A stretch of 50,244 nt of DNA from a virus (lineage: Duplodnaviria; Caudoviricetes), in the IMG/VR virus record IMGVR_UViG_3300005663_000064, positions 1 to 50,244 of that record; one strand, 5' to 3'. The notes under the pieces were generated by a model. The model worked only from the letters and a program-made list of their open reading frames with translations, had not been told where the DNA came from and made no database searches. The translations under genes and the position numbers were made by a program. Positions 1 through 50,244 of this stretch are shown here, piece by piece. Within the stretch, counting starts at the first letter, position 1. Each line of letters opens with the position of its first letter.

Positions 1-51
1 TTATCTAAACATGCCGCTAAACGTAGAAGAAGAAAATTAAGAGGAAAGTAA

Positions 52-1074
52 ATGGCAGAAACAGAAAAGATGACTGACAAGCAAGTCGATGCTACTTTTG
101 GTGATTTAGACCAACCTGAATCTGATCCGTCAGAGATAGAGGTTGCGATACCGGAGAATACACCGGCTACTGAAGAAGTCGTTGAAGATAAAGTTGAGCA
201 GGATGAGGTTACGACCGAAACGCCTGAAGTGTCTGAGGAAGTTGATACGTCAACAGCAACGGAGGCTACGCAGGAGGAATCTACACCAGCGGAAACTACT
301 ACTGAAGAAACAACTGAGGTAAAGGTTGAAGTTGATATTAAACCTGAATGGCAGGATATGGAGAAGGAGGCGTTGATACAACTCCTTGCTGAGACTGAAC
401 AAAAGAGACGTGGTTTTCAGTCTGAATCCGTTAAGTCTGCCGATTCCCTTAAGATGCTCAATACGATTGAAGCATCTACAGGGCTTCCGGTTAATGACAT
501 GCTCTCACTCTTTACCGATCTTAACAAGCCTGAATTTCAGCAATATTTACAGTCTTGGTATAGCGGTGACCCACAGGATTTGACTACTAAAACGGTGTCA
601 ACTACTGAGAAATCCGCTCAAAGCTTTATGCCTGAAGGTAAAGATTACGACCTGACCGATGCCTTAGACCCAACGTCTGAGAGTGGTCAGGCTTATCTTA
701 AGTATAGTTCATGGTATAATGACCAACAGAGACTTATTGCCGATAACAGGGTTGTTCAGCAGAATATACAGGTAAGTCAGAGAGAAGCGAAACAGTATAT
801 ACTTGGTCAAGGTCAAGATATTTCTGAGTTTGATAAGTATGCTGATAAGTTCAACTCGCCCCTTGCTGTTGCCAAGCTTATTCATGCTGAGATGGTTCGA
901 GAACAGAATCAGGCAAAGATTAAGAATAAGAAGGCTGATGATGTTCTGACTAAGGTTAGAACCAATAAGGCTAAGATCAGTGGTGTAAATACCGTAACCG
1001 GTGTAGAGACTCAAGAAGTAGGTGAACGACCTCCTGTGATAAAGGAATTGAATGATGTATTTGGTGACTATTAA
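52..1074 (+). CDS. Capsid scaffolding protein
   Basis: Very acidic E/T-rich N-terminus and helical C-half; directly upstream of the major capsid gene and, on the circular map, downstream of the portal. Confidence 0.7.
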   Translation: MAETEKMTDKQVDATFGDLDQPESDPSEIEVAIPENTPATEEVVEDKVEQDEVTTETPEVSEEVDTSTATEATQEESTPAETTTEETTEVKVEVDIKPEWQDMEKEALIQLLAETEQKRRGFQSESVKSADSLKMLNTIEASTGLPVNDMLSLFTDLNKPEFQQYLQSWYSGDPQDLTTKTVSTTEKSAQSFMPEGKDYDLTDALDPTSESGQAYLKYSSWYNDQQRLIADNRVVQQNIQVSQREAKQYILGQGQDISEFDKYADKFNSPLAVAKLIHAEMVREQNQAKIKNKKADDVLTKVRTNKAKISGVNTVTGVETQEVGERPPVIKELNDVFGDY

Positions 1075-1089
1075 ACGGAGGAATTAATC

Positions 1090-2412
1090 ATGGCTCTAGG
1101 TTCAAGAGCCACTACAAATACAGCGGGTACGATACCCTTACAGACTCGGAGAAAGTTTGATCGCTCTGATCTAATCGTTTTTAAGGAAGTTAATCATGCC
1201 CCTATGCTTACCAAGGTATTACGTAGTGGTAACAAACGCGTTACAACTGACCCGAAGTATTACGTCTTCGAAGACGACTATGAAAAGTTCGAATTCGAAT
1301 TGACCGGTGCGGTTGCAGCTGGTACAAGCCTTACGCTTGCTACCGACACGACCTACATATTTATCACATCCTTACAGGATTTTCTTAAAGCTGGCGATGC
1401 ACTTCACATCTCTGCTGGTGATCCTAATCAGTCTAATGCTGCCGGAACTGTGGCTGCTGCTGGTGAGGATGTAATCATTGAAGAAACAATCGGAATTAAC
1501 GCTGCGAGAGTAACCCGGTTCGGTGGATCAGGGGGACAGTCTTACGGCTGTACAAATGCTGCCGCTGGGAATACTATCAAGGCATCTCTTATAGGCCCGC
1601 CTACTCATGAAGGTTCAACCTCACCATCCGCACTTTCCGGTGCATTGACTGAGGATTTTAACTATACTGAGATTAATCGGCTGCCGTGGGAGAACACCGG
1701 TAGTAACATTGCTACCGAGTTTTATGCTGGCCCGGATGAACAACGTGAGGCACGTTTGAAACGTAAGACCTTCATGCGTAACCTTGAACGTTCATGGTGG
1801 CATCAGCATCGTAACATCCGCAGAGTTTCCGGTAAACCTAAACGTCATCGTGGTGGATGGTTCGAGTTTATCGCTGATACGGCTGCTTCCGGCACCCGTA
1901 TCGCGGTTTACGATTCAACCAAGGAGCTTATTAGTGGTGACGGTACTCAGCGCATGATCAACTTTGGGACATCATGGAGCGTTGACGACTTTAACAATGC
2001 GATGGAAAAAGCGTTTCAGTATGGCGGTCAGACTAAGACTGGCTATTCTGGCCCTGGTTTTATCACACGGTTCGAGAACGTTATGCGTCCTTATATTCGT
2101 ATGCAATGGACTACCGACAAGTTCGGTCAGAAAGTTGCCACTTACCAGTGCACTCACGGAATGGTGAATTTCATCATTGAACCTGAGTGGTATAATGAGT
2201 ATACCAATGATCTCGTCATAATTGATGAGGAATATTCGTGGTATCGTTATATGGGTAAATGTGTGGTCTGTAAGTCAAGTTCACGAGATATTCATGTTCA
2301 TACCAACATCCAGGCTAAGGATGTTGATGGAGTGAAGAACGAATTGTTCGCCGATATTGGGCCAGACCAGAAGCATCGGAATGCCCATACTTGGCTGACA
2401 GCGCAGGTATAG
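1090..2412 (+). CDS. Major capsid protein (SU10/DUF5309-like, HK97 fold)
   Basis: 440 aa; motifs NYTEINR..TGS, MRNLERSWW and RGGWFEFI resemble the DUF5309 pattern; strong RBS GGAGG; follows the scaffold gene. Confidence 0.85.
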   Translation: MALGSRATTNTAGTIPLQTRRKFDRSDLIVFKEVNHAPMLTKVLRSGNKRVTTDPKYYVFEDDYEKFEFELTGAVAAGTSLTLATDTTYIFITSLQDFLKAGDALHISAGDPNQSNAAGTVAAAGEDVIIEETIGINAARVTRFGGSGGQSYGCTNAAAGNTIKASLIGPPTHEGSTSPSALSGALTEDFNYTEINRLPWENTGSNIATEFYAGPDEQREARLKRKTFMRNLERSWWHQHRNIRRVSGKPKRHRGGWFEFIADTAASGTRIAVYDSTKELISGDGTQRMINFGTSWSVDDFNNAMEKAFQYGGQTKTGYSGPGFITRFENVMRPYIRMQWTTDKFGQKVATYQCTHGMVNFIIEPEWYNEYTNDLVIIDEEYSWYRYMGKCVVCKSSSRDIHVHTNIQAKDVDGVKNELFADIGPDQKHRNAHTWLTAQV

Positions 2413-2424
2413 GAGGATTGACCA

Positions 2425-3426
2425 ATGACGAGTATGATTAACGATCTAAATACAATGAGTCCGTCCGCTTTCAAACATAAGTTAGGGAGACTCGTTACAG
2501 CTAACCAGGCATTTCCAGCCTATACCCGTGGTAATACGTACTTTGTTGATCCTGAATTTGGGAAAGATTCATATTCCGGCACAGATATTAAGTATGCTTT
2601 CCAGACAATTCAGAAAGCAGTTGATAAATGTTCCGGTGAATCGGATGATTACATTTATCTCCTTCCCTCTGATGGTGTGGATTACGATGATGATACTGTG
2701 GGTACAAGTTTAGCCAATGCTTATGTTTACATTAACAAGTCAAACGTGCATTTGATCGGACTTAATCCGCCTCACATGCAATCGGTTATTATCAAACCTG
2801 GTGCGGCCGCTACTGCCGGCATTATAGCATTAGGAACTGGTGCCGACCGTTGTGAGATAGCTGGTATTACGTTTGATCTTACCACCGCTGCTAATGAATG
2901 TATCGATGTTCCGAGTGGTGGAGCAAACGGAGTATGGGTGCATGATTGTCACTTTATCGGAACCGGAGATACTAATGATACCGGTATCAATACGGCAAAT
3001 GCTGCTAATTCGTCATATTGGATTATTGAGGATTGTGTTTTTTATAATCTGGTAATCGGTGCAGTTAAGGGCTATTTTAACAGAGGTGTTATTAGAAATA
3101 ACAGAATAGTTAAAACTGTTACCGGTGCTCTTACAGACGGTATTAGTCTACTTGATAACACCACAACTGCTGATTCCGATGGATGTCTCGTTGAGAATAA
3201 TATAGTTGGCGGTGGGATTGTCGGCACTACGCCATTAGCAACCGGAATTAAGGTAGCCTCTGCATGTTATGGTGTCATTATTTCCAATAACTACATAGGG
3301 GGCTGCACTGATAACTTGAGTATGACCGAGAACACTGCGGCTGCACATGCATTTCACAATTACACTTATGATCAGGGTCAAGGTAATGTTGCCTACACCA
3401 CTCTTGATGATAAACTACCGCAATAA
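2425..3426 (+). CDS. Right-handed beta-helix (pectin lyase-like) virion protein, possible head fibre
   Basis: YFVDPEFGKDSYSG..AFQTIQKAVD N-terminal motif and repeated IxxCxF / IxNNxI beta-helix rungs. Confidence 0.7.
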   Translation: MTSMINDLNTMSPSAFKHKLGRLVTANQAFPAYTRGNTYFVDPEFGKDSYSGTDIKYAFQTIQKAVDKCSGESDDYIYLLPSDGVDYDDDTVGTSLANAYVYINKSNVHLIGLNPPHMQSVIIKPGAAATAGIIALGTGADRCEIAGITFDLTTAANECIDVPSGGANGVWVHDCHFIGTGDTNDTGINTANAANSSYWIIEDCVFYNLVIGAVKGYFNRGVIRNNRIVKTVTGALTDGISLLDNTTTADSDGCLVENNIVGGGIVGTTPLATGIKVASACYGVIISNNYIGGCTDNLSMTENTAAAHAFHNYTYDQGQGNVAYTTLDDKLPQ

Positions 3427-3441
3427 TGGAGGTATAATATA

Positions 3442-3756
3442 ATGGGAAAAGCAATAGCGGGCAATCCAGATTGGATCAGCAACTCGACCATGATCATGGA
3501 ACGTGTTGTTGCTGCCGTGTCAAGCGGCGTTGCCGAAGTTCAGAAAATTAACAGCGGGGGAAGTGCCACACAGCTTGAGTATATCGAGAACATTGAATCT
3601 GTTTTCGGCACTCTCGTTCCTGCATCCGGGACAAGTTCATCTGCCCAAGGCGCCGATCCTGCATGGAGTAAGATTGGCAGTGATGGAAGTTCTGCACAGA
3701 TAACATGGAATGGTGCTACGAGTGTAACAGCTCATCTCATGGTTTTTGGCACATAG
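3442..3756 (+). CDS. Small virion protein (possible head decoration protein)
   Basis: S/A/G-rich, beta-type 104 aa protein in the capsid operon; RBS GGAGG. Confidence 0.45.
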   Translation: MGKAIAGNPDWISNSTMIMERVVAAVSSGVAEVQKINSGGSATQLEYIENIESVFGTLVPASGTSSSAQGADPAWSKIGSDGSSAQITWNGATSVTAHLMVFGT

Positions 3757-4731
3757 ATGCGATATTGTTTAGTAACATCAAGGCGGTGGAAGGAACTGTT
3801 TTTCCCTGGGGGGTTGACTCAGACCCTTCCATCCGGCTTATGGCAATGGCTTGGTGCTTTTGGTGGAACCGAGAAGGATTTACTTATCCCACGTTGTGAA
3901 GCCGATATGGAGGAATATGATATTGTTCATATTAATGTTCCAAGGGCAAATATCCCGTTTATCAGGCAGATCGCTGAGTGCAAACCTAAGCATACTAAAC
4001 TCGTTGTAAATGTAGATTATTCGATTGAGATGTGGCAGAACGGCTACGAGCACATTACCGTCTTATTGCGAGAATTGGATAAGGCTGACTTGATCTTCTC
4101 GGTTGAGTCAACTATGGCTGATATCATCAGTCATTACCTGAAGCGTCCAGTTCCCGTGATACCACATCCAACGAATATTGAGCAAGTTCAGGGCCATGCA
4201 AGGGAACGGCGCAATCCTAAACCGGTTATCGCCGTTATCGGGCATCGCTATGATAAGAATTTTACTCTACCATACTTTACCTTCCATGACATCGATTGTC
4301 TGTCGATCTTATTCGGCTATACCAAGATCGATGCCAAGGGAATCGGGTTTTACTACGATATAGTCAATGAGAACTTGCCGATTGAGAAGTATTTCAATCT
4401 GCTTGCAGGTTGTGACATCGCTATCGAGACAGCTCTTACGAGAAGCTATGGACGCAGCGTGGTGGAGTGCGCCATATTGGGTATTCCCGTTATCGGTGGC
4501 CCTAACGTGGAAGCTATGAGAACTATGTTTCCCGACACCTGTGAAAGGATCGCTGAAACACGTGTAATTCACGACTTGATAATGACATTAATGCAAGATC
4601 ACGAATACTGTGATTATACGGTGAAGCGAGCACAGAGTAAGATCGATAACTATTCACACGAAACTTGTAAGAATATGATGCTCGAGGCTTTAGGATATGA
4701 AGTGGAATGTAAACAGGCAGTTGGTTTCTAA
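3757..4731 (+). CDS. GT-B fold glycosyltransferase
   Basis: ADLIF, VIPHP and SYGRSVVECAILGIPVIG (GT4-like E-x7-E/G.PVI region). Confidence 0.75.
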   Translation: MRYCLVTSRRWKELFFPGGLTQTLPSGLWQWLGAFGGTEKDLLIPRCEADMEEYDIVHINVPRANIPFIRQIAECKPKHTKLVVNVDYSIEMWQNGYEHITVLLRELDKADLIFSVESTMADIISHYLKRPVPVIPHPTNIEQVQGHARERRNPKPVIAVIGHRYDKNFTLPYFTFHDIDCLSILFGYTKIDAKGIGFYYDIVNENLPIEKYFNLLAGCDIAIETALTRSYGRSVVECAILGIPVIGGPNVEAMRTMFPDTCERIAETRVIHDLIMTLMQDHEYCDYTVKRAQSKIDNYSHETCKNMMLEALGYEVECKQAVGF

Positions 4732-5362
4732 GATAGACCAGAGGCATACCAAGTCTTATATACGTGATGACGGCAGGTTTGGCTTTCGTGTTAATTGCTA
4801 TCTCACGTTTAAGTGTAGTCTTGATTGCCATTACTGCACGAATAAGTATCTGGACGGCGTGACTCCATGTTCTGATGAGATGGATCTAACCGGATGGATG
4901 AAAGCCATCGAAGGGTTCCAACTTCCGATTATGCATGTCTACATTACAGGCGGAGAACCTACTCTACATCCCGACTTTAGCGATATAGTTAATTCTCTCT
5001 TAGGGCGCGGATACAGTATCACGCTCATGTCGAACCTTACCAATGGCAAGATGGGTGAGTTAATCAAAGATGGCGCCAAGGAGAACAGCACGTTACCATC
5101 TGGTAAGCAGCGGTTCCGAATCCTGGCAACAAGGCATGTTGGATACTCATCGACTATGTTTAAAGATAGGCTTGAGGAATTGCGCGATTACCCGATCTAT
5201 CCATTAGAATTTGAGGAGGAGCAATTACTCGATGTAAGTCATTCACTATCGGTTATGGATAAGGATAAGTGCCTCAATGAGGTTAAGTTCTGTATTGGCC
5301 CTGATGGGAAGTTCTTTACGAGTAAGCGTGATCTGCTTGAGAACTATGCGGGGCCGTCATGA
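4697..5362 (+). CDS. Radical SAM protein
   Basis: CSLDCHYC (CxxxCxxC), ITGGEPTLHPDF and a degenerate C-terminal twitch-like CIGPDG. Confidence 0.9.
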   Translation: MKWNVNRQLVSKIDQRHTKSYIRDDGRFGFRVNCYLTFKCSLDCHYCTNKYLDGVTPCSDEMDLTGWMKAIEGFQLPIMHVYITGGEPTLHPDFSDIVNSLLGRGYSITLMSNLTNGKMGELIKDGAKENSTLPSGKQRFRILATRHVGYSSTMFKDRLEELRDYPIYPLEFEEEQLLDVSHSLSVMDKDKCLNEVKFCIGPDGKFFTSKRDLLENYAGPS

Positions 5363-6141
5363 TAACTCTATGCCCAGTTTATGTTGAACCTTCAGTGGAA
5401 AACGAGGGCAATGAAGTTGTGAGGAACTCCCGCAATTTTGATTATAGCAAGATGCTGGATTGCTTATCGGAGAGTCTCAGATGGCATAGTGACTATGTTG
5501 AGTTTCTTGTTCTGACCGATGGTAATACCAATGTTTACGGTCATGACTCGTTTAGAGTAAGTTTGGATAATATGACCGTTATGGAATCCTTTGTTCATTT
5601 ACAGACTTTAGCCGTTAAGGAAAGACTTAGCGAGGGCAAGATGATCCTTACAGGTTGCGATCACATTGTCTGTGGTGATTTAAGCAATCTCTTTAACGGC
5701 ATCGACTTTGATGTAGCTATCGGGGTGAGGAAGAATCAAGGCAAGGTTAATGACTCTCTCGTTGTGGTTAATGACGGCAGACCGGATAAAGCTAACGATT
5801 TCTTTAAGCGTAGACTTGACCATTATAACGAAATGCGCCAAGATGAGCGAGTTTGGTGGGGTAGTCAGGATAGCTATGATAAGGTGATCAGGTCGTTCAA
5901 GGAAAGTGACTTATGGGAATCTAAGGTCTACGATATGGACGGTATCAAGGTTTATATCTATGAATATGGAGGTGGGTGGATTAACAACTTCAAGTATAAG
6001 GTAAATGGGTCGAGTGAGTTCATGGATGAGTTTATGAATAACCTTCCTCTGATCTTTGACCTTAAAGGCAATGCTAAGGCTGATCATAGTTACTGGTATA
6101 AACTCTTTAAACGGAGGTTCGGTGAAGATCGCAATAATTGA
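5359..6141 (+). CDS. Putative GT-A / nucleotide-diphospho-sugar transferase-like protein
   Basis: VLTD, ILTGCDHIVCGDL (DxD-like), FDVAIG..VNDSLVVV and WGSQD pattern; flanked by glycosyltransferase genes. Confidence 0.55.
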   Translation: MITLCPVYVEPSVENEGNEVVRNSRNFDYSKMLDCLSESLRWHSDYVEFLVLTDGNTNVYGHDSFRVSLDNMTVMESFVHLQTLAVKERLSEGKMILTGCDHIVCGDLSNLFNGIDFDVAIGVRKNQGKVNDSLVVVNDGRPDKANDFFKRRLDHYNEMRQDERVWWGSQDSYDKVIRSFKESDLWESKVYDMDGIKVYIYEYGGGWINNFKYKVNGSSEFMDEFMNNLPLIFDLKGNAKADHSYWYKLFKRRFGEDRNN

Positions 6142-7021
6142 CAGAATTAAAACGTTCAGTCCGATATTTGCTGAACACTGGAAGAAGAAACATGAGGTGA
6201 CTACCTCATCTACTTATGTGAGCGTTTCTGCCACATCGGATTATTATGATATAGTTTACTTCGATTGGGCTGATGGGAATTGCGTAGAATACTTTACCAA
6301 TCTTAACGGCAAGAAGCGACCAAAGGTGATAGTTCGGATCAGGCGTTACGAAGCGTTTGATACCGGCAAGATGACGAAGATCGATTGGGACAAGGTTGAT
6401 GAGATCGTATTTAATACTGAGTTTCTTAGGAATATGTGTCATGCCTGGTATAAAGTTGATAAGTTCAAGGATGCTCACATTATTCCTAATGGCGTTGACG
6501 TGTCTAAGTGGAACTTCAGAGAACGAACCGGTGGCAACAAGATAGCGATGCTTGCTTACTGGAAAGAGCGTAAGAACATTTCTATGGCGATGCAGATATT
6601 CGCATTGCTTCCCCCTCACTATGAGTTTCACCTTGCTGGTAGATGGAATGATGCTGTATCTCGTTTTCTGGTGGATGATTCCGCTATGAAACTTGGCATT
6701 AAGAACCGGGTTTTCGTTACAGACGGTCTTGTCGACACCGACAGTTACCTTGATGATAAAGATTACCTGCTACAGACCTCGACATCGGAAGGCGTATCGA
6801 ACATCGTTATTGAGTCGATGGCTAAAGGGATTAAGCCGGCTATCTTTAACAGTCTTGGACAGCAGGGTTTATATCCGAGAGATTGTATGTTCAATCACAT
6901 TCTTGAGGCTAAGGATATTATAATTGATACTTCTGCTTATCTGTCAGGTTTATATCGTTCCTATGTAGATGAGCGGTATAACCGTAAAGAGATGTTAACT
7001 AAGATGGATGCGTTATTATAA
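6122..7021 (+). CDS. GT4-like glycosyltransferase
   Basis: IPNGVD and LQTSTSEGVSNIVIESMAKG motifs; start moved to GTG 6122 behind GGAGG. Confidence 0.85.
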   Translation: MKIAIIDRIKTFSPIFAEHWKKKHEVTTSSTYVSVSATSDYYDIVYFDWADGNCVEYFTNLNGKKRPKVIVRIRRYEAFDTGKMTKIDWDKVDEIVFNTEFLRNMCHAWYKVDKFKDAHIIPNGVDVSKWNFRERTGGNKIAMLAYWKERKNISMAMQIFALLPPHYEFHLAGRWNDAVSRFLVDDSAMKLGIKNRVFVTDGLVDTDSYLDDKDYLLQTSTSEGVSNIVIESMAKGIKPAIFNSLGQQGLYPRDCMFNHILEAKDIIIDTSAYLSGLYRSYVDERYNRKEMLTKMDALL

Positions 7022-7719
7022 TGGGTAATTTAACATTTAATTATCAGAAGACTTGCAAGCGGTGCAGAGAAGATAAGTCGTTAAATAGATTTGAATCTTT
7101 ACCTAGTAATAGATTCAGACTTATTTGTAAGGATTGCTATAATAAACGTAGGAGAGAGTTGCACGGAGGTGTTGAAAGAGATAATGTTAGGAGGCTTAAA
7201 AAGCTGAATGGTATTATAAATAAAATAAGTGGTTGTTCTTTATTGTCTATGTATAAACCTGACGATAGTAGCCATTATAGGATTAAATTATCTTATTGTG
7301 GGTTTGAGTGGGATCTAAGAAATTCGAGTTTTATACAAGGAAATAGACCTTGGACTAAGTATAAACAACCAGATTATGTAGATGGTAGTTATGTTTATAA
7401 GTTTTTAGACTGTAAGAAAAAAGTTTTATATGTTGGTAAAAGCTCTTTTGTAAATGAAAGAATGAGTAAACATTTTTCTCCGTCTGAAATTAAAAAGGGA
7501 AAACAATATTGGAAATCAGATGTAGCTCAAGTACTTATTCTTAAATGTGAATCTGAAGCTGATATGCATTTTTTAGAGTCATATTTAATTAATAAAATAA
7601 AACCTAAGCATAATATGGGATCTATTGCTAAAGATCAGTTATCTTTTAATATAGAAATTCCAGAATTTAAGGATATGTGGGTTGAGGCAGTTTATGGCAA
7701 TGTTGACAAAACACTTTAA
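7021..7719 (+). CDS. GIY-YIG homing-type endonuclease with N-terminal Zn finger
   Basis: CKRC..CKDC, then YVYKF..VLYVGKS..RMSKH..ESYLI..KPKHN; visibly more AT-rich than its flanks. Confidence 0.8.
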   Translation: MGNLTFNYQKTCKRCREDKSLNRFESLPSNRFRLICKDCYNKRRRELHGGVERDNVRRLKKLNGIINKISGCSLLSMYKPDDSSHYRIKLSYCGFEWDLRNSSFIQGNRPWTKYKQPDYVDGSYVYKFLDCKKKVLYVGKSSFVNERMSKHFSPSEIKKGKQYWKSDVAQVLILKCESEADMHFLESYLINKIKPKHNMGSIAKDQLSFNIEIPEFKDMWVEAVYGNVDKTL

Positions 7720-8041
7720 TAGATCAGAGTTTGCATGTAAATGTGGTTGTGGATTTGATACAGTGGATTACTTACTTCTGCTTGTGTTAGAGGACTTAAG
7801 AGATGTTTTTGGAGCAATTATCATAAACAGTGGGTATAGGTGCAAGTTATACAACCGTGCGATCGGTGGAGGAATGTTTAGTCAGCACAAGAAAGGTAGA
7901 GCAGCTGATGTGGTTGTCAATGTTACGCCGGCACAGGCCATTCAAGATTATCTAAAAGAGAAGTACCCTGATCGATTCGGAATAGGATGCTATGATGGCT
8001 TTACCCATATTGATGTTAGAAACAGAAAGGCGCGTTGGTAA
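7694..8041 (+). CDS. Peptidase M15A endolysin
   Basis: HFNRSEFACKCGCG, SGYRC..N..GG..SQH..GRAAD and FTHIDVR. Confidence 0.9.
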   Translation: MAMLTKHFNRSEFACKCGCGFDTVDYLLLLVLEDLRDVFGAIIINSGYRCKLYNRAIGGGMFSQHKKGRAADVVVNVTPAQAIQDYLKEKYPDRFGIGCYDGFTHIDVRNRKARW

Positions 8042-8694
8042 TGACAGTTCTTGAGATGACATTGTTACTTGGTGATTTGATGAACGATAGCACTGTTGCC
8101 GGAACAGGCGAAGGTAACGAATGGACTGCGGCCACTAAGGTGAGGTTCCTCAATAGATCACAAGAACGATTCTGTGCATTGGTGGTTAATGATGCCTTGA
8201 GTGAACTTCAGACTATCAAGAGTGTTTCTGCTATGACGAGTAGTGGGTTTGCCTTCTCAGGCTTATCTGCCGGTAATAATTATTTCAGATATGTCAATGC
8301 TAAGAATACCACTGACAATGTGTTCTTCACTAAGATAGAATCAGGTCAGGTAGGTCAGATTGACAATAGCCTTGCAACCGGCGAGGACGATGACCCGCTC
8401 TGTTATATCTTTAAGGACACATTCTTTCCCATCTTTACAAGTGGGAACAGAGATGTAGACATCTGGTATATCCGGCGACCTAAGACTCTCGTTGTAAGTG
8501 GTGCTTCAGGTGGGGAAGCTGCAACCTGTGAGATTAATGATATGTTTCATTGGCACATAGTCGCACTGGCTGAGGCTTGGATGAAGTCTGCTACGAAGGA
8601 GTTTGAGAACGCATCGGCTCTTATCAAGACAGCGTTTGATGAGATTGCATTGATTAATCAGAATTATAAGGTGTTGGAGAGTAGTGATGAATAG
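8041..8694 (+). CDS. Head-tail adaptor protein
   Basis: W..FLNRSQ N-terminal helices, IWYIRRPKTL and FHWHIV..A C-terminal pattern of podophage adaptors. Confidence 0.65.
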   Translation: MTVLEMTLLLGDLMNDSTVAGTGEGNEWTAATKVRFLNRSQERFCALVVNDALSELQTIKSVSAMTSSGFAFSGLSAGNNYFRYVNAKNTTDNVFFTKIESGQVGQIDNSLATGEDDDPLCYIFKDTFFPIFTSGNRDVDIWYIRRPKTLVVSGASGGEAATCEINDMFHWHIVALAEAWMKSATKEFENASALIKTAFDEIALINQNYKVLESSDE

Positions 8695-9022
8695 ACTTGA
8701 AGCAAGAGAATACGTTGAGATGATGACTGGTCAGATTGGCACTGCCAAGACTGATGGTCGCAAGACTCTGCGTAAGGGATTTCTGAATAAGATAATTAAC
8801 GAGATTCAATTGGATTACTTTCGCACTACCCATTCACTTGAGGCGTTTAGTCATACGGTTATATCGGACAATCAGTTTGAATATACCTTGCCTACGAATA
8901 TCCTCAAGGATGGAATACAGCGGGTCACGGTTGATGATGCAGTATATACTCATAGGCAGTTCCCAAATACCGTTGATGGTTGGGAACATAGCAACTCAGA
9001 AGATCAGGTGCAGACATCATGA
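8687..9022 (+). CDS. Second adaptor-like protein, N-terminal half
   Basis: LNKIINEIQ..Q.EYTLPTNIL..IQRV; parallels the N-half of 8041-8694 and stops midway. Confidence 0.55.
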   Translation: MNRLEAREYVEMMTGQIGTAKTDGRKTLRKGFLNKIINEIQLDYFRTTHSLEAFSHTVISDNQFEYTLPTNILKDGIQRVTVDDAVYTHRQFPNTVDGWEHSNSEDQVQTS

Positions 9023-9309
9023 GTTTAATTAGAACAGTCCATAATATCGGGATGTGCAACGCAGGAGTCCATGTTAGGAGAGATGACTGCATTGGTTTAT
9101 ATCCAAGACAGCCTATAGCGGATTCTAAGATAACCGCTATGTGCTACTGGTATTGCCCGGTATGTGAAAAAGAGTTTATTAAGAAGGGTGTGGATGACCT
9201 CACCAATGAGGAATTGAACCTGTTCGAGGAATTACTTGCAGACACCGATAGTTATATGCCTCCTTCTGGAGGTATTATAGTTCCCGATAAACACTACAGT
9301 TATAGTTAA
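9019..9309 (+). CDS. Hypothetical Cys-rich protein
   Basis: ATGA-coupled to the upstream ORF; CPVC motif. Confidence 0.5.
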   Translation: MSLIRTVHNIGMCNAGVHVRRDDCIGLYPRQPIADSKITAMCYWYCPVCEKEFIKKGVDDLTNEELNLFEELLADTDSYMPPSGGIIVPDKHYSYS

Positions 9310-9320
9310 GGAGATAGATA

Positions 9321-10754
9321 ATGGGATGGAGAACAGATAAAGCACTGACCGTTGCACAACTCAGCAACAATATGTCGGATAGTCTTGTGCCGGATACAAC
9401 TTACTGGCAAGCTTATGCTTATCAGCAGATTAAGAATATCCTCACTGGCATGGATAACCGGATACCTATAAGCGATGACTTTACTGACATCCCTACGGCT
9501 ATTGCCGATTCGGACGTTACAACCTTTGGTGGTCTTCTTCTTACAGGAGCAACTGACCTGGGCGATACTCCTGCCGATATTCCGAGTGACATGGCCTTCT
9601 CAGGTGTTGGTGCAATAACTGAGATTTCAAGTGATAACGATAAGAGGATATTCCAACAAAAAGCGTCTACCTCTCCTGATAGAGTTTCATTTCAGAATAT
9701 GGCCTTTGATGGCAATAGTACCGAAGCGTCTGGAGCCATTGTGCAACATGCTCATGCTATCGATATGTATCAATCAGGACAGACTTCGACTAATAACATT
9801 ATTGGCCCGAACATCTGGATAAAGGATGTTGGTGGCGATGGTGTTTACCTTCGAGAGTCGGATAAGAACATTGTCCACGCCCTAAATATAGATGTTAACA
9901 ACCAGGCAATAGGAGCTAATCTTAGAGGTCGCAATGGAATTGCCGTGACTGATGGCGACTCGCTTATCATTGCTAATTGTTATATAAGGAGAGCTGGTAA
10001 TGCCGGAATAGATTTAGAACCTAATGCAACTGAGGATATAAGTAGAGTTGTCATTAGTAACTGTGTTATAGAGGATAGCCTCTATGGAATAGCAATTCCT
10101 GGCGGGGCTGGAGCATCCCCTCCTATAAGTTATGTTTCTATAAGTAACTGCGTTATTAAAGTAGGGGATAAATCTGCTACAGGTTTTAACACCACTACCA
10201 TTGGTATAATTATTCAAGCTGCTGAGACGGTTTGCATGAGTAACATCTGGGTTGTTGGACAATCTGACCAAACTAAAAGTGGAACCGGTATATTTATTGA
10301 TAATGCTGATAGGGTTTATTTAAACAATGTTAACGTCACAAGGTGTGATAGAGGGCTTCAAATATTTTCTGATAATGGAACTAATGATTATATCTCGATA
10401 ATTGGTGGAGAGTTTTCAGAGAATCAAAAACATGGACTCTCATTAAATGGAAGTTCTGGCAATCATATTGGGAATCTTATTGTAAAAGGTGTTCAAATCT
10501 TTAATAATGATAACGGTGATACTGGATTTGATGGTATTCGTGTTGATTATTGTGATAATCTTATAGTTGATGGCTGTTTAGCTTTTGACGATCAAGGATC
10601 ACAAACTCAAGATCGAGGAATAACTGTTCAGAATAGTGGCAACGTGGTTATTTCAAATAATATTTGTTACGGCAATACGGTTTCTCAAATACAATTAAAT
10701 TCCAATACGACCAATGAGTACGGTCACAATATTGGTGCTATAAGCATAACATAG
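9321..10754 (+). CDS. Beta-helix tailspike / depolymerase-like protein
   Basis: GGDGVYL, RNGIAV, GIDLEPN and many ISNC/ISNN rungs. Confidence 0.8.
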   Translation: MGWRTDKALTVAQLSNNMSDSLVPDTTYWQAYAYQQIKNILTGMDNRIPISDDFTDIPTAIADSDVTTFGGLLLTGATDLGDTPADIPSDMAFSGVGAITEISSDNDKRIFQQKASTSPDRVSFQNMAFDGNSTEASGAIVQHAHAIDMYQSGQTSTNNIIGPNIWIKDVGGDGVYLRESDKNIVHALNIDVNNQAIGANLRGRNGIAVTDGDSLIIANCYIRRAGNAGIDLEPNATEDISRVVISNCVIEDSLYGIAIPGGAGASPPISYVSISNCVIKVGDKSATGFNTTTIGIIIQAAETVCMSNIWVVGQSDQTKSGTGIFIDNADRVYLNNVNVTRCDRGLQIFSDNGTNDYISIIGGEFSENQKHGLSLNGSSGNHIGNLIVKGVQIFNNDNGDTGFDGIRVDYCDNLIVDGCLAFDDQGSQTQDRGITVQNSGNVVISNNICYGNTVSQIQLNSNTTNEYGHNIGAISIT

Positions 10755-10762
10755 GAGATAAT

Positions 10763-11098
10763 ATGCAAAACCATAGTGCGTTTGCTGCTTCAAATGAAAC
10801 CTTAACGGCTACATCAGATGGTGTTGCCGCTTCGATATTACTTAGAACAACTTATATAGTGACTAACGATGACAACGATTTAGATAATATCACCTTAGCT
10901 AATGGCGTTATCGGAGATGAGAAGGTGTTCGCACTCAAGACTATCAATGCCGGTGATTCCGTGAAGATAACCCCTGCTTCAGCAAGTGGGTTTACGCAGA
11001 TTACCTTTGCTGATTCCGAAGTTGGGGACGGTTGTATTATGAGTTTTGATGGAACTTCCTGGCATATAGTGGCTAATAATGGAGGCACGATAGCATAA
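10763..11098 (+). CDS. Small beta-rich virion protein
   Basis: TLANG..G..K, GDGCIMSFDGTSW pattern typical of fibre/collar domains; RBS AGGAG. Confidence 0.5.
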   Translation: MQNHSAFAASNETLTATSDGVAASILLRTTYIVTNDDNDLDNITLANGVIGDEKVFALKTINAGDSVKITPASASGFTQITFADSEVGDGCIMSFDGTSWHIVANNGGTIA

Positions 11099-11283
11099 TG
11101 GCTACTAAGGTAAAAATACGAGACATGCAACTTAGGACTGCTCCGTCCTTTACCATAGCGGATTGGGTTACGATCGGAATCGAGATGATACCGCAGGATG
11201 GTGCTGAGAGTCCCCAGGGAGCAAAGTTCAAGGAGCAGGACGAGGATAACGTAACTTCGTCATCTTATGGAGATAGCGACTAA
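11098..11283 (+). CDS. Hypothetical protein
   Basis: TAATG-coupled on both sides. Confidence 0.5.
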   Translation: MATKVKIRDMQLRTAPSFTIADWVTIGIEMIPQDGAESPQGAKFKEQDEDNVTSSSYGDSD

Positions 11284-11810
11284 TGCCTAATGATCAATTA
11301 TTCTACTACGTTAGAGGTAATCTGCTCGGGATTGTTCCAACGCCCACTGAGAGCACGGCTTCTAAGGCAACGGGGACAGTCACAGTATCGAGTTCCACTT
11401 GCACAGACTCTTCAGCAGGCTTTGGCACTAATACGCTTATACAGGACTTAGTGGAGGTTAATGGAACGCTTCACATCATAGTCAGTAATACGGCGACTAC
11501 GTTCACCGTGGATGGAACGCCTACCGCCGGCACTTATACTATCTATAAGAAAGGTTTGGAGATATGGTATCTCAAACTTCCGAGTAACCTTACCTCTGAT
11601 TCTGACAGCCTTGCCGGTAACGAGATCGATCACTGGACTATGGTCTATGGTGTGATCTCAAGAGTGCTCGCCATGAACGGTCAACTTAATGAGTCTGAGT
11701 ATTACAGGCGCCTCTATGAGGATGGCAAGGAGAAGCGTAGGGTCGAGAAGGTGCGAGAAGCAGGGCCGTTGCATATACAACCTTGGAATATAAGGAGTGA
11801 TCTGAAATGA
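11283..11810 (+). CDS. Second adaptor-like protein, C-terminal half
   Basis: FYYVRGNLLGIVPTP..LEIWYLKLPSNL..DHWTMVYG parallels CYIF..DIWYIRRPKTL..FHWHIV of 8041-8694. Confidence 0.6.
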   Translation: MPNDQLFYYVRGNLLGIVPTPTESTASKATGTVTVSSSTCTDSSAGFGTNTLIQDLVEVNGTLHIIVSNTATTFTVDGTPTAGTYTIYKKGLEIWYLKLPSNLTSDSDSLAGNEIDHWTMVYGVISRVLAMNGQLNESEYYRRLYEDGKEKRRVEKVREAGPLHIQPWNIRSDLK

Positions 11811-12042
11811 GCGATAAATCTAATTTATGGAAACAACCAAAGATGTGTGGTGCTGGTGTTCCAGAGGGCAGTTACAGCGTTAAAGGAAGATTAGCCTGTT
11901 GGGAGGATTGTTGTAAGGCTTATTGTAGTAGTTGTTCTTTCTATATCAAGGATGATGTTTTAGTTGATGAGAAATTACTTTCAAGAGATTGGAATACGCC
12001 AGAAGAAGATAAAGCATGGAAACACTTATAAGGAGTGATCTG
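11789..12042 (+). repeat. Exact 16-bp direct repeat TATAAGGAGTGATCTG (11789-11804 and 12027-12042) containing the RBS
   Basis: Read directly from the sequence. Confidence 0.9.
11807..12031 (+). CDS. Small inserted ORF with DUF2281-antitoxin-like C-terminus
   Basis: Ends EKLLSRDWNTPEEDKAWKHL; bracketed by a 16-bp direct repeat. Confidence 0.5.
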   Translation: MSDKSNLWKQPKMCGAGVPEGSYSVKGRLACWEDCCKAYCSSCSFYIKDDVLVDEKLLSRDWNTPEEDKAWKHL

Positions 12043-12044
12043 GT

Positions 12045-12284
12045 ATGAAGTCAGAGAAACAGATAAAAGATTTTTTGAAGAAATGCTCTGACACTCCAAG
12101 AAGTTCCAATGGAATGTTGGCTGATAATTGTCCTATAGATGGGGAGCTTGGCTGTTGTGCTGAATGTTCATTCCCAAGTGGGCTTGAATGGGTATTAAAG
12201 TCTCAGTCATCTAAAATGAAACTTCCTATAGATGGATGGGAAACAACGGTATCCGATTATTGTGATAGTCACTTGAAGGTGTAA
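12045..12284 (+). CDS. Hypothetical Cys-rich protein
   Basis: Has its own RBS (second repeat copy); CCAEC motif. Confidence 0.55.
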   Translation: MKSEKQIKDFLKKCSDTPRSSNGMLADNCPIDGELGCCAECSFPSGLEWVLKSQSSKMKLPIDGWETTVSDYCDSHLKV

Positions 12285-14870
12285 ATGAAAATAGCAATTA
12301 AGAAATTCGGTGGATTAAACGATAACACGTCAATCACCGATATAGCGGATGTTCAGGCTGAGACTTGCGTTAACTTCGAGATAGCGAAGAAGTTCGGTAA
12401 GTTGGTTAAGCGTAACGGATTGACTGATAACTTCACATCCTATCCGTCTAACTGGACTATCGTATCCATGCATAAGATGGAGGTGACTAAGCCGTCTACG
12501 CAGACTATCTTCTTTGTCCATGCCACGGTCTCATCGGTGGATAAACTCTTTATCCGCCCTTATCTTGACTGGACAGGATCATGGATTGATGCTTGGCAGG
12601 AATTGACTGAAAGTGAGGAGGAACTTGTTGCTGATGGTTCGACAACTGCTACATCCCTGATAGATGCTGCCTTATCAAGTTCCACTAACGATTATTACAA
12701 CAATTGGGTTGTCTGCAACTGGACCCGTGGCAAGATGGGTTTAGTAGAAGATTATGTTGGTTCTACTAAAGTGCTTACTCTGAAAACTCCTGGTATAGCA
12801 AGTCAAGCAAGCGGTGATTCCTATTCAATTTATCGCCATCCACTATTCTTTAACTACCAAAATACTGTGACTGCTGATGCTGGAACATCGGGCACTACCC
12901 TTGTTGATGCTGCTAACTCAGGCTATACTGACAAATGCGAAACTGCTGCAAGAGCTGATGATTATTATAATGGATGGTCGTTGTTCTTTCCAGTTGGAGG
13001 AGAAGGCTCTACCTCAACGGTGGTTACTGACTTTGAAGCTCAACCTTATTCATGGTGGTCTAAGGTTGTCTACACTCTCACCGCTGATATAGGCATAACT
13101 GACGGTGCTGATTTCTTCGGTTTCAAGCGGACACGAACTCTGAACATAGATAGCGTTAGACTGTTTCAGAAATCTAATGAGGCAACAATAACTACCGGAT
13201 CAAGCAAATCATATCCAACTCAGTTTCCTATGTGGTTTGGATATATTAAGAAATATAGTTACTTTCTCAATTCGGTAACATCAATTGCTGGATACTATTT
13301 ATACCCATCTGTGCTTGACGCTCCCGATGATGTGATTATAAATAATACAAGCACTCCCGTTGGCGATCTTGGAGAATCCTACGATGCTGTTTTCCAAGTT
13401 AGATGTGCCTACCGTTATCATGGGGGTCAGATTGGGCCTTTAACATCGCTTGATAGAGCCTATCAACATGAAGAAGCTATTACTGGTGGGGCATCGGAGG
13501 ATTTTAGAGTTAATATTCAGGTTGGTCTTGTCAATGCAAGGTCTATGAGATTTAGTCAAATGCTCGATCTTAGAGTGAAGTCTGTGCTTATTTATATTAG
13601 AATTATCGAAACAACTGTTGATTATCTCAAAAATCGAGGCATCTTTTACTTTGTTACAGAATTACCAATAAGAGGAGATGCTAATCAAGAAATAACTTGG
13701 AGCGGAACTGATGTTTATACGTATAACTACGATCTTACCGCTTCTAAATGGACAAACAAAGGGCCTTCTTACGAAGATCATTCCGGAATGCCTTATGACA
13801 GCAGTCTCAGAACTACCCAGATGAACTATCGTCATAGGCTCGACCTTACTACCCGATCTGTGGTTGCCAATATCAATATAGATGCTCAAGAACCAGAGAA
13901 CCTTGCTTATTCTACTATTACTGGAAATGGTGATTTCTCATTTGATGTTCATCCTCCACTTAACACTGTTCCACTTGCCAAATATGGAGCCACTGATATT
14001 AAGGGTTTACGAAATCTACTTGACAGGGTTGTCGTGTTGGACAGGGATGTCATTATTAAATTAGCAATATCGTCTGCCGCTAACTTTTCTTTCAACATAG
14101 AGGATGCTATACCAGGCAAGGGCTGTGGTGCTGAGTTGACCGTAGCCGATGTGTCCGGCTTCATCTTCTATTACTCACCCAAAGTTGGTGTCTGCGTATA
14201 CGATGGTAATAACATCACCGTTATAAGTGATCTGTTTAATTCGTCTATACAGCGGACTCTAAATGCGATTACTACTACGTCTTACCATGAAAATGCTGTA
14301 GGATGGTATTATCCACGAATGAGGCAATACTGGCTGCATATTCAATCAGCAACTTCGACTTACCGAACATTTGTTTACCAGATGTTTGAACGATTTAGTA
14401 TTTATGAAGGTGTGTGGATTGAGTTTTCTTTTCCTAACCAACTTCTAAGTGGATTCGTGGACAGAGTTGGTGATCTCTTTGTTGCTACTTCTACTGAAAT
14501 ATACAAAGCTGATAGCACGGCTACTGATGACGATGGAACGGACATAGTTCCTCAATGGAAGTCTAAGATACTTCAGCCGGTCAATGACAAGATAGCTCAT
14601 TTTTCCGAGATCATCTCATTTTATAAGTCCAATACAGCTCTGGATATTAACTTCTATTTAGATAGATCATCCACGGCGATATCGTTTAATAATGAGAACT
14701 GGCCTGCCAAGACAACGGAGGGGAAGGCTCAGAATAAGTTACCACTCGCTACCGTTGGGAAGTATGGTCAGTTAGAGGTGACACTGGTATCTGGTGTTCA
14801 GGCTACCAATACATCGGTGGAAGTTGATGAATTAGATGTTATGTTCTATGAAATGGAGGAACGGCGGTGA
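12285..14870 (+). CDS. Tail nozzle / head-closure (stabilisation) protein
   Basis: FGGLN..NFEI..GKLVKRNG start, GKGC..FIFY..GVCVYDG beta-propeller-like region, WKSK C-terminal domain. Confidence 0.75.
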   Translation: MKIAIKKFGGLNDNTSITDIADVQAETCVNFEIAKKFGKLVKRNGLTDNFTSYPSNWTIVSMHKMEVTKPSTQTIFFVHATVSSVDKLFIRPYLDWTGSWIDAWQELTESEEELVADGSTTATSLIDAALSSSTNDYYNNWVVCNWTRGKMGLVEDYVGSTKVLTLKTPGIASQASGDSYSIYRHPLFFNYQNTVTADAGTSGTTLVDAANSGYTDKCETAARADDYYNGWSLFFPVGGEGSTSTVVTDFEAQPYSWWSKVVYTLTADIGITDGADFFGFKRTRTLNIDSVRLFQKSNEATITTGSSKSYPTQFPMWFGYIKKYSYFLNSVTSIAGYYLYPSVLDAPDDVIINNTSTPVGDLGESYDAVFQVRCAYRYHGGQIGPLTSLDRAYQHEEAITGGASEDFRVNIQVGLVNARSMRFSQMLDLRVKSVLIYIRIIETTVDYLKNRGIFYFVTELPIRGDANQEITWSGTDVYTYNYDLTASKWTNKGPSYEDHSGMPYDSSLRTTQMNYRHRLDLTTRSVVANINIDAQEPENLAYSTITGNGDFSFDVHPPLNTVPLAKYGATDIKGLRNLLDRVVVLDRDVIIKLAISSAANFSFNIEDAIPGKGCGAELTVADVSGFIFYYSPKVGVCVYDGNNITVISDLFNSSIQRTLNAITTTSYHENAVGWYYPRMRQYWLHIQSATSTYRTFVYQMFERFSIYEGVWIEFSFPNQLLSGFVDRVGDLFVATSTEIYKADSTATDDDGTDIVPQWKSKILQPVNDKIAHFSEIISFYKSNTALDINFYLDRSSTAISFNNENWPAKTTEGKAQNKLPLATVGKYGQLEVTLVSGVQATNTSVEVDELDVMFYEMEERR

Positions 14871-15355
14871 GTAAACAGACCTTTCCTGAGACTCTATCTT
14901 TACCTGTCCGATTAGTTGGAGACGAATCACAAGAAGAACTTGTGAAGAAACTCACCGCTGACTTTAACTATGTTCTATCTAAGATGAATGAACTAAACTT
15001 AAGAGAGACCGACCTTGAAACCGGTTCTGTGGGCGGAACTGAGTCTACTGTTGGGCCACATTCTCATGATGTTACTGAGATAGTGGCTAACACCAAGATA
15101 TTCAATGCGAACGGCACTACGAGAGTGGATACCGAGGAAACGTTATTTGAGGATATTATCAGGTTCTACGTGAACGGTACTCAGGAAGCTCAGATGGATT
15201 TGAACGGATTAACGCTTAAGACAGGTGCGAGTATAAATGAATTTAGCATTGATGGCACGATGGCTGGTGATAGCGATGATGCAGTTCCAACTGAACAGGC
15301 GGTAAAAGAATTTGGAGATTTTAATAGACGTTACGCTTTCTTGGTAGGTTGTTGA
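14867..15355 (+). CDS. Tail-associated protein
   Basis: INEFSIDGTMAGDSDDAVPTEQAVK motif, a repeat type seen in fibre proteins. Confidence 0.5.
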   Translation: MSKQTFPETLSLPVRLVGDESQEELVKKLTADFNYVLSKMNELNLRETDLETGSVGGTESTVGPHSHDVTEIVANTKIFNANGTTRVDTEETLFEDIIRFYVNGTQEAQMDLNGLTLKTGASINEFSIDGTMAGDSDDAVPTEQAVKEFGDFNRRYAFLVGC

Positions 15356-15356
15356 T

Positions 15357-15692
15357 ATGACAATAACTGAGAAACAACTTGGGCAGGCAAGGGAGAATAG
15401 CACAAATGCTGTTAGCGTGTATAGTCCTGGTGCATCCACTAATACGATCATTAAAACGATTGTGCTTTGCAACACAAGTGGAGCAAGTGCTACATATAGA
15501 TTGTTTTGCGATGATAACGGAACTACATATACCGAGGTAACTGCGTTAGCTTGGGATGTTGTGTTACCAGCAGATTCAGTTGTTCAGATAGATGGATTTA
15601 TAACTATGAATGATGCAACAGGAAACTTTGCATATAGATCAAGTGTGGCTAATGCAATTACAATTACTTTATTTGGAGCAGAAATAACATAA
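15357..15692 (+). CDS. Small virion protein
   Basis: VYSP..TIIKTIVLCN..ITITLFGAEI beta-sandwich pattern. Confidence 0.55.
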   Translation: MTITEKQLGQARENSTNAVSVYSPGASTNTIIKTIVLCNTSGASATYRLFCDDNGTTYTEVTALAWDVVLPADSVVQIDGFITMNDATGNFAYRSSVANAITITLFGAEIT

Positions 15693-16537
15693 TGCCTATT
15701 ACAATGATACAGCCGGCTACCCAATTAATCGATGAGAATGGAACTCCTTACGGAGTGAAGCACGTAGGTAATAAACCTCGTGTAAGTGCTATGCCATATA
15801 CATTTGACATTGCAGAAGGTAATGTGCCTAATCATACAGCGGTTAATAAGTTCGGCCAGAACGTCACTGTTGGAGCTACCTTAGAGGATGTATGGGATTA
15901 TAGTGCTGCCTACGAATATCTTGCTGACGATACTTTTGCTACGATGTATATCAGTTCTGATGATGAGCTTAGCGATGTGGGATTAACATTTAGTGTTACC
16001 GGTATAGATAGTGACTATAATTACTCAACTGTTACCGGCACGTTACACGCTGTTGACGCTCGAACAATGGTAGCAATAACCTCCGGTGCTGCCGATAATA
16101 AATGGTGGAGGATATTTAGAATTATCAACACATCCGGAACACCTGTTTCAGGAAATATATATGTTAGTAAAGACAACACTGATGCTGGGGGAAATGGAAT
16201 CCCTGATGATACAGATGATATTCAAGCCCAAGCTATAATAGGAAATGATCAAACATTGATGGCCTTATGGTCTTGCCCTGTTGGCAACACTGCTTTCTTG
16301 ACTCACTTTTTTGCGTCAACATCATCCAATAAGGTTACATCAGTTGAATTATTTGTTAGACCTTTCGGAGGCGTTTTCAATGTTAAAGCTGCTCTGAGCA
16401 TAAATCAAGGACACATGATTCATCAGTATGATTTTCCAGTTGTTATCTCAGCCAAAAGCGATGTTAAGATAATGGCGAGTGCTGTTGGTGGTGGAGGAAT
16501 TGTCTCGGCTGGATTTGATTTATGGTTTGAAACTTAA
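15692..16537 (+). CDS. Putative virion structural protein
   Basis: IAEG..H..VNKFG.N..EDVW and VSAGFDL, a pattern typical of environmental phage structural ORFs. Confidence 0.5.
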   Translation: MPITMIQPATQLIDENGTPYGVKHVGNKPRVSAMPYTFDIAEGNVPNHTAVNKFGQNVTVGATLEDVWDYSAAYEYLADDTFATMYISSDDELSDVGLTFSVTGIDSDYNYSTVTGTLHAVDARTMVAITSGAADNKWWRIFRIINTSGTPVSGNIYVSKDNTDAGGNGIPDDTDDIQAQAIIGNDQTLMALWSCPVGNTAFLTHFFASTSSNKVTSVELFVRPFGGVFNVKAALSINQGHMIHQYDFPVVISAKSDVKIMASAVGGGGIVSAGFDLWFET

Positions 16538-16553
16538 GGATTAGGAGATTGAT

Positions 16554-17081
16554 ATGTCAAACGGAATAGGATTTTCAGGAGGAAACTTCGGTAACATGCA
16601 AGCACCATCTCAAACGAGTTTGTTTGGGCCAAGAGCCTTCACGCCGTTTGAGAGTCCGAAGAAGATAGGACAGTTATTCGGCAAGGTCGGAGGTGCTGCC
16701 GGTGTGTTGACGGCATTAGGATCGTTGCTTGGCTTTGCACGGCAGGGGTTTCCTGAATTCAACTTGCCTGAACAGCAGTTTGGAGCTGGTGAAGCTCGCC
16801 AGATAGCGTCAAGGTTTGGCACTCAGCTTAAACAGGCGGGTGCAAGTTCGCTTGAACGAACTGGCCTGGAAACTCCATCGAGATTCCTTGGGGTTCAGGC
16901 ACGGGCTGGCACTGAGCAAGCCGGATTACTTGCCAATCTACTTAGGCAGGTTGACCAGATGTCTCTGCAACGGTCAATGGCAGAATTTCAGGCTAAGGCA
17001 TTGAAACAACAGAACAAAACGAATGTGTTATCAGGTATAGCCGATATATCAGGCTTAGTTGGTGCTGGATTATTACTATAG
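16554..17081 (+). CDS. Putative ejection / internal virion protein
   Basis: G/A/Q-rich with hydrophobic GG-rich segments; first of three successively larger ORFs. Confidence 0.55.
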   Translation: MSNGIGFSGGNFGNMQAPSQTSLFGPRAFTPFESPKKIGQLFGKVGGAAGVLTALGSLLGFARQGFPEFNLPEQQFGAGEARQIASRFGTQLKQAGASSLERTGLETPSRFLGVQARAGTEQAGLLANLLRQVDQMSLQRSMAEFQAKALKQQNKTNVLSGIADISGLVGAGLLL

Positions 17082-17090
17082 AGGTTAATC

Positions 17091-17975
17091 ATGGCTGACA
17101 GATTTGCACCTGGACTTACAGGATTGTTACAGAACATAGCCTTACAGAAGTTGCAAGAGAGGTCGAGAGAGCGTGACCCTATGCGACAGTTGGAGCTGTT
17201 ACAGTTACAGCAACAAATACAGCAAAAGGCTGAGGCGTTTCCCCTTACAAAGCGGGCACAGCAAGAGAAGATCAAGGCTGACATTGCCGGAGAGAAGAGG
17301 AAGAAGAAAGAATTTCCTATATCAATAAGGAAAGCTCGGGCTGGTGCTGAACAAGCTGATATAATTCTCCAACAGCAGGAAATAGAACTTGATAAGACCG
17401 CTCGGACTCAGGAAGAAGAAGTTAAAAGATTCCAAGAGAAGGAGCGATTCTTAACCGATGAAAGGATACGGTTAAAGGAAGTGCCGTCTATAATCAAACA
17501 TCTCTCCACGGACAAGGCAACCGGCAAGACTACATTCCCTGCTATTCCTGAGAATACAAGACAGGCTATGATGAGTCAGATGTTTGAACAGATCAAGACT
17601 GAACTTGGACAGGTTAAGGGTGAGGGATTTCTTGGTTTCTTTGGCTTGGACAAAGGCACTGGTGTGATAGAGGAAGAGGATCTTAATGAGATGCTTAATA
17701 CCGGCAACTTTCCTCCCGGGTTAACGCCGAGAGCAGTTACCCTTATCAATTCTTATAAGCTTATGAGAGATAGGGCTGACATTCCAGCGAGAATGTCTAA
17801 CGCTCCGACTGAGGTTCAGGAAGTTCTGAAAGGAACTCTATCAGCATTAGCTCTTACAGGTAAGCAACCTCAAGGACTTACCGAGCAAGAGCAGATTAAT
17901 ATTCAAGCTCATATAGATGATGGAATTAGCAAAGAAAAAGCTACTCAAATAGAATTAGATAGAAGGAAGAAATAG
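17091..17975 (+). CDS. Putative ejection protein
   Basis: Q/E/K-rich coiled-coil composition and position. Confidence 0.5.
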   Translation: MADRFAPGLTGLLQNIALQKLQERSRERDPMRQLELLQLQQQIQQKAEAFPLTKRAQQEKIKADIAGEKRKKKEFPISIRKARAGAEQADIILQQQEIELDKTARTQEEEVKRFQEKERFLTDERIRLKEVPSIIKHLSTDKATGKTTFPAIPENTRQAMMSQMFEQIKTELGQVKGEGFLGFFGLDKGTGVIEEEDLNEMLNTGNFPPGLTPRAVTLINSYKLMRDRADIPARMSNAPTEVQEVLKGTLSALALTGKQPQGLTEQEQINIQAHIDDGISKEKATQIELDRRKK

Positions 17976-20900
17976 TGCTACAACAAGTTATAAAAGAGCC
18001 AGATCAGTTCACGAAAGACCTGATTGCTAAGAGACAAAAGCAACGTAGCCAATTGCAACCTGATGCTTTTACTCAAGAGCTAATCGCTAAGAGAGCTAAA
18101 GCTCAACCAGATCAGTTTACTCGTAACCTTATTTCTGAAAGAGCTAAGGAAAATAATGAAACTGGTTTCTGGCGCAGAGCAGGGCAGAGGGCTATATTCT
18201 CTGGACTTAGCCTTGTCAAGGGTGTTCGTGAGGTATTCGAGCCACCCGAGAAGTTAGGCGAAGCGATAAAGGAAGCTCTGCCAAGTAGCGCAATAGAGGC
18301 TCAGGAAGAACAGAAAAAGGCTTTCGAGAGATTGCGGTCTAAGGCCAAACCAGAAGAAGCTAAGGGATGGAAGGATATAGCTGCTGATATAGTCGGTGAA
18401 GTTCCATCATTCTTCGTTGCTGGTGGTTTATCCAAGAAGTTAACTCAAAATATTGCTAACAACCTACTTAGACGTGGATCGCGTGGAGCGTTAACCTCGT
18501 TTGTATTCGATATATCGCAAGATCATAAGATTTCGCCTGAGCAAGCCGTTGCCTTTGCCGGCATAGATGCTTTACTCATTCCTGGTGCTAAGAAAACTTT
18601 CGATATACTTAAGCAGGTTAAACAGCTCAAGAACTTGAAAGTCACGGCACAGATACCAAAGAGTGCTGATGATCTATTCGGTGCTGCTGAAGGTTTAGTT
18701 CCAACTGAACTTGATCGACTTGGACTGGCTGCTAAGACTGCGGAAAGAGAACTCGCTGAGTCAAAGAGGCTGCTCAAGAAACCGGTAGTTACTAAGCCGA
18801 GTAAGGTAGCAACCAAAGGCAGGGAGGAATTAGAGGAATTTGCTGGGATAGGCCCGCCTAAAGAGAAAAGGGCGTTTGTAATCGAGTCTGAGAATGTGTT
18901 CAACGAGAAAACCTCAAGTTTCGATAACATCAGAACGGTTAAGATACCGGATCACGTTACCAATCCTATTGATAACTATAAGATGATAAGCCATAGTCCC
19001 GGTAGAAATCAGACTTACCTATCTGAGATGCACGCTGACATAGTGGAAGGCTTAGAACGGGTTGGTAATCGACTCACAGATAAGGAGCTTAATGCTATCG
19101 TTAAGGGAGCATATAGCGATAAGACAGGCCAAGTGCTGATGCAACAATTAGAGAAAGTTCCCAATGAGGTTAAGAACGACCTGTTTAAGAACCTCAGAGA
19201 GATGGGATATAGTAACCAGCAACTTGATGAGTTCGCTAAGACGATAAAGTTCGCTGATAAAGCCATCCCCGAAGTGGTAAAAGATGCTACGGAGGTGGTA
19301 TCACCTGAATTAAAGACGCTACAAGGGCAATTCTTTGCTACATTAAAACGTAAAGGCATAAGCACGGAAAGCCAAGAATATAAGGCTCTTCTTGAAGAAG
19401 GCTTAGGCATAAATGATCTAAAGTTTAAGGGTAAAACTGCGGTTGGCGAGACTCAGATGAGAGATATGATCAGGCGGGTCAACAGTCTCAGCGTAGACGA
19501 TGTGCCTCAAGACCGGCTTACCAAGCTGATCAACGGTGAGATGCCGGTGATACTTGGTGAGGACTTAGGCAATCAATCGTCTTCATCCTTCAGAGTAGCA
19601 AGAGTCATCTTCAACAAGGGGTTGACCAGCGTAGAGACGATGATGCGTAGGACAGGCCCTATAGGCAACCAGATAGCTGAGAGGATTCTTAAGTTCAAAG
19701 CTTGGAAAGATCGTACTACTCAGCAGGACTTGAGTGTCATCAAACAAGCCTTTAAGAAGTTTAACAATAAGGAAACAAGGGAGTTTATCAAGAGCTACGA
19801 AACCGACACTGTAGACTTCTCTAAGCCGAAGTTTAAGGATGCTTACGATCTCCTTAGGCCAGTGCTTCATGAGAAGGGCCTGAAAGCCGAGGAGTTAGGA
19901 TTCAAGATACGATCTACTTCAGGCAAGGGTGTAAGGCCGTTTACTCTCAAGGAGAATTACTGGCCTCACGTCTTTGACTTTGATATAACCAAGGCTACTA
20001 AGGGCAGAGAACGGCTGATCAAGCACTGGATGAAGAAAAACGGTGTGACAAGGGGTGAAGCTATGGCCGAACTCGATAAACTTGCCAAGCTCCGTAATTC
20101 CAACCTTGATCCTAACCTTGAGTTCGAGAGAGCGTTTAACGCTGGTGGCTGGCTTGGTGATCCTACGTTTGAAGGCTTTACCAAGCGGAAGGCCATTAGA
20201 GGTTTATCCCGTTATGTGGATGGTGCTAACAGGCGACTCGGGGAGGCTACCTTCTTCGATGCTGAAGGTAAGCGTGTTTTCGGTGAAGGATGGAAGTCGT
20301 TTAACGAGTTGGTTAACATGGTCGGCGACCGTGATAAGCAAAACCTGCTGGTCAAGGGGCTTGAAGCTGTCAGAGGTCTAAATTCCTCTGAGGTGGAGAA
20401 TACATTCCTCGGTGCGTTGAGGAACTACCAGATTGTGCAGAAGTTATTCTTCGCTACTATTCCCAATGCGTTCCAGAACGCTATTACTACTATTCCCAAG
20501 GTTCAAGGACTTGGCTTTACAAGAGGGGTCAAGGCTGTGATTAAGGGTGGATTCGATGCCTTTGCTAATCCCAACTTTGCAAGACTTGAGGTTGGAGCTG
20601 CCGTTAATCAGACGCTAAAGGATATTACGGGTATGTCAAGCCGTGGATTTAGTGGTAGACTGGCAAACATCTTCCTGAAGATAAACGGATTCTCTGCGGT
20701 TGAAGCGAGGAACAACATCGTTGCTGCATCTATGGGTAGAGTCTATATTAATGAAGCGTTCAAGGTTGTTACTAAGAAGCAAGCTACAGGGACTTTCATA
20801 GGTAAACGGCTAACCGATAGACTAATCTTCAATGCTAAGAAGGAACTAAAGCTATTCGGTATAAGTGAAGATGCTATTAAGAGAGGTTCGCTTGCCTCGG

Positions 20901-21451
20901 ACGAGATAGCTGAAGCATCATGGCGCATGGCTCGCCTTACTCAGTTTAGAGGCGGTGCTTTCGATATACCGCTATATGCTAATGGGCCGTTGGGCAAGTT
21001 GGCGTTCCAGTTCAAGACGTTCGCCTTCAACATTAACAAGCTGGCCTGGCACAACTTCGGCAAACCTGCTATGAAGTTTATGTCGACAGGCGGCAAGGAG
21101 GGAACACTCCTCCCGCTGACAACCTTCTTAGGAGCTTCGCTCTTAAGCGGTGAAGTCATCGCCTATATCAGATCAGAGCTTATATGGGGAAGGAAGCGAC
21201 CGGAAGAGGCTTGGAAGCGGATATTGGACGATCTCTTCTGGGCAGGATCATTCGGCCTTTGGTACGACATCTATCAATCACACTTCTGGGGAGGGGCAGC
21301 TAAGAGTGCGTTAGGGCCTACATTCGGAGATATCTTCGATGCTGAGAAGGCACTGCGGTCAGAGAAAGCCGGCAAAGAGTTTTTACGTAAACAGATACCA
21401 ATAATAGGGCAAACGCCCATAGGTAAAGAAACGAAACGGAGGACATTCTAA
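17975..21451 (+). CDS. Large internal virion / ejection protein
   Basis: 1158 aa helical protein; N-terminal PDxFT.xLI repeat three times; C-terminal TQF..P..G.LAFQFKTF..LGPTFG motif. Confidence 0.65.
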   Translation: MLQQVIKEPDQFTKDLIAKRQKQRSQLQPDAFTQELIAKRAKAQPDQFTRNLISERAKENNETGFWRRAGQRAIFSGLSLVKGVREVFEPPEKLGEAIKEALPSSAIEAQEEQKKAFERLRSKAKPEEAKGWKDIAADIVGEVPSFFVAGGLSKKLTQNIANNLLRRGSRGALTSFVFDISQDHKISPEQAVAFAGIDALLIPGAKKTFDILKQVKQLKNLKVTAQIPKSADDLFGAAEGLVPTELDRLGLAAKTAERELAESKRLLKKPVVTKPSKVATKGREELEEFAGIGPPKEKRAFVIESENVFNEKTSSFDNIRTVKIPDHVTNPIDNYKMISHSPGRNQTYLSEMHADIVEGLERVGNRLTDKELNAIVKGAYSDKTGQVLMQQLEKVPNEVKNDLFKNLREMGYSNQQLDEFAKTIKFADKAIPEVVKDATEVVSPELKTLQGQFFATLKRKGISTESQEYKALLEEGLGINDLKFKGKTAVGETQMRDMIRRVNSLSVDDVPQDRLTKLINGEMPVILGEDLGNQSSSSFRVARVIFNKGLTSVETMMRRTGPIGNQIAERILKFKAWKDRTTQQDLSVIKQAFKKFNNKETREFIKSYETDTVDFSKPKFKDAYDLLRPVLHEKGLKAEELGFKIRSTSGKGVRPFTLKENYWPHVFDFDITKATKGRERLIKHWMKKNGVTRGEAMAELDKLAKLRNSNLDPNLEFERAFNAGGWLGDPTFEGFTKRKAIRGLSRYVDGANRRLGEATFFDAEGKRVFGEGWKSFNELVNMVGDRDKQNLLVKGLEAVRGLNSSEVENTFLGALRNYQIVQKLFFATIPNAFQNAITTIPKVQGLGFTRGVKAVIKGGFDAFANPNFARLEVGAAVNQTLKDITGMSSRGFSGRLANIFLKINGFSAVEARNNIVAASMGRVYINEAFKVVTKKQATGTFIGKRLTDRLIFNAKKELKLFGISEDAIKRGSLASDEIAEASWRMARLTQFRGGAFDIPLYANGPLGKLAFQFKTFAFNINKLAWHNFGKPAMKFMSTGGKEGTLLPLTTFLGASLLSGEVIAYIRSELIWGRKRPEEAWKRILDDLFWAGSFGLWYDIYQSHFWGGAAKSALGPTFGDIFDAEKALRSEKAGKEFLRKQIPIIGQTPIGKETKRRTF

Positions 21452-22026
21452 TGAAGAAAGTTATTTTAATCGGGTTAATCGTCTTGATGGCAACCAGTCT
21501 CATGGCTCAACAGAAAGCTGAGAAACACCGAGGCAGGTATGAGGTCTGGAACGAAGGTAGAGTTTTCCTTTACTCTAAAGGCACCGGTAGCGGTCTGGTG
21601 GTTCAGTCTCGATCCAACACTGATAACTGGACGTTTGATAATGGCGACACGCTCTTGTCCACAGTTATGAAGACTACGCCGGCTATCGGATGGCAGGGAT
21701 CGCTGACCACTGATTCAGATTCAGCAGTTTGTATTATAGAGATACTTTGCGCTACAGGCTTTGAACGCAACGAGGAGGATGTGCCGGATAGCCAGTTTAT
21801 TCCTACGGGGTGGATTGGCACTAATGCCGGCGGTCACATGTACTACTCATCATTCGTAGATGACGCTACACCTGACAGTGTTACGGCTACCGGATGGAAG
21901 AATCCTATATCGCTTCCCTTACCCGTAAGCTCTTTGTGGAGGATACGAGTCAGGGCTATCACCACGAGTGAGAAGGTCGGCACGCTGACGTTGAAGCAAA
22001 GACGAACCAGCTATATAGCTAATTAG
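21451..22026 (+). CDS. Sec signal-peptide protein
   Basis: MKKVILIGLIVLMATSLMA|QQ. Confidence 0.65.
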   Translation: MKKVILIGLIVLMATSLMAQQKAEKHRGRYEVWNEGRVFLYSKGTGSGLVVQSRSNTDNWTFDNGDTLLSTVMKTTPAIGWQGSLTTDSDSAVCIIEILCATGFERNEEDVPDSQFIPTGWIGTNAGGHMYYSSFVDDATPDSVTATGWKNPISLPLPVSSLWRIRVRAITTSEKVGTLTLKQRRTSYIAN

Positions 22027-22035
22027 GAGGCAACG

Positions 22036-23106
22036 ATGAAACGATTTATTTTACTTATACTGCTTTTACTTACTCCGCTGGCTCTTAAGGCTCAGGCCGA
22101 CAAGTTCACATTCTTTGACTTAGGCGGAGGTGTAATCGTTGGACTTTCTACTTCTGGTGGGATATTTACTTTTACCGGTAGTATAGTTGCAACTGGCGAT
22201 TTGACCCTTGGCGTTGCAGGCTCCAGCGAAATCACCCCAACACTCTCAATCATAGGCGATGCCGACAGCGATGCAGAGGATATGGATGACACATTCGCTT
22301 TGACTTTGGTTCCAACTGTTAATCCAATAAACGCTTTCTATAAGTTTTCTACCTCACAAGCCAAAGGTTTTTCTTTTGATGGTACCGTTGGAGTTGGACT
22401 ATCAACGGTACCCGGCTCTCAGTTCTGGGTTGAAGGTGGTTGGATTACCCACAATGCCGGAGCCGGTTCTGCTGGTCGCATAGATGTAATTGGGGGCGAT
22501 GGTCAACCTGCTGGAATTACTTTGAAAGCGGATAGGTTTGATGATAATGCTGACTGGTGGTCGATGAGTGCCTCTGTCGCTAATGTGTTTACAATAAATT
22601 CATTAGCCACAGGATCGGTAGTTCCATTAATTTCGATAACAACGGATGGTTCGACAACTCAAGAAACCTACGTAGTCCGCAAACACGTAGCTCTTTCAGG
22701 TGCTACTGACAACAGTGCCACAAACATCTTCACCATCACAACTGCTGATGAAACTGGTTCAGCAGATGGTGGAATGTATAGTGTTAAAGTTCATTTATCA
22801 GCAGGCGAGGCAACTGCCGCCAGTGGTGCTGTGAATACAGCATCTATGAGTCTTGTTGTCCATTGGACAAGAATTATGGCATCAGCAGGAACGGGAGCAA
22901 ATTCTGTTGTATCTGAAATAAGTCAAAGTGCTTCTGCTAATGAAGGAACAGGACAGATAACTGACATATTAGTTACAGTAACAGAAACAAGCGAATTTGT
23001 TCAGCAAGTTTTGGTAACTGTAAATACAAGTGGTGGAACTGCGGATGCTTTCGCTATGGTGGAATTAATTTACAGTGATTTTACAACGCCGCCGTCAATC
23101 CAATGA
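22036..23106 (+). CDS. Tail-fibre-like protein with Sec signal peptide
   Basis: MKRFILLILLLLTPLALKA|QA; GTVGVGLSTVPGSQFWVEG fibre-type repeat; T/S/G/A-rich. Confidence 0.55.
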   Translation: MKRFILLILLLLTPLALKAQADKFTFFDLGGGVIVGLSTSGGIFTFTGSIVATGDLTLGVAGSSEITPTLSIIGDADSDAEDMDDTFALTLVPTVNPINAFYKFSTSQAKGFSFDGTVGVGLSTVPGSQFWVEGGWITHNAGAGSAGRIDVIGGDGQPAGITLKADRFDDNADWWSMSASVANVFTINSLATGSVVPLISITTDGSTTQETYVVRKHVALSGATDNSATNIFTITTADETGSADGGMYSVKVHLSAGEATAASGAVNTASMSLVVHWTRIMASAGTGANSVVSEISQSASANEGTGQITDILVTVTETSEFVQQVLVTVNTSGGTADAFAMVELIYSDFTTPPSIQ

Positions 23107-23501
23107 TGAAGAAACTAATCCTAATATGCGCCATCTTGCTCTTATTCTCACCAGTAGAGGCTCAGAGCTTCAAATGGTATCCTGTAGAGCGGGATTTTCC
23201 CGATAGCAAATATGGGGAATTCTTTAAATATGACAAGGCGGATCACTTCGCTACATCCGCTTTGTCAGTTATGGTTATTCCGGCAAAGAAGTATAATCTG
23301 GACTTCTGGACAACGGTTGCCTTCGGTATAGGTTACGAGATATATGACGGCTACGATTGGCGCAGGTCGGGCGGGTTTAGCGTTACAGACCTCATCTTCA
23401 ACATAGCGGGAGCGATTACGGGCGTGTGGATTAAGGATCTATGCCACACTTTAGGGATTTACGTGTTAGTCAATAGAAACGGTATATCAATTAACTTCTG
23501 A
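23106..23501 (+). CDS. Exported/membrane protein, YfiM/DUF2279-like
   Basis: Signal peptide ..VEA|QS; DKADHF..S, GIGYEIYD and GFSVTDL..N..G motifs. Confidence 0.6.
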   Translation: MKKLILICAILLLFSPVEAQSFKWYPVERDFPDSKYGEFFKYDKADHFATSALSVMVIPAKKYNLDFWTTVAFGIGYEIYDGYDWRRSGGFSVTDLIFNIAGAITGVWIKDLCHTLGIYVLVNRNGISINF

Positions 23502-23518
23502 TAACTTCTGAGGTTCTT

Positions 23519-23650
23519 ATGAACAAGTATCTAAAAATTGCATTGTGGGTCGTAGGTACGATCACTGTCATGGTCATACTGTTTATGATCATAATCGAAG
23601 GCTGTGTGGATTTAGCTTTTCAAGTCTTTAGTGGGAAGCAATCTAATTGA
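23519..23650 (+). CDS. Small single-TM protein (43 aa, not in the ORF track)
   Basis: MNKYLKIALWVVGTITVMVILFMIIIEG..; GAGG RBS. Confidence 0.45.
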   Translation: MNKYLKIALWVVGTITVMVILFMIIIEGCVDLAFQVFSGKQSN

Positions 23651-23664
23651 AATGGAGTGAAAAA

Positions 23665-23925
23665 ATGGCTGAAGAAAAACGTGGAATCAGAGTATCGCCA
23701 GCGGTGATCTTGCAAGTTCTTCTTATACTTGGTGTCTTCGCCGGTTGGATTATGTCTTATTCAACACTCAAGGGCGATATTAAGCACCTAAAAGAAAACG
23801 TTACCAAGATTGAGATAAAATATGATACAATAGCGGCAACTCGACTGGAATGGATCGGTACTGTCCACAAAATCGAGGTTCACTTGGAAAACATAGACAC
23901 TCGACTTAAGGCTATTGAGAAATGA
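23665..23925 (+). CDS. TM plus coiled-coil protein (holin/lysis-associated)
   Basis: One TM helix followed by a coiled coil; near the end of the late operon. Confidence 0.5.
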   Translation: MAEEKRGIRVSPAVILQVLLILGVFAGWIMSYSTLKGDIKHLKENVTKIEIKYDTIAATRLEWIGTVHKIEVHLENIDTRLKAIEK

Positions 23926-24077
23926 TGAAGATATGGAAGATGGCAGCTAACTTCTTGACTAGCCGATTTGTGGGCGTGAAATTGTTTACAGTAAATAAGA
24001 CTCGATCCATTATGGATTGGGTGATAAAGATAATCCAACTAATAATGAACAAATGGAAAGGTAAAGACCATGGATAA
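23922..24077 (+). CDS. Small basic amphipathic protein (51 aa, not in the ORF track)
   Basis: ATGA overlap with the upstream ORF and overlap with the downstream start. Confidence 0.4.
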   Translation: MMKIWKMAANFLTSRFVGVKLFTVNKTRSIMDWVIKIIQLIMNKWKGKDHG

Positions 24078-24309
24078 TGGATTGCTTGCAACATTAGCTA
24101 CAGGCATTATCACACTGCTTAGTGTCTTTAAGATATGGCACAATGTAGGGCAGGTGTTTAAAGCCATCAAGGAAGTGTCTGACGTTGGGACTACTCTTGC
24201 TCGGATAACCGCTGATCAGAAGATAACGGTTGACGAGATGAAGGAGTTGCAGAAGGAAATTGCCGAAGCCAAGGATGCCCTTAAAGGGATTAAGTTTGGT
24301 AGGAAATAG
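24070..24309 (+). CDS. Holin-like membrane protein
   Basis: N-terminal TM helix, ADQKITVDE motif, basic C-terminus; last late gene. Confidence 0.5.
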   Translation: MDNGLLATLATGIITLLSVFKIWHNVGQVFKAIKEVSDVGTTLARITADQKITVDEMKELQKEIAEAKDALKGIKFGRK

Positions 24310-24316
24310 CAATGTA

Positions 24317-24344
24317 AGAGGGAGGCGACTCCCTCTATTTTATT
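24317..24344 (+). terminator. Intrinsic terminator at the convergence of the two arms
   Basis: AGAGGGAG-GCGA-CTCCCTCT followed by ATTTTATT. Confidence 0.8.
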
Positions 24345-24583
24345 CTCCCTATTTCTCTTAATATTGCTTTTACCACGTGATCAGGCGTGTCCTTAATCAC
24401 ATAATACCTTCCCTTGTAGAAGAAACTTTCAACTGGACTATATCTTAACGCTTGTTGCATGAGCCTATCAAATTCTTCATAAGTCCAATGTGCTGATTCG
24501 GCAGTTGAGCTAACCACTGCCTCAGCTATGCTTGGAAATGCTGACAACGCTGGGATAAGTCTCATGAAGGTTCGCCTGTTCAT
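24335..24583 (-). CDS. Small protein with twin-arginine (Tat)-like signal
   Basis: MNRRTFMRLIPALSAFPSIAEA (RRxF and AxA motifs). Confidence 0.6.
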   Translation of the reverse strand: MNRRTFMRLIPALSAFPSIAEAVVSSTAESAHWTYEEFDRLMQQALRYSPVESFFYKGRYYVIKDTPDHVVKAILREIGRIK

Positions 24584-24768
24584 TTTATCCTCTCCACTAA
24601 CTCCGCAATCACCTCTCTATATTCTTGGCCCGCTTGCTCGTGAGCTTGGGTAATGATTTTATAGTCGTTTATCGTCCTCTGCTGAATGATAATAAGGACT
24701 GCCAGAGCTACGATCACCGCTACAAGCACTAACCACCTTACTCCTTGCGCTACAACGCCTCTGGTCAT
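24580..24768 (-). CDS. Small TM protein
   Basis: Hydrophobic helix then coiled coil; coupled overlaps. Confidence 0.55.
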   Translation of the reverse strand: MTRGVVAQGVRWLVLVAVIVALAVLIIIQQRTINDYKIITQAHEQAGQEYREVIAELVERIK

Positions 24769-25127
24769 AGCTCCTCCAGTCTAATTGTAGGTTTGCCGAT
24801 TAGCCCTGAACGGATGAACTCAAATGCTTCCACGAACCCTGCGCTGAGCAGTTCCCTCTCTTGAGTAGCCTCCATTAAGAGCAAGATTACTTGTTCGTCT
24901 TTAAACACTCTCAGTTTTTTCTCTTTTTCTGAGTCAAGCTTTATTACATGGGTAACGGTATCCTGCTCCTTCACAGTGTTATATCGCTTCATCGCTACCG
25001 ATGCTACATTAGGTTTCTTACACACGGTGCAGATTGTTAACGCGGACTTGTTGCCTATAGACGAATCTGTTACATCAAGCTTCATCACCATTCCGCACTT
25101 AAAGCATATTCCTTTTCTATCTTTCAT
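24765..25127 (-). CDS. Zn-ribbon hypothetical protein
   Basis: CFKC..CTVC. Confidence 0.6.
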   Translation of the reverse strand: MKDRKGICFKCGMVMKLDVTDSSIGNKSALTICTVCKKPNVASVAMKRYNTVKEQDTVTHVIKLDSEKEKKLRVFKDEQVILLLMEATQERELLSAGFVEAFEFIRSGLIGKPTIRLEEL

Positions 25128-25140
25128 TTCACAATTCCCT

Positions 25141-25665
25141 TCACGGTTGTCTTTCGATAATATTTAATCTTGCAAATTCGCCATGATACTTTAACGCCCC
25201 TATATTGTAAGCAATTGCCGCCTCAATTTCTTTTTCAAAACAACCGAGTGATATTGATTTAAAGTTAACACAAATCAATGCTCGCCATTTTTTTAAACTC
25301 TTATGCCAAGAAACACCTTTATATTTAGATGTTCCGCGATTAGAAATCATGTTCATGTGGTTTTGAGAGTTGCTACAAAGTCTTAAATTGCTAATATTAT
25401 TATCTGATTTGACTTCGTTTCTGTGATCTACTTGTTTGTCTGGCGGTGCGTTAACGACCAGTCGTGCAACCTTTTTCTTGTGGCGCTTTCCGCCCGTAAA
25501 TAGATCGATGTTCAAATATCCTTTTTGATTTAAATATGGTTTTAGTTTAACTAGTTCACCGCTTGGGCGTCCGTTATACTTCTTGTTGCTCCAGACTTCA
25601 CCTAAATCATTAACAAAATAGTTCGGGAAATCTGGTATCGGTCTCAATTCTGCTTCTTTGTTCAC
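25141..25665 (-). CDS. NUMOD4-HNH-AP2 homing endonuclease
   Basis: PNYFVNDLGEVWS, VDHRNEVKSDNNISNLR and SKYKGVSW..W.A.I..LG.F..AA.AYN; start moved to GTG 25665 because the upstream part is promoter/leader. Confidence 0.9.
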   Translation of the reverse strand: MNKEAELRPIPDFPNYFVNDLGEVWSNKKYNGRPSGELVKLKPYLNQKGYLNIDLFTGGKRHKKKVARLVVNAPPDKQVDHRNEVKSDNNISNLRLCSNSQNHMNMISNRGTSKYKGVSWHKSLKKWRALICVNFKSISLGCFEKEIEAAIAYNIGALKYHGEFARLNIIERQP

Positions 25666-25676
25666 GTTGTCACCAT

Positions 25677-25793
25677 AAAAAAATCCCATCGAACACGGAA
25701 GGTCAGCAAAACCATTACGCCCAATGGGATTCATAAAACACTGTTTGCTTGTTTCCGTGCTTATAATATAATCGTTCATATCCATAAAATCAA
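25677..25793 (-). promoter_or_regulatory. Sigma-70 promoter plus leader/terminator of the HNH-AP2 cassette
   Basis: TTGATT-17-TATATT (25793-25765); stem 25682-25731 followed by a U run on the - strand. Confidence 0.65.
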
Positions 25794-25806
25794 CTAAATT
25801 TTCCCA

Positions 25807-26157
25807 TTACATTTCACTCCATTTTTTCATTAAGGTTTCAAATAAGATCCAGCGGAGAAACAGGAACCAAAGGAGGAGAAAACCTAAAATGCCCGCTGTC
25901 CTCAATTTATATGGTTTCGGTTTGTGGCCATCAACTTTCCAAATTAATACTTTTTGATACCAAATTTCATCCCACAATCTAACCGCAAACCATCCCGTCA
26001 AAACCGCAAAGCCAATCCACCAGTACTTCAGGAAATGCCATAGCCATTTATCGCCATACCAAGCGAAGTTTTGATAAAACAATATCGCATCCGTGACCGA
26101 GTTCGTGATTGTGAACAGAGTCCAAAACAGAAACGTTAAACTAAAAGCCTTAGTCAT
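25807..26157 (-). CDS. Multi-TM membrane protein
   Basis: Three hydrophobic W/F-rich segments; RBS GAGGAGG. Confidence 0.65.
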   Translation of the reverse strand: MTKAFSLTFLFWTLFTITNSVTDAILFYQNFAWYGDKWLWHFLKYWWIGFAVLTGWFAVRLWDEIWYQKVLIWKVDGHKPKPYKLRTAGILGFLLLWFLFLRWILFETLMKKWSEM

Positions 26158-26178
26158 CTTGCCTCCTCAAATGATTCA

Positions 26179-27027
26179 TTACTCATTCCTTATGATTTTT
26201 ATTTTATCGTCCTTTCCTTTATATCGCCTGTTCGTCCCCCTAATTGTGAATATCCGATCACTCATTTCTACAATCCGGCTGACCACCGACTCATCATACA
26301 CCTGGGATAGATTAGCTATACTCACAGTGGAGATGAAGACGGTAGCTGTGTTGGTTCGAAGCGACTTCCAGTTCCGGTATCTCAAGTCCACAAAGTCAAA
26401 CAGCACATCGGACTCGAACTTACTCTTAGTCCGATTAACTACCGTCTGATGGTCGGTAATCTCCATGGCTAAATAGCGTTTATGCCTATACCGATCGATC
26501 ACAGCCACTTCTGACTCATCGGTATCGTAGGTGCGTCTAATGTCTAAAAAGATGTCCCTCATTCTTATATACGAAAGTTGTTCATGGTGAAGGATGGATT
26601 CTCTGAGTAGATTGCTAAAGATGAAACTGGCATAGTAGGATTTCCCTACGCCACAATCCGATACTATGGTGTAGCTCTTGAGCTGCTTCAATCCCATGTA
26701 GATTTCTCTGCACATGGCAACATCGTCCTCACTAAAAGCATCTGCCGTAGTCTCTGTGAAGGGCAAGCCTACAATCCGTGCATACTTGTCGAAGCTCTTA
26801 AGTCTACGCTTCTTCTCTGCCGTTTTCTTCTTGGCTTTATCTATAAGAGTAGCTTCGTTTACTTTCTTACCACACTCCACACATATCGCAACTTTCACAC
26901 TTGTATACATCTTCACACCATCTACCAATATCGCCTCCACATCTACAGTCACAGCACAGAGTTGGCATTTTAGAACAGGTTTTATCCTTGTTAGAATCGT
27001 CTTCAGGCTCGACTTTATCGATCTCAT
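26179..27027 (-). CDS. DnaC/IstB-like AAA+ ATPase (helicase loader-like) with N-terminal Zn finger
   Basis: CQLC..CVEC; SDCGVGKS; LFDFVDLRY; TVFIST; SRIVEM..G.NRR. Confidence 0.8.
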   Translation of the reverse strand: MRSIKSSLKTILTRIKPVLKCQLCAVTVDVEAILVDGVKMYTSVKVAICVECGKKVNEATLIDKAKKKTAEKKRRLKSFDKYARIVGLPFTETTADAFSEDDVAMCREIYMGLKQLKSYTIVSDCGVGKSYYASFIFSNLLRESILHHEQLSYIRMRDIFLDIRRTYDTDESEVAVIDRYRHKRYLAMEITDHQTVVNRTKSKFESDVLFDFVDLRYRNWKSLRTNTATVFISTVSIANLSQVYDESVVSRIVEMSDRIFTIRGTNRRYKGKDDKIKIIRNE

Positions 27028-27033
27028 AATCCA

Positions 27034-27282
27034 TCACAACTTCTCATCTGTTCTTACGATTCTCTTCCTTATAGAATCGCTTATAACCCCCAACAAGTTA
27101 AACCCGATACATGGCTCGCCCCAATTATGCAGGTTGTTCGCATCGGTCTTCAACTCAGCCTCATGATCCGCTATCCACTTGGTAATGTCATAAGCTGATT
27201 CAACCTTGGACAGCTTCATCTTAGGAGTGTTAATCTCCTTGATTGTGCCATCTCGGTATATGGCGTAGATTTTACGCTTCAT
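27034..27282 (-). CDS. Hypothetical protein
   Basis: RBS AGGAGG; part of the early operon. Confidence 0.6.
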   Translation of the reverse strand: MKRKIYAIYRDGTIKEINTPKMKLSKVESAYDITKWIADHEAELKTDANNLHNWGEPCIGFNLLGVISDSIRKRIVRTDEKL

Positions 27283-27294
27283 CGTTGCCTCCTA

Positions 27295-27831
27295 TTAAAA
27301 TGGTAAGTCAGACTCACCATTATTTGCATGATCAACGGGAAAGAGTTCCATCAATTCGTCCTGTGTGCACACCTTCAATCCATCGATGATGGTGAAGCTT
27401 TCCGGTTCCGAATATTTTGCACCCTTCGGCTTGAACATGTCGATTGTACAGCCACGACCTATGAGGTTCTTCTGGCTTAATTGCCATTTCTTAACTGGTT
27501 CACCATTCTTATAAGTCTTAGTCTCATGGGGAACGTAAGGTAGATCGATAGCTTTGAACACTTCATCCAACTTCCATTGAGCGTTGCCATACAGAAATAC
27601 TTTCTTTTGCTGACCCGCCCACCCTCTATCATCGATGTTGGGGACTACCTTGAACGTGAGGTTGACGTTGAGTTGTGTTTTACCAGTTGATTTACTGGTA
27701 TAGTGGGTATCAATCTCCGCTGCAACGATACGGAAGAAGAAATCTCCCTCGAACTTGCCTTTCTCCTCACCGCCTTCAACTTCGATTACCTCATCATCTA
27801 AAAAAACATTGTCATTCTTTTTCTTTGTCAT
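27295..27831 (-). CDS. Single-stranded DNA-binding protein (DUF669-like)
   Basis: EGDFFFRIVAAE..SKSTG..LTFKV; acidic C-terminal tail SDLPF; adjacent to the annealase. Confidence 0.7.
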   Translation of the reverse strand: MTKKKNDNVFLDDEVIEVEGGEEKGKFEGDFFFRIVAAEIDTHYTSKSTGKTQLNVNLTFKVVPNIDDRGWAGQQKKVFLYGNAQWKLDEVFKAIDLPYVPHETKTYKNGEPVKKWQLSQKNLIGRGCTIDMFKPKGAKYSEPESFTIIDGLKVCTQDELMELFPVDHANNGESDLPF

Positions 27832-28525
27832 CTGCTTTCTCCTTCTTGTTAAGTAACTCATTCATGTGAACTGTATAAGATAATATAGTTGCCTTAGTAG
27901 AGTCTTGATCCCTAAGAGCATCGTTAACAGCTTTAGTCTGGGTCATGCTTAATAGTTTTAGTTTGCAAACTTTACCAAAGGCAGCGTTACAAGCTCTAAT
28001 CTCTTCCGTAGTCGGTGTCTCATCCATGATCTTCTGATACACATCGTCACAAATGTTGGTAGCTCGCTGGATGCCGTCTTTTTTCGCTTGCGTTCGGCTC
28101 GCTTTAAACTGTTTATCTAAATCCACTATGTTTATAGGAGTATGAGGCTGATCCTTCTTGTATTGAATCCGGGATGCTCCGACACCAGCCTCTTTCCTTG
28201 TAAGCCCATTATCTATAAAGGTGAATAAGCCAGCGAACATAATCCACTCAGGAGAGCGCACCATGTGAACTTCGTCTTTACCGTTGACCTTAAGCACTTG
28301 AGGAGTTTCCGTATAGACTACGTGAATCCATTTATCCTCGAATGAAGATGGCCCATACTCTTCTAAGGCTCGTTGGAAGATGTAGCTATCCTTAACATAG
28401 TCATAACCGTCAGTACGTTGCTCGATCTTTCCTTTGGGAGTTTTCTTGTTAGAGATTCTCTTGTGTTTATCAATTATGATAGCCTTAAAGCTCTCCCATT
28501 CGTCAGATTTCATTATCTCGTTCAT
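27812..28525 (-). CDS. Rad52/Sak-like single-strand annealing protein
   Basis: TPKGKIEQR..YDYV, K.GVG and FKASRTQAKK..I..DVY. Confidence 0.65.
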   Translation of the reverse strand: MNEIMKSDEWESFKAIIIDKHKRISNKKTPKGKIEQRTDGYDYVKDSYIFQRALEEYGPSSFEDKWIHVVYTETPQVLKVNGKDEVHMVRSPEWIMFAGLFTFIDNGLTRKEAGVGASRIQYKKDQPHTPINIVDLDKQFKASRTQAKKDGIQRATNICDDVYQKIMDETPTTEEIRACNAAFGKVCKLKLLSMTQTKAVNDALRDQDSTKATILSYTVHMNELLNKKEKADDKEKE

Positions 28526-28655
28526 TTCTTCTCCATAATTAATTATAAGTTTCTTTTGCTTCGACTGCTTTCCAATGCCGATTCCAAAACCCTCCAATTA
28601 ATCTCTGCCTAATAACGAAGGAGAGGAGAAGAAAGCTTCGCGTTCAGCAGAGTTG

Positions 28656-29321
28656 TTAACGACTATTAGGATCACAGATCCCTGCTAAATTCCAGGCACA
28701 ATAGTTGGATGAGCACTCCCAGCTCTCCCTTATCGCCTCCGGCATCACGCCTTCCTTAAAGGCATCTTTTAAGGTAACCTTCTTGTCCAGAGCATCGAGC
28801 CAATTATCCTCTATTTCCTCTTTGGTGAAGTCGAACCGCCACATCTTAAAGATCGGTTTCTCGCACGTCCAGACTGGACTCCAATTTCCCATAAGGTGAA
28901 TAACGGCAAGACGGTAGGTGAAAACGTTATAAGCCTTGCAGTAAGCTTGCATCTGTCTTATCCACGCTGTTTGCTCCTTTATGTCTTTGTTGCTGGACAA
29001 CATAGTAGATTTTATCTCAAGTAGATCGTCCTCATCTTTCGGATTAACGAAGTCGGGAGTGAGGAGGATGCCATCGACTTCAACCTCCTTCTGTTCGTAG
29101 TCACCGGTAATCCATTTCTCCAAGGCTAAGCCGATGGAGAACTTTAAGATGGTCTGCTCAGACAGGTTGCCTCCTATATCAGGATACTTCTTGCGGAAGT
29201 AGGCTTTGCGTAGGCAGTAGTTTAGATCGCTGAAATGGAGGCCGGTTCTATCTCCGAAGTCTCTCGTCTTAATCTGATCGAGTATCTTAGCCTTAAATAG
29301 TTCGTCAGATATTACCTTCAC
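28656..29321 (-). CDS. Cas4-like PD-(D/E)xK exonuclease
   Basis: HFSDLNYCLRK, TPD..EIKS, QMQAY and C-terminal C..C..C (Fe-S ligands). Confidence 0.8.
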   Translation of the reverse strand: MKVISDELFKAKILDQIKTRDFGDRTGLHFSDLNYCLRKAYFRKKYPDIGGNLSEQTILKFSIGLALEKWITGDYEQKEVEVDGILLTPDFVNPKDEDDLLEIKSTMLSSNKDIKEQTAWIRQMQAYCKAYNVFTYRLAVIHLMGNWSPVWTCEKPIFKMWRFDFTKEEIEDNWLDALDKKVTLKDAFKEGVMPEAIRESWECSSNYCAWNLAGICDPNSR

Positions 29322-30013
29322 TTAACCTCCTCGTTCAATAGGTCAAACAACTCCCTCAAGCAATTTCTATCGTTCTCCATCTCCTTTAACTCATCTGGCA
29401 ATAAACCCAAATCCACAGCATCTAACTGATCCTTGAAGTCATCATAATCACTAAACCCTCTCTCCACCACGGAATTGAACACCTTGATGCACTCCATGAT
29501 ATAGGATGCGCCAGAGAATAAACCCCGTTCCTTATACTTAAACATGCGGATCAAGGAAGATAAAGGATAGTCGGAGCCAGTGTAGTAGGTAGATTGAAAC
29601 GTCATTGCTTGGATGAAGTCATCAGTAAAGTATATATCTGGATCGGCGAAGTTCTCAGCAGAGCACCACGCTCCTATCTGGCAGTGAGCATAGTCGAAGG
29701 ATTTAACAAGTTTCTTGAGTGATTCCTTAACGTAGCTACAGAACTGCACGGTATTTCCCTCAACGCGAAAGGTCACAGCGTTCTTAGTCTTAGATAGAAC
29801 CTGAATATTATCATCACTGGTTACGAGCTTTTCAGCCTTAACATAATCAGCTTTAGTATCAAAGAATATATCGATGTCCCGACTATCCTTAATGAGGAAA
29901 CCACCAGCTATCATGAATCCTTTGATCGAAAGATCGGACATGATCTTAGTCAGGGCAACGGGGAATCTTGTTATCAGCCTTTGCCTGAATTTCTCTCTTA
30001 ATTGTTCTTTCAT
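29318..30013 (-). CDS. Nucleotidyltransferase (PAP/CCA head-domain-like)
   Basis: IAGGFL..SRDIDIFF, SFDYAHCQ and SSLIRMFKY..RG. Confidence 0.75.
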   Translation of the reverse strand: MKEQLREKFRQRLITRFPVALTKIMSDLSIKGFMIAGGFLIKDSRDIDIFFDTKADYVKAEKLVTSDDNIQVLSKTKNAVTFRVEGNTVQFCSYVKESLKKLVKSFDYAHCQIGAWCSAENFADPDIYFTDDFIQAMTFQSTYYTGSDYPLSSLIRMFKYKERGLFSGASYIMECIKVFNSVVERGFSDYDDFKDQLDAVDLGLLPDELKEMENDRNCLRELFDLLNEEVK

Positions 30014-30207
30014 AACTTTCTCCTCTTAGTCACGTTATAGTTTCTGCGCGTCTTACCCACATCGCCTCTTGTATCCTTCAGCGGGCAAACTTGAAGTTGG
30101 TCAATCTCGTTCAGACCGGTAACGCGTCCACCACAAAACTTTACTCCTTCCGAGATTCCAGCGAAGGCGCATATCTCGTTATTTTTATGCTTACACCTTA
30201 GATACAT
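30010..30207 (-). CDS. Small Cys-rich hypothetical protein
   Basis: ATGA overlap with the next gene. Confidence 0.5.
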   Translation of the reverse strand: MYLRCKHKNNEICAFAGISEGVKFCGGRVTGLNEIDQLQVCPLKDTRGDVGKTRRNYNVTKRRKL

Positions 30208-30245
30208 TAGTCAGCTTACGTCCTACGCTAAGATTAATGCACACA

Positions 30246-30623
30246 TTATTCATCCTCCTCGCCTTCCTCGGGTGTAAATGTGTTAAAACATTTCTGAAAG
30301 TTTTTTAAACTAAACGACACACTAACCGCCACCGTCTCTCCGCCGATATCCCATCCTGAACCATACTCATCCATGAAAGCCTTAACCGCTGGTATCTTGT
30401 TTACTCCTTCCTTAAGAGCGGTGATCATAGCCAATTTAGCGGTGTAAAACTTTTCCTGTTCCTTGCTTACAAAGCGAGTCCGCCCACCTGGGATGCGGAG
30501 TTCAGCGATAAATCCATCTGTTACCGCAGCATCAAACGCTTCTTGCGTTAGAACGCCATCTTCGATTAGTTGCAGTCCGGCTACGCGGGAAAGTTTCTTC
30601 TTGTCTTTTTTCCTGTTTTTCAT
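30246..30623 (-). CDS. Hypothetical protein
   Basis: RBS AGGAG; coupled to the upstream ORF. Confidence 0.6.
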   Translation of the reverse strand: MKNRKKDKKKLSRVAGLQLIEDGVLTQEAFDAAVTDGFIAELRIPGGRTRFVSKEQEKFYTAKLAMITALKEGVNKIPAVKAFMDEYGSGWDIGGETVAVSVSFSLKNFQKCFNTFTPEEGEEDE

Positions 30624-31036
30624 TTCTTCTCCTTCTGCTTGGTGATTGATTCGATTATATCGATTACATCCTTCTTCAGCTCGTCCTTGAAAGCCTTACC
30701 ACTCTTAAGAGCTTCCCCGGCGGTATCGTAAGTTACTTTGTCAGCTACGTACATAGCGATGATGGTGTTCTTATTAGGACAGACAACGGCTAAGATTATA
30801 AACAAAAGAAACAAATAAATAGATGCTTTACCTTTTCCACTCCAATTCTTTAAGAAGTTATCAAAGTCATTGTTACCACCACAGTCTTCAGCCTTGAGTA
30901 ATCCATATATAACATATATAATTATATAAACTAAATACCCAGTACCTGAAAGCACAGCACCCGTAGTAAGCAACACACCAAAGTTGTTCACCACGCTTAA
31001 TAAATAAATAAACCAAGGGTTAACAATATGTTCCAC
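30620..31036 (-). CDS. Two-TM membrane protein
   Basis: INPW.IYL..V..N and CP.K.T..AM pattern common in phage early ORFs. Confidence 0.65.
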   Translation of the reverse strand: MEHIVNPWFIYLLSVVNNFGVLLTTGAVLSGTGYLVYIIIYVIYGLLKAEDCGGNNDFDNFLKNWSGKGKASIYLFLLFIILAVVCPNKNTIIAMYVADKVTYDTAGEALKSGKAFKDELKKDVIDIIESITKQKEKK

Positions 31037-31040
31037 GATA

Positions 31041-31304
31041 CTACTCCTTCTTTAAGTTATCAATATAGTTATTATGAAGTTTGACGATATGGCGAGCAGC
31101 CCTCTTGCCCGACTCAGTATAAACCGTAATATGTTCTACACCAGATTCACAGACACAAGTTTTGTCATCTACTTTACAAGCACATTTATAGTCTTTACCT
31201 ATTATATATTTATAGCCGTTAGACCCATGAGGCTTTATTAGCTTCCACTTCTTGTTAATCATAATTATCTCCTTCTTATTATTAGTTCGTTTCATCTCCT
31301 TCAT
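31041..31304 (-). CDS. Hypothetical protein (true start probably ~31262)
   Basis: ORF track; AGGAG precedes the internal ATG. Confidence 0.5.
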   Translation of the reverse strand: MKEMKRTNNKKEIIMINKKWKLIKPHGSNGYKYIIGKDYKCACKVDDKTCVCESGVEHITVYTESGKRAARHIVKLHNNYIDNLKKE

Positions 31305-31470
31305 CGTGATATCGTGACCCTTCCATTATATCATCAATAGCCAAGTGCAGATAGCCAATCATAGACACCAGCTTGATATCCTTCGGGAACGTGTGAATGT
31401 CGATCTTGAAGTCTTTGTTCACAGACTCCTTCACGGTGATGCTGATTTTAGTTATCTTAGGTTCAGGCAT
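31282..31470 (-). CDS. Hypothetical protein
   Basis: Packed within the early operon. Confidence 0.5.
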   Translation of the reverse strand: MPEPKITKISITVKESVNKDFKIDIHTFPKDIKLVSMIGYLHLAIDDIMEGSRYHDEGDETN

Positions 31471-31663
31471 TATGCCTATGATTCCAAGTATCTAACGCCT
31501 TCTGTTCATCACTTTGCCATTTAGTGTAGATGCTACATTTCTTACATCCAACTTGAGCAACCTTATGCGAAGGAGCATTATTGAATAATGTTGCCTCACT
31601 CCCACAGAACGGACACGGCTCACATCGCCTAAACGACTGTGTTGTGTCTGTTTTTAATCCCAA
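31463..31663 (-). CDS. Lar-like (restriction alleviation family) Zn finger
   Basis: PCPFCGSEA..C..C..A..WN.R. Confidence 0.7.
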   Translation of the reverse strand: MGLKTDTTQSFRRCEPCPFCGSEATLFNNAPSHKVAQVGCKKCSIYTKWQSDEQKALDTWNHRHNA

Positions 31664-31827
31664 ATCTCTTACCCTCTCACATTAATCAATCACCACTTCA
31701 AGTGCAATAGCTTTCTAAGGAAAAGCCAGAAGCGGGCAAAACGGCTCAACCTCATCTTTCTTGACTTGAACCGCCTTCTTCTTAGGCAAACGGTGTAACT
31801 TCATCATGTTTGGGGTGTGGAATCGAC

Positions 31828-32172
31828 TCATGTAACCTCCTCAAGAATGGTGATGCGTCTGGCGACTATAACTTCACCTTCTGCTTGTAGGCCAATAGCT
31901 GTTACCTTAGAATATCTAACCTTAATCACTATACCAGGTGAATCAAATTGATAACATTTTGCAGCTTTCTTAGACTTAAATATATGATATCCTGTCCTAT
32001 ATTGATGTCGAGAAAGAGAGTAATCTTGAGGATCATCATAAGTTTGCCCTACAATCAACGATCTTGAATAATGAAAAATCATAGGACGAAACTTACTATC
32101 CACAGATTTATATCCTACACCCCACTTAGGTAAATCAGTTATCTTCGTGATTACACTCAGACACATACTCAC
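31828..32172 (-). CDS. Hypothetical protein
   Basis: MCL..GYK..Y.TGYHIF..VA..ITI, a common phage early-protein pattern. Confidence 0.6.
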   Translation of the reverse strand: MSMCLSVITKITDLPKWGVGYKSVDSKFRPMIFHYSRSLIVGQTYDDPQDYSLSRHQYRTGYHIFKSKKAAKCYQFDSPGIVIKVRYSKVTAIGLQAEGEVIVARRITILEEVT

Positions 32173-32546
32173 TCCTCTTTATCAATACTTCGTTCAATCT
32201 CGTCAGCCCATTTATAACCCTTACAGGCTTTGCACTCTTTCAACTCGCTATACACCCCAACATACTCATATTCACCAGCTACCCCACAATTTGGACAGGT
32301 ATCCCTTATCGCCTTCACGCTTTTGATTCTGACCTGATCCGCCGGCTCTTTATTCCAAGCGAAGAGCGCGATGCGATCTTTGTCATCTGGCTCAATCACA
32401 TATTTAACCTGCTTCTTATCAAGGTCATCGCATAACCCCTGAACGAACTCTCCGAAGGTTAACTTGGACACTTTGCCAGTCACAAGGTCTTTCACCTGAT
32501 GATTCGGTCTATCCCATGTAGTGAGTCTAACTTTCTTAGCTTTCAT
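32169..32546 (-). CDS. Zn-ribbon hypothetical protein
   Basis: CPNC..CKAC; RBS AGGAG. Confidence 0.6.
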   Translation of the reverse strand: MKAKKVRLTTWDRPNHQVKDLVTGKVSKLTFGEFVQGLCDDLDKKQVKYVIEPDDKDRIALFAWNKEPADQVRIKSVKAIRDTCPNCGVAGEYEYVGVYSELKECKACKGYKWADEIERSIDKEE

Positions 32547-32853
32547 TCTTCTCCTTACACCATGTATATAGTTCTGCTAACGAGTTGAATTCTATTACCG
32601 CCTCTTGTTGCGAGTCTGTGATGGATACCTGACCATAAACGTTGATTACCAATTCGTGCATGTCGCTATACTCCTCACTTACAACCTCAAGGACAGACTC
32701 AATCTTCGAGTCAGACCAATACTTGACCGTTCTACCCATCACGTCAAGCTGACACTCCATAGGCTGGAGCCTAAACTTATAACAGAAGGCATAGCCCAAC
32801 ACTATACCGGTAAGTAACTGAGAAATAGCAAGCAATATCCAAAAGGCTATCAT
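32536..32853 (-). CDS. Hypothetical protein with N-terminal TM
   Basis: RBS GAGGAG; hydrophobic N-terminus. Confidence 0.55.
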   Translation of the reverse strand: MIAFWILLAISQLLTGIVLGYAFCYKFRLQPMECQLDVMGRTVKYWSDSKIESVLEVVSEEYSDMHELVINVYGQVSITDSQQEAVIEFNSLAELYTWCKEKNES

Positions 32854-33030
32854 CGTTTTTTCTCCTCAATCTTTATAAGGATATTTACAGTCGGTCATGG
32901 CATCCTTCAACTTTCTTATTCTTTTATTCTTATAGTAGATTCTACCAACGACATAACCGGCAATACCACTAAGGGAGAACAAAAGAAAATATTTGATATA
33001 GTCCATAATCAACTCCTCGTTACGTTAATA

Positions 33031-33132
33031 AAGCGCAGTCAGGCAGTAGGGTTTTCACTGCAACAATACCTGACTATCGGCATACCGGGTCGCCACATCT
33101 ATCGTCAGACTCCCACACCACTGACTGCACTT
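33031..33132 (-). ncRNA. Candidate structured RNA
   Basis: Closing 12-bp stem AAGUGCAGUCAG/CUGACUGCGCUU; non-coding; begins just downstream of a sigma-54 promoter. Confidence 0.5.
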
Positions 33133-33153
33133 CTATAGTTGTATCTATGGTAT

Positions 33154-33169
33154 AGCAATCTCTGTGCCA
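33154..33169 (-). promoter_or_regulatory. Sigma-54 (-24/-12) promoter
   Basis: TGGCACA-GAGA-TTGCT, intergenic. Confidence 0.75.
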
Positions 33170-33266
33170 CAGCGGATTCACGCACACTAGAGTCAAGAGC
33201 GGCGGTTCAAGAAGGGTGCGATGGTGGTCGGTTATCGTCCACTGAAGCTTTATCAGGCAGTTTCAT

Positions 33267-33590
33267 TTACTCCTCCATGATTTGTTCGGTGGTGACACGT
33301 TTGATTAAACGAAACAAATCAGGGTTTCGTGGCAAAAAATGTTTTCGTTCTTTTTTTATATATGTGCGTGCTCCTTTTTTAGTTTTTTGGTAATCATGTA
33401 AATCACCCCAATTACCAAGTTTATATTGCACCACATACTCAACCTTCCCCTCCATTTCAAACAGTTTTTCTATCTCAGTGGCAATGGTTTCGTATTTTTG
33501 ATTCCAAATATCTAAATATGTGAGAGCGTTAACCTCGTAAATAGATTCATTAAGCCTTAACACTTTAATTATTTTATCTCTCCATCTCAC
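33267..33590 (-). CDS. Hypothetical protein
   Basis: RBS AGGAGG. Confidence 0.6.
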   Translation of the reverse strand: MRWRDKIIKVLRLNESIYEVNALTYLDIWNQKYETIATEIEKLFEMEGKVEYVVQYKLGNWGDLHDYQKTKKGARTYIKKERKHFLPRNPDLFRLIKRVTTEQIMEE

Positions 33591-33662
33591 ATCTCCTCCT
33601 TTGGCTGGGGGTTAAAATCCACCTTGCCATTTTTAAATGTTACCTCAATTCCCTTTTGCATA

Positions 33663-34091
33663 TTAACTCCTATTTATTATTGTCATCACTGTTGAAATAT
33701 ATTGTCCCTGTTTTAACACAATATGTTGACAGCCTTTAATCTCTCCTATTTCCATTAACCAGCTCTCCCAGCTTTCTGAGAGTAATGAGATAAAATCCTT
33801 TGAACTACCACGCTTTTCATATCTATCGATATACTCATCTTTTAACTTCAAGTCAGGATAAACTAAAATTACTATTATCCCTATCTTAATTACAGAAACC
33901 ACTACAGTTGGGTTTGTGCTGATGAAGATAATATCAGCATTACCGAGAGCTTGTTGTATGTCGGTAATACAGTTTTTTGGAAATTTATCTTGGTTATATC
34001 TCCAGCACTCAAACTCAACGAACCTATCGCTGGCATTACAAAGATGTGTTTTCCCTGTCCCACAAAATGCTGACACAACTATTGCGCTCAT
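33663..34091 (-). CDS. P-loop NMP-kinase-like protein
   Basis: VSAFCGTGKT and LVYP..K.EY..R...RG. Confidence 0.75.
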   Translation of the reverse strand: MSAIVVSAFCGTGKTHLCNASDRFVEFECWRYNQDKFPKNCITDIQQALGNADIIFISTNPTVVVSVIKIGIIVILVYPDLKLKDEYIDRYEKRGSSKDFISLLSESWESWLMEIGEIKGCQHIVLKQGQYISTVMTIINRS

Positions 34092-34177
34092 CTCATCCTC
34101 CTCTTAGTTAATGAGTTTACTTAGTTTATTCCGGCTATCGCCGGTTGTTGTCTTATCAGTGCAACCGACAGGAGAAG

Positions 34178-34477
34178 TTAATTGCCTAAATTCTTTCTCA
34201 ACCTCCTGGCAGCACCCCAAAGTGTTGATCTATTCTCTTTGTCTTTCACTATTAGATGAACTTTCTCATGACAATCGCCACATAACGGTAATAGATCGTG
34301 TAGATTTTCACGTTTTAGACGATTATACGACTTGTGATGTATCTGTAACGGAACATCGGGATTCTCACAGCAGTAACAGTGTCCTTTATACAATTTGCTT
34401 CTATAATATCGCTTTTTAACAGCTTTCCATTCGTCAGATCGCAGGTAAGCTCGATAGTCCTTGTAGTCGATTCTCAT
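34178..34477 (-). CDS. Small HNH endonuclease
   Basis: YLRSDEW..CYCC..IHHKSY..L..E..DLLPLC..CH. Confidence 0.85.
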   Translation of the reverse strand: MRIDYKDYRAYLRSDEWKAVKKRYYRSKLYKGHCYCCENPDVPLQIHHKSYNRLKRENLHDLLPLCGDCHEKVHLIVKDKENRSTLWGAARRLRKNLGN

Positions 34478-34489
34478 TTGTCTCTCCTT

Positions 34490-34884
34490 GAACAGCTTGT
34501 CTTGATCTTACTCGACTGACCCAGGCGCAACACTCCGTATGTAGAAGGCGTTCCAGCGATAATCTCAAGTGGCGTTGGCTGAGCGGTTGCTCCCGCCTCG
34601 ATCATCACTGTCCGCAAGTCTTCGCCGCCAGTCTCTTAAGTGTTTTAGCCAATGGTGGTCGTGGTGTGGACATAGTTATATATCAAAAAGGTGTTTCAAT
34701 TGGGTAGGCCCGCTGCTTGTTTCAGACAGCTCATAGAGGCGAATCCCCCTAAGAAATTGTCAACGCAATGCGTTAGGTTTATGTGTGCAATCTTATTAAT
34801 CGCTGACGGCTGTCTCTCCGCTTCAACATCTTAACCTTGCTATTTTAGAGTGCTGCTTCATTATCTCAAGGAATAGCAACAAGT
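34490..34884 (-). ncRNA. Candidate ~390-nt structured RNA between two HNH genes
   Basis: No ORF of 60 aa or more; several hairpins visible by eye. Confidence 0.4.
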
Positions 34885-35322
34885 TTAAAGACCTTTTTTC
34901 TTTCTAAGCTTACTATTAATCTCATCCATTTTACTGAGATTGAATGGTTTATTTAAGTGGTTATTTTTATTTATACTTCTATTGGTTGGTGTGTTTAATT
35001 TATCTTGAAGTCTTGTCAATTCTTTCTTCTTTGGAGCGTAGGGGGTTAACTCTTCTGGTTTGCTGTGATTGTGATATATATTATGGCATCCTCCGCAGAG
35101 GACAATTAAATCTTCTGATATAATTTCTTCATAAAGACGGTCGTAATTTCTGTGGTGAACTTCGAGCCCCCACCTTATTCCGCATAATACACAGGATCTA
35201 TACATCCGCAAAGTCAATTTTCTCACGTTCTTCCAGTGGGGAGTTCTTAGATAGTGGCGATAAGACTCTCTGTGCTGCCTCTTCTTACTTCTTCTCTTTG
35301 ATCTGTATGGATGATTCGCCAT
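34885..35322 (-). CDS. Small HNH endonuclease
   Basis: YLRTPHW..CVLC..VHHRNY..L.EE..DLIVLC..CH. Confidence 0.85.
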   Translation of the reverse strand: MANHPYRSKRRSKKRQHRESYRHYLRTPHWKNVRKLTLRMYRSCVLCGIRWGLEVHHRNYDRLYEEIISEDLIVLCGGCHNIYHNHSKPEELTPYAPKKKELTRLQDKLNTPTNRSINKNNHLNKPFNLSKMDEINSKLRKKKGL

Positions 35323-35616
35323 ATAATTCTCTTATTTCACAGCCTCAGCTTCCAGCTTCGCCATTTCACGGTCGCTATACTCTCCATTGCAATCGTCACA
35401 GATCAGCCCACACTTATCCTGCGGATCTTCGTGGCAACCGTGGTAGTCTGAGTCAATTTGTTCATCGCACATGTTACATCGGAATATGCTCATGCTTGGC
35501 CTTCCATTCTTCTTCAGTTTTAGGTTCTGGTTTTTTATAACAAGGACAGGTGCTTACCCATATAGCATTAACCCGACTGCACTTGGGACACTCCCAACCT
35601 TTTGATGTTTGCTTAT

Positions 35617-36117
35617 TCATGCCTTCTCCTCAGCCTCAGCTTCGAGTAGTTCAGGGTTCTCATGGATATTGCCGATGATTTCAATCCACTCAATATACAT
35701 TTCGGCAACATAAGTAGCCCAATTAGAAATTTCGTAATGGAAGCAAAACGATCCTTGTTTGAAAACTATTTCAGCGATTCTTGTATAGTCCTCTCTTGTG
35801 GTTGGTTTCCCGCATTTTGGGCAGTATTTTGATGTTCCAAGCTCAAGGCTCTCATGACACTTTTCCCCCTTGCAGAATGTTTTTTTCTGTGCAAAATTCA
35901 CCACGTCCCCCTCGTAAATCTCCTTCCTGTTCTTATCCTTTAAGCCGGTAAATTCCCCCACTGTTTCGGGATTGACACAATAACTACTTTTATCGGTTTT
36001 TATCCAGTAACTATTATCACGATCAATAACAAGAGAGCCATAAACCCACTTATTCTCTTCTGGGTATAGTGCATTTTTAGCTTTAACAAATCTACCTCTG
36101 AATTTTATAGTTCGCAT
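35617..36117 (-). CDS. YopX family protein with Zn-ribbon insert
   Basis: MRTIKFRG, W.YGSL, ETVGEFTGLKDKN..IYEGD and IIGNIHENPELL; CPKC insert. Confidence 0.9.
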   Translation of the reverse strand: MRTIKFRGRFVKAKNALYPEENKWVYGSLVIDRDNSYWIKTDKSSYCVNPETVGEFTGLKDKNRKEIYEGDVVNFAQKKTFCKGEKCHESLELGTSKYCPKCGKPTTREDYTRIAEIVFKQGSFCFHYEISNWATYVAEMYIEWIEIIGNIHENPELLEAEAEEKA

Positions 36118-36132
36118 ACCTACTCCACAAAT

Positions 36133-36258
36133 AAAAAAAGCTACAGAACCAAACGAAACTGTAGCCTTTTATAATTATTAACTATGTCTGTTTGGTTTTT
36201 CGTTTTCATCACCGTTTGGTGACATCTTCAATCTATCACTTAATTCTGATAATGTCAA
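36133..36258 (-). promoter_or_regulatory. Sigma-70 promoter plus leader/terminator upstream of the YopX gene
   Basis: TTGACA-17-TAGATT (36258-36230); GCTACAG/CTGTAGC stem plus U tract. Confidence 0.75.
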
Positions 36259-36272
36259 TACTAAATTCATCA

Positions 36273-36461
36273 TTATGGAATTGACACTAACGCATGAGGC
36301 GGAACCAGCTCAAATTCACCACGTTGGGTTTGGACTATAGCACATGGTTGACCGAACTCGCTAGCAGATACAAAACCAACGATGTAGCCGAACTCCCAAG
36401 CATGGACTGTTGTAGGTTGGGGAACGGAGTTGTTCATTTTCATTTTTACTTTGATCTTCAT
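36273..36461 (-). CDS. Hypothetical protein
   Basis: RBS GAGGAGG. Confidence 0.55.
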   Translation of the reverse strand: MKIKVKMKMNNSVPQPTTVHAWEFGYIVGFVSASEFGQPCAIVQTQRGEFELVPPHALVSIP

Positions 36462-36721
36462 ATCTCCTCCTCATCATCTTTGCCAACACAATAAGAGCAT
36501 GGCGGATTAATATGACACGAACAACCATCGTATGTCCCGCCATCATAATCGGAGATGGCATCGTCTAATCGCTTGCTTTGTCCTGGTGCAAAGTGACGGT
36601 CGTAGCTCTTCCTCTTCTCATCCATATTTTTCCATATCTTTTCTCTGAGCTTACGAGTGCACTCTCCGCAGTAGCCATAGTCAGATGCGTCAGGGGTGCA
36701 ACCACACGATAGTTTAGCCAT
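36458..36721 (-). CDS. Cys-rich hypothetical protein
   Basis: GCSCHINPPCSYCV motif; start moved to ATG 36721 behind AGGAG. Confidence 0.6.
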   Translation of the reverse strand: MAKLSCGCTPDASDYGYCGECTRKLREKIWKNMDEKRKSYDRHFAPGQSKRLDDAISDYDGGTYDGCSCHINPPCSYCVGKDDEEEI

Positions 36722-36932
36722 TAGCCTTCTCCTTTTTATCCACCGTTCGCTGAACCTGTTGCATAGCCCAATCGAGTCTATCTTCAGGCATATTGTCAAC
36801 CACTTTATCAATGTGTAAATCTAAATTGTTATGCGAATACATTCGTTTGAATAGTAGCTTTTCCGCTGTTGTGCATTGCGATAGACCCTTCTTCAAGCTA
36901 TCTCGCGCAAACTTCTGTAATTGGTTATTCAT
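36714..36932 (-). CDS. Hypothetical protein
   Basis: FKRMYSH..LDWAM.QV; RBS GAGGAG. Confidence 0.65.
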   Translation of the reverse strand: MNNQLQKFARDSLKKGLSQCTTAEKLLFKRMYSHNNLDLHIDKVVDNMPEDRLDWAMQQVQRTVDKKEKANG

Positions 36933-36952
36933 CTCTCCTCCTCATATAAAAT

Positions 36953-37123
36953 ATAGAGTTGTGTGCTATTACGCCAAAGAGGCGAGGACAGTCTGCCAAC
37001 ACACGTTGATTGACACCGTTCCGACATTGGCTGTGTCTCAAGCCAGAGGTCGCCTAGCTTATTTAAGGCTGCCCACCTCACTCTTTAAATGGTGGCTGCT
37101 TCTAAGCCTACATCCAACTCTAT
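36953..37123 (-). ncRNA. 23S rRNA H43/H44 (uL11-binding GTPase centre) mimic RNA with 104-nt insert
   Basis: Minus strand GGATGTAGGCTTAGAAGCAGCCACCATTTAAAGAGTG..GCGTAATAGCACAC, closed by ATAGAGTTG/CAACTCTAT. Confidence 0.8.
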
Positions 37124-37140
37124 GCTTTGTTAATATAGTA

Positions 37141-37343
37141 AGGCGGCCGGCAGTTGGCCTGCAACCCACTCGGTCAGGATGCCACTCCACAACCGCCTAT
37201 AAACAGCGACCCAGACACTAGATCATATTTCCTCCAATAACAACCAGCCGGAGAGCGCAATAGGCGTGCGTGCAACGCCTCGTTTTACGTGGACGGTTAT
37301 GGCTATATGTTAAAGCAGAGCCACACCATAAGATGTCTGCTTT
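37141..37343 (-). ncRNA. Three small hairpin-closed RNA units upstream of the rRNA mimic
   Basis: Closing stems at 37141-37198, 37246-37304 and 37312-37343, separated by spacers. Confidence 0.4.
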
Positions 37344-37372
37344 TATCACCTCGCGCTCTCAGACTGCCCAAT

Positions 37373-37539
37373 AAAAAACCCACACGCGGTAAATTCTGGG
37401 AAAGAACAGGCTCAACAGAAGCCCTGCATGTGGGTAATGTGGTTATGTTAATATTGTCCTGTTGATTTGTTCGTTCTTCCCAAAGATTCATTTGATTCAT
37501 TATATATCTATAATCTAACCTTCTAAACACTAAAGTCAA
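37373..37539 (-). promoter_or_regulatory. Sigma-70 promoter plus leader/terminator upstream of the RNA array
   Basis: TTGACT-16-TAGATT; ACCCACA/TGTGGGT stem plus U6. Confidence 0.6.
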
Positions 37540-37744
37540 GCTTTATTTTACATTACCTTAACAAATATACGATCATGGCTCCAAGCATAAACGCTTTGAT
37601 TTATCTCTTTTATTTCGCCCAGCTCGATCAATCTGTCAACATAAGCCATCATGTTCCAGACATCACTTTGTACATCTTTTAATGCGAAAAACATTTTAAA
37701 TGCCCCAGCGTCTTTTAGTAACCGATTTGCTTTGGCGCGTACTT

Positions 37745-37975
37745 TTAAAAGGTTTCGCTTTCCATTAACTGTCTTTTATCTTCTTCCAATTCTTGCAGCC
37801 TCAACTCAAAGCCATTAACCAAGGTGCTAATTTCCCGCACGGAATGTTCCAAACTATCCAGCTTGCCACGGAGCGAAGAAATCTCGTGACTGTCTGCTTT
37901 ACCATCTACTTTCCTCCTTATTTCTGAAATTTCTGATTGTAGCTGTCCTGAATCTGTACACGGATGAAGCAACAT
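37745..37975 (-). CDS. Coiled-coil hypothetical protein
   Basis: RBS AGGAG; heptad pattern. Confidence 0.6.
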   Translation of the reverse strand: MLLHPCTDSGQLQSEISEIRRKVDGKADSHEISSLRGKLDSLEHSVREISTLVNGFELRLQELEEDKRQLMESETF

Positions 37976-37995
37976 AACTTCTCCTTAAAATTAAG

Positions 37996-38150
37996 GCGGT
38001 TGACGACATCGGCTGGCCTCTTGGCTTGCTGCGTATTACCCACTTCCACTTGGCTTAGTCTACCTGGCCGACAGGTTGCAATTAAGGTTATATACTAACG
38101 CCCGGATTTTCACCGTATTTTGCAAGCTCCTGGCGTTAATCGTCAACCGC
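37996..38150 (-). ncRNA. Candidate structured RNA
   Basis: Perfect 11-bp closing stem GCGGTTGACGA/TCGTCAACCGC with two internal arms. Confidence 0.55.
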
Positions 38151-38308
38151 GTTACCTGCCACTAATTCATTATTTCTTTTTTCCCTCATAGGTATCTAAA
38201 ATCGCATTGACATTTTTAAGCTGGGTAGGTATCAGGTCGATTCCTTTTAGATACGCAACCAGCCATGATTGCATGTCACTAAACGATTGCTGTTTGATCT
38301 GTTTTACT

Positions 38309-38581
38309 TTAGTCATTGGTTGCCTCCTCTTTGTTATATCCTAAGTGTTTCAACCAAGCATCAATTGTAACTTGGGGGATGTTGGTATTGCACTTCTTAA
38401 TGTCTCTGAAGTTGCAACTCTCAGAGTTTGTCATTGTGCGTAATTGTCCTCCCTGGTAGTTGCTCCAAAACCGGCAAAAGGCAGATTCGTTTGACTCTTT
38501 CACCTTAGTTATAAACCCATATTCAACGTCATAATGTCCAGGATTATACTTTATTTGATCACCTATTTTGAACTTAGGCAT
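38309..38581 (-). CDS. Hypothetical protein
   Basis: RBS GAGGAGG; first gene after a sigma-54 promoter. Confidence 0.65.
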   Translation of the reverse strand: MPKFKIGDQIKYNPGHYDVEYGFITKVKESNESAFCRFWSNYQGGQLRTMTNSESCNFRDIKKCNTNIPQVTIDAWLKHLGYNKEEATND

Positions 38582-38661
38582 TGTTGAACCTCCTCTTTTT
38601 GTTTCAAGTTGAAAAATCTTGTGCTTAGACCGGCGTTTTTTTATTTTTCATAATGAAAATT

Positions 38662-38677
38662 AGCAACAATCGTGCCA
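38662..38677 (-). promoter_or_regulatory. Sigma-54 promoter
   Basis: TGGCACG-ATTG-TTGCT. Confidence 0.8.
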
Positions 38678-38869
38678 GCTAATTTCTCGTTATCGTATAA
38701 AGATCACCCTTAAGCCGATTCACCGGCAGGGCGAACACGGCGATCGTCACGGCTTGCACGTCCTTGATCAGCCCAAAACGGAAGTAATAGGCCAGTAGGT
38801 GGCTGATTAAGGTTGGTTTATGCATGGTGTTAATTAGTTGCCATCCCATTGCTTTACTCCTCTGTTCGT

Positions 38870-39112
38870 TTATAATTTCTTCCAGTAATAACTTGGTTCT
38901 TTTGATGTCGCATCGTCTATAATTCTTGCCTTGTCACCTTTTGCTTCCTGTTTAGCACAATCCAGTGCCGAGTCATAATTGCAATGGATTGTTTTACAAC
39001 CCTCTTCGCCCGTATCGGTATCTAGTATGCCCATATACCAAACATAATATTTAGCGTTTTGTTTTCTGTCGTGATACAGTTCAGGGCCGGTTATGTGGAA
39101 TACGTATGCCAT
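38870..39112 (-). CDS. Hypothetical protein
   Basis: TAATG coupling. Confidence 0.6.
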   Translation of the reverse strand: MAYVFHITGPELYHDRKQNAKYYVWYMGILDTDTGEEGCKTIHCNYDSALDCAKQEAKGDKARIIDDATSKEPSYYWKKL

Positions 39113-39393
39113 TAAAACGTTCCCACCAAATCCTCAATATCGCCATTAGCGTCAATGTGATCCCATATCTCGGTTAGCGATACCTGGCTAATGATTTCAC
39201 CGACACCATAAGCGTCAAGCTCGGTGTTGTCATATTCGGTCATGGAAACATCTGACGTGATTCTTTTTTCCTTTGCGATTCGCGCTAAAACCATAACGTA
39301 ATCAGAGTCCCAGCTATCGGGCAGTTTGTGGCAACCCCCATACTTTTTAAGTGGTTTAATGTCATCATACCAACTCATTGAAAATCGTTTCAT
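39112..39393 (-). CDS. Hypothetical protein
   Basis: RBS GAGG. Confidence 0.6.
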   Translation of the reverse strand: MKRFSMSWYDDIKPLKKYGGCHKLPDSWDSDYVMVLARIAKEKRITSDVSMTEYDNTELDAYGVGEIISQVSLTEIWDHIDANGDIEDLVGTF

Positions 39394-39450
39394 ATCTTTA
39401 TTCCTCTTGTTAATGCCTAAGATCCAGCCAAAAGGGCAAGGAAACAGTTG

Positions 39451-39672
39451 TCAGAGAACCTTTTTTTCAAATACGCTTCTTAATGGGCCGGAAGGAAGTA
39501 ATTTCCAGTCCTTTTGTTTGAACGAGTTTAGCACTATTTTCTTACACTTATTGTCACAGTGTAGAGTTTGCTTTATTCCTTGAATGGTGAAGTTGTTTAC
39601 CCGTTCATTTGGATCAATAGGTAAGATAAATACTCCACATACATCACATTTAGCACCGCTACTTGTTATCAT
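39451..39672 (-). CDS. Zn-finger hypothetical protein
   Basis: CDVC..HCDNKC. Confidence 0.55.
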   Translation of the reverse strand: MITSSGAKCDVCGVFILPIDPNERVNNFTIQGIKQTLHCDNKCKKIVLNSFKQKDWKLLPSGPLRSVFEKKVL

Positions 39673-39743
39673 TTAACCATCCAAGTTTTTTAAGTCCATA
39701 TTATAATTATCCCCACTGGCCGGATTTCGTCCATTAGGAATCA

Positions 39744-39968
39744 TCAGTTAGGCTGATCTAACATCCAAACTAAATGCTTGCCTATCCATTCCGGTTTTAC
39801 GATTCCTTCGTAGTTATTATTTGGGGTGCAAGTTGGTGCTTTTCTGCATGCTCTTCTGGTGTAAGATAAAAGAAAAGCGCAACCAACGCAAGCGTGACTT
39901 CCTTTTTTGTATAGATACGGTTGTAGTTTATAAGTACTTCCATCATCATCGGTATATTTTAATTTCAT
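39744..39968 (-). CDS. Cys-rich hypothetical protein
   Basis: CVGCAF; RBS GAGGAG. Confidence 0.55.
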   Translation of the reverse strand: MKLKYTDDDGSTYKLQPYLYKKGSHACVGCAFLLSYTRRACRKAPTCTPNNNYEGIVKPEWIGKHLVWMLDQPN

Positions 39969-39981
39969 ACAATCTCCTCAA

Positions 39982-40236
39982 CTATTCTTTAATCATGGTA
40001 TCAAAGTTATCGGTAAACAATAAATAACCATGATTCGTTTCGCTCAGTCCGATAATTGGGATGCTCCGAAACTTTGTTAAATGGTCGGCAGCAGTGGTAT
40101 ATATCCCATTGTTTTCTTCATAGTCGAAGTCAATTATAATTCTTTTATCGTGTCGGGTGTCGTGTATTCTGATTCTTGCTCCCTTGGTGTCGGTAGGGCC
40201 TATATATTTTACATCAAACGCTCTGTAATTTTTCAT
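39982..40236 (-). CDS. Hypothetical protein
   Basis: KYIGPTDTKGARI motif typical of very early phage ORFs; RBS GAGGAGG. Confidence 0.7.
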   Translation of the reverse strand: MKNYRAFDVKYIGPTDTKGARIRIHDTRHDKRIIIDFDYEENNGIYTTAADHLTKFRSIPIIGLSETNHGYLLFTDNFDTMIKE

Positions 40237-40264
40237 TTCACTACCTCCTCTTTCAGTTTATTAT

Positions 40265-40280
40265 TGCAAGAAGCGTGCCA
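40265..40280 (-). promoter_or_regulatory. Sigma-54 promoter
   Basis: TGGCACG-CTTC-TTGCA, 29 nt upstream of ATG 40236. Confidence 0.8.
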
Positions 40281-40443
40281 GCCCTGATCCATGCTTGATT
40301 CAGAGCCAGCGGGTCAAGGCGATGGACGATTATCGGCCAGTTAAAGTAAATTATTCGGGTTCAATTGTTCCGCCAAATTGCTTTTCCTCAAGTGCTTTGA
40401 TAAGTGCTGTTTTATCCATTGTGTTTCCTCCTCTTCTATTCCA

Positions 40444-40641
40444 TCAAAACCAGTTATTCCGTATCCTGGTTATATTCTTATAGGCCACTGTCCGGCTTAT
40501 GTTGGGATATTTCTTGCTGTATTCTTTACTTGCCCATAGCATCCGTTGGTAGTTACTGTCATCTTGACCGGATAAAGCACATTTAGCAAGATGAAAAAGG
40601 TTCATCAACTCCGCCTTTTGTTCCTGGTTAAAGTCAAACAT
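40444..40641 (-). CDS. Hypothetical protein
   Basis: Start moved to ATG 40641 behind GAGGAGG. Confidence 0.6.
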   Translation of the reverse strand: MFDFNQEQKAELMNLFHLAKCALSGQDDSNYQRMLWASKEYSKKYPNISRTVAYKNITRIRNNWF

Positions 40642-40870
40642 AGTGTTAGTTTCCTCCTCTTTAGTTAAATTAGCTCCATACAAGCTCTGTAAGGGACGAT
40701 CTTTTTAGTTAGGTGTTGTTGGTTCGGCTATTTACCAAGTTAAATAAAGTGGCCATAGCTGGCGTATCATTTGACCTCAACTTGCAAGGTAGCGCTTAAT
40801 CTAACCAGCGCCCGTGTTTGGACAGCCATCACGGCATTATGACCACTATGCAGTTGCAACTTTTGGCTAT

Positions 40871-41071
40871 TTAGTGATAAACCACGTTCAACGTATGGGA
40901 ATCTAATTGTATATCTTCTTCGAACTCATCCCCTTGATAGTTGACCTTAGCAGTTATCAAATCAACATTGACATTAGTCAATAACAACTCACAACCTTTA
41001 GAGTTGTAGACTGTAAGGTTTAACTCTCTAAGAACGGTTAAGACGTCTTTTGTTTGTTGTTTGGTTATCAT
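40871..41071 (-). CDS. Hypothetical protein
   Basis: RBS GAGGAG; first gene after a sigma-54 promoter. Confidence 0.6.
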   Translation of the reverse strand: MITKQQTKDVLTVLRELNLTVYNSKGCELLLTNVNVDLITAKVNYQGDEFEEDIQLDSHTLNVVYH

Positions 41072-41159
41072 TTCTTTATCTCCTCGTTTGGTTTACTTAC
41101 AGCTCCGCCAGTTAAGTCCCATTATCTTGACTTATTGGGGTGTTATCTAACTGTAGTAT

Positions 41160-41175
41160 TGCAATCTTCGTGCCA
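41160..41175 (-). promoter_or_regulatory. Sigma-54 promoter
   Basis: TGGCACG-AAGA-TTGCA. Confidence 0.8.
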
Positions 41176-42110
41176 AGCTACCCTATCTCTTTACTCATCT
41201 ATTTAACCTACAAGCTACTAAACTAATAACACTAACTTGCTTATAAGCTGGTTTATATCAGACCACTGGATTATAATTATCCACATTAAGCACAAATCTT
41301 CGGAATCAGCGGTTTACAGATCCAAAACAGCGGGGCAAGGGTTGAAACAACGTCCATAGAAGGCTTGTAATGGGCGGTCTATCCAGGGTTAACCCGTTTG
41401 TATGGGCATTTTTCAGGGTAAGCGATTTAAGACCCAAACTTTCTTTTTCTTATACTACTCCGAAGGAGTTCTTTTTCTTTGCTCTTGATCTTATCTCATT
41501 TATTTATCTTATAAGTTAATCTACTAAGTGAACTATATCAGTTTACACCTGGTTTATATCTATCCACCTGGATTAGATTACACCACTTTATCCCATCATC
41601 TATTATAATCATATATATGGTATATCCCACAGAGTAATACATACTACATGTAGTAGTATAGGCTAAAACACATATATACAGTATGTTATGCACTGTGTAC
41701 ACACTGACAATAGGTGTCATATTCGCCGCTATATTCTTTTACTTTTGTATATATATATTATATACTATATACACGCGCACGCGATACACGCGTGCGCGCA
41801 GGGGTTAAAGAGTTTAGTATAGCAGGTTAGAATACTACTCTCTACTTGCCTATCTTATCAACTAAACAATGATATAGCACGTTAATATGCTCATGGTTAT
41901 AGTTTTTTATAAATATCATCTAGCTTGAAGTAGCTACATGCTAAACCAGCAAGTATCCACAGTAGCAGAATAACAGTCATCTATCCTCCAGGTTATAAGT
42001 TAAATAAAAAAGAATTCTTTTTAGTATATTCTTATGGGTATGACCCTTTAAAGCTGAGGTAGGGGTGAGAGTATAAAAATGTCTATGATAATTTACAGTA
42101 AATTTATTCA
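41176..42110. other. Long AT-rich non-coding region (candidate origin or genome end)
   Basis: No credible ORF; repeated CTGG..CCA 18-mers, TTATCCACA at 41277, and (TA)n followed by (CG)-rich tract at ~41748-41800. Confidence 0.5.
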
Positions 42111-42422
42111 TATTCTCTCATATACTCTTCATTAATCTCTTTATCAGTTTTTCTTTCCAGTCTACTTCGATATTCAGCTATCTCACCTGCTAGGTGATTT
42201 TCTTCAGTACTAACTAACCTATCAATTTTCTCTTGCTTAGTTAACTCCTTCACTTAACCTCCCTGAAGAACTTCTTCAGTAGTTCCTGCAACTCAGTTGC
42301 ACAGTTATAGCAGAGATCTGCATCATACCCGTTATGTCGGCATTCGTCTGCTGTTATAAACTTAAGATCGTAAACATCGCAGGTATCAAACTCCCCACAT
42401 CGATCACACTTAATCGCTTTAC

Positions 42423-42590
42423 TCATTTTTTCGCCATTTTATATATGGATTTACAGGTGTTGCAACGCCAAGTCTCTTTCACTCTCCGTGTGAATAAGCA
42501 ACCGGGTGAAATCATCTCAACTGATTCAAGTTTTAACATCTTTGATTTTTTAAACTTTCCATGGCAGACATCACATTTCTTCTTCATCCT
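42423..42590 (-). CDS. Small Zn-ribbon protein
   Basis: MKKKCDVC..CNTC behind GAGGAG; start approximate. Confidence 0.5.
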   Translation of the reverse strand, partial: RMKKKCDVCHGKFKKSKMLKLESVEMISPGCLFTRRVKETWRCNTCKSIYKMAKK

Positions 42591-42746
42591 TTCCCTCCTC
42601 ATCCACAAGCCGTTGCATCAGCATCCTGACAGTCGCAGCATAGTTCCTGCTGGTTTCGTTACAGTAAGCGGTAAAATCCCGATAAAGTTTGTGGTGCTTG
42701 GGTTGACCTCTGAATGGGATATGAAGATCCCTGATTGGTATCTTTT

Positions 42747-43250
42747 TCATGATATATACTCCGCAAAATTGATAGCTGCTTGCTTCGCTTGATTTAGACC
42801 TGTTATCTTAATCGAACCCCTGAGTCGGAATGGTACTTTTTCACACTCAATGAGAAACCCACATTTGTCTCTTTCTCCTGTTCCCCCTTCAGGATACCAG
42901 TTCTCTTCAAAGAGCATGTCGTTGTACCCGAAACCTTGGATTGCTCGATGACTCCACCCATACCACTTTTCTTCTTTAGCACAGAAACCAATGGAGCAAA
43001 CATATGAAGATACATCTTTCTTTATCGGGGATATTCCGTGTTTTACTATTAACTTATAAGCCCACTTTGAGTCACCTATGTAATGTCCGTAAAGATTATA
43101 AGCCCCTTTTTTTGTTAGTAGAGCGTGCCCTTCCGGTTTGTCTTTAAAGTGTGATAGCCAATATTCATCTCGAATAGTATATCCAGCTTTGTAATGCCTC
43201 TCACGAACAACTCGGTTGCCTTCCTTCTTGTTTAGAATGATCTCGTTCAT
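42747..43250 (-). CDS. Conserved-looking phage hypothetical protein
   Basis: CSIGF..EEKWYGWSHRAI.GF..AKQAAINFA. Confidence 0.7.
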   Translation of the reverse strand: MNEIILNKKEGNRVVRERHYKAGYTIRDEYWLSHFKDKPEGHALLTKKGAYNLYGHYIGDSKWAYKLIVKHGISPIKKDVSSYVCSIGFCAKEEKWYGWSHRAIQGFGYNDMLFEENWYPEGGTGERDKCGFLIECEKVPFRLRGSIKITGLNQAKQAAINFAEYIS

Positions 43251-43318
43251 TTTCTTTTTCCCTTTCTTGAACCGCTGTTTTTGATCTACTTTAATTATGG
43301 ATTATGTTAATCTGTGTT

Positions 43319-43398
43319 AATATACGGTAAGTCTTCTGATAATGCAAATCTTTTCTTGTTATTTTTTATTTGCTTTTTAGTTTTCTGCGTATTATATT
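43319..43398. promoter_or_regulatory. Divergent sigma-70 promoter pair at the strand switch
   Basis: Minus strand: TTGCAT-17-TATATT (43347-43319). Plus strand: TTGCTT-17-TATATT (43370-43398). Confidence 0.65.
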
Positions 43399-43424
43399 TC
43401 CTCCGAACCGTTGAAAGGTAGAGA

Positions 43425-44324
43425 ATGTATGAAGTCACAATCAATAGATGGAAACCTGACGAAAATGGTAAGCGGATTTACTACAGAGAAACATTCGCCT
43501 ATTACGAATCTGCTGATGAAGCTGATAAAAACGGTGTCCCTTATCACCAAGACTGGAAAGAAGCCTATATTCTTAATGAACTTAAGAGTGGCGACTACGT
43601 TCTTACCGAAGAAGGTCATGTTATACCTACAATCGAAGTTAAGTACGGTTCGTTCCCGCTTGTTAGAACGCCGACTGGATCGTTTAATCCAGACAATAAA
43701 TATGGACTTACGTATAAAGAATCTAAGGATAGACGTGCCTTTGAAAAGCGGAGCGACGAGGGTGCCCGGGAAGATAATCCAGGTCTTTGCAGGGCTGCGT
43801 GGCATTTTGCCAGATATGGCGATCCGACTAAGGCTTATCTCTTTGCGTATTGCAATACACACTGGATTAGCAAGATGTCGAAGGAACAGATTGAGAAACG
43901 TGCTGGATACATGTGTCGGCGAGTGCGATTTGCGAGGTTATACATGGTTGAGCTGAGTAAACACTTTGAAGAAGCTGGCGTAACCCCGGCACAACTGCTT
44001 AAGAATATTAGAGATAGAGTTATAAACCCTAAAGAGAAGTATGAGAATGTAGAGAAGGGAACGAAACTTCTCTTGGCGTTACACCCTGACTTTAGGGAAC
44101 AAGTTATCCCGATGATAGTTATAGGGGGTAAGGGACAACTACAGTTAACTGACCCTAACCCTGCGGAAGATGTAGAATATACTGAAATTGAAGAAGAAGG
44201 AGAGGTTAATCCAGGGCAACATATTGAACCTAAGAAAAATGATGAAAACAAAAAGACAAAAACAGTGGATGCAGTGGTATCTGACGACTTATCTTCAGAG
44301 CCGGTATTGGAGGGAAAAGCGTGA
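43425..44324 (+). CDS. Probable terminase small subunit with N-terminal extension
   Basis: HFARYGDPTKAYLFAY..RAGYM HTH-like TerS motif; first late gene, upstream of TerL. Confidence 0.55.
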   Translation: MYEVTINRWKPDENGKRIYYRETFAYYESADEADKNGVPYHQDWKEAYILNELKSGDYVLTEEGHVIPTIEVKYGSFPLVRTPTGSFNPDNKYGLTYKESKDRRAFEKRSDEGAREDNPGLCRAAWHFARYGDPTKAYLFAYCNTHWISKMSKEQIEKRAGYMCRRVRFARLYMVELSKHFEEAGVTPAQLLKNIRDRVINPKEKYENVEKGTKLLLALHPDFREQVIPMIVIGGKGQLQLTDPNPAEDVEYTEIEEEGEVNPGQHIEPKKNDENKKTKTVDAVVSDDLSSEPVLEGKA

Positions 44325-44517
44325 GGAGATTCTTGATTTCTTCGGTCATAAATGCACTGAATGCGGCATCACATTTAGTCTCTGTGTTCACCACCTTAAC
44401 TACAAGAATCTGTGGAGAGAAGAACCACACAAGGATGTCACTGTCTTATGCAACGGCCATCACAAAGAAGCTGAAGGAATTGAACATGACGAATTTGAAG
44501 TGGAGTTGGTAGCATGA
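44239..44517 (+). CDS. Small HNH endonuclease
   Basis: YLQSRYW..CTEC..VHHLNY..E..DVTVLC..HH; overlaps the TerS 3' end. Confidence 0.8.
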   Translation: MMKTKRQKQWMQWYLTTYLQSRYWREKREEILDFFGHKCTECGITFSLCVHHLNYKNLWREEPHKDVTVLCNGHHKEAEGIEHDEFEVELVA

Positions 44518-44717
44518 GGAAACTAAGACCAATAGGCACAATATTTACTCAAGAGTTTCCTCCGAATATCACAAGTACACGAAGTCGGAGCCGCGTTACA
44601 ACCTATAAAGTTATAGCGCATAGGAAAGTTGCGTTTACGCCTGACACGGTAGACGGCATGGCTGAGGAATTACTGCCGATTAAAATCGAATACAGCGATG
44701 GAGAAGTGGTAGAATGA
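44514..44717 (+). CDS. Small inserted hypothetical protein
   Basis: ATGA overlaps at both ends with similar junction sequences. Confidence 0.55.
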   Translation: MRKLRPIGTIFTQEFPPNITSTRSRSRVTTYKVIAHRKVAFTPDTVDGMAEELLPIKIEYSDGEVVE

Positions 44718-45445
44718 AACGAATTCTCATAGCCATCATATCAGATCGTTTCCCCTATCCTGAGTTCGTTAGGGGTTTATTCCGAAACATCGTGATGGAT
44801 GTTTTTGAGTTGGCCCACAGAGGATACCGACTTGATTACGTTGATATTATAAATAAACCGAGGGACGCTGCACGTGAACTTTCTGTTGAAACGTTTAAAC
44901 ACCAGTGTAGTGATCCTGACGATAGAATCTTATTCCTCGATACAGACATGATCCATCCCGATCACGCCATACTCCGCTTGCTTGACAGAGACAAGCCCGT
45001 TGTAGGCGGTTTTTACGTTAAGAGAGACCAACCTGATTTCCCCCTTGTAGGCAAGTTCTCTCACCACAACGAAGCTGGTGCAGCATGGTTTACCCCGATG
45101 ATGGATGTTGAACTGAATCAGCTTTACAAATGCGATGTAACCGGTGCAGGTTGTTTGATGATTAAACGGTCTGTATTCGACCTTCTTGAACCGCCGTATT
45201 TTCACCACAACCCCCCGTACGATCGCGCTTCCGAAGAGATGGCTTTCTTTGAGGCATGTCGGACGAAGAAGATTGATGTCTATGTGGATACTTCCGTGGA
45301 TTGTCCTCATGCTCATACGAGTTTCGTAGATTTCGTTAACTTCGATATGCTTAGGAAATCCAAGGGTAAGACGTTTTGGATTGAGAAGGATCGGGATAAT
45401 GGCGATGAGAAACCTAAGATGGAGATAGTTAAAGATGCTTCATAA
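44714..45445 (+). CDS. GT2-like glycosyltransferase
   Basis: ILFLDTDM, VVGGFY, TGAGCLMIKRSVF and SEEMAFF..VYVDTSV.C.H. Confidence 0.85.
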   Translation: MKRILIAIISDRFPYPEFVRGLFRNIVMDVFELAHRGYRLDYVDIINKPRDAARELSVETFKHQCSDPDDRILFLDTDMIHPDHAILRLLDRDKPVVGGFYVKRDQPDFPLVGKFSHHNEAGAAWFTPMMDVELNQLYKCDVTGAGCLMIKRSVFDLLEPPYFHHNPPYDRASEEMAFFEACRTKKIDVYVDTSVDCPHAHTSFVDFVNFDMLRKSKGKTFWIEKDRDNGDEKPKMEIVKDAS

Positions 45446-45704
45446 AGTTGATATTCCTGAAACTTACTTATTGATTATAGCGGTACATGGTAAAATGGGA
45501 GATGGGGAATTGCCTGATTTCATGAGAATGTGGGCGCAAAAAGAATGTCGAAATCTTGGAATATCTGAAAAGGTTAGTAAATTGCAGAATGAAAAAATGA
45601 TAGAATTAAAAAATAGATTAAGCAAAGTCATTGGATCTGAAAATGTTAATAAGATTGAAGTTGAATGTAAAAAAGCTGGAAAATATTTAAAAAATACTTC
45701 TTAA
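45435..45704 (+). CDS. AT-rich hypothetical protein
   Basis: RBS GGAG. Confidence 0.55.
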   Translation: MLHKVDIPETYLLIIAVHGKMGDGELPDFMRMWAQKECRNLGISEKVSKLQNEKMIELKNRLSKVIGSENVNKIEVECKKAGKYLKNTS

Positions 45705-45719
45705 TTCGGAGATAGTTTA

Positions 45720-45884
45720 ATGATTAAAGTTGAATTACAAGGCATGGCTCTAAAGCATAGTACAATTAAATTGTTAAATAGTTGGTATAAAGATAATTCT
45801 GGTTATGATGAGGAGAATTGGCCTAAGATAAAAAAAGTTATTGAGGAGAACCGATCTTCCTATAGGAGAAAATTCAATGATTAA
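45720..45884 (+). CDS. AT-rich 54-aa ORF (not in the ORF track) sharing its N-terminus with the next gene
   Basis: MIKVELQGMALK versus MIKVKLCDMALK; RBS GGAG. Confidence 0.55.
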   Translation: MIKVELQGMALKHSTIKLLNSWYKDNSGYDEENWPKIKKVIEENRSSYRRKFND

Positions 45885-46248
45885 AGTTAAACTATGCGAC
45901 ATGGCTCTGAAGGCCACGAGTTTTGAGATCGATGATTTACTCGGCAAGGTAGGTGAGGTTGTTGAACGTGTAGCTGATGGTAACTGGATCGTTTCATTTG
46001 GACATCATCGTGTCTATGCTCTCCCTGAACATTATCTCGGCGAGACTGTGCTTAAGATAGTTTATGACGATACTCATGGCACACCGCCTGAACCTGAAGT
46101 TGTTAAGAAGTCTAATGCGAAGAAAGTAGCTACTGCGAAACGTAAAGAAACTATGAAGAAGAAAGTTGCGGCAGAGAAGGTTGCTGTGGAATCTAAAGTT
46201 ACTCTACCTGTAAAAAAGAGGACTGATGGAAGTCTTAACCTCAAGTAG
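45877..46248 (+). CDS. Hypothetical protein with K/A-rich tail
   Basis: ATG 45877 behind AGGAG. Confidence 0.6.
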   Translation: MIKVKLCDMALKATSFEIDDLLGKVGEVVERVADGNWIVSFGHHRVYALPEHYLGETVLKIVYDDTHGTPPEPEVVKKSNAKKVATAKRKETMKKKVAAEKVAVESKVTLPVKKRTDGSLNLK

Positions 46249-47269
46249 AACCCATACGAAGCATGATGATATGGTGAAGATGTATCAAGATCCTGCATAC
46301 TTTGATATAAACATCTTGCCTAATCATTTCTGGAAACCTCTTGCTGAAGTTCATTTCAGAATGCAGAGGGCTATCCATTCCACTGTTCCGTTCGTGAACA
46401 TTATCGTCCCTCGTGAATTTGGCAAGACTACCGTAGTTAATTGTGGGTTCCCACTTTACAATATCTGCTTCGGTCTTGAGAGATTTATTGTTATGTGTTC
46501 TGAGACTGCTACCGAGGCGGAGTCCAATCTCCGGACTGTTAAGTATGAACTCGTTACGAATGATCGGATTAAGCATTATTGGGGTGATCTTAAAGTTGAT
46601 CGGGTTAAGGATGAGTTTGGAAAGTGGAATGAAAAATACGCTAAGACGAGTACTGGGATCTACTTGGCGGCGAAGGGTGCCGGATCGCAGATTCGAGGCA
46701 TTAAGGCGATAAACGTCCGGCCTACATTGATCATAGTCGATGATCCGCAGGGAATCCGCACTATTCTTACCGAGCAGACTCTTAACAAGATGGATACTTG
46801 GCTTGAGAATGAAGTTATATTCGCCAGAGCGACTAAGTATCAACGTAAGGTTGGCGGTAAGACTAAGACTTTTCATGGCAAGGTTAGATTACTCGGGACG
46901 GTTGTTCATCATGAGTGTTTGGTTAATCGTAAGCGTAAGGATAGTCGATTTACGACTGTGTTTATGCAAGCGATTGAGCATGATAAGGATGGTAATCGAA
47001 TCAGTTTATGGCCTGAGATGTTCTCTCTTAACTCTCTCGATAAACAGCGGGCTGAGTATAAGGCTAATGGTAAAGAGAAAGTGTGGATGCAGGAGAAGAT
47101 GAATGTGCCGATGTCGGAGGAGGATAAACCGTTTGATAAGAATAGGATTAAGTACTGGGATAATGTTGTTGATGGCGGTAATTCCTATTTCGATATCTAC
47201 CATGGCGTTCCCGTTCTAACGTTTAGTAACCCATGTGTAGGATTAACTGAAGGGATGGATAGTGTCTGA
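46226..47269 (+). CDS. terL: Terminase large subunit, ATPase domain
   Basis: PREFGKTT Walker A, QIRG..RPTLIIVDDPQ Walker B, LGTVVH and WPE..QEKMN.P. Confidence 0.9.
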   Translation: MEVLTSSRTHTKHDDMVKMYQDPAYFDINILPNHFWKPLAEVHFRMQRAIHSTVPFVNIIVPREFGKTTVVNCGFPLYNICFGLERFIVMCSETATEAESNLRTVKYELVTNDRIKHYWGDLKVDRVKDEFGKWNEKYAKTSTGIYLAAKGAGSQIRGIKAINVRPTLIIVDDPQGIRTILTEQTLNKMDTWLENEVIFARATKYQRKVGGKTKTFHGKVRLLGTVVHHECLVNRKRKDSRFTTVFMQAIEHDKDGNRISLWPEMFSLNSLDKQRAEYKANGKEKVWMQEKMNVPMSEEDKPFDKNRIKYWDNVVDGGNSYFDIYHGVPVLTFSNPCVGLTEGMDSV

Positions 47270-47438
47270 TAAAATAGTTCAAGGCGGAAAGAAAGGTCGG
47301 AAGATCGGAAGGAATAAAGTTGAGTGTAAGCGTTATCGTGATGAAGATAGGCGTGAGAAGAATAAACAGAGACGTGCTGAGTTTAGAAAACTTAGACTAG
47401 AAAAAGGTAAGTTGAAAAAGGAACTTAAAAGTGTATAG
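47262..47438 (+). CDS. Very basic 58-aa ORF between the TerL halves (not in the ORF track)
   Basis: GTG start; MSDKIVQGGKKGRKIGRNKVECKRYR..KSV. Confidence 0.6.
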   Translation: MSDKIVQGGKKGRKIGRNKVECKRYRDEDRREKNKQRRAEFRKLRLEKGKLKKELKSV

Positions 47439-48036
47439 ACTTCCCGTATATACCTTCACCGCTATGGATATTGCAACCACTGATGCGAAGATTCCGGATT
47501 ATACGGTTATTATAACCGGAGCTACTGACTATAGAAATAACTTGATGGTGCTTGAGATTTGGAAACAGAAAGGGAGCAATCCGATTAATCGTATGAAAGA
47601 AGTGACGAGACAGGTTTTGCATTATCAATCAAGAGTGCTTGGCATAGAGGAAAATAGGGCTGAGGACTTTATCGACATGTACGAATGGCTTCTTGATCGT
47701 GGTGAGTGGGCTCAGGAATTTGGCGAGATAAGCAGAAGTATCGTTAATAGAATTCAGAGACTTCCGCATTACACACAATCCAAGAGGGATAGGATTATTG
47801 ATAGATTGCAGCCAATTATCAATGCTCACTCTCTATGGCTAACTAAGGATTTATCCTGGCTTGCCGACAATCTTGATATTTATCCACAGATTGAATATGA
47901 TGATGATATTGATGCTCTTGAGATGTTACGATATATCGCCCGACCGCCTTCTGAAGATTTGAATATTAGCGGTTACGAGGAGGAAAATTCCTTAACTGTG
48001 CTTGAGTATAACCCAATAACGATGTGTTGGAATTAG
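47431..48036 (+). CDS. terL: Terminase large subunit, RNase H-like nuclease domain
   Basis: AMDIA..DYTVI, GIEEN, K.DRI..LQP and YDDDIDAL; own AAGGA RBS. Confidence 0.85.
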   Translation: MYRLPVYTFTAMDIATTDAKIPDYTVIITGATDYRNNLMVLEIWKQKGSNPINRMKEVTRQVLHYQSRVLGIEENRAEDFIDMYEWLLDRGEWAQEFGEISRSIVNRIQRLPHYTQSKRDRIIDRLQPIINAHSLWLTKDLSWLADNLDIYPQIEYDDDIDALEMLRYIARPPSEDLNISGYEEENSLTVLEYNPITMCWN

Positions 48037-48038
48037 TT

Positions 48039-48236
48039 ATGAGTAATTTTATTAAACAAGAACCAAAACGACTTGAACGAGAAACCAAGATGAAGTTATA
48101 CGATTGGGGGTTTATTCATATATTCGAATATGCCTTAGTTATGTTAGGAAGAGATGTTATTAATCGAAATGGTTGGAAATTTAAAATGATAGATCGTGAT
48201 AATAAAATATATAAGCTATGGAATTATGGCAACTAA
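48039..48236 (+). CDS. Small AT-rich inserted ORF
   Basis: Between TerL-C and the portal; flanked by TGGAATTA repeats. Confidence 0.5.
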   Translation: MSNFIKQEPKRLERETKMKLYDWGFIHIFEYALVMLGRDVINRNGWKFKMIDRDNKIYKLWNYGN

Positions 48237-50202
48237 GTCTCAAATAGAAATAGCTAAGAAGAACTTCCAGCTTTGGGATGATATAGCTAAGTCTCAGAAT
48301 CGCAGGACGTTTATTCAGCGTTGGAGGAAGGGTGAGTCGTTCAGATTGGGTGAACAATGGACTGAGAAGGAAAGCACTGATCTCAAACAGAACGGCATGG
48401 TCGATTATGTGATCAACCGCCTTCGTCCTGCTTACAGGCATGAGAAAGCTATGATCATGTCTAAGCGTCCGACTATCAAACTGACCGGAGTTCGGAGTAA
48501 GCACACTGGTGCAGCTACGGAGATGCAGAGACTTATAAATTATATTTGGGAAATATCGAGTGGTTTACATCAGTCTCAGAGGATGCTTGATTACTACTTC
48601 GATGGTGGACTTGGCATCCTTGGTATTTTTCCTGACTTAGAGGCTGATTACGGTAGGGGTGAGTTGAAGATCGAGGAGGTTGCCCCTGACTTTCTTTATA
48701 TTCCCAACTATGCACGTAAATTACAATTTGATGATGCAATTCACATGTTCTACGCTCGGCCAATCTCTATTGATGATGCGTTGGAGAAGTATGGTCATAT
48801 ACGTGGCATAACCGAAGAAGCTCTCAAAGCTCAGGCTCAGACTGCGACCGAGTGGTTCAATGATACTGAAGTATTATTAGGCCCTGAGCGCGATGCGATT
48901 AGCCGCGATCTCCGCGATATATGGGGTATTGATGAGCAGACTTTATTGGTAATGGTTCTTGAGAAAACTACTAAGTTCAAAGCACCGAGAGAGTTGGTCA
49001 AGGTGAGGAATAATGAAACAGGAAGTATCGACATCTTCATCATTGAATCCGGCACTAATATGGATGAGTTCTTAGCATCTAAGGGAATTACCGATTTTAA
49101 AGTAAGTGATAGTGAGGAAACCAGCGTGACAAGGATTCGCAAAGAGGTAACGATCTCTGAAAGTATCTTCGTTGATACTGAAACACTTCCTATCTCTACC
49201 CATCCTTACGGATTTTGCGTTGGAGAAGATACACGGAACCCATATCCTGTAGGCGATGTTCATTTCAACATTGGGCAGCAGAAACTTGTGAATCACTTAC
49301 ACAGCCTGATCTTGTTTATAGGTCAGACTATGGGAGTGCCCCATATTATCGCTAAAGCGTCTGCGTTTAAGGATAAGAATCATAAATCAGAGATTCAGAA
49401 GAATTGGGCGATCCCTGGCTATATCGCCGAGTTTGATGTTAAGACTAACGAAGCTCTCAGTAATGCGATTAGCGTTATTCCCGGACTTCAACCTTCAGGT
49501 ATCTTTATGGACTTGCTTTCACTTAATATGGGGCATATCGACCACTCAACGGTTAACCCGCTGGCTATGGGAGATCCTACCAACGCTCCTGTTACAGACC
49601 GGGCTACAGAACGGATTGGACAGTGGGCTGATATGGTTGTTCAGCTCCCACTTATAAGCATGGCTGGCTGTTTCACCCGCGTGTTCAATGTCCTTGCTGA
49701 GTGGATGCCTAACTTCTACACCATTGGTAAACTGTTCGAGTATATCGAAGGTGAGAAGTTGGAAGAAGGATCGATCAATATGAGTCAACTTGAGTCCGAG
49801 GATATGCTTAACGATATAACGAACCTTGAGGCAAAGGTTCATGTTACGGTCGGTTCGCACATGAGCACGTCACGTATTTCCGACCAACTTGCCTATAAAG
49901 AACTTGCCGGTATTCATCCTACATTTATGAAACTCTTCGTCCGTGGGATTGACAATATGGACGAAGATGAGAAGAAGGAGGCGTTGGAAGAGATCGATCT
50001 TGTTCCTAAACTTGAACAGCAGATTCAGCAGATGACTGAGTATGTTGAGCAGTTGGAAGAAGCTATCGGCAAGGTTGACACTGATAGATTGCAAGCAGAA
50101 GAAAGAATTAAGATAGAACAGTTACGAGGAAACTTGAAAGTTGTATTAGCTCTGGCGAGGGAACAGGCTAAGAAGAATAAAGAAACTAAGGAGAAGAAGT
50201 AA
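48226..50202 (+). CDS. Portal protein (P22-like)
   Basis: GEQWT..L...G..VINRLRP, GGLGIL, Q..VN..S and a C-terminal coiled-coil barrel. Confidence 0.85.
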   Translation: MATKSQIEIAKKNFQLWDDIAKSQNRRTFIQRWRKGESFRLGEQWTEKESTDLKQNGMVDYVINRLRPAYRHEKAMIMSKRPTIKLTGVRSKHTGAATEMQRLINYIWEISSGLHQSQRMLDYYFDGGLGILGIFPDLEADYGRGELKIEEVAPDFLYIPNYARKLQFDDAIHMFYARPISIDDALEKYGHIRGITEEALKAQAQTATEWFNDTEVLLGPERDAISRDLRDIWGIDEQTLLVMVLEKTTKFKAPRELVKVRNNETGSIDIFIIESGTNMDEFLASKGITDFKVSDSEETSVTRIRKEVTISESIFVDTETLPISTHPYGFCVGEDTRNPYPVGDVHFNIGQQKLVNHLHSLILFIGQTMGVPHIIAKASAFKDKNHKSEIQKNWAIPGYIAEFDVKTNEALSNAISVIPGLQPSGIFMDLLSLNMGHIDHSTVNPLAMGDPTNAPVTDRATERIGQWADMVVQLPLISMAGCFTRVFNVLAEWMPNFYTIGKLFEYIEGEKLEEGSINMSQLESEDMLNDITNLEAKVHVTVGSHMSTSRISDQLAYKELAGIHPTFMKLFVRGIDNMDEDEKKEALEEIDLVPKLEQQIQQMTEYVEQLEEAIGKVDTDRLQAEERIKIEQLRGNLKVVLALAREQAKKNKETKEKK

Positions 50203-50244
50203 TGCAGGTAGAAGAGAATCATCTTATTAGTGGTGATTTATTAA

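Follow-up and report, generated by a model that had tools for sequence, protein, structure and literature searches.

Four sigma-54-type promoter boxes in an orphan marine-sediment phage genome with no recognisable activator gene

Introduction

Bacterial enhancer-dependent sigma-54 promoters, of the glnAp2/NtrC, pspA/PspF and nifH/NifA type, combine a -24 GG and a -12 GC element at exact spacing within the consensus TGGCACG-N4-TTGCW. The closed complexes formed by the sigma-54 holoenzyme open only upon ATP hydrolysis by an AAA+ activator, and transcription starts about 12 nt beyond the C of that GC. Until ATP hydrolysis by the activator opens them, such promoters are silent, and no bacterial switch is tighter.

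Among phages, use of this machinery is known from Pseudomonas aeruginosa phage YuA, said to have been described by Ceyssens et al. in J Bacteriol in 2008. According to the accessible parts of two papers, YuA development is strictly dependent on host sigma-54 (PMC5053324), a sigma-54-like promoter has been found and its transcription start mapped (PMC10914365), and this use of sigma-54 is called rare (PMC5053324, PMC10914365). YuA is a siphovirus with a known host, and the same parts mention one sigma-54-like promoter, beside sigma-70-like ones, with support from a promoter trap and ONT-cappable-seq (PMC5053324, PMC10914365). A different route is proposed for Htm (Gp204) of Mosigvirus AV110, which the accessible preprint text describes as an AAA+ protein that resembles enhancer-binding proteins (bEBPs) and lacks GAFTGA; its action on the sigma-54 polymerase without a canonical bEBP is the authors' hypothesis (bioRxiv 10.64898/2026.10.06.757011). 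The openly searchable full-text literature yielded no study of phages with sigma-54 promoter arrays.

The locus described here shares features with each of these systems. Its boxes have the bacterial -24/-12 architecture and are likewise upstream of and co-oriented with genes, and a repeated upstream box could be the enhancer. The sites lie, however, on a lytic phage genome without a linked activator gene. Like YuA, the phage would draw on host sigma-54 for some of its transcription, with sigma-54-like beside sigma-70-like promoters, but it carries four consensus sites on an orphan podovirus-like genome that is known here from its sequence alone. With Htm it would share a phage route to the sigma-54 polymerase lacking a canonical bEBP, whereas the only AAA+-like protein encoded here is a DnaC/IstB-type loader.

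The Phage Genome and Its Relatives

The window, meaning the whole stretch of DNA analysed (IMGVR_UViG_3300005663_000064:1-50244; 50,244 bp), is the complete genome of an uncultured phage from marine sediment. Since no RNA polymerase, sigma-54 domains or integrase are encoded in it, host holoenzymes are necessarily used; the phage is taken to be lytic and polymerase-less. The only hints of the host are the strong Shine-Dalgarno sites and, for the DnaC-like protein, clusters rich in Bacillota. Most ORFs of the leftward arm belong to no family, as is also true of the first rightward ORF (299 aa); the 10 ORFs that follow P1 and P2 most closely all lack a named function, and in a further set of 10 arm ORFs six are without a family. 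No RNA family was found at gathering score in the window, nor at E<=1 over 32800-43500.

Close relatives are scarce. Searches of IMG/VR with the portal, the YopX protein and the phrog_4182 protein returned none, and neither did the portal alignment. Against GenBank phages, DNA comparison gave nothing beyond two 37-nt matches, tblastn with the portal gave nothing, and the capsid protein reached only 21-22% identity at best. No relative was found in GTDB genomes, the JGI metagenomes yielded a single 3.7-kb contig that ends short of the arm, and the DNA contigs of one study held no divergent strain over the promoters. The portal relatives P0002 and P0003 stand at 89-90%.

Four Consensus Boxes on One Strand

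The pattern TGGCACRNNNNTTGCW (TGGCACR-N4-TTGCW) has exactly four matches in the window, termed P1 to P4 (Table 1), whereas 0.04 are expected from 100 dinucleotide shuffles, none of which reached four. All four are on the reverse strand and none is on the forward strand, and a reversed-pattern control has no match on either. When up to two mismatches to TGGCAC-N5-TTGC are allowed, 48 sites are found against 31.3 expected: the four perfect ones, three with one mismatch (4182-, 24186+ and 34071+) and 41 with two. This shows that the perfect sites stand over a near-chance background and are not the end of a graded tail. All have the -24 GG and -12 GC elements of the extended consensus at the exact 10-nt spacing, and in our gene map all are intergenic and co-oriented with downstream coding ORFs. 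The sites are only four, and their co-orientation by itself is weak evidence at that number (about 1 in 16), but given the shuffles and the intergenic placement on one strand, chance matches without function are hardly credible.

P1 to P4 agree only in the bases that sigma-54 contacts and differ in their N4 spacers and flanks, so the sites are not copies of one repeat. P1 and P3 have strong ribosome-binding sites about 75-90 nt downstream. At P2 the ribosome-binding site AGAGGAGG begins 14 nt past the box, and the ATG lies 44 nt after the T of TGGCAC. P4 opens into a hairpin leader, past which small ORFs and then recombination/replication genes extend down to 24335, among them the Cas4-like nuclease family phrog_1706 and the DnaC-like loader. 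A 56-aa ORF of weak coding character (38679-38849; coding score 0.022) has its stop codon 1 nt before P3. A sequence-only reading of this DNA had claimed four consensus sigma-54 boxes with exact spacing, intergenic, on the minus strand and shortly before a ribosome-binding site or structured RNA, and had suggested an enrichment scan of both strands; the observations above bear it out on all these points. Taken together, they make it probable that the four sites are real promoters of the host sigma-54 (RpoN/SigL).

Table 1. Features of the leftward arm and its control region (+1 positions placed by the textbook rule, about 12 nt past the C of GC)
Feature	Coordinates	Strand	Description
Predicted sigma-70-like promoter of first leftward operon	43319..43348	-	TTTGCA-18-TATATT, 9/12 consensus positions, consensus match only
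Best 21-nt box copy, divergent control region	43267..43287	+	orientation opposite to P1, P2 and P4 copies
First leftward gene, Tad6 homologue (type I Thoeris inhibitor)	42747..43250	-	PF25188, E 1.9e-45, 155 bits
11-bp GC hairpin, then U/A-rich tract	41773..41799	-	z -3.68, 0/200 shuffles fold as well
21-nt box upstream of P1	41318..41338	-	about -189 to -169; inverted repeat I8
P1	41160..41175	-	TGGCACG-N4-TTGCA, exact consensus match; predicted +1 near 41149; leader 78 nt to ATG at 41071
First ORF after P1	40871..41071	-	66 aa, no family, coding score 0.151
21-nt box upstream of P2	40297..40317	-	about -63 to -43
P2	40265..40280	-	sigma-54-type box, exact consensus match; predicted +1 near 40254; 18-nt leader with AGAGGAGG; ATG at 40236
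First ORF after P2	39982..40236	-	84 aa, weak phrog_3199 match, coding score 0.162
Degenerate, shortened box upstream of P3	38717..38735	-	about -84 to -66; weak; loosest regular expression only
P3	38662..38677	-	sigma-54-type box, exact consensus match; predicted +1 near 38651; leader 70 nt to ATG at 38581
First ORF after P3	38309..38581	-	90 aa, no family, coding score 0.175
21-nt box upstream of P4	33190..33210	-	about -67 to -47; inverted repeat I3
P4	33154..33169	-	TGGCACA-N4-TTGCT, exact consensus match; predicted +1 near 33143; structured leader 137 nt to ATG at 33006
Long hairpin in P4 leader	33030..33133	-	-47.1 kcal/mol, z -2.98, 2/200 shuffles fold as well
First ORF after P4	32866..33006	-	46 aa, hydrophobic, coding score 0.177

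Position of the Sites within the Leftward Arm

The sequence-only reading also had these sites drive the early arm, which the gene order does not support for the start of the arm. The Tad6 homologue and several small ORFs, which make up the arm's first about 1.35 kb, are upstream of all four sites and behind the sigma-70-like promoter at 43348-43319, and the GC hairpin ahead of P1 is a candidate end of this first operon. Because these genes precede P1, between a sigma-70-like promoter and a strong hairpin, the sigma-54 sites look delayed-early or middle, not immediate-early. Further sigma-70-like promoters are found inside the arm, e.g., at 36258-36230, and the sigma-54 boxes thus need not be its sole drivers.

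We propose that a sigma-70-type promoter would make the very first genes, the Tad6 anti-defence gene and the small ORFs, and that host RNA polymerase with sigma-54 (RpoN/SigL) would read P1 to P4 as -24/-12 promoters, dividing the leftward arm into delayed-early or middle units. P1 to P3 would precede cassettes of small ORFs of unknown function, and P4, via its structured leader, the recombination/replication module. With middle genes including the replication module behind such switches, the infection would be timed either by a signalling protein of the host or by an activator of a new type.

Search for an Activator or Sigma Factor

In the six frames of the phage genome, the AAA+ sigma-54 activator domain PF00158 gave nothing at E<=10 and neither a GAFTGA-like nor an ESELFG motif is present, in agreement with the sequence-only reading, which had seen no enhancer-binding protein in the window. 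The sigma-54 DNA-binding domain PF04552 likewise gave nothing at E<=10 in the phage genome, which has no RpoN-box motif. The phage has no HTH_3 domain, and of the 38 Pfam families matched by the 51 leftward ORFs, the 25 listed include no DNA-binding family. Two candidates were discarded: a 12.3-bit match to PF04963 (Sigma54_CBD) in the 1158-aa virion protein, which is omitted by hmmscan of that protein, and the 59-aa ORF at 42571-42750, which by eye resembles a ribbon-helix-helix protein but has no homologue and no RHH_1 match. A single-sequence model of the latter gives one long helix.

Since no recognisable enhancer-binding protein is encoded by the phage, the activator must be supplied by the host or be a phage factor that escaped recognition. 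The sequence-only reading proposed that a host activator, and with it the physiological state of the host, may gate early transcription. We lean towards a host enhancer-binding protein, with a phage factor as a lesser but substantial possibility. The activator could act from solution or via a 21-nt box that P1, P2 and P4 have in common with the early control region. Sigma-54 sites without an activator gene of their own would be a rare phage way to time genes.

The Same Box in Uncultivated Phages

In IMG/VR, 119 loci were fetched by way of one strong site; 39 of them have at least two sites, and whole IMG/VR records carry up to 40 sigma-54-type boxes. The opinion of the first reading that multiple sigma-54 promoters are unusual for a phage therefore stands for the searched literature, where YuA is the rare case, but not for uncultivated phages. 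The box-array records (G002-G011) resemble the window in having the same consensus box, several per genome, and no bEBP gene; a PF00158 match in G002 was ruled out as an activator, as it belongs to a ClpB-like chaperone. They carry 4-40 boxes, often 30-58 nt from an ATG or in face-to-face pairs, whereas the four boxes of the window are single and, except for P2, have long leaders. In the records with 20 and 40 sites, neither of which has a bEBP, the boxes lie 30-58 nt before start codons, a spacing that is found in the window at P2 only (1/4). Protein similarity is slight: when 308 window ORFs were compared with all fetched viral loci by tblastn, 10 weak matches resulted, none regulatory. No match fell in the fetched parts of G002-G006, and one window protein matched L145, a locus of G007, at 25% identity.

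A site was counted as having promoter spacing if an ATG-ORF in the same orientation, 50 aa or longer, starts 30-70 nt past the box, an arrangement seen at 12-16% of random positions. G002 shows it at 29 of 35 sites (observed distances 38-58 nt), G003 at 16 of 20 (30-55 nt) and G005 at three of four (49-52 nt), so that these three, whose boxes resemble promoters in their distance from start codons, have tight promoter geometry in 48 of 59 sites. G004 shows it at two of eight sites, with the face-to-face pairs 50994+/51054- and 51647+/51684-, and G006 at three of eight.

Dense or face-to-face boxes that do not precede genes, as in G004 and G006, would suit another function, in which the sites dock the sigma-54 holoenzyme without productive initiation, as a cassette boundary or roadblock, or as a sink for host sigma-54 polymerase on replicating phage DNA that silences host sigma-54 responses. 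Stable promoter binding of this holoenzyme without firing is described in the accessible part of PMC4591121, the phage encodes no activator, and P1 to P4 are all at cassette borders. We nevertheless consider docking of this kind distinctly unlikely: the window sites are single and lie 0.9-5.5 kb apart on the same strand, never opposed in pairs or tightly clustered, each oriented along the genes, P2 has precisely the placement expected of a short-leader promoter, and the pooled geometry of G002, G003 and G005 is that of promoters.

The recurrence of the box bears equally on whether the motif merely resembles the sigma-54 consensus and is read by a phage-specified factor, such as a small sigma-like or DNA-binding protein. 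Phages often bring their own promoter specificity, no activator was found, and the many arm ORFs without a family, with none named after P1 and P2, leave room for such a factor. Against it, all four sites match the canonical consensus throughout its specified positions, variation falls exactly where sigma-54 tolerates it, and the phage encodes neither a sigma-54 DNA-binding domain nor an RpoN-box motif. The same consensus also recurs in unrelated phages of 29-48% G+C that have no proteins in common with the window, as would be expected more of a universal host factor than of a private one. We judge this explanation very unlikely and retain host sigma-54 as the probable reader of the sites.

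In unrelated viral records the box is in promoter position 16 to 29 times, none of them with a bEBP gene, so the problem of what activates sigma-54 on phage DNA is general. We speculate that this phage and the many box-array phages could activate their sigma-54 promoters with no enhancer-binding protein of the conventional kind, via a small unrecognised phage protein that relieves the sigma-54 region I block or serves as a non-AAA+ activator, perhaps tethered at the 21-nt box. Although we regard this as unlikely, it would amount to a private, host-insulated class of phage promoters built on a host sigma factor. Four promoters with a shared upstream box in a compact 50-kb genome offer a small and tractable test case.

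A Shared 21-nt Box Upstream of Three of the Sites

An unbiased search of the four upstream windows together with the divergent control region gave a 21-mer as the best shared motif, with 14 mismatches over three other regions, a score reached in 0 of 150 shuffles. In the four upstream windows alone the top shared motifs are ribosome-binding sites, and the box score of 3 mismatches was matched or beaten in 142 of 300 shuffles and is not significant. The box is counted 5 times against 0.06 expected, with a pattern written after the sites were seen; the degenerate copy at P3 is included neither in this count nor in the unbiased search. As evidence the shared box is weak, and we treat it as a candidate operator or enhancer. 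At two promoters (about -43 to -67) it would lie nearer than bacterial enhancers usually do, and no dyad symmetry is seen in it.

A host regulon pairing box and sigma-54 promoter was sought in 185,579 species genomes, with only 43 scattered single matches, and in IMG/VR, with one match within coding sequence; we read both as chance. The best copy lies within the Tad6 operon leader and overlaps a possible rightward promoter, TTGAAC-17-TTTAAT. One copy is inside a coding region, at 45186, and the copy at P4 has a minor variant 4 nt upstream, at 33214.

Four exact sigma-54 sites on the leftward strand

The leftward (minus-strand) arm of the phage carries four sites, P1 to P4, that match the sigma-54-type pattern TGGCACR-N4-TTGCW exactly, as had been claimed from the sequence alone. 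These sites probably function as promoters at which the host sigma-54 polymerase would transcribe delayed-early or middle units of a lytic phage, with activation by either a host-supplied activator or an unrecognised phage factor. Four matches stand in the window against 0.04 expected, a number reached by none of 100 shuffles, and the reversed-pattern control gave no match in the window; these counts make a chance origin of the four sites extremely improbable. All four are intergenic and oriented with the genes, which also bears out the location first proposed for them. The window holds just three sites with one mismatch and a two-mismatch count close to background; judged by these counts, P1 to P4 are four perfect sites without a graded family. 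Their N4 spacers and flanks vary, which confines conservation to the bases contacted by sigma-54 and rules out that the four are repeat copies. That the motif is instead read by a private phage factor is very unlikely.

Transcription from sigma-54 promoters starts about 12 nt beyond the GC, and the predicted start positions assume this textbook distance. We infer these start sites, as well as the timing of the units, the role of the 21-nt box described below and the host. The predicted leader of P4 forms a single long hairpin (z -2.98); those of P1 and P3 fold no better than shuffles.

Sigma-54 sites of the leftward arm and copies of the 21-nt box, with predicted start sites and the leader lengths that would follow
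Feature	Position	Strand	Motif	Predicted +1	Predicted leader (nt)	21-nt box
P1	41175-41160	minus	TGGCACR-N4-TTGCW	~41149	78	upstream, about -189 to -169
P2	40280-40265	minus	TGGCACR-N4-TTGCW	~40254	18	upstream, -63 to -43
P3	38677-38662	minus	TGGCACR-N4-TTGCW	~38651	70	degenerate copy only
P4	33169-33154	minus	TGGCACR-N4-TTGCW	~33143	137	upstream, -67 to -47
Box in divergent control region	43267-43287					opposite orientation to P1, P2 and P4 copies

A shared 21-nt box and the gene-free stretch before P1

Repeat finding and our own pattern searches recovered a box of about 21 nt with the core TTGMMCCGCYG-N4-TGAWYC, which we regard as a candidate operator or enhancer. The copy in the divergent control region lies within the leader of the Tad6 operon, the first leftward gene block, and overlaps a possible rightward promoter (TTGAAC-17-TTTAAT); a fifth exact core, at 45186, is found within a coding region. 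The core occurs five times against 0.06 expected, for a pattern composed after the sites had been seen. When the four upstream windows were taken together with the control region, the box was the top shared 21-mer, with a score that none of 150 shuffles reached. In the four upstream windows alone, the box was not significant in an 11-mer test (equalled in 142 of 300 shuffles) and the top motif was the ribosome-binding site. Among 185,579 bacterial species, no genome had box-plus-promoter matches in a cluster; the matches obtained were 43 scattered single ones.

The gene-free stretch at 41072-41897 (826 nt), which terminates in P1, looks like a replication origin or another regulatory hub. It carries two pairs (41248-41284 and 41549-41585) of a 19-nt iteron, a direct repeat of the form GTGG-N7-ATAAWCCAG with three pattern matches against 0.02 expected. 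The pairs lie within a duplication of about 110 nt, and beside them are a tract rich in A and T and a GC hairpin of 11 bp; the lower pair is situated some 75-110 nt upstream of P1.

Gene order of the leftward arm

The proposal that the sigma-54 sites drive the early arm does not hold for its start, where a block behind a sigma-70-like promoter (43348-43319, matching the consensus at 9 of 12 positions) comes first. This block begins, upstream of the sigma-54 sites, with a homologue of Tad6 (42747-43250; PF25188, E 1.9e-45), described as an inhibitor of type I Thoeris that binds ThsB (PMC13728456). It continues with small Cys-rich and coiled-coil ORFs and lies ahead of the 11-bp GC hairpin at 41773-41799 (z -3.68). 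Gene order, the one basis for this assignment, suggests that the sigma-54 sites are delayed-early or middle promoters. The cassettes after P1, P2 and P3 consist of small ORFs without named function; downstream of P4 follow small ORFs, a member of a family of Cas4-like nucleases, a number of unknown genes and a loader of the DnaC/IstB type. The Lar restriction-alleviation family was matched by one ORF among the 51 on the leftward strand; two Cys-rich ORFs were checked for this match and neither is the matching ORF.

The arm also contains a good sigma-70-like promoter (36258-36230) and a clean intrinsic terminator (about 36165-36130), and is thus served by mixed promoter types. The promoter in question reads TTGACA-17-TAGATT with an extended TG and is followed about 90 nt later by the canonical terminator; the segment 36258-36130 may give rise to a small RNA or form an attenuated leader before the YopX gene.

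Two long leftward-strand stretches of low coding potential, 36930-38170 and 34478-34884, gave no Rfam match at E<=1 and are possibly unknown RNAs or intron remnants; the latter, of 407 nt, folds with z -2.07 and sits between two HNH endonuclease genes. Variation among contigs was also observed. A segment of 307 nt (33273-33579), within an ORF of 107 aa without family (33267-33590), is missing from the contigs of a second sample; the first sample has DNA with and without it. This indel is situated directly before P4, and neither P4 nor its 21-nt box is touched by it. At 39451-39721, 271 nt (with the ORF 39451-39672) are swapped for 36 other letters in a low-depth contig.

Searches for an activator

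The claim that the phage encodes no recognisable enhancer-binding protein, the AAA+ activator of sigma-54, stood up to domain and motif searches: the window has no PF00158 domain at E<=10, and none of its reading frames contains a GAFTGA-like motif or ESELFG. Neither the sigma-54 DNA-binding domain nor the RpoN-box motif was found in it, nor were HTH_3 and RHH_1 domains. It is unlikely, as a rival to the promoter reading, that sigma-54 polymerase docks at the sites without firing.

Two candidates were discarded. A sigma-54 core-binding domain in a virion protein of 1158 aa (19130-19282) scored only 12.3 bits and was unlisted by hmmscan, and a ribbon-helix-helix fold for an early ORF of 59 aa is unsupported, as the ORF has no homologues and its single-sequence model is one long helix.

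Published work describes phage use of sigma-54 as 'rare' but 'not unprecedented'. A sigma-54-like promoter of phage YuA was recovered through TSS mapping (PMC10914365), and Pectobacterium phage Q19 has a putative sigma-54-like protein on the basis of HHpred (PMC7693777). Htm of a T4-like phage is an AAA+ protein resembling enhancer-binding proteins but without GAFTGA, for which its authors propose an action on sigma-54 polymerase (bioRxiv 10.64898/2026.10.06.757011). Full-text searches of the literature, subscription journals and supplements aside, turned up no account of arrays of sigma-54 promoters in phages.

Sigma-54 boxes in other viral records

The sequence-only reading held several such promoters to be unusual for a phage, a view at odds with other IMG/VR records. 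A scan with TGGCACG-N4-TTGCAATA yielded at least 119 stretches, each chosen for one site; among the matches listed, TGGCAC-N5-TTGC sites number at least two in 39 of 119 stretches and at least three in 15. In whole records the number of sites goes as high as 40, with zero or one match per record for the reversed pattern.

Sites in ten viral records and, for the record parts fetched, sites with a co-oriented ORF of 50 aa or more whose ATG lies 30-70 nt after the box
Record	Size	Sites	Orientation	Sites with spaced ORF	Distance (nt)
G002	217 kb	40	33 forward	29/35	38-58
G003	81 kb	20	15 reverse	16/20	30-55
G004	52 kb	8	5 forward, 3 reverse	2/8	38, 63
G005	127 kb	6	all reverse	3/4	49-52
G006	90 kb	8	all forward	3/8	31, 34, 62
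G007	13 kb	5	all forward		
G008	349 kb	10	4 forward, 6 reverse		
G009	452 kb	10	6 forward, 4 reverse		
G010	7.8 kb	4	all reverse		
G011	73 kb	4	3 forward, 1 reverse		
Window		4		1/4	44

The spacing of ORFs after the boxes in G002, G003 and G005 is promoter geometry; random positions in these records give 12-16%. Boxes mostly 30-58 nt ahead of a start codon are spread over 30027-57624 of G002 (33, co-oriented) and over 40061-71436 of G003 (17, of which 15 reverse and 2 forward). Eight boxes, including some face-to-face pairs, crowd into 1.6 kb at the record end of G004 (50085-51698).

None of the ten records contains an enhancer-binding protein or an above-threshold sigma-54 DNA-binding domain; since completeness ranges from 12 to 100%, this absence is firm for just one of them, the complete G009 (452 kb). 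The sole above-threshold PF00158 match, in G002, is a ClpB-like chaperone. The proteins of the window found no match in the fetched parts of G002 to G006, and one of them matches a locus of G007 (L145) at 25% identity.

The phage genome and its relatives

The window is a complete virus record of 50,244 bp (CheckV completeness 100%) without terminal repeats, and its sequence is present in three DNA runs, all from one marine-sediment study, and in no RNA run. Structural genes form a rightward block from 43425 over the record ends to 24309, and the leftward block spans 43250 down to 24335. Family searches identified an SU10-type capsid protein, a P22-type portal and a terminase; an integrase and tRNAs were absent from the window, and the families identified included no polymerase of either kind.

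By these comparisons the phage is an orphan: GenBank phages match its DNA in only two 37-nt stretches and its portal not at all, their capsid proteins reach no more than 21-22% identity, and a search for relatives in IMG/VR found none. Two portal relatives (P0002 and P0003, 89-90%) are encoded on contigs of 23.1 and 33.1 kb. The terminase large subunit is broken into two ORFs in different frames (46226-47269 and 47431-48036), about 160 nt apart, that correspond to consecutive segments of phrog_38 (260-539 and 545-707); the split could reflect an intron or a frameshift, or it could be an error.

Follow-up and report, generated by a model that had tools for sequence, protein, structure and literature searches.

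The stretch of DNA analysed here, called the window below, is the whole of a 50,244-base virus record that is rated complete. The plus strand carries the structural genes, the minus strand a long series of small orphan genes. Within this minus-strand array sits an element of 171 bases (37123-36953), which we predict to be the gene of a non-coding RNA of this 50-kb marine-sediment phage. The parts of the element and the features around it are collected in Table 1. The promoter matches upstream are a possible start of the element transcript. Of the two terminator-like hairpins that follow them, the first lies at 37424-37408 and the second is formed by CCCA...UGGG followed by U6, as read by eye. 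Between these hairpins and the element there is a stretch of 250 nt (37124-37375, minus strand) that is GC-richer (about 50% GC), lacks a convincing ORF, has a fold z-score of -1.83 and is without relatives among the phage records searched; this stretch might represent a 5' extension of the element or a second RNA. The product of the first downstream ORF has no PHROG match.

Elsewhere in the window the gene for the large terminase subunit is split into two parts on the plus strand (46226-47269 and 47431-48036), which correspond to the N- and C-terminal parts of PHROG 38. An ORF of 58 aa (47262-47438) overlaps the junction and fills the gap, and the Rfam scan of the whole window detected no intron family. 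Three HNH endonuclease-like genes are found on the minus strand in the small-gene arm (25141-25785, 34178-34477 and 34885-35322), two of them less than 3 kb from the element. A tblastn search with the portal protein gave no match among 50,697 phage records.

Table 1. Parts of the element and neighbouring features, in window positions; numbers such as 1055 refer to 23S rRNA
Feature	Position	Strand	Remarks
Candidate sigma-70-like promoter matches	37499..37539	-	10/12 and 9/12; about 375 nt upstream of P1
Two terminator-like hairpins with U runs	37366..37424	-	between promoter matches and element
P1, 5' strand, AUAGAGUUG	37115..37123	-	replaces the top of H42; last G is the G1055 equivalent
H43 copy (1057-1081), with the 1065-1073 loop including A1067	37089..37113	-	sequence and covarying pairs
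Junction UUAAA (1082-1086)	37084..37088	-	tertiary pair 1082:1086 covaries
GAGU, lower 5' strand of H44 (1087-1090)	37080..37083	-	A1088 is the tertiary partner of U1060
Inserted domain, 101 nt, between 1090 and 1091	36979..37079	-	base helix GAGG.../...CCUC closes a multi-branch predicted fold
Linker UUUG, from insert to upper H44	36975..36978	-	conserved in members chosen by the 5' block
Upper H44 hairpin GCGUAAUAGC (1091-1100, with A1095), then A1101, C1102 and A1103	36962..36974	-	
P1, 3' strand, CAACUCUAU	36953..36961	-	first C is the C1104 equivalent; covariation
First downstream ORF, 72 aa, orphan	36714..36932	-	ribosome-binding site 10 nt and ATG 20 nt after P1

Both ends of the element resemble 23S rRNA. 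We read directly from the minus strand a block of 37 nt, GGAUGUAGGCUUAGAAGCAGCCACCAUUUAAAGAGUG (37115-37079), and one of 14 nt, GCGUAAUAGCACAC (36974-36961), and compared them with the genuine 23S stretch contained in the record of Paenibacillus phage Pd_22F (L003); the 23S rRNA of Salmonella LT2 (L311) served as a second reference. For the 37-mer, there was one window match with two mismatches (35/37), which becomes 36/37 if C/U is allowed at 1078, and 100 shuffles gave no match. For the 14-mer, there was one window match with one mismatch (13/14), and one of 100 shuffles also matched. The two rRNA-like blocks reported in the preliminary description are therefore present where it had placed them and match 23S rRNA at this level. 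The base helix of the insert begins straight after U1090, and H44 is turned into a three-way junction whose 3' strand is continuous. A blastn search revealed no sequence relative of the window's insert in the sets searched. The fold energy of the element is unremarkable (z -1.56), and so the case for a structured RNA rests on covariation. An alternative pairing, AAAGAG/CUCUUU, is possible in the window and, by eye, is absent from most of the relatives read.

The element is not part of an rRNA gene. With Rfam 15 no match was obtained in the whole window at gathering scores, and none between 36600 and 37500 at E values up to 10; the models included LSU rRNA, the comparison that the preliminary description had recommended, as well as ribosomal-protein leaders, introns, ROOL, GOLLD and tRNA-like RNAs. 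In 20 relatives Rfam detected only the neighbouring tRNAs and chance matches. A continuation into the neighbouring rRNA helices H41 and H45 is absent: unlike the genuine rRNA of L003, the blocks are flanked by the private stem and by phage ORFs. Contigs from three DNA runs of one marine-sediment study cover positions 36400-37900. Two of them, of 50,137 and 29,429 nt, show no difference from the window over this interval and may represent the source sample itself; a second sample from that study yielded overlapping pieces which together cover the element, its depth of about 160-280x being similar to that of the flanks. A search for sequencing runs listed no RNA run containing this phage. Short contigs of other organisms share a core of 32 nt and then diverge. 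The identity of the long contigs and the depth in the second sample argue against a chimera with host rDNA, an outcome of read mapping that would have refuted the preliminary reading.

Other blastn matches of the core were to 23S sequences in phage-labelled records, several of them annotated as 23S rRNA. They comprise positions 83.4-85 kb of Pd_22F (the only one of these records for which the DNA was read), Salmonella genome contigs, rRNA reference records, and records of 1.6-7 kb named as Listeria, Staphylococcus, Escherichia, Klebsiella, Dickeya or Salmonella phages. The 23S-bearing phage-labelled records probably reflect host contamination or mislabelling.

Homologues of the element do exist in phages. 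A blastn search of phage records, as proposed at the outset, located the core in Cronobacter phage GAP32 and Pectobacterium phage CBB, in both cases in intergenic DNA without annotation, and in Pseudomonas phage pf16, likewise in unannotated DNA, between tRNA-Asn and tRNA-Pro. These three named phages are a minimum, as blastn detects only the conserved block of about 35 nt. A scan of IMG/VR with an 18-base H43 pattern yielded 61 loci. Loci L011-L070, examined by script, gave 61 matches (L022 has two), with the 3' block found for all except L034; L014 and L059 were dropped for a weak 3' block and no closing stem, leaving 58 matches with both features. The H43 pattern fixes 18 bases, and a second scan used the 3' block alone. 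It returned at least 119 loci with at least 120 matches; 85 of the 120 matches listed have an H43-like block upstream with at most six mismatches in 19, and the remaining ones listed look like chance occurrences in coding DNA. Combined, the two scans gave at least 120 unique elements, which span about 102-419 nt from closing stem to closing stem.

We aligned 17 short members, the window among them, with a structure written by hand (seed A1) and built from this seed the covariance model R1. Applied to whole records of cultured phages, R1 detected one copy each in GAP32, CBB and pf16. In the loci collected it identified 105 copies in 100 sources, namely the window (one copy), 98 IMG/VR loci and one genome-contig locus; 99 of the 100 sources are viral loci. 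The window matches at 36951-37125 over the full model length (116.3 bits, E 3e-31), which is partly by construction as it is a seed member, so that independent support comes from the 88 non-seed matches. It carries the full family set: P1, H43, the junction, GAGU, the insert helix, UUU(G/A), upper H44 and A1101. The phage contigs bearing the family have lengths between a few kb and over 500 kb. In three viral contigs (L022, L236 and L218) the element occurs twice within a tRNA array, the two copies being separated by 75 nt to 3.1 kb. A compact member of about 70 nt without the H44 insert (L014:587-658, plus strand) lies beside a tRNA-like sequence in a 42-kb viral contig; it scores 37 bits with R1, and its H44 resembles the variant of some DPANN archaeal rRNAs. 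A scan of genome contigs with an A1061 pattern returned almost only genuine archaeal and CPR 23S rRNAs, with L175 the only phage-type-looking element that it found in a cellular genome record.

Covariation provides the main evidence for the proposed structure. Of the pair cells in the 17-sequence seed, 93.4% contain paired bases; sliding the partners lowers this share to 34-51% and the covariation score from 0.742 to 0.195 or less. The structure for this comparison was derived from the same 17 sequences. Double changes were observed in all nine P1 pairs, in two pairs of lower H43 and in all five pairs of the insert base helix. The alignment of 105 copies gives 91.0% paired cells, compared with 31-58% after sliding, and double changes occur at 22 of the 24 pairs; this alignment was fitted to R1 and leans towards the structure, a bias that the hand alignment does not share. 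All nine P1 pairs also show double compensatory changes among the 105 sequences, and the H43 pairs 1057/1081 and 1058/1080 covary in both sets. In the insert base helix the first three pairs covary and are formed in at least 88 of the 98 rows that have letters; the fourth and fifth pairs are weaker. These proportions of paired cells, together with the 22 double-changed pairs, indicate that the structure is under selection. Both stems singled out in the preliminary description, the 9-bp closing stem and the stem at the base of the insert, are thus real, and its central claim of a selected structured RNA that rebuilds H43 and H44 behind a new closing stem, rather than stray or chimeric rDNA, is upheld by covariation, relatives and contig coverage.

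Within H44, G1087-C1102 is G-C in 98 of 105 copies and U1090-A1101 is U-A in 100 of 105; in upper H44, 1092-1099 is G-C in 97/105 and 1091-1100 is C-G in 99/105, and rare double changes keep both pairs. Reading 1090/1101 as U-A, as first suggested from the window, fits the family, given that genuine rRNAs show C-G there and that members chosen by their 5' block have A1101 almost throughout (51/52). The tertiary contacts of the rRNA are likewise represented. Positions 1082:1086 are U:A in 41, C:G in 29 and A:U in 11 of the 105 copies (81/105), and of 115 genuine archaeal and CPR rRNAs, 112 have one of these three pairs; wherever letters are present at U1060/A1088 (101 rows), they read U/A without exception. 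The rRNA tertiary fold of the GTPase-associated centre (GAC) seems to be kept in the family, as far as can be judged from its sequences.

Counting conservation among members found through the very positions counted would be circular, and each block was scored in members picked by the opposite block alone. In the 79 unique members chosen by the 3' block (all counts of 79 are among the matches listed), the H43 loop positions are conserved in 74-79 members, except for A1067 (67/79), G1068 (62/79) and A1070 (68/79); U1060, G1063, C1072 and C1075 are found in 79/79. A1067 is replaced by G in 10/79 and A1070 by G in 11/79. In the 52 members chosen by the 5' block, G1093, U1094 and A1098 are invariant (52/52) and A1095 is present in 49; the position 1101, an A in this family, is mostly U in real rRNAs. 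The linker behind the insert has U in 50, 51 and 47 of these 52 members at its first three positions, followed by G in 40 or A in 12. The variable domain always lies between 1090 and 1091 and is followed by this conserved UUU(G/A) linker. A second insertion of 5-62 nt, by eye after A1077, is present in the 3' half of H43 in 10 of 105 members and absent from the window.

Position 1061 deserves separate comment, as the preliminary description took the A found there in the window for an adaptive, stabilising change. This does not hold for the family. Of the 79 unique 3'-block-chosen members (among the matches listed), 51 have U at this position, 20 have A, 6 have G and 2 have C, so that A is the state of a minority. 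A1061 is moreover the usual base in many of the archaeal and CPR 23S rRNAs among our sequences, and the accessible part of PMC6239185 describes it as normal in many archaeal 23S rRNAs. According to the same part of that source, A1061 stabilizes the fold only with Mg2+ and destabilizes it without.

Taken together, the comparative evidence establishes, at the level of predicted structure, that a private stem closes the two ends of the element into a self-contained replica of the GAC, with H43, H44 and the junction between them. On the same comparative grounds, this replica retains the nucleotides and tertiary pairs by which the GAC fold of the real ribosome is defined. A lineage-specific domain is grafted into it between 1090 and 1091.

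The genomic surroundings of the family bear on how such an RNA might be made. A tRNA gene lies within 100 nt of the element in 33 of 79 loci, often only 0-10 nt away, within 500 nt in 40/79, and within the available flank in 51/79. Near the elements, 323 of 323 tRNA or tmRNA genes are on the element strand and none on the opposite one; from this tally we infer co-transcription and end processing of the tRNA type. The tRNA-array context points to a processed, stable RNA, and the element of the window would be the gene for such an RNA of about 171 nt. ARAGORN found no tRNA or tmRNA gene in the window; as this phage is without tRNA genes, the link to tRNA arrays holds by family and not by this locus. 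No phage protein family is linked to the elements: among 712 ORFs from 55 loci and the window, the largest cluster occurs in 5 of 56 neighbourhoods. The lack of a travelling phage protein points to a host partner.

The inserts include several lineage-specific modules, and the window's insert contains none of those described here. A module CACCCC-(3-bp covarying stem, 4-base loop)-UAAGG, abbreviated CACCCC..GGUAAGG, is present in 21 of the 120 unique elements listed (for example L201, L231, L066 and L035), always equally far from the 3' end of the insert. A second insert type, GUGCGAAAUG ... AUGAUGUGC, is present in about 8-12 elements. In three loci (L230:3990-4373, L254:3990-4372 and L031:213-632, all minus strand) a hairpin loop reads like the sarcin-ricin loop, GUACGNNAGGA. 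These three belong to a divergent lineage with the largest inserts, about 300-350 nt, and a mean column identity of 67%; the match covers 11-13 bases and the flanking stems covary. Three of the 120 inserts (among the matches listed) carry this hairpin, against a shuffle mean of 0.11, with one of 2000 shuffles reaching three, and across the viral and phage loci and the window, three of six distinct matches to the pattern fall inside these inserts. The hairpin is a possible lead, not a result, as the pattern was picked after it had been sighted and its three carriers form one lineage. Apart from this site, blastn-short of all inserts against full 23S rRNA gave weak scattered matches; similarities to the H69/H70 region are probably due to chance.

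A GAC replica suggests a role connected with ribosomal protein uL11. The accessible text of PMC6239185 indicates that uL11 binding needs the tertiary fold and that the folded domain alone suffices; since the domain is kept in the element, we infer that host uL11 would bind the replica in the infected cell and that the complex would act off the ribosome. The contacts of the uL11 C-terminal domain given in the available part of PMC1802607 (1058-1060, 1062-1065, 1075-1083 and 1088) are conserved in the family, and the main insert avoids them, its site at 1090/1091 being outside the nucleotides listed there. The second H43 insertion falls inside the contact range listed in that part of the source, and uL11 binding may thus not be universal in the family.

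Away from the ribosome, the replica would compete with the GTPase centres of ribosomes for something that docks there, the likeliest target being a factor of the host's stress response or defence that is harmful to translation. The decoy RNA might then be part of the same translation-protecting kit as the phage tRNA arrays in which most of its relatives reside. Our first choice is that the element imitates the uL11 site in free-standing form and serves as such a translation-protecting decoy, because the family resides in tRNA arrays and no phage partner accompanies it; we regard this as a quite possible but tentative reading. The retention of the exposed loop bases A1067, A1095 and A1098 speaks for it. 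Replacement of A1067 or A1070 by G in some of the members listed suggests that strict mimicry of the factor-contacting face is relaxed in these. A decoy would also need a high copy number, as ribosomal uL11 sites are very abundant. To our knowledge, no bacterial defence toxin directed at the GAC has been described.

Several other readings draw on the same data. The GAC fold could be a compact, nuclease-resistant holder that is processed like a tRNA, the variable insert being the part that works, for example as a lineage-specific binding site or an antisense RNA. The wide range of element lengths and the existence of lineage insert modules, including the sarcin-ricin-like hairpin, agree with this. 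However, a pure holder need not keep A1067, A1095 and A1098 unpaired and exposed, at least one member (L014) has no insert at all, and no insert module is common to the whole family, so that we consider a scaffold with cargo rather unlikely. A different role for the replica, and the main idea of the preliminary description, would be to soak up free uL11 and perhaps the uL10-bL12 stalk, so that new or repaired ribosomes would lack them, RelA activation would drop and the stringent response would be damped; RelA activation depends on uL11. The covariation and tertiary pairs support such sequestration in the same way as they support the decoy. Against it, P1, the stand-in for the top of H42, is free to vary in sequence, and this region, we assume, would carry much of any uL10 site; the infection cycle is also presumably short compared with ribosome turnover. 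A sponge of this kind appears unlikely to us.

A leader acting in cis on the translation or stability of the ORF at 36932-36714, after the manner of ribosomal-protein leaders, might be suspected from the ribosome-binding site just behind P1 and from the lack of a terminator between P1 and the ORF, but it is very unlikely: the elements of the relatives precede tRNAs or unrelated ORFs with no shared downstream protein family, and no Rfam leader family matches. Still more improbable is a mobile insertion, in which the insert would be an intron or intervening sequence and the flanks a captured rRNA-like exon. The insertion site is indeed fixed, and some DPANN archaeal 23S genes have insertions in the same region (L115, L181 and L185, DPANN-type archaeal genome contigs with genuine 23S genes interrupted inside or next to H44 of the GAC). 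Yet Rfam found no intron match at E up to 10 in the window region or up to 1 in 20 relatives, some whole elements are only about 100 nt long, leaving inserts of about 50 nt, and the flanks end exactly at the covarying private stem. Finally, the sharing of the 32-nt core by short contigs of other organisms might hint that host rDNA was joined to the phage during assembly, or that an rDNA fragment is decaying in its genome. The long identical contigs, the even depth in the second sample and about a hundred covarying relatives in other phages refute this as far as sequence data reach, and we give it hardly any credence.

Returning to the decoy, a broader and more doubtful proposal can be formulated. 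Portable replicas of the docking site for translation factors could constitute a new class of anti-defence or host-takeover RNA: loaded with uL11, they would lure ribosome-directed toxins, stress factors or GTPases off the ribosomes engaged in phage protein synthesis, would be deployed alongside tRNA arrays, and in one lineage would add a sarcin-ricin-like hairpin. If it holds, this would be, as far as the literature searched goes, the first stand-alone viral RNA imitating a functional centre of the large subunit. It could explain part of what phage tRNA arrays do and could point to host factors or defences acting at the GTPase centre. For RNA folding, of which this domain is a classic model, the family is also a source of natural sequence variants. 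Binding, deletion and pull-down experiments are directly feasible, as three of its phages are in culture and have tractable hosts.

A full-text literature search found no description of a phage RNA family copying the GAC. The main text of two catalogues of structured RNAs (PMC10690425 and PMC8040213) mentions no rRNA likeness in the parts consulted, the supplementary motif lists being outside this look-up; the family may sit nameless in those lists. In the accessible text of the CBB paper, the terms rRNA, ribosomal RNA and intergenic are all absent. What is new here are the conservation counts by opposite blocks, the 1082:1086 covariation, the strand tally of the tRNAs, the absence of linked proteins, the pf16 locus and the sarcin-ricin-like lineage.

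Among known systems, the bacterial and phage Y RNAs, to judge from the available part of PMC4201824, are also non-coding RNAs with a module that copies an RNA of translation. There the copied module is a tRNA and the partner is Ro60, whereas the phage element copies an rRNA domain and has no linked partner gene. Species 1 and 2 RNAs of T4 (rnaC and rnaD) are small stable RNAs on the tRNA strand of a phage tRNA array, which is the usual setting of the present family; they have no sequence or structural relation to it and their folds differ. Accordingly, R1 detected nothing in T4 at E up to 1, and it gave no match in the PA5oct genome, which has four ncRNAs defined by RNA-seq (best E 0.2).

The leaders of ribosomal-protein operons imitate the protein-binding sites of rRNA. 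Leaders such as the L10 leader of Rfam are likewise RNAs outside the ribosome that imitate such a site, as is predicted here for the element. They are cis-regulatory parts of cellular mRNAs with a loose structural likeness to rRNA, whereas the phage element is stand-alone and nearly identical to it, without an adjacent ribosomal-protein gene and without an Rfam match.

The closest relation is to the GAC of 23S rRNA itself, the domain of about 58 nt (top of H42, H43 and H44; E. coli 1051-1108) to which uL11 and thiostrepton bind and where the translation GTPases engage the ribosome. In contrast to it, the phage element stands alone outside any 23S rRNA, with H42 replaced by a private stem, A in place of U1101 in nearly all members chosen by the 5' block, H44 split at 1090/1091 by a variable domain with its UUU(G/A) linker, and a second insert in H43 in about a tenth of the members. 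The two agree nearly completely in their loops and junction; they share the helices and the tertiary pairs U1060/A1088 and the covarying 1082:1086, and a closing helix occupies the position of H42.
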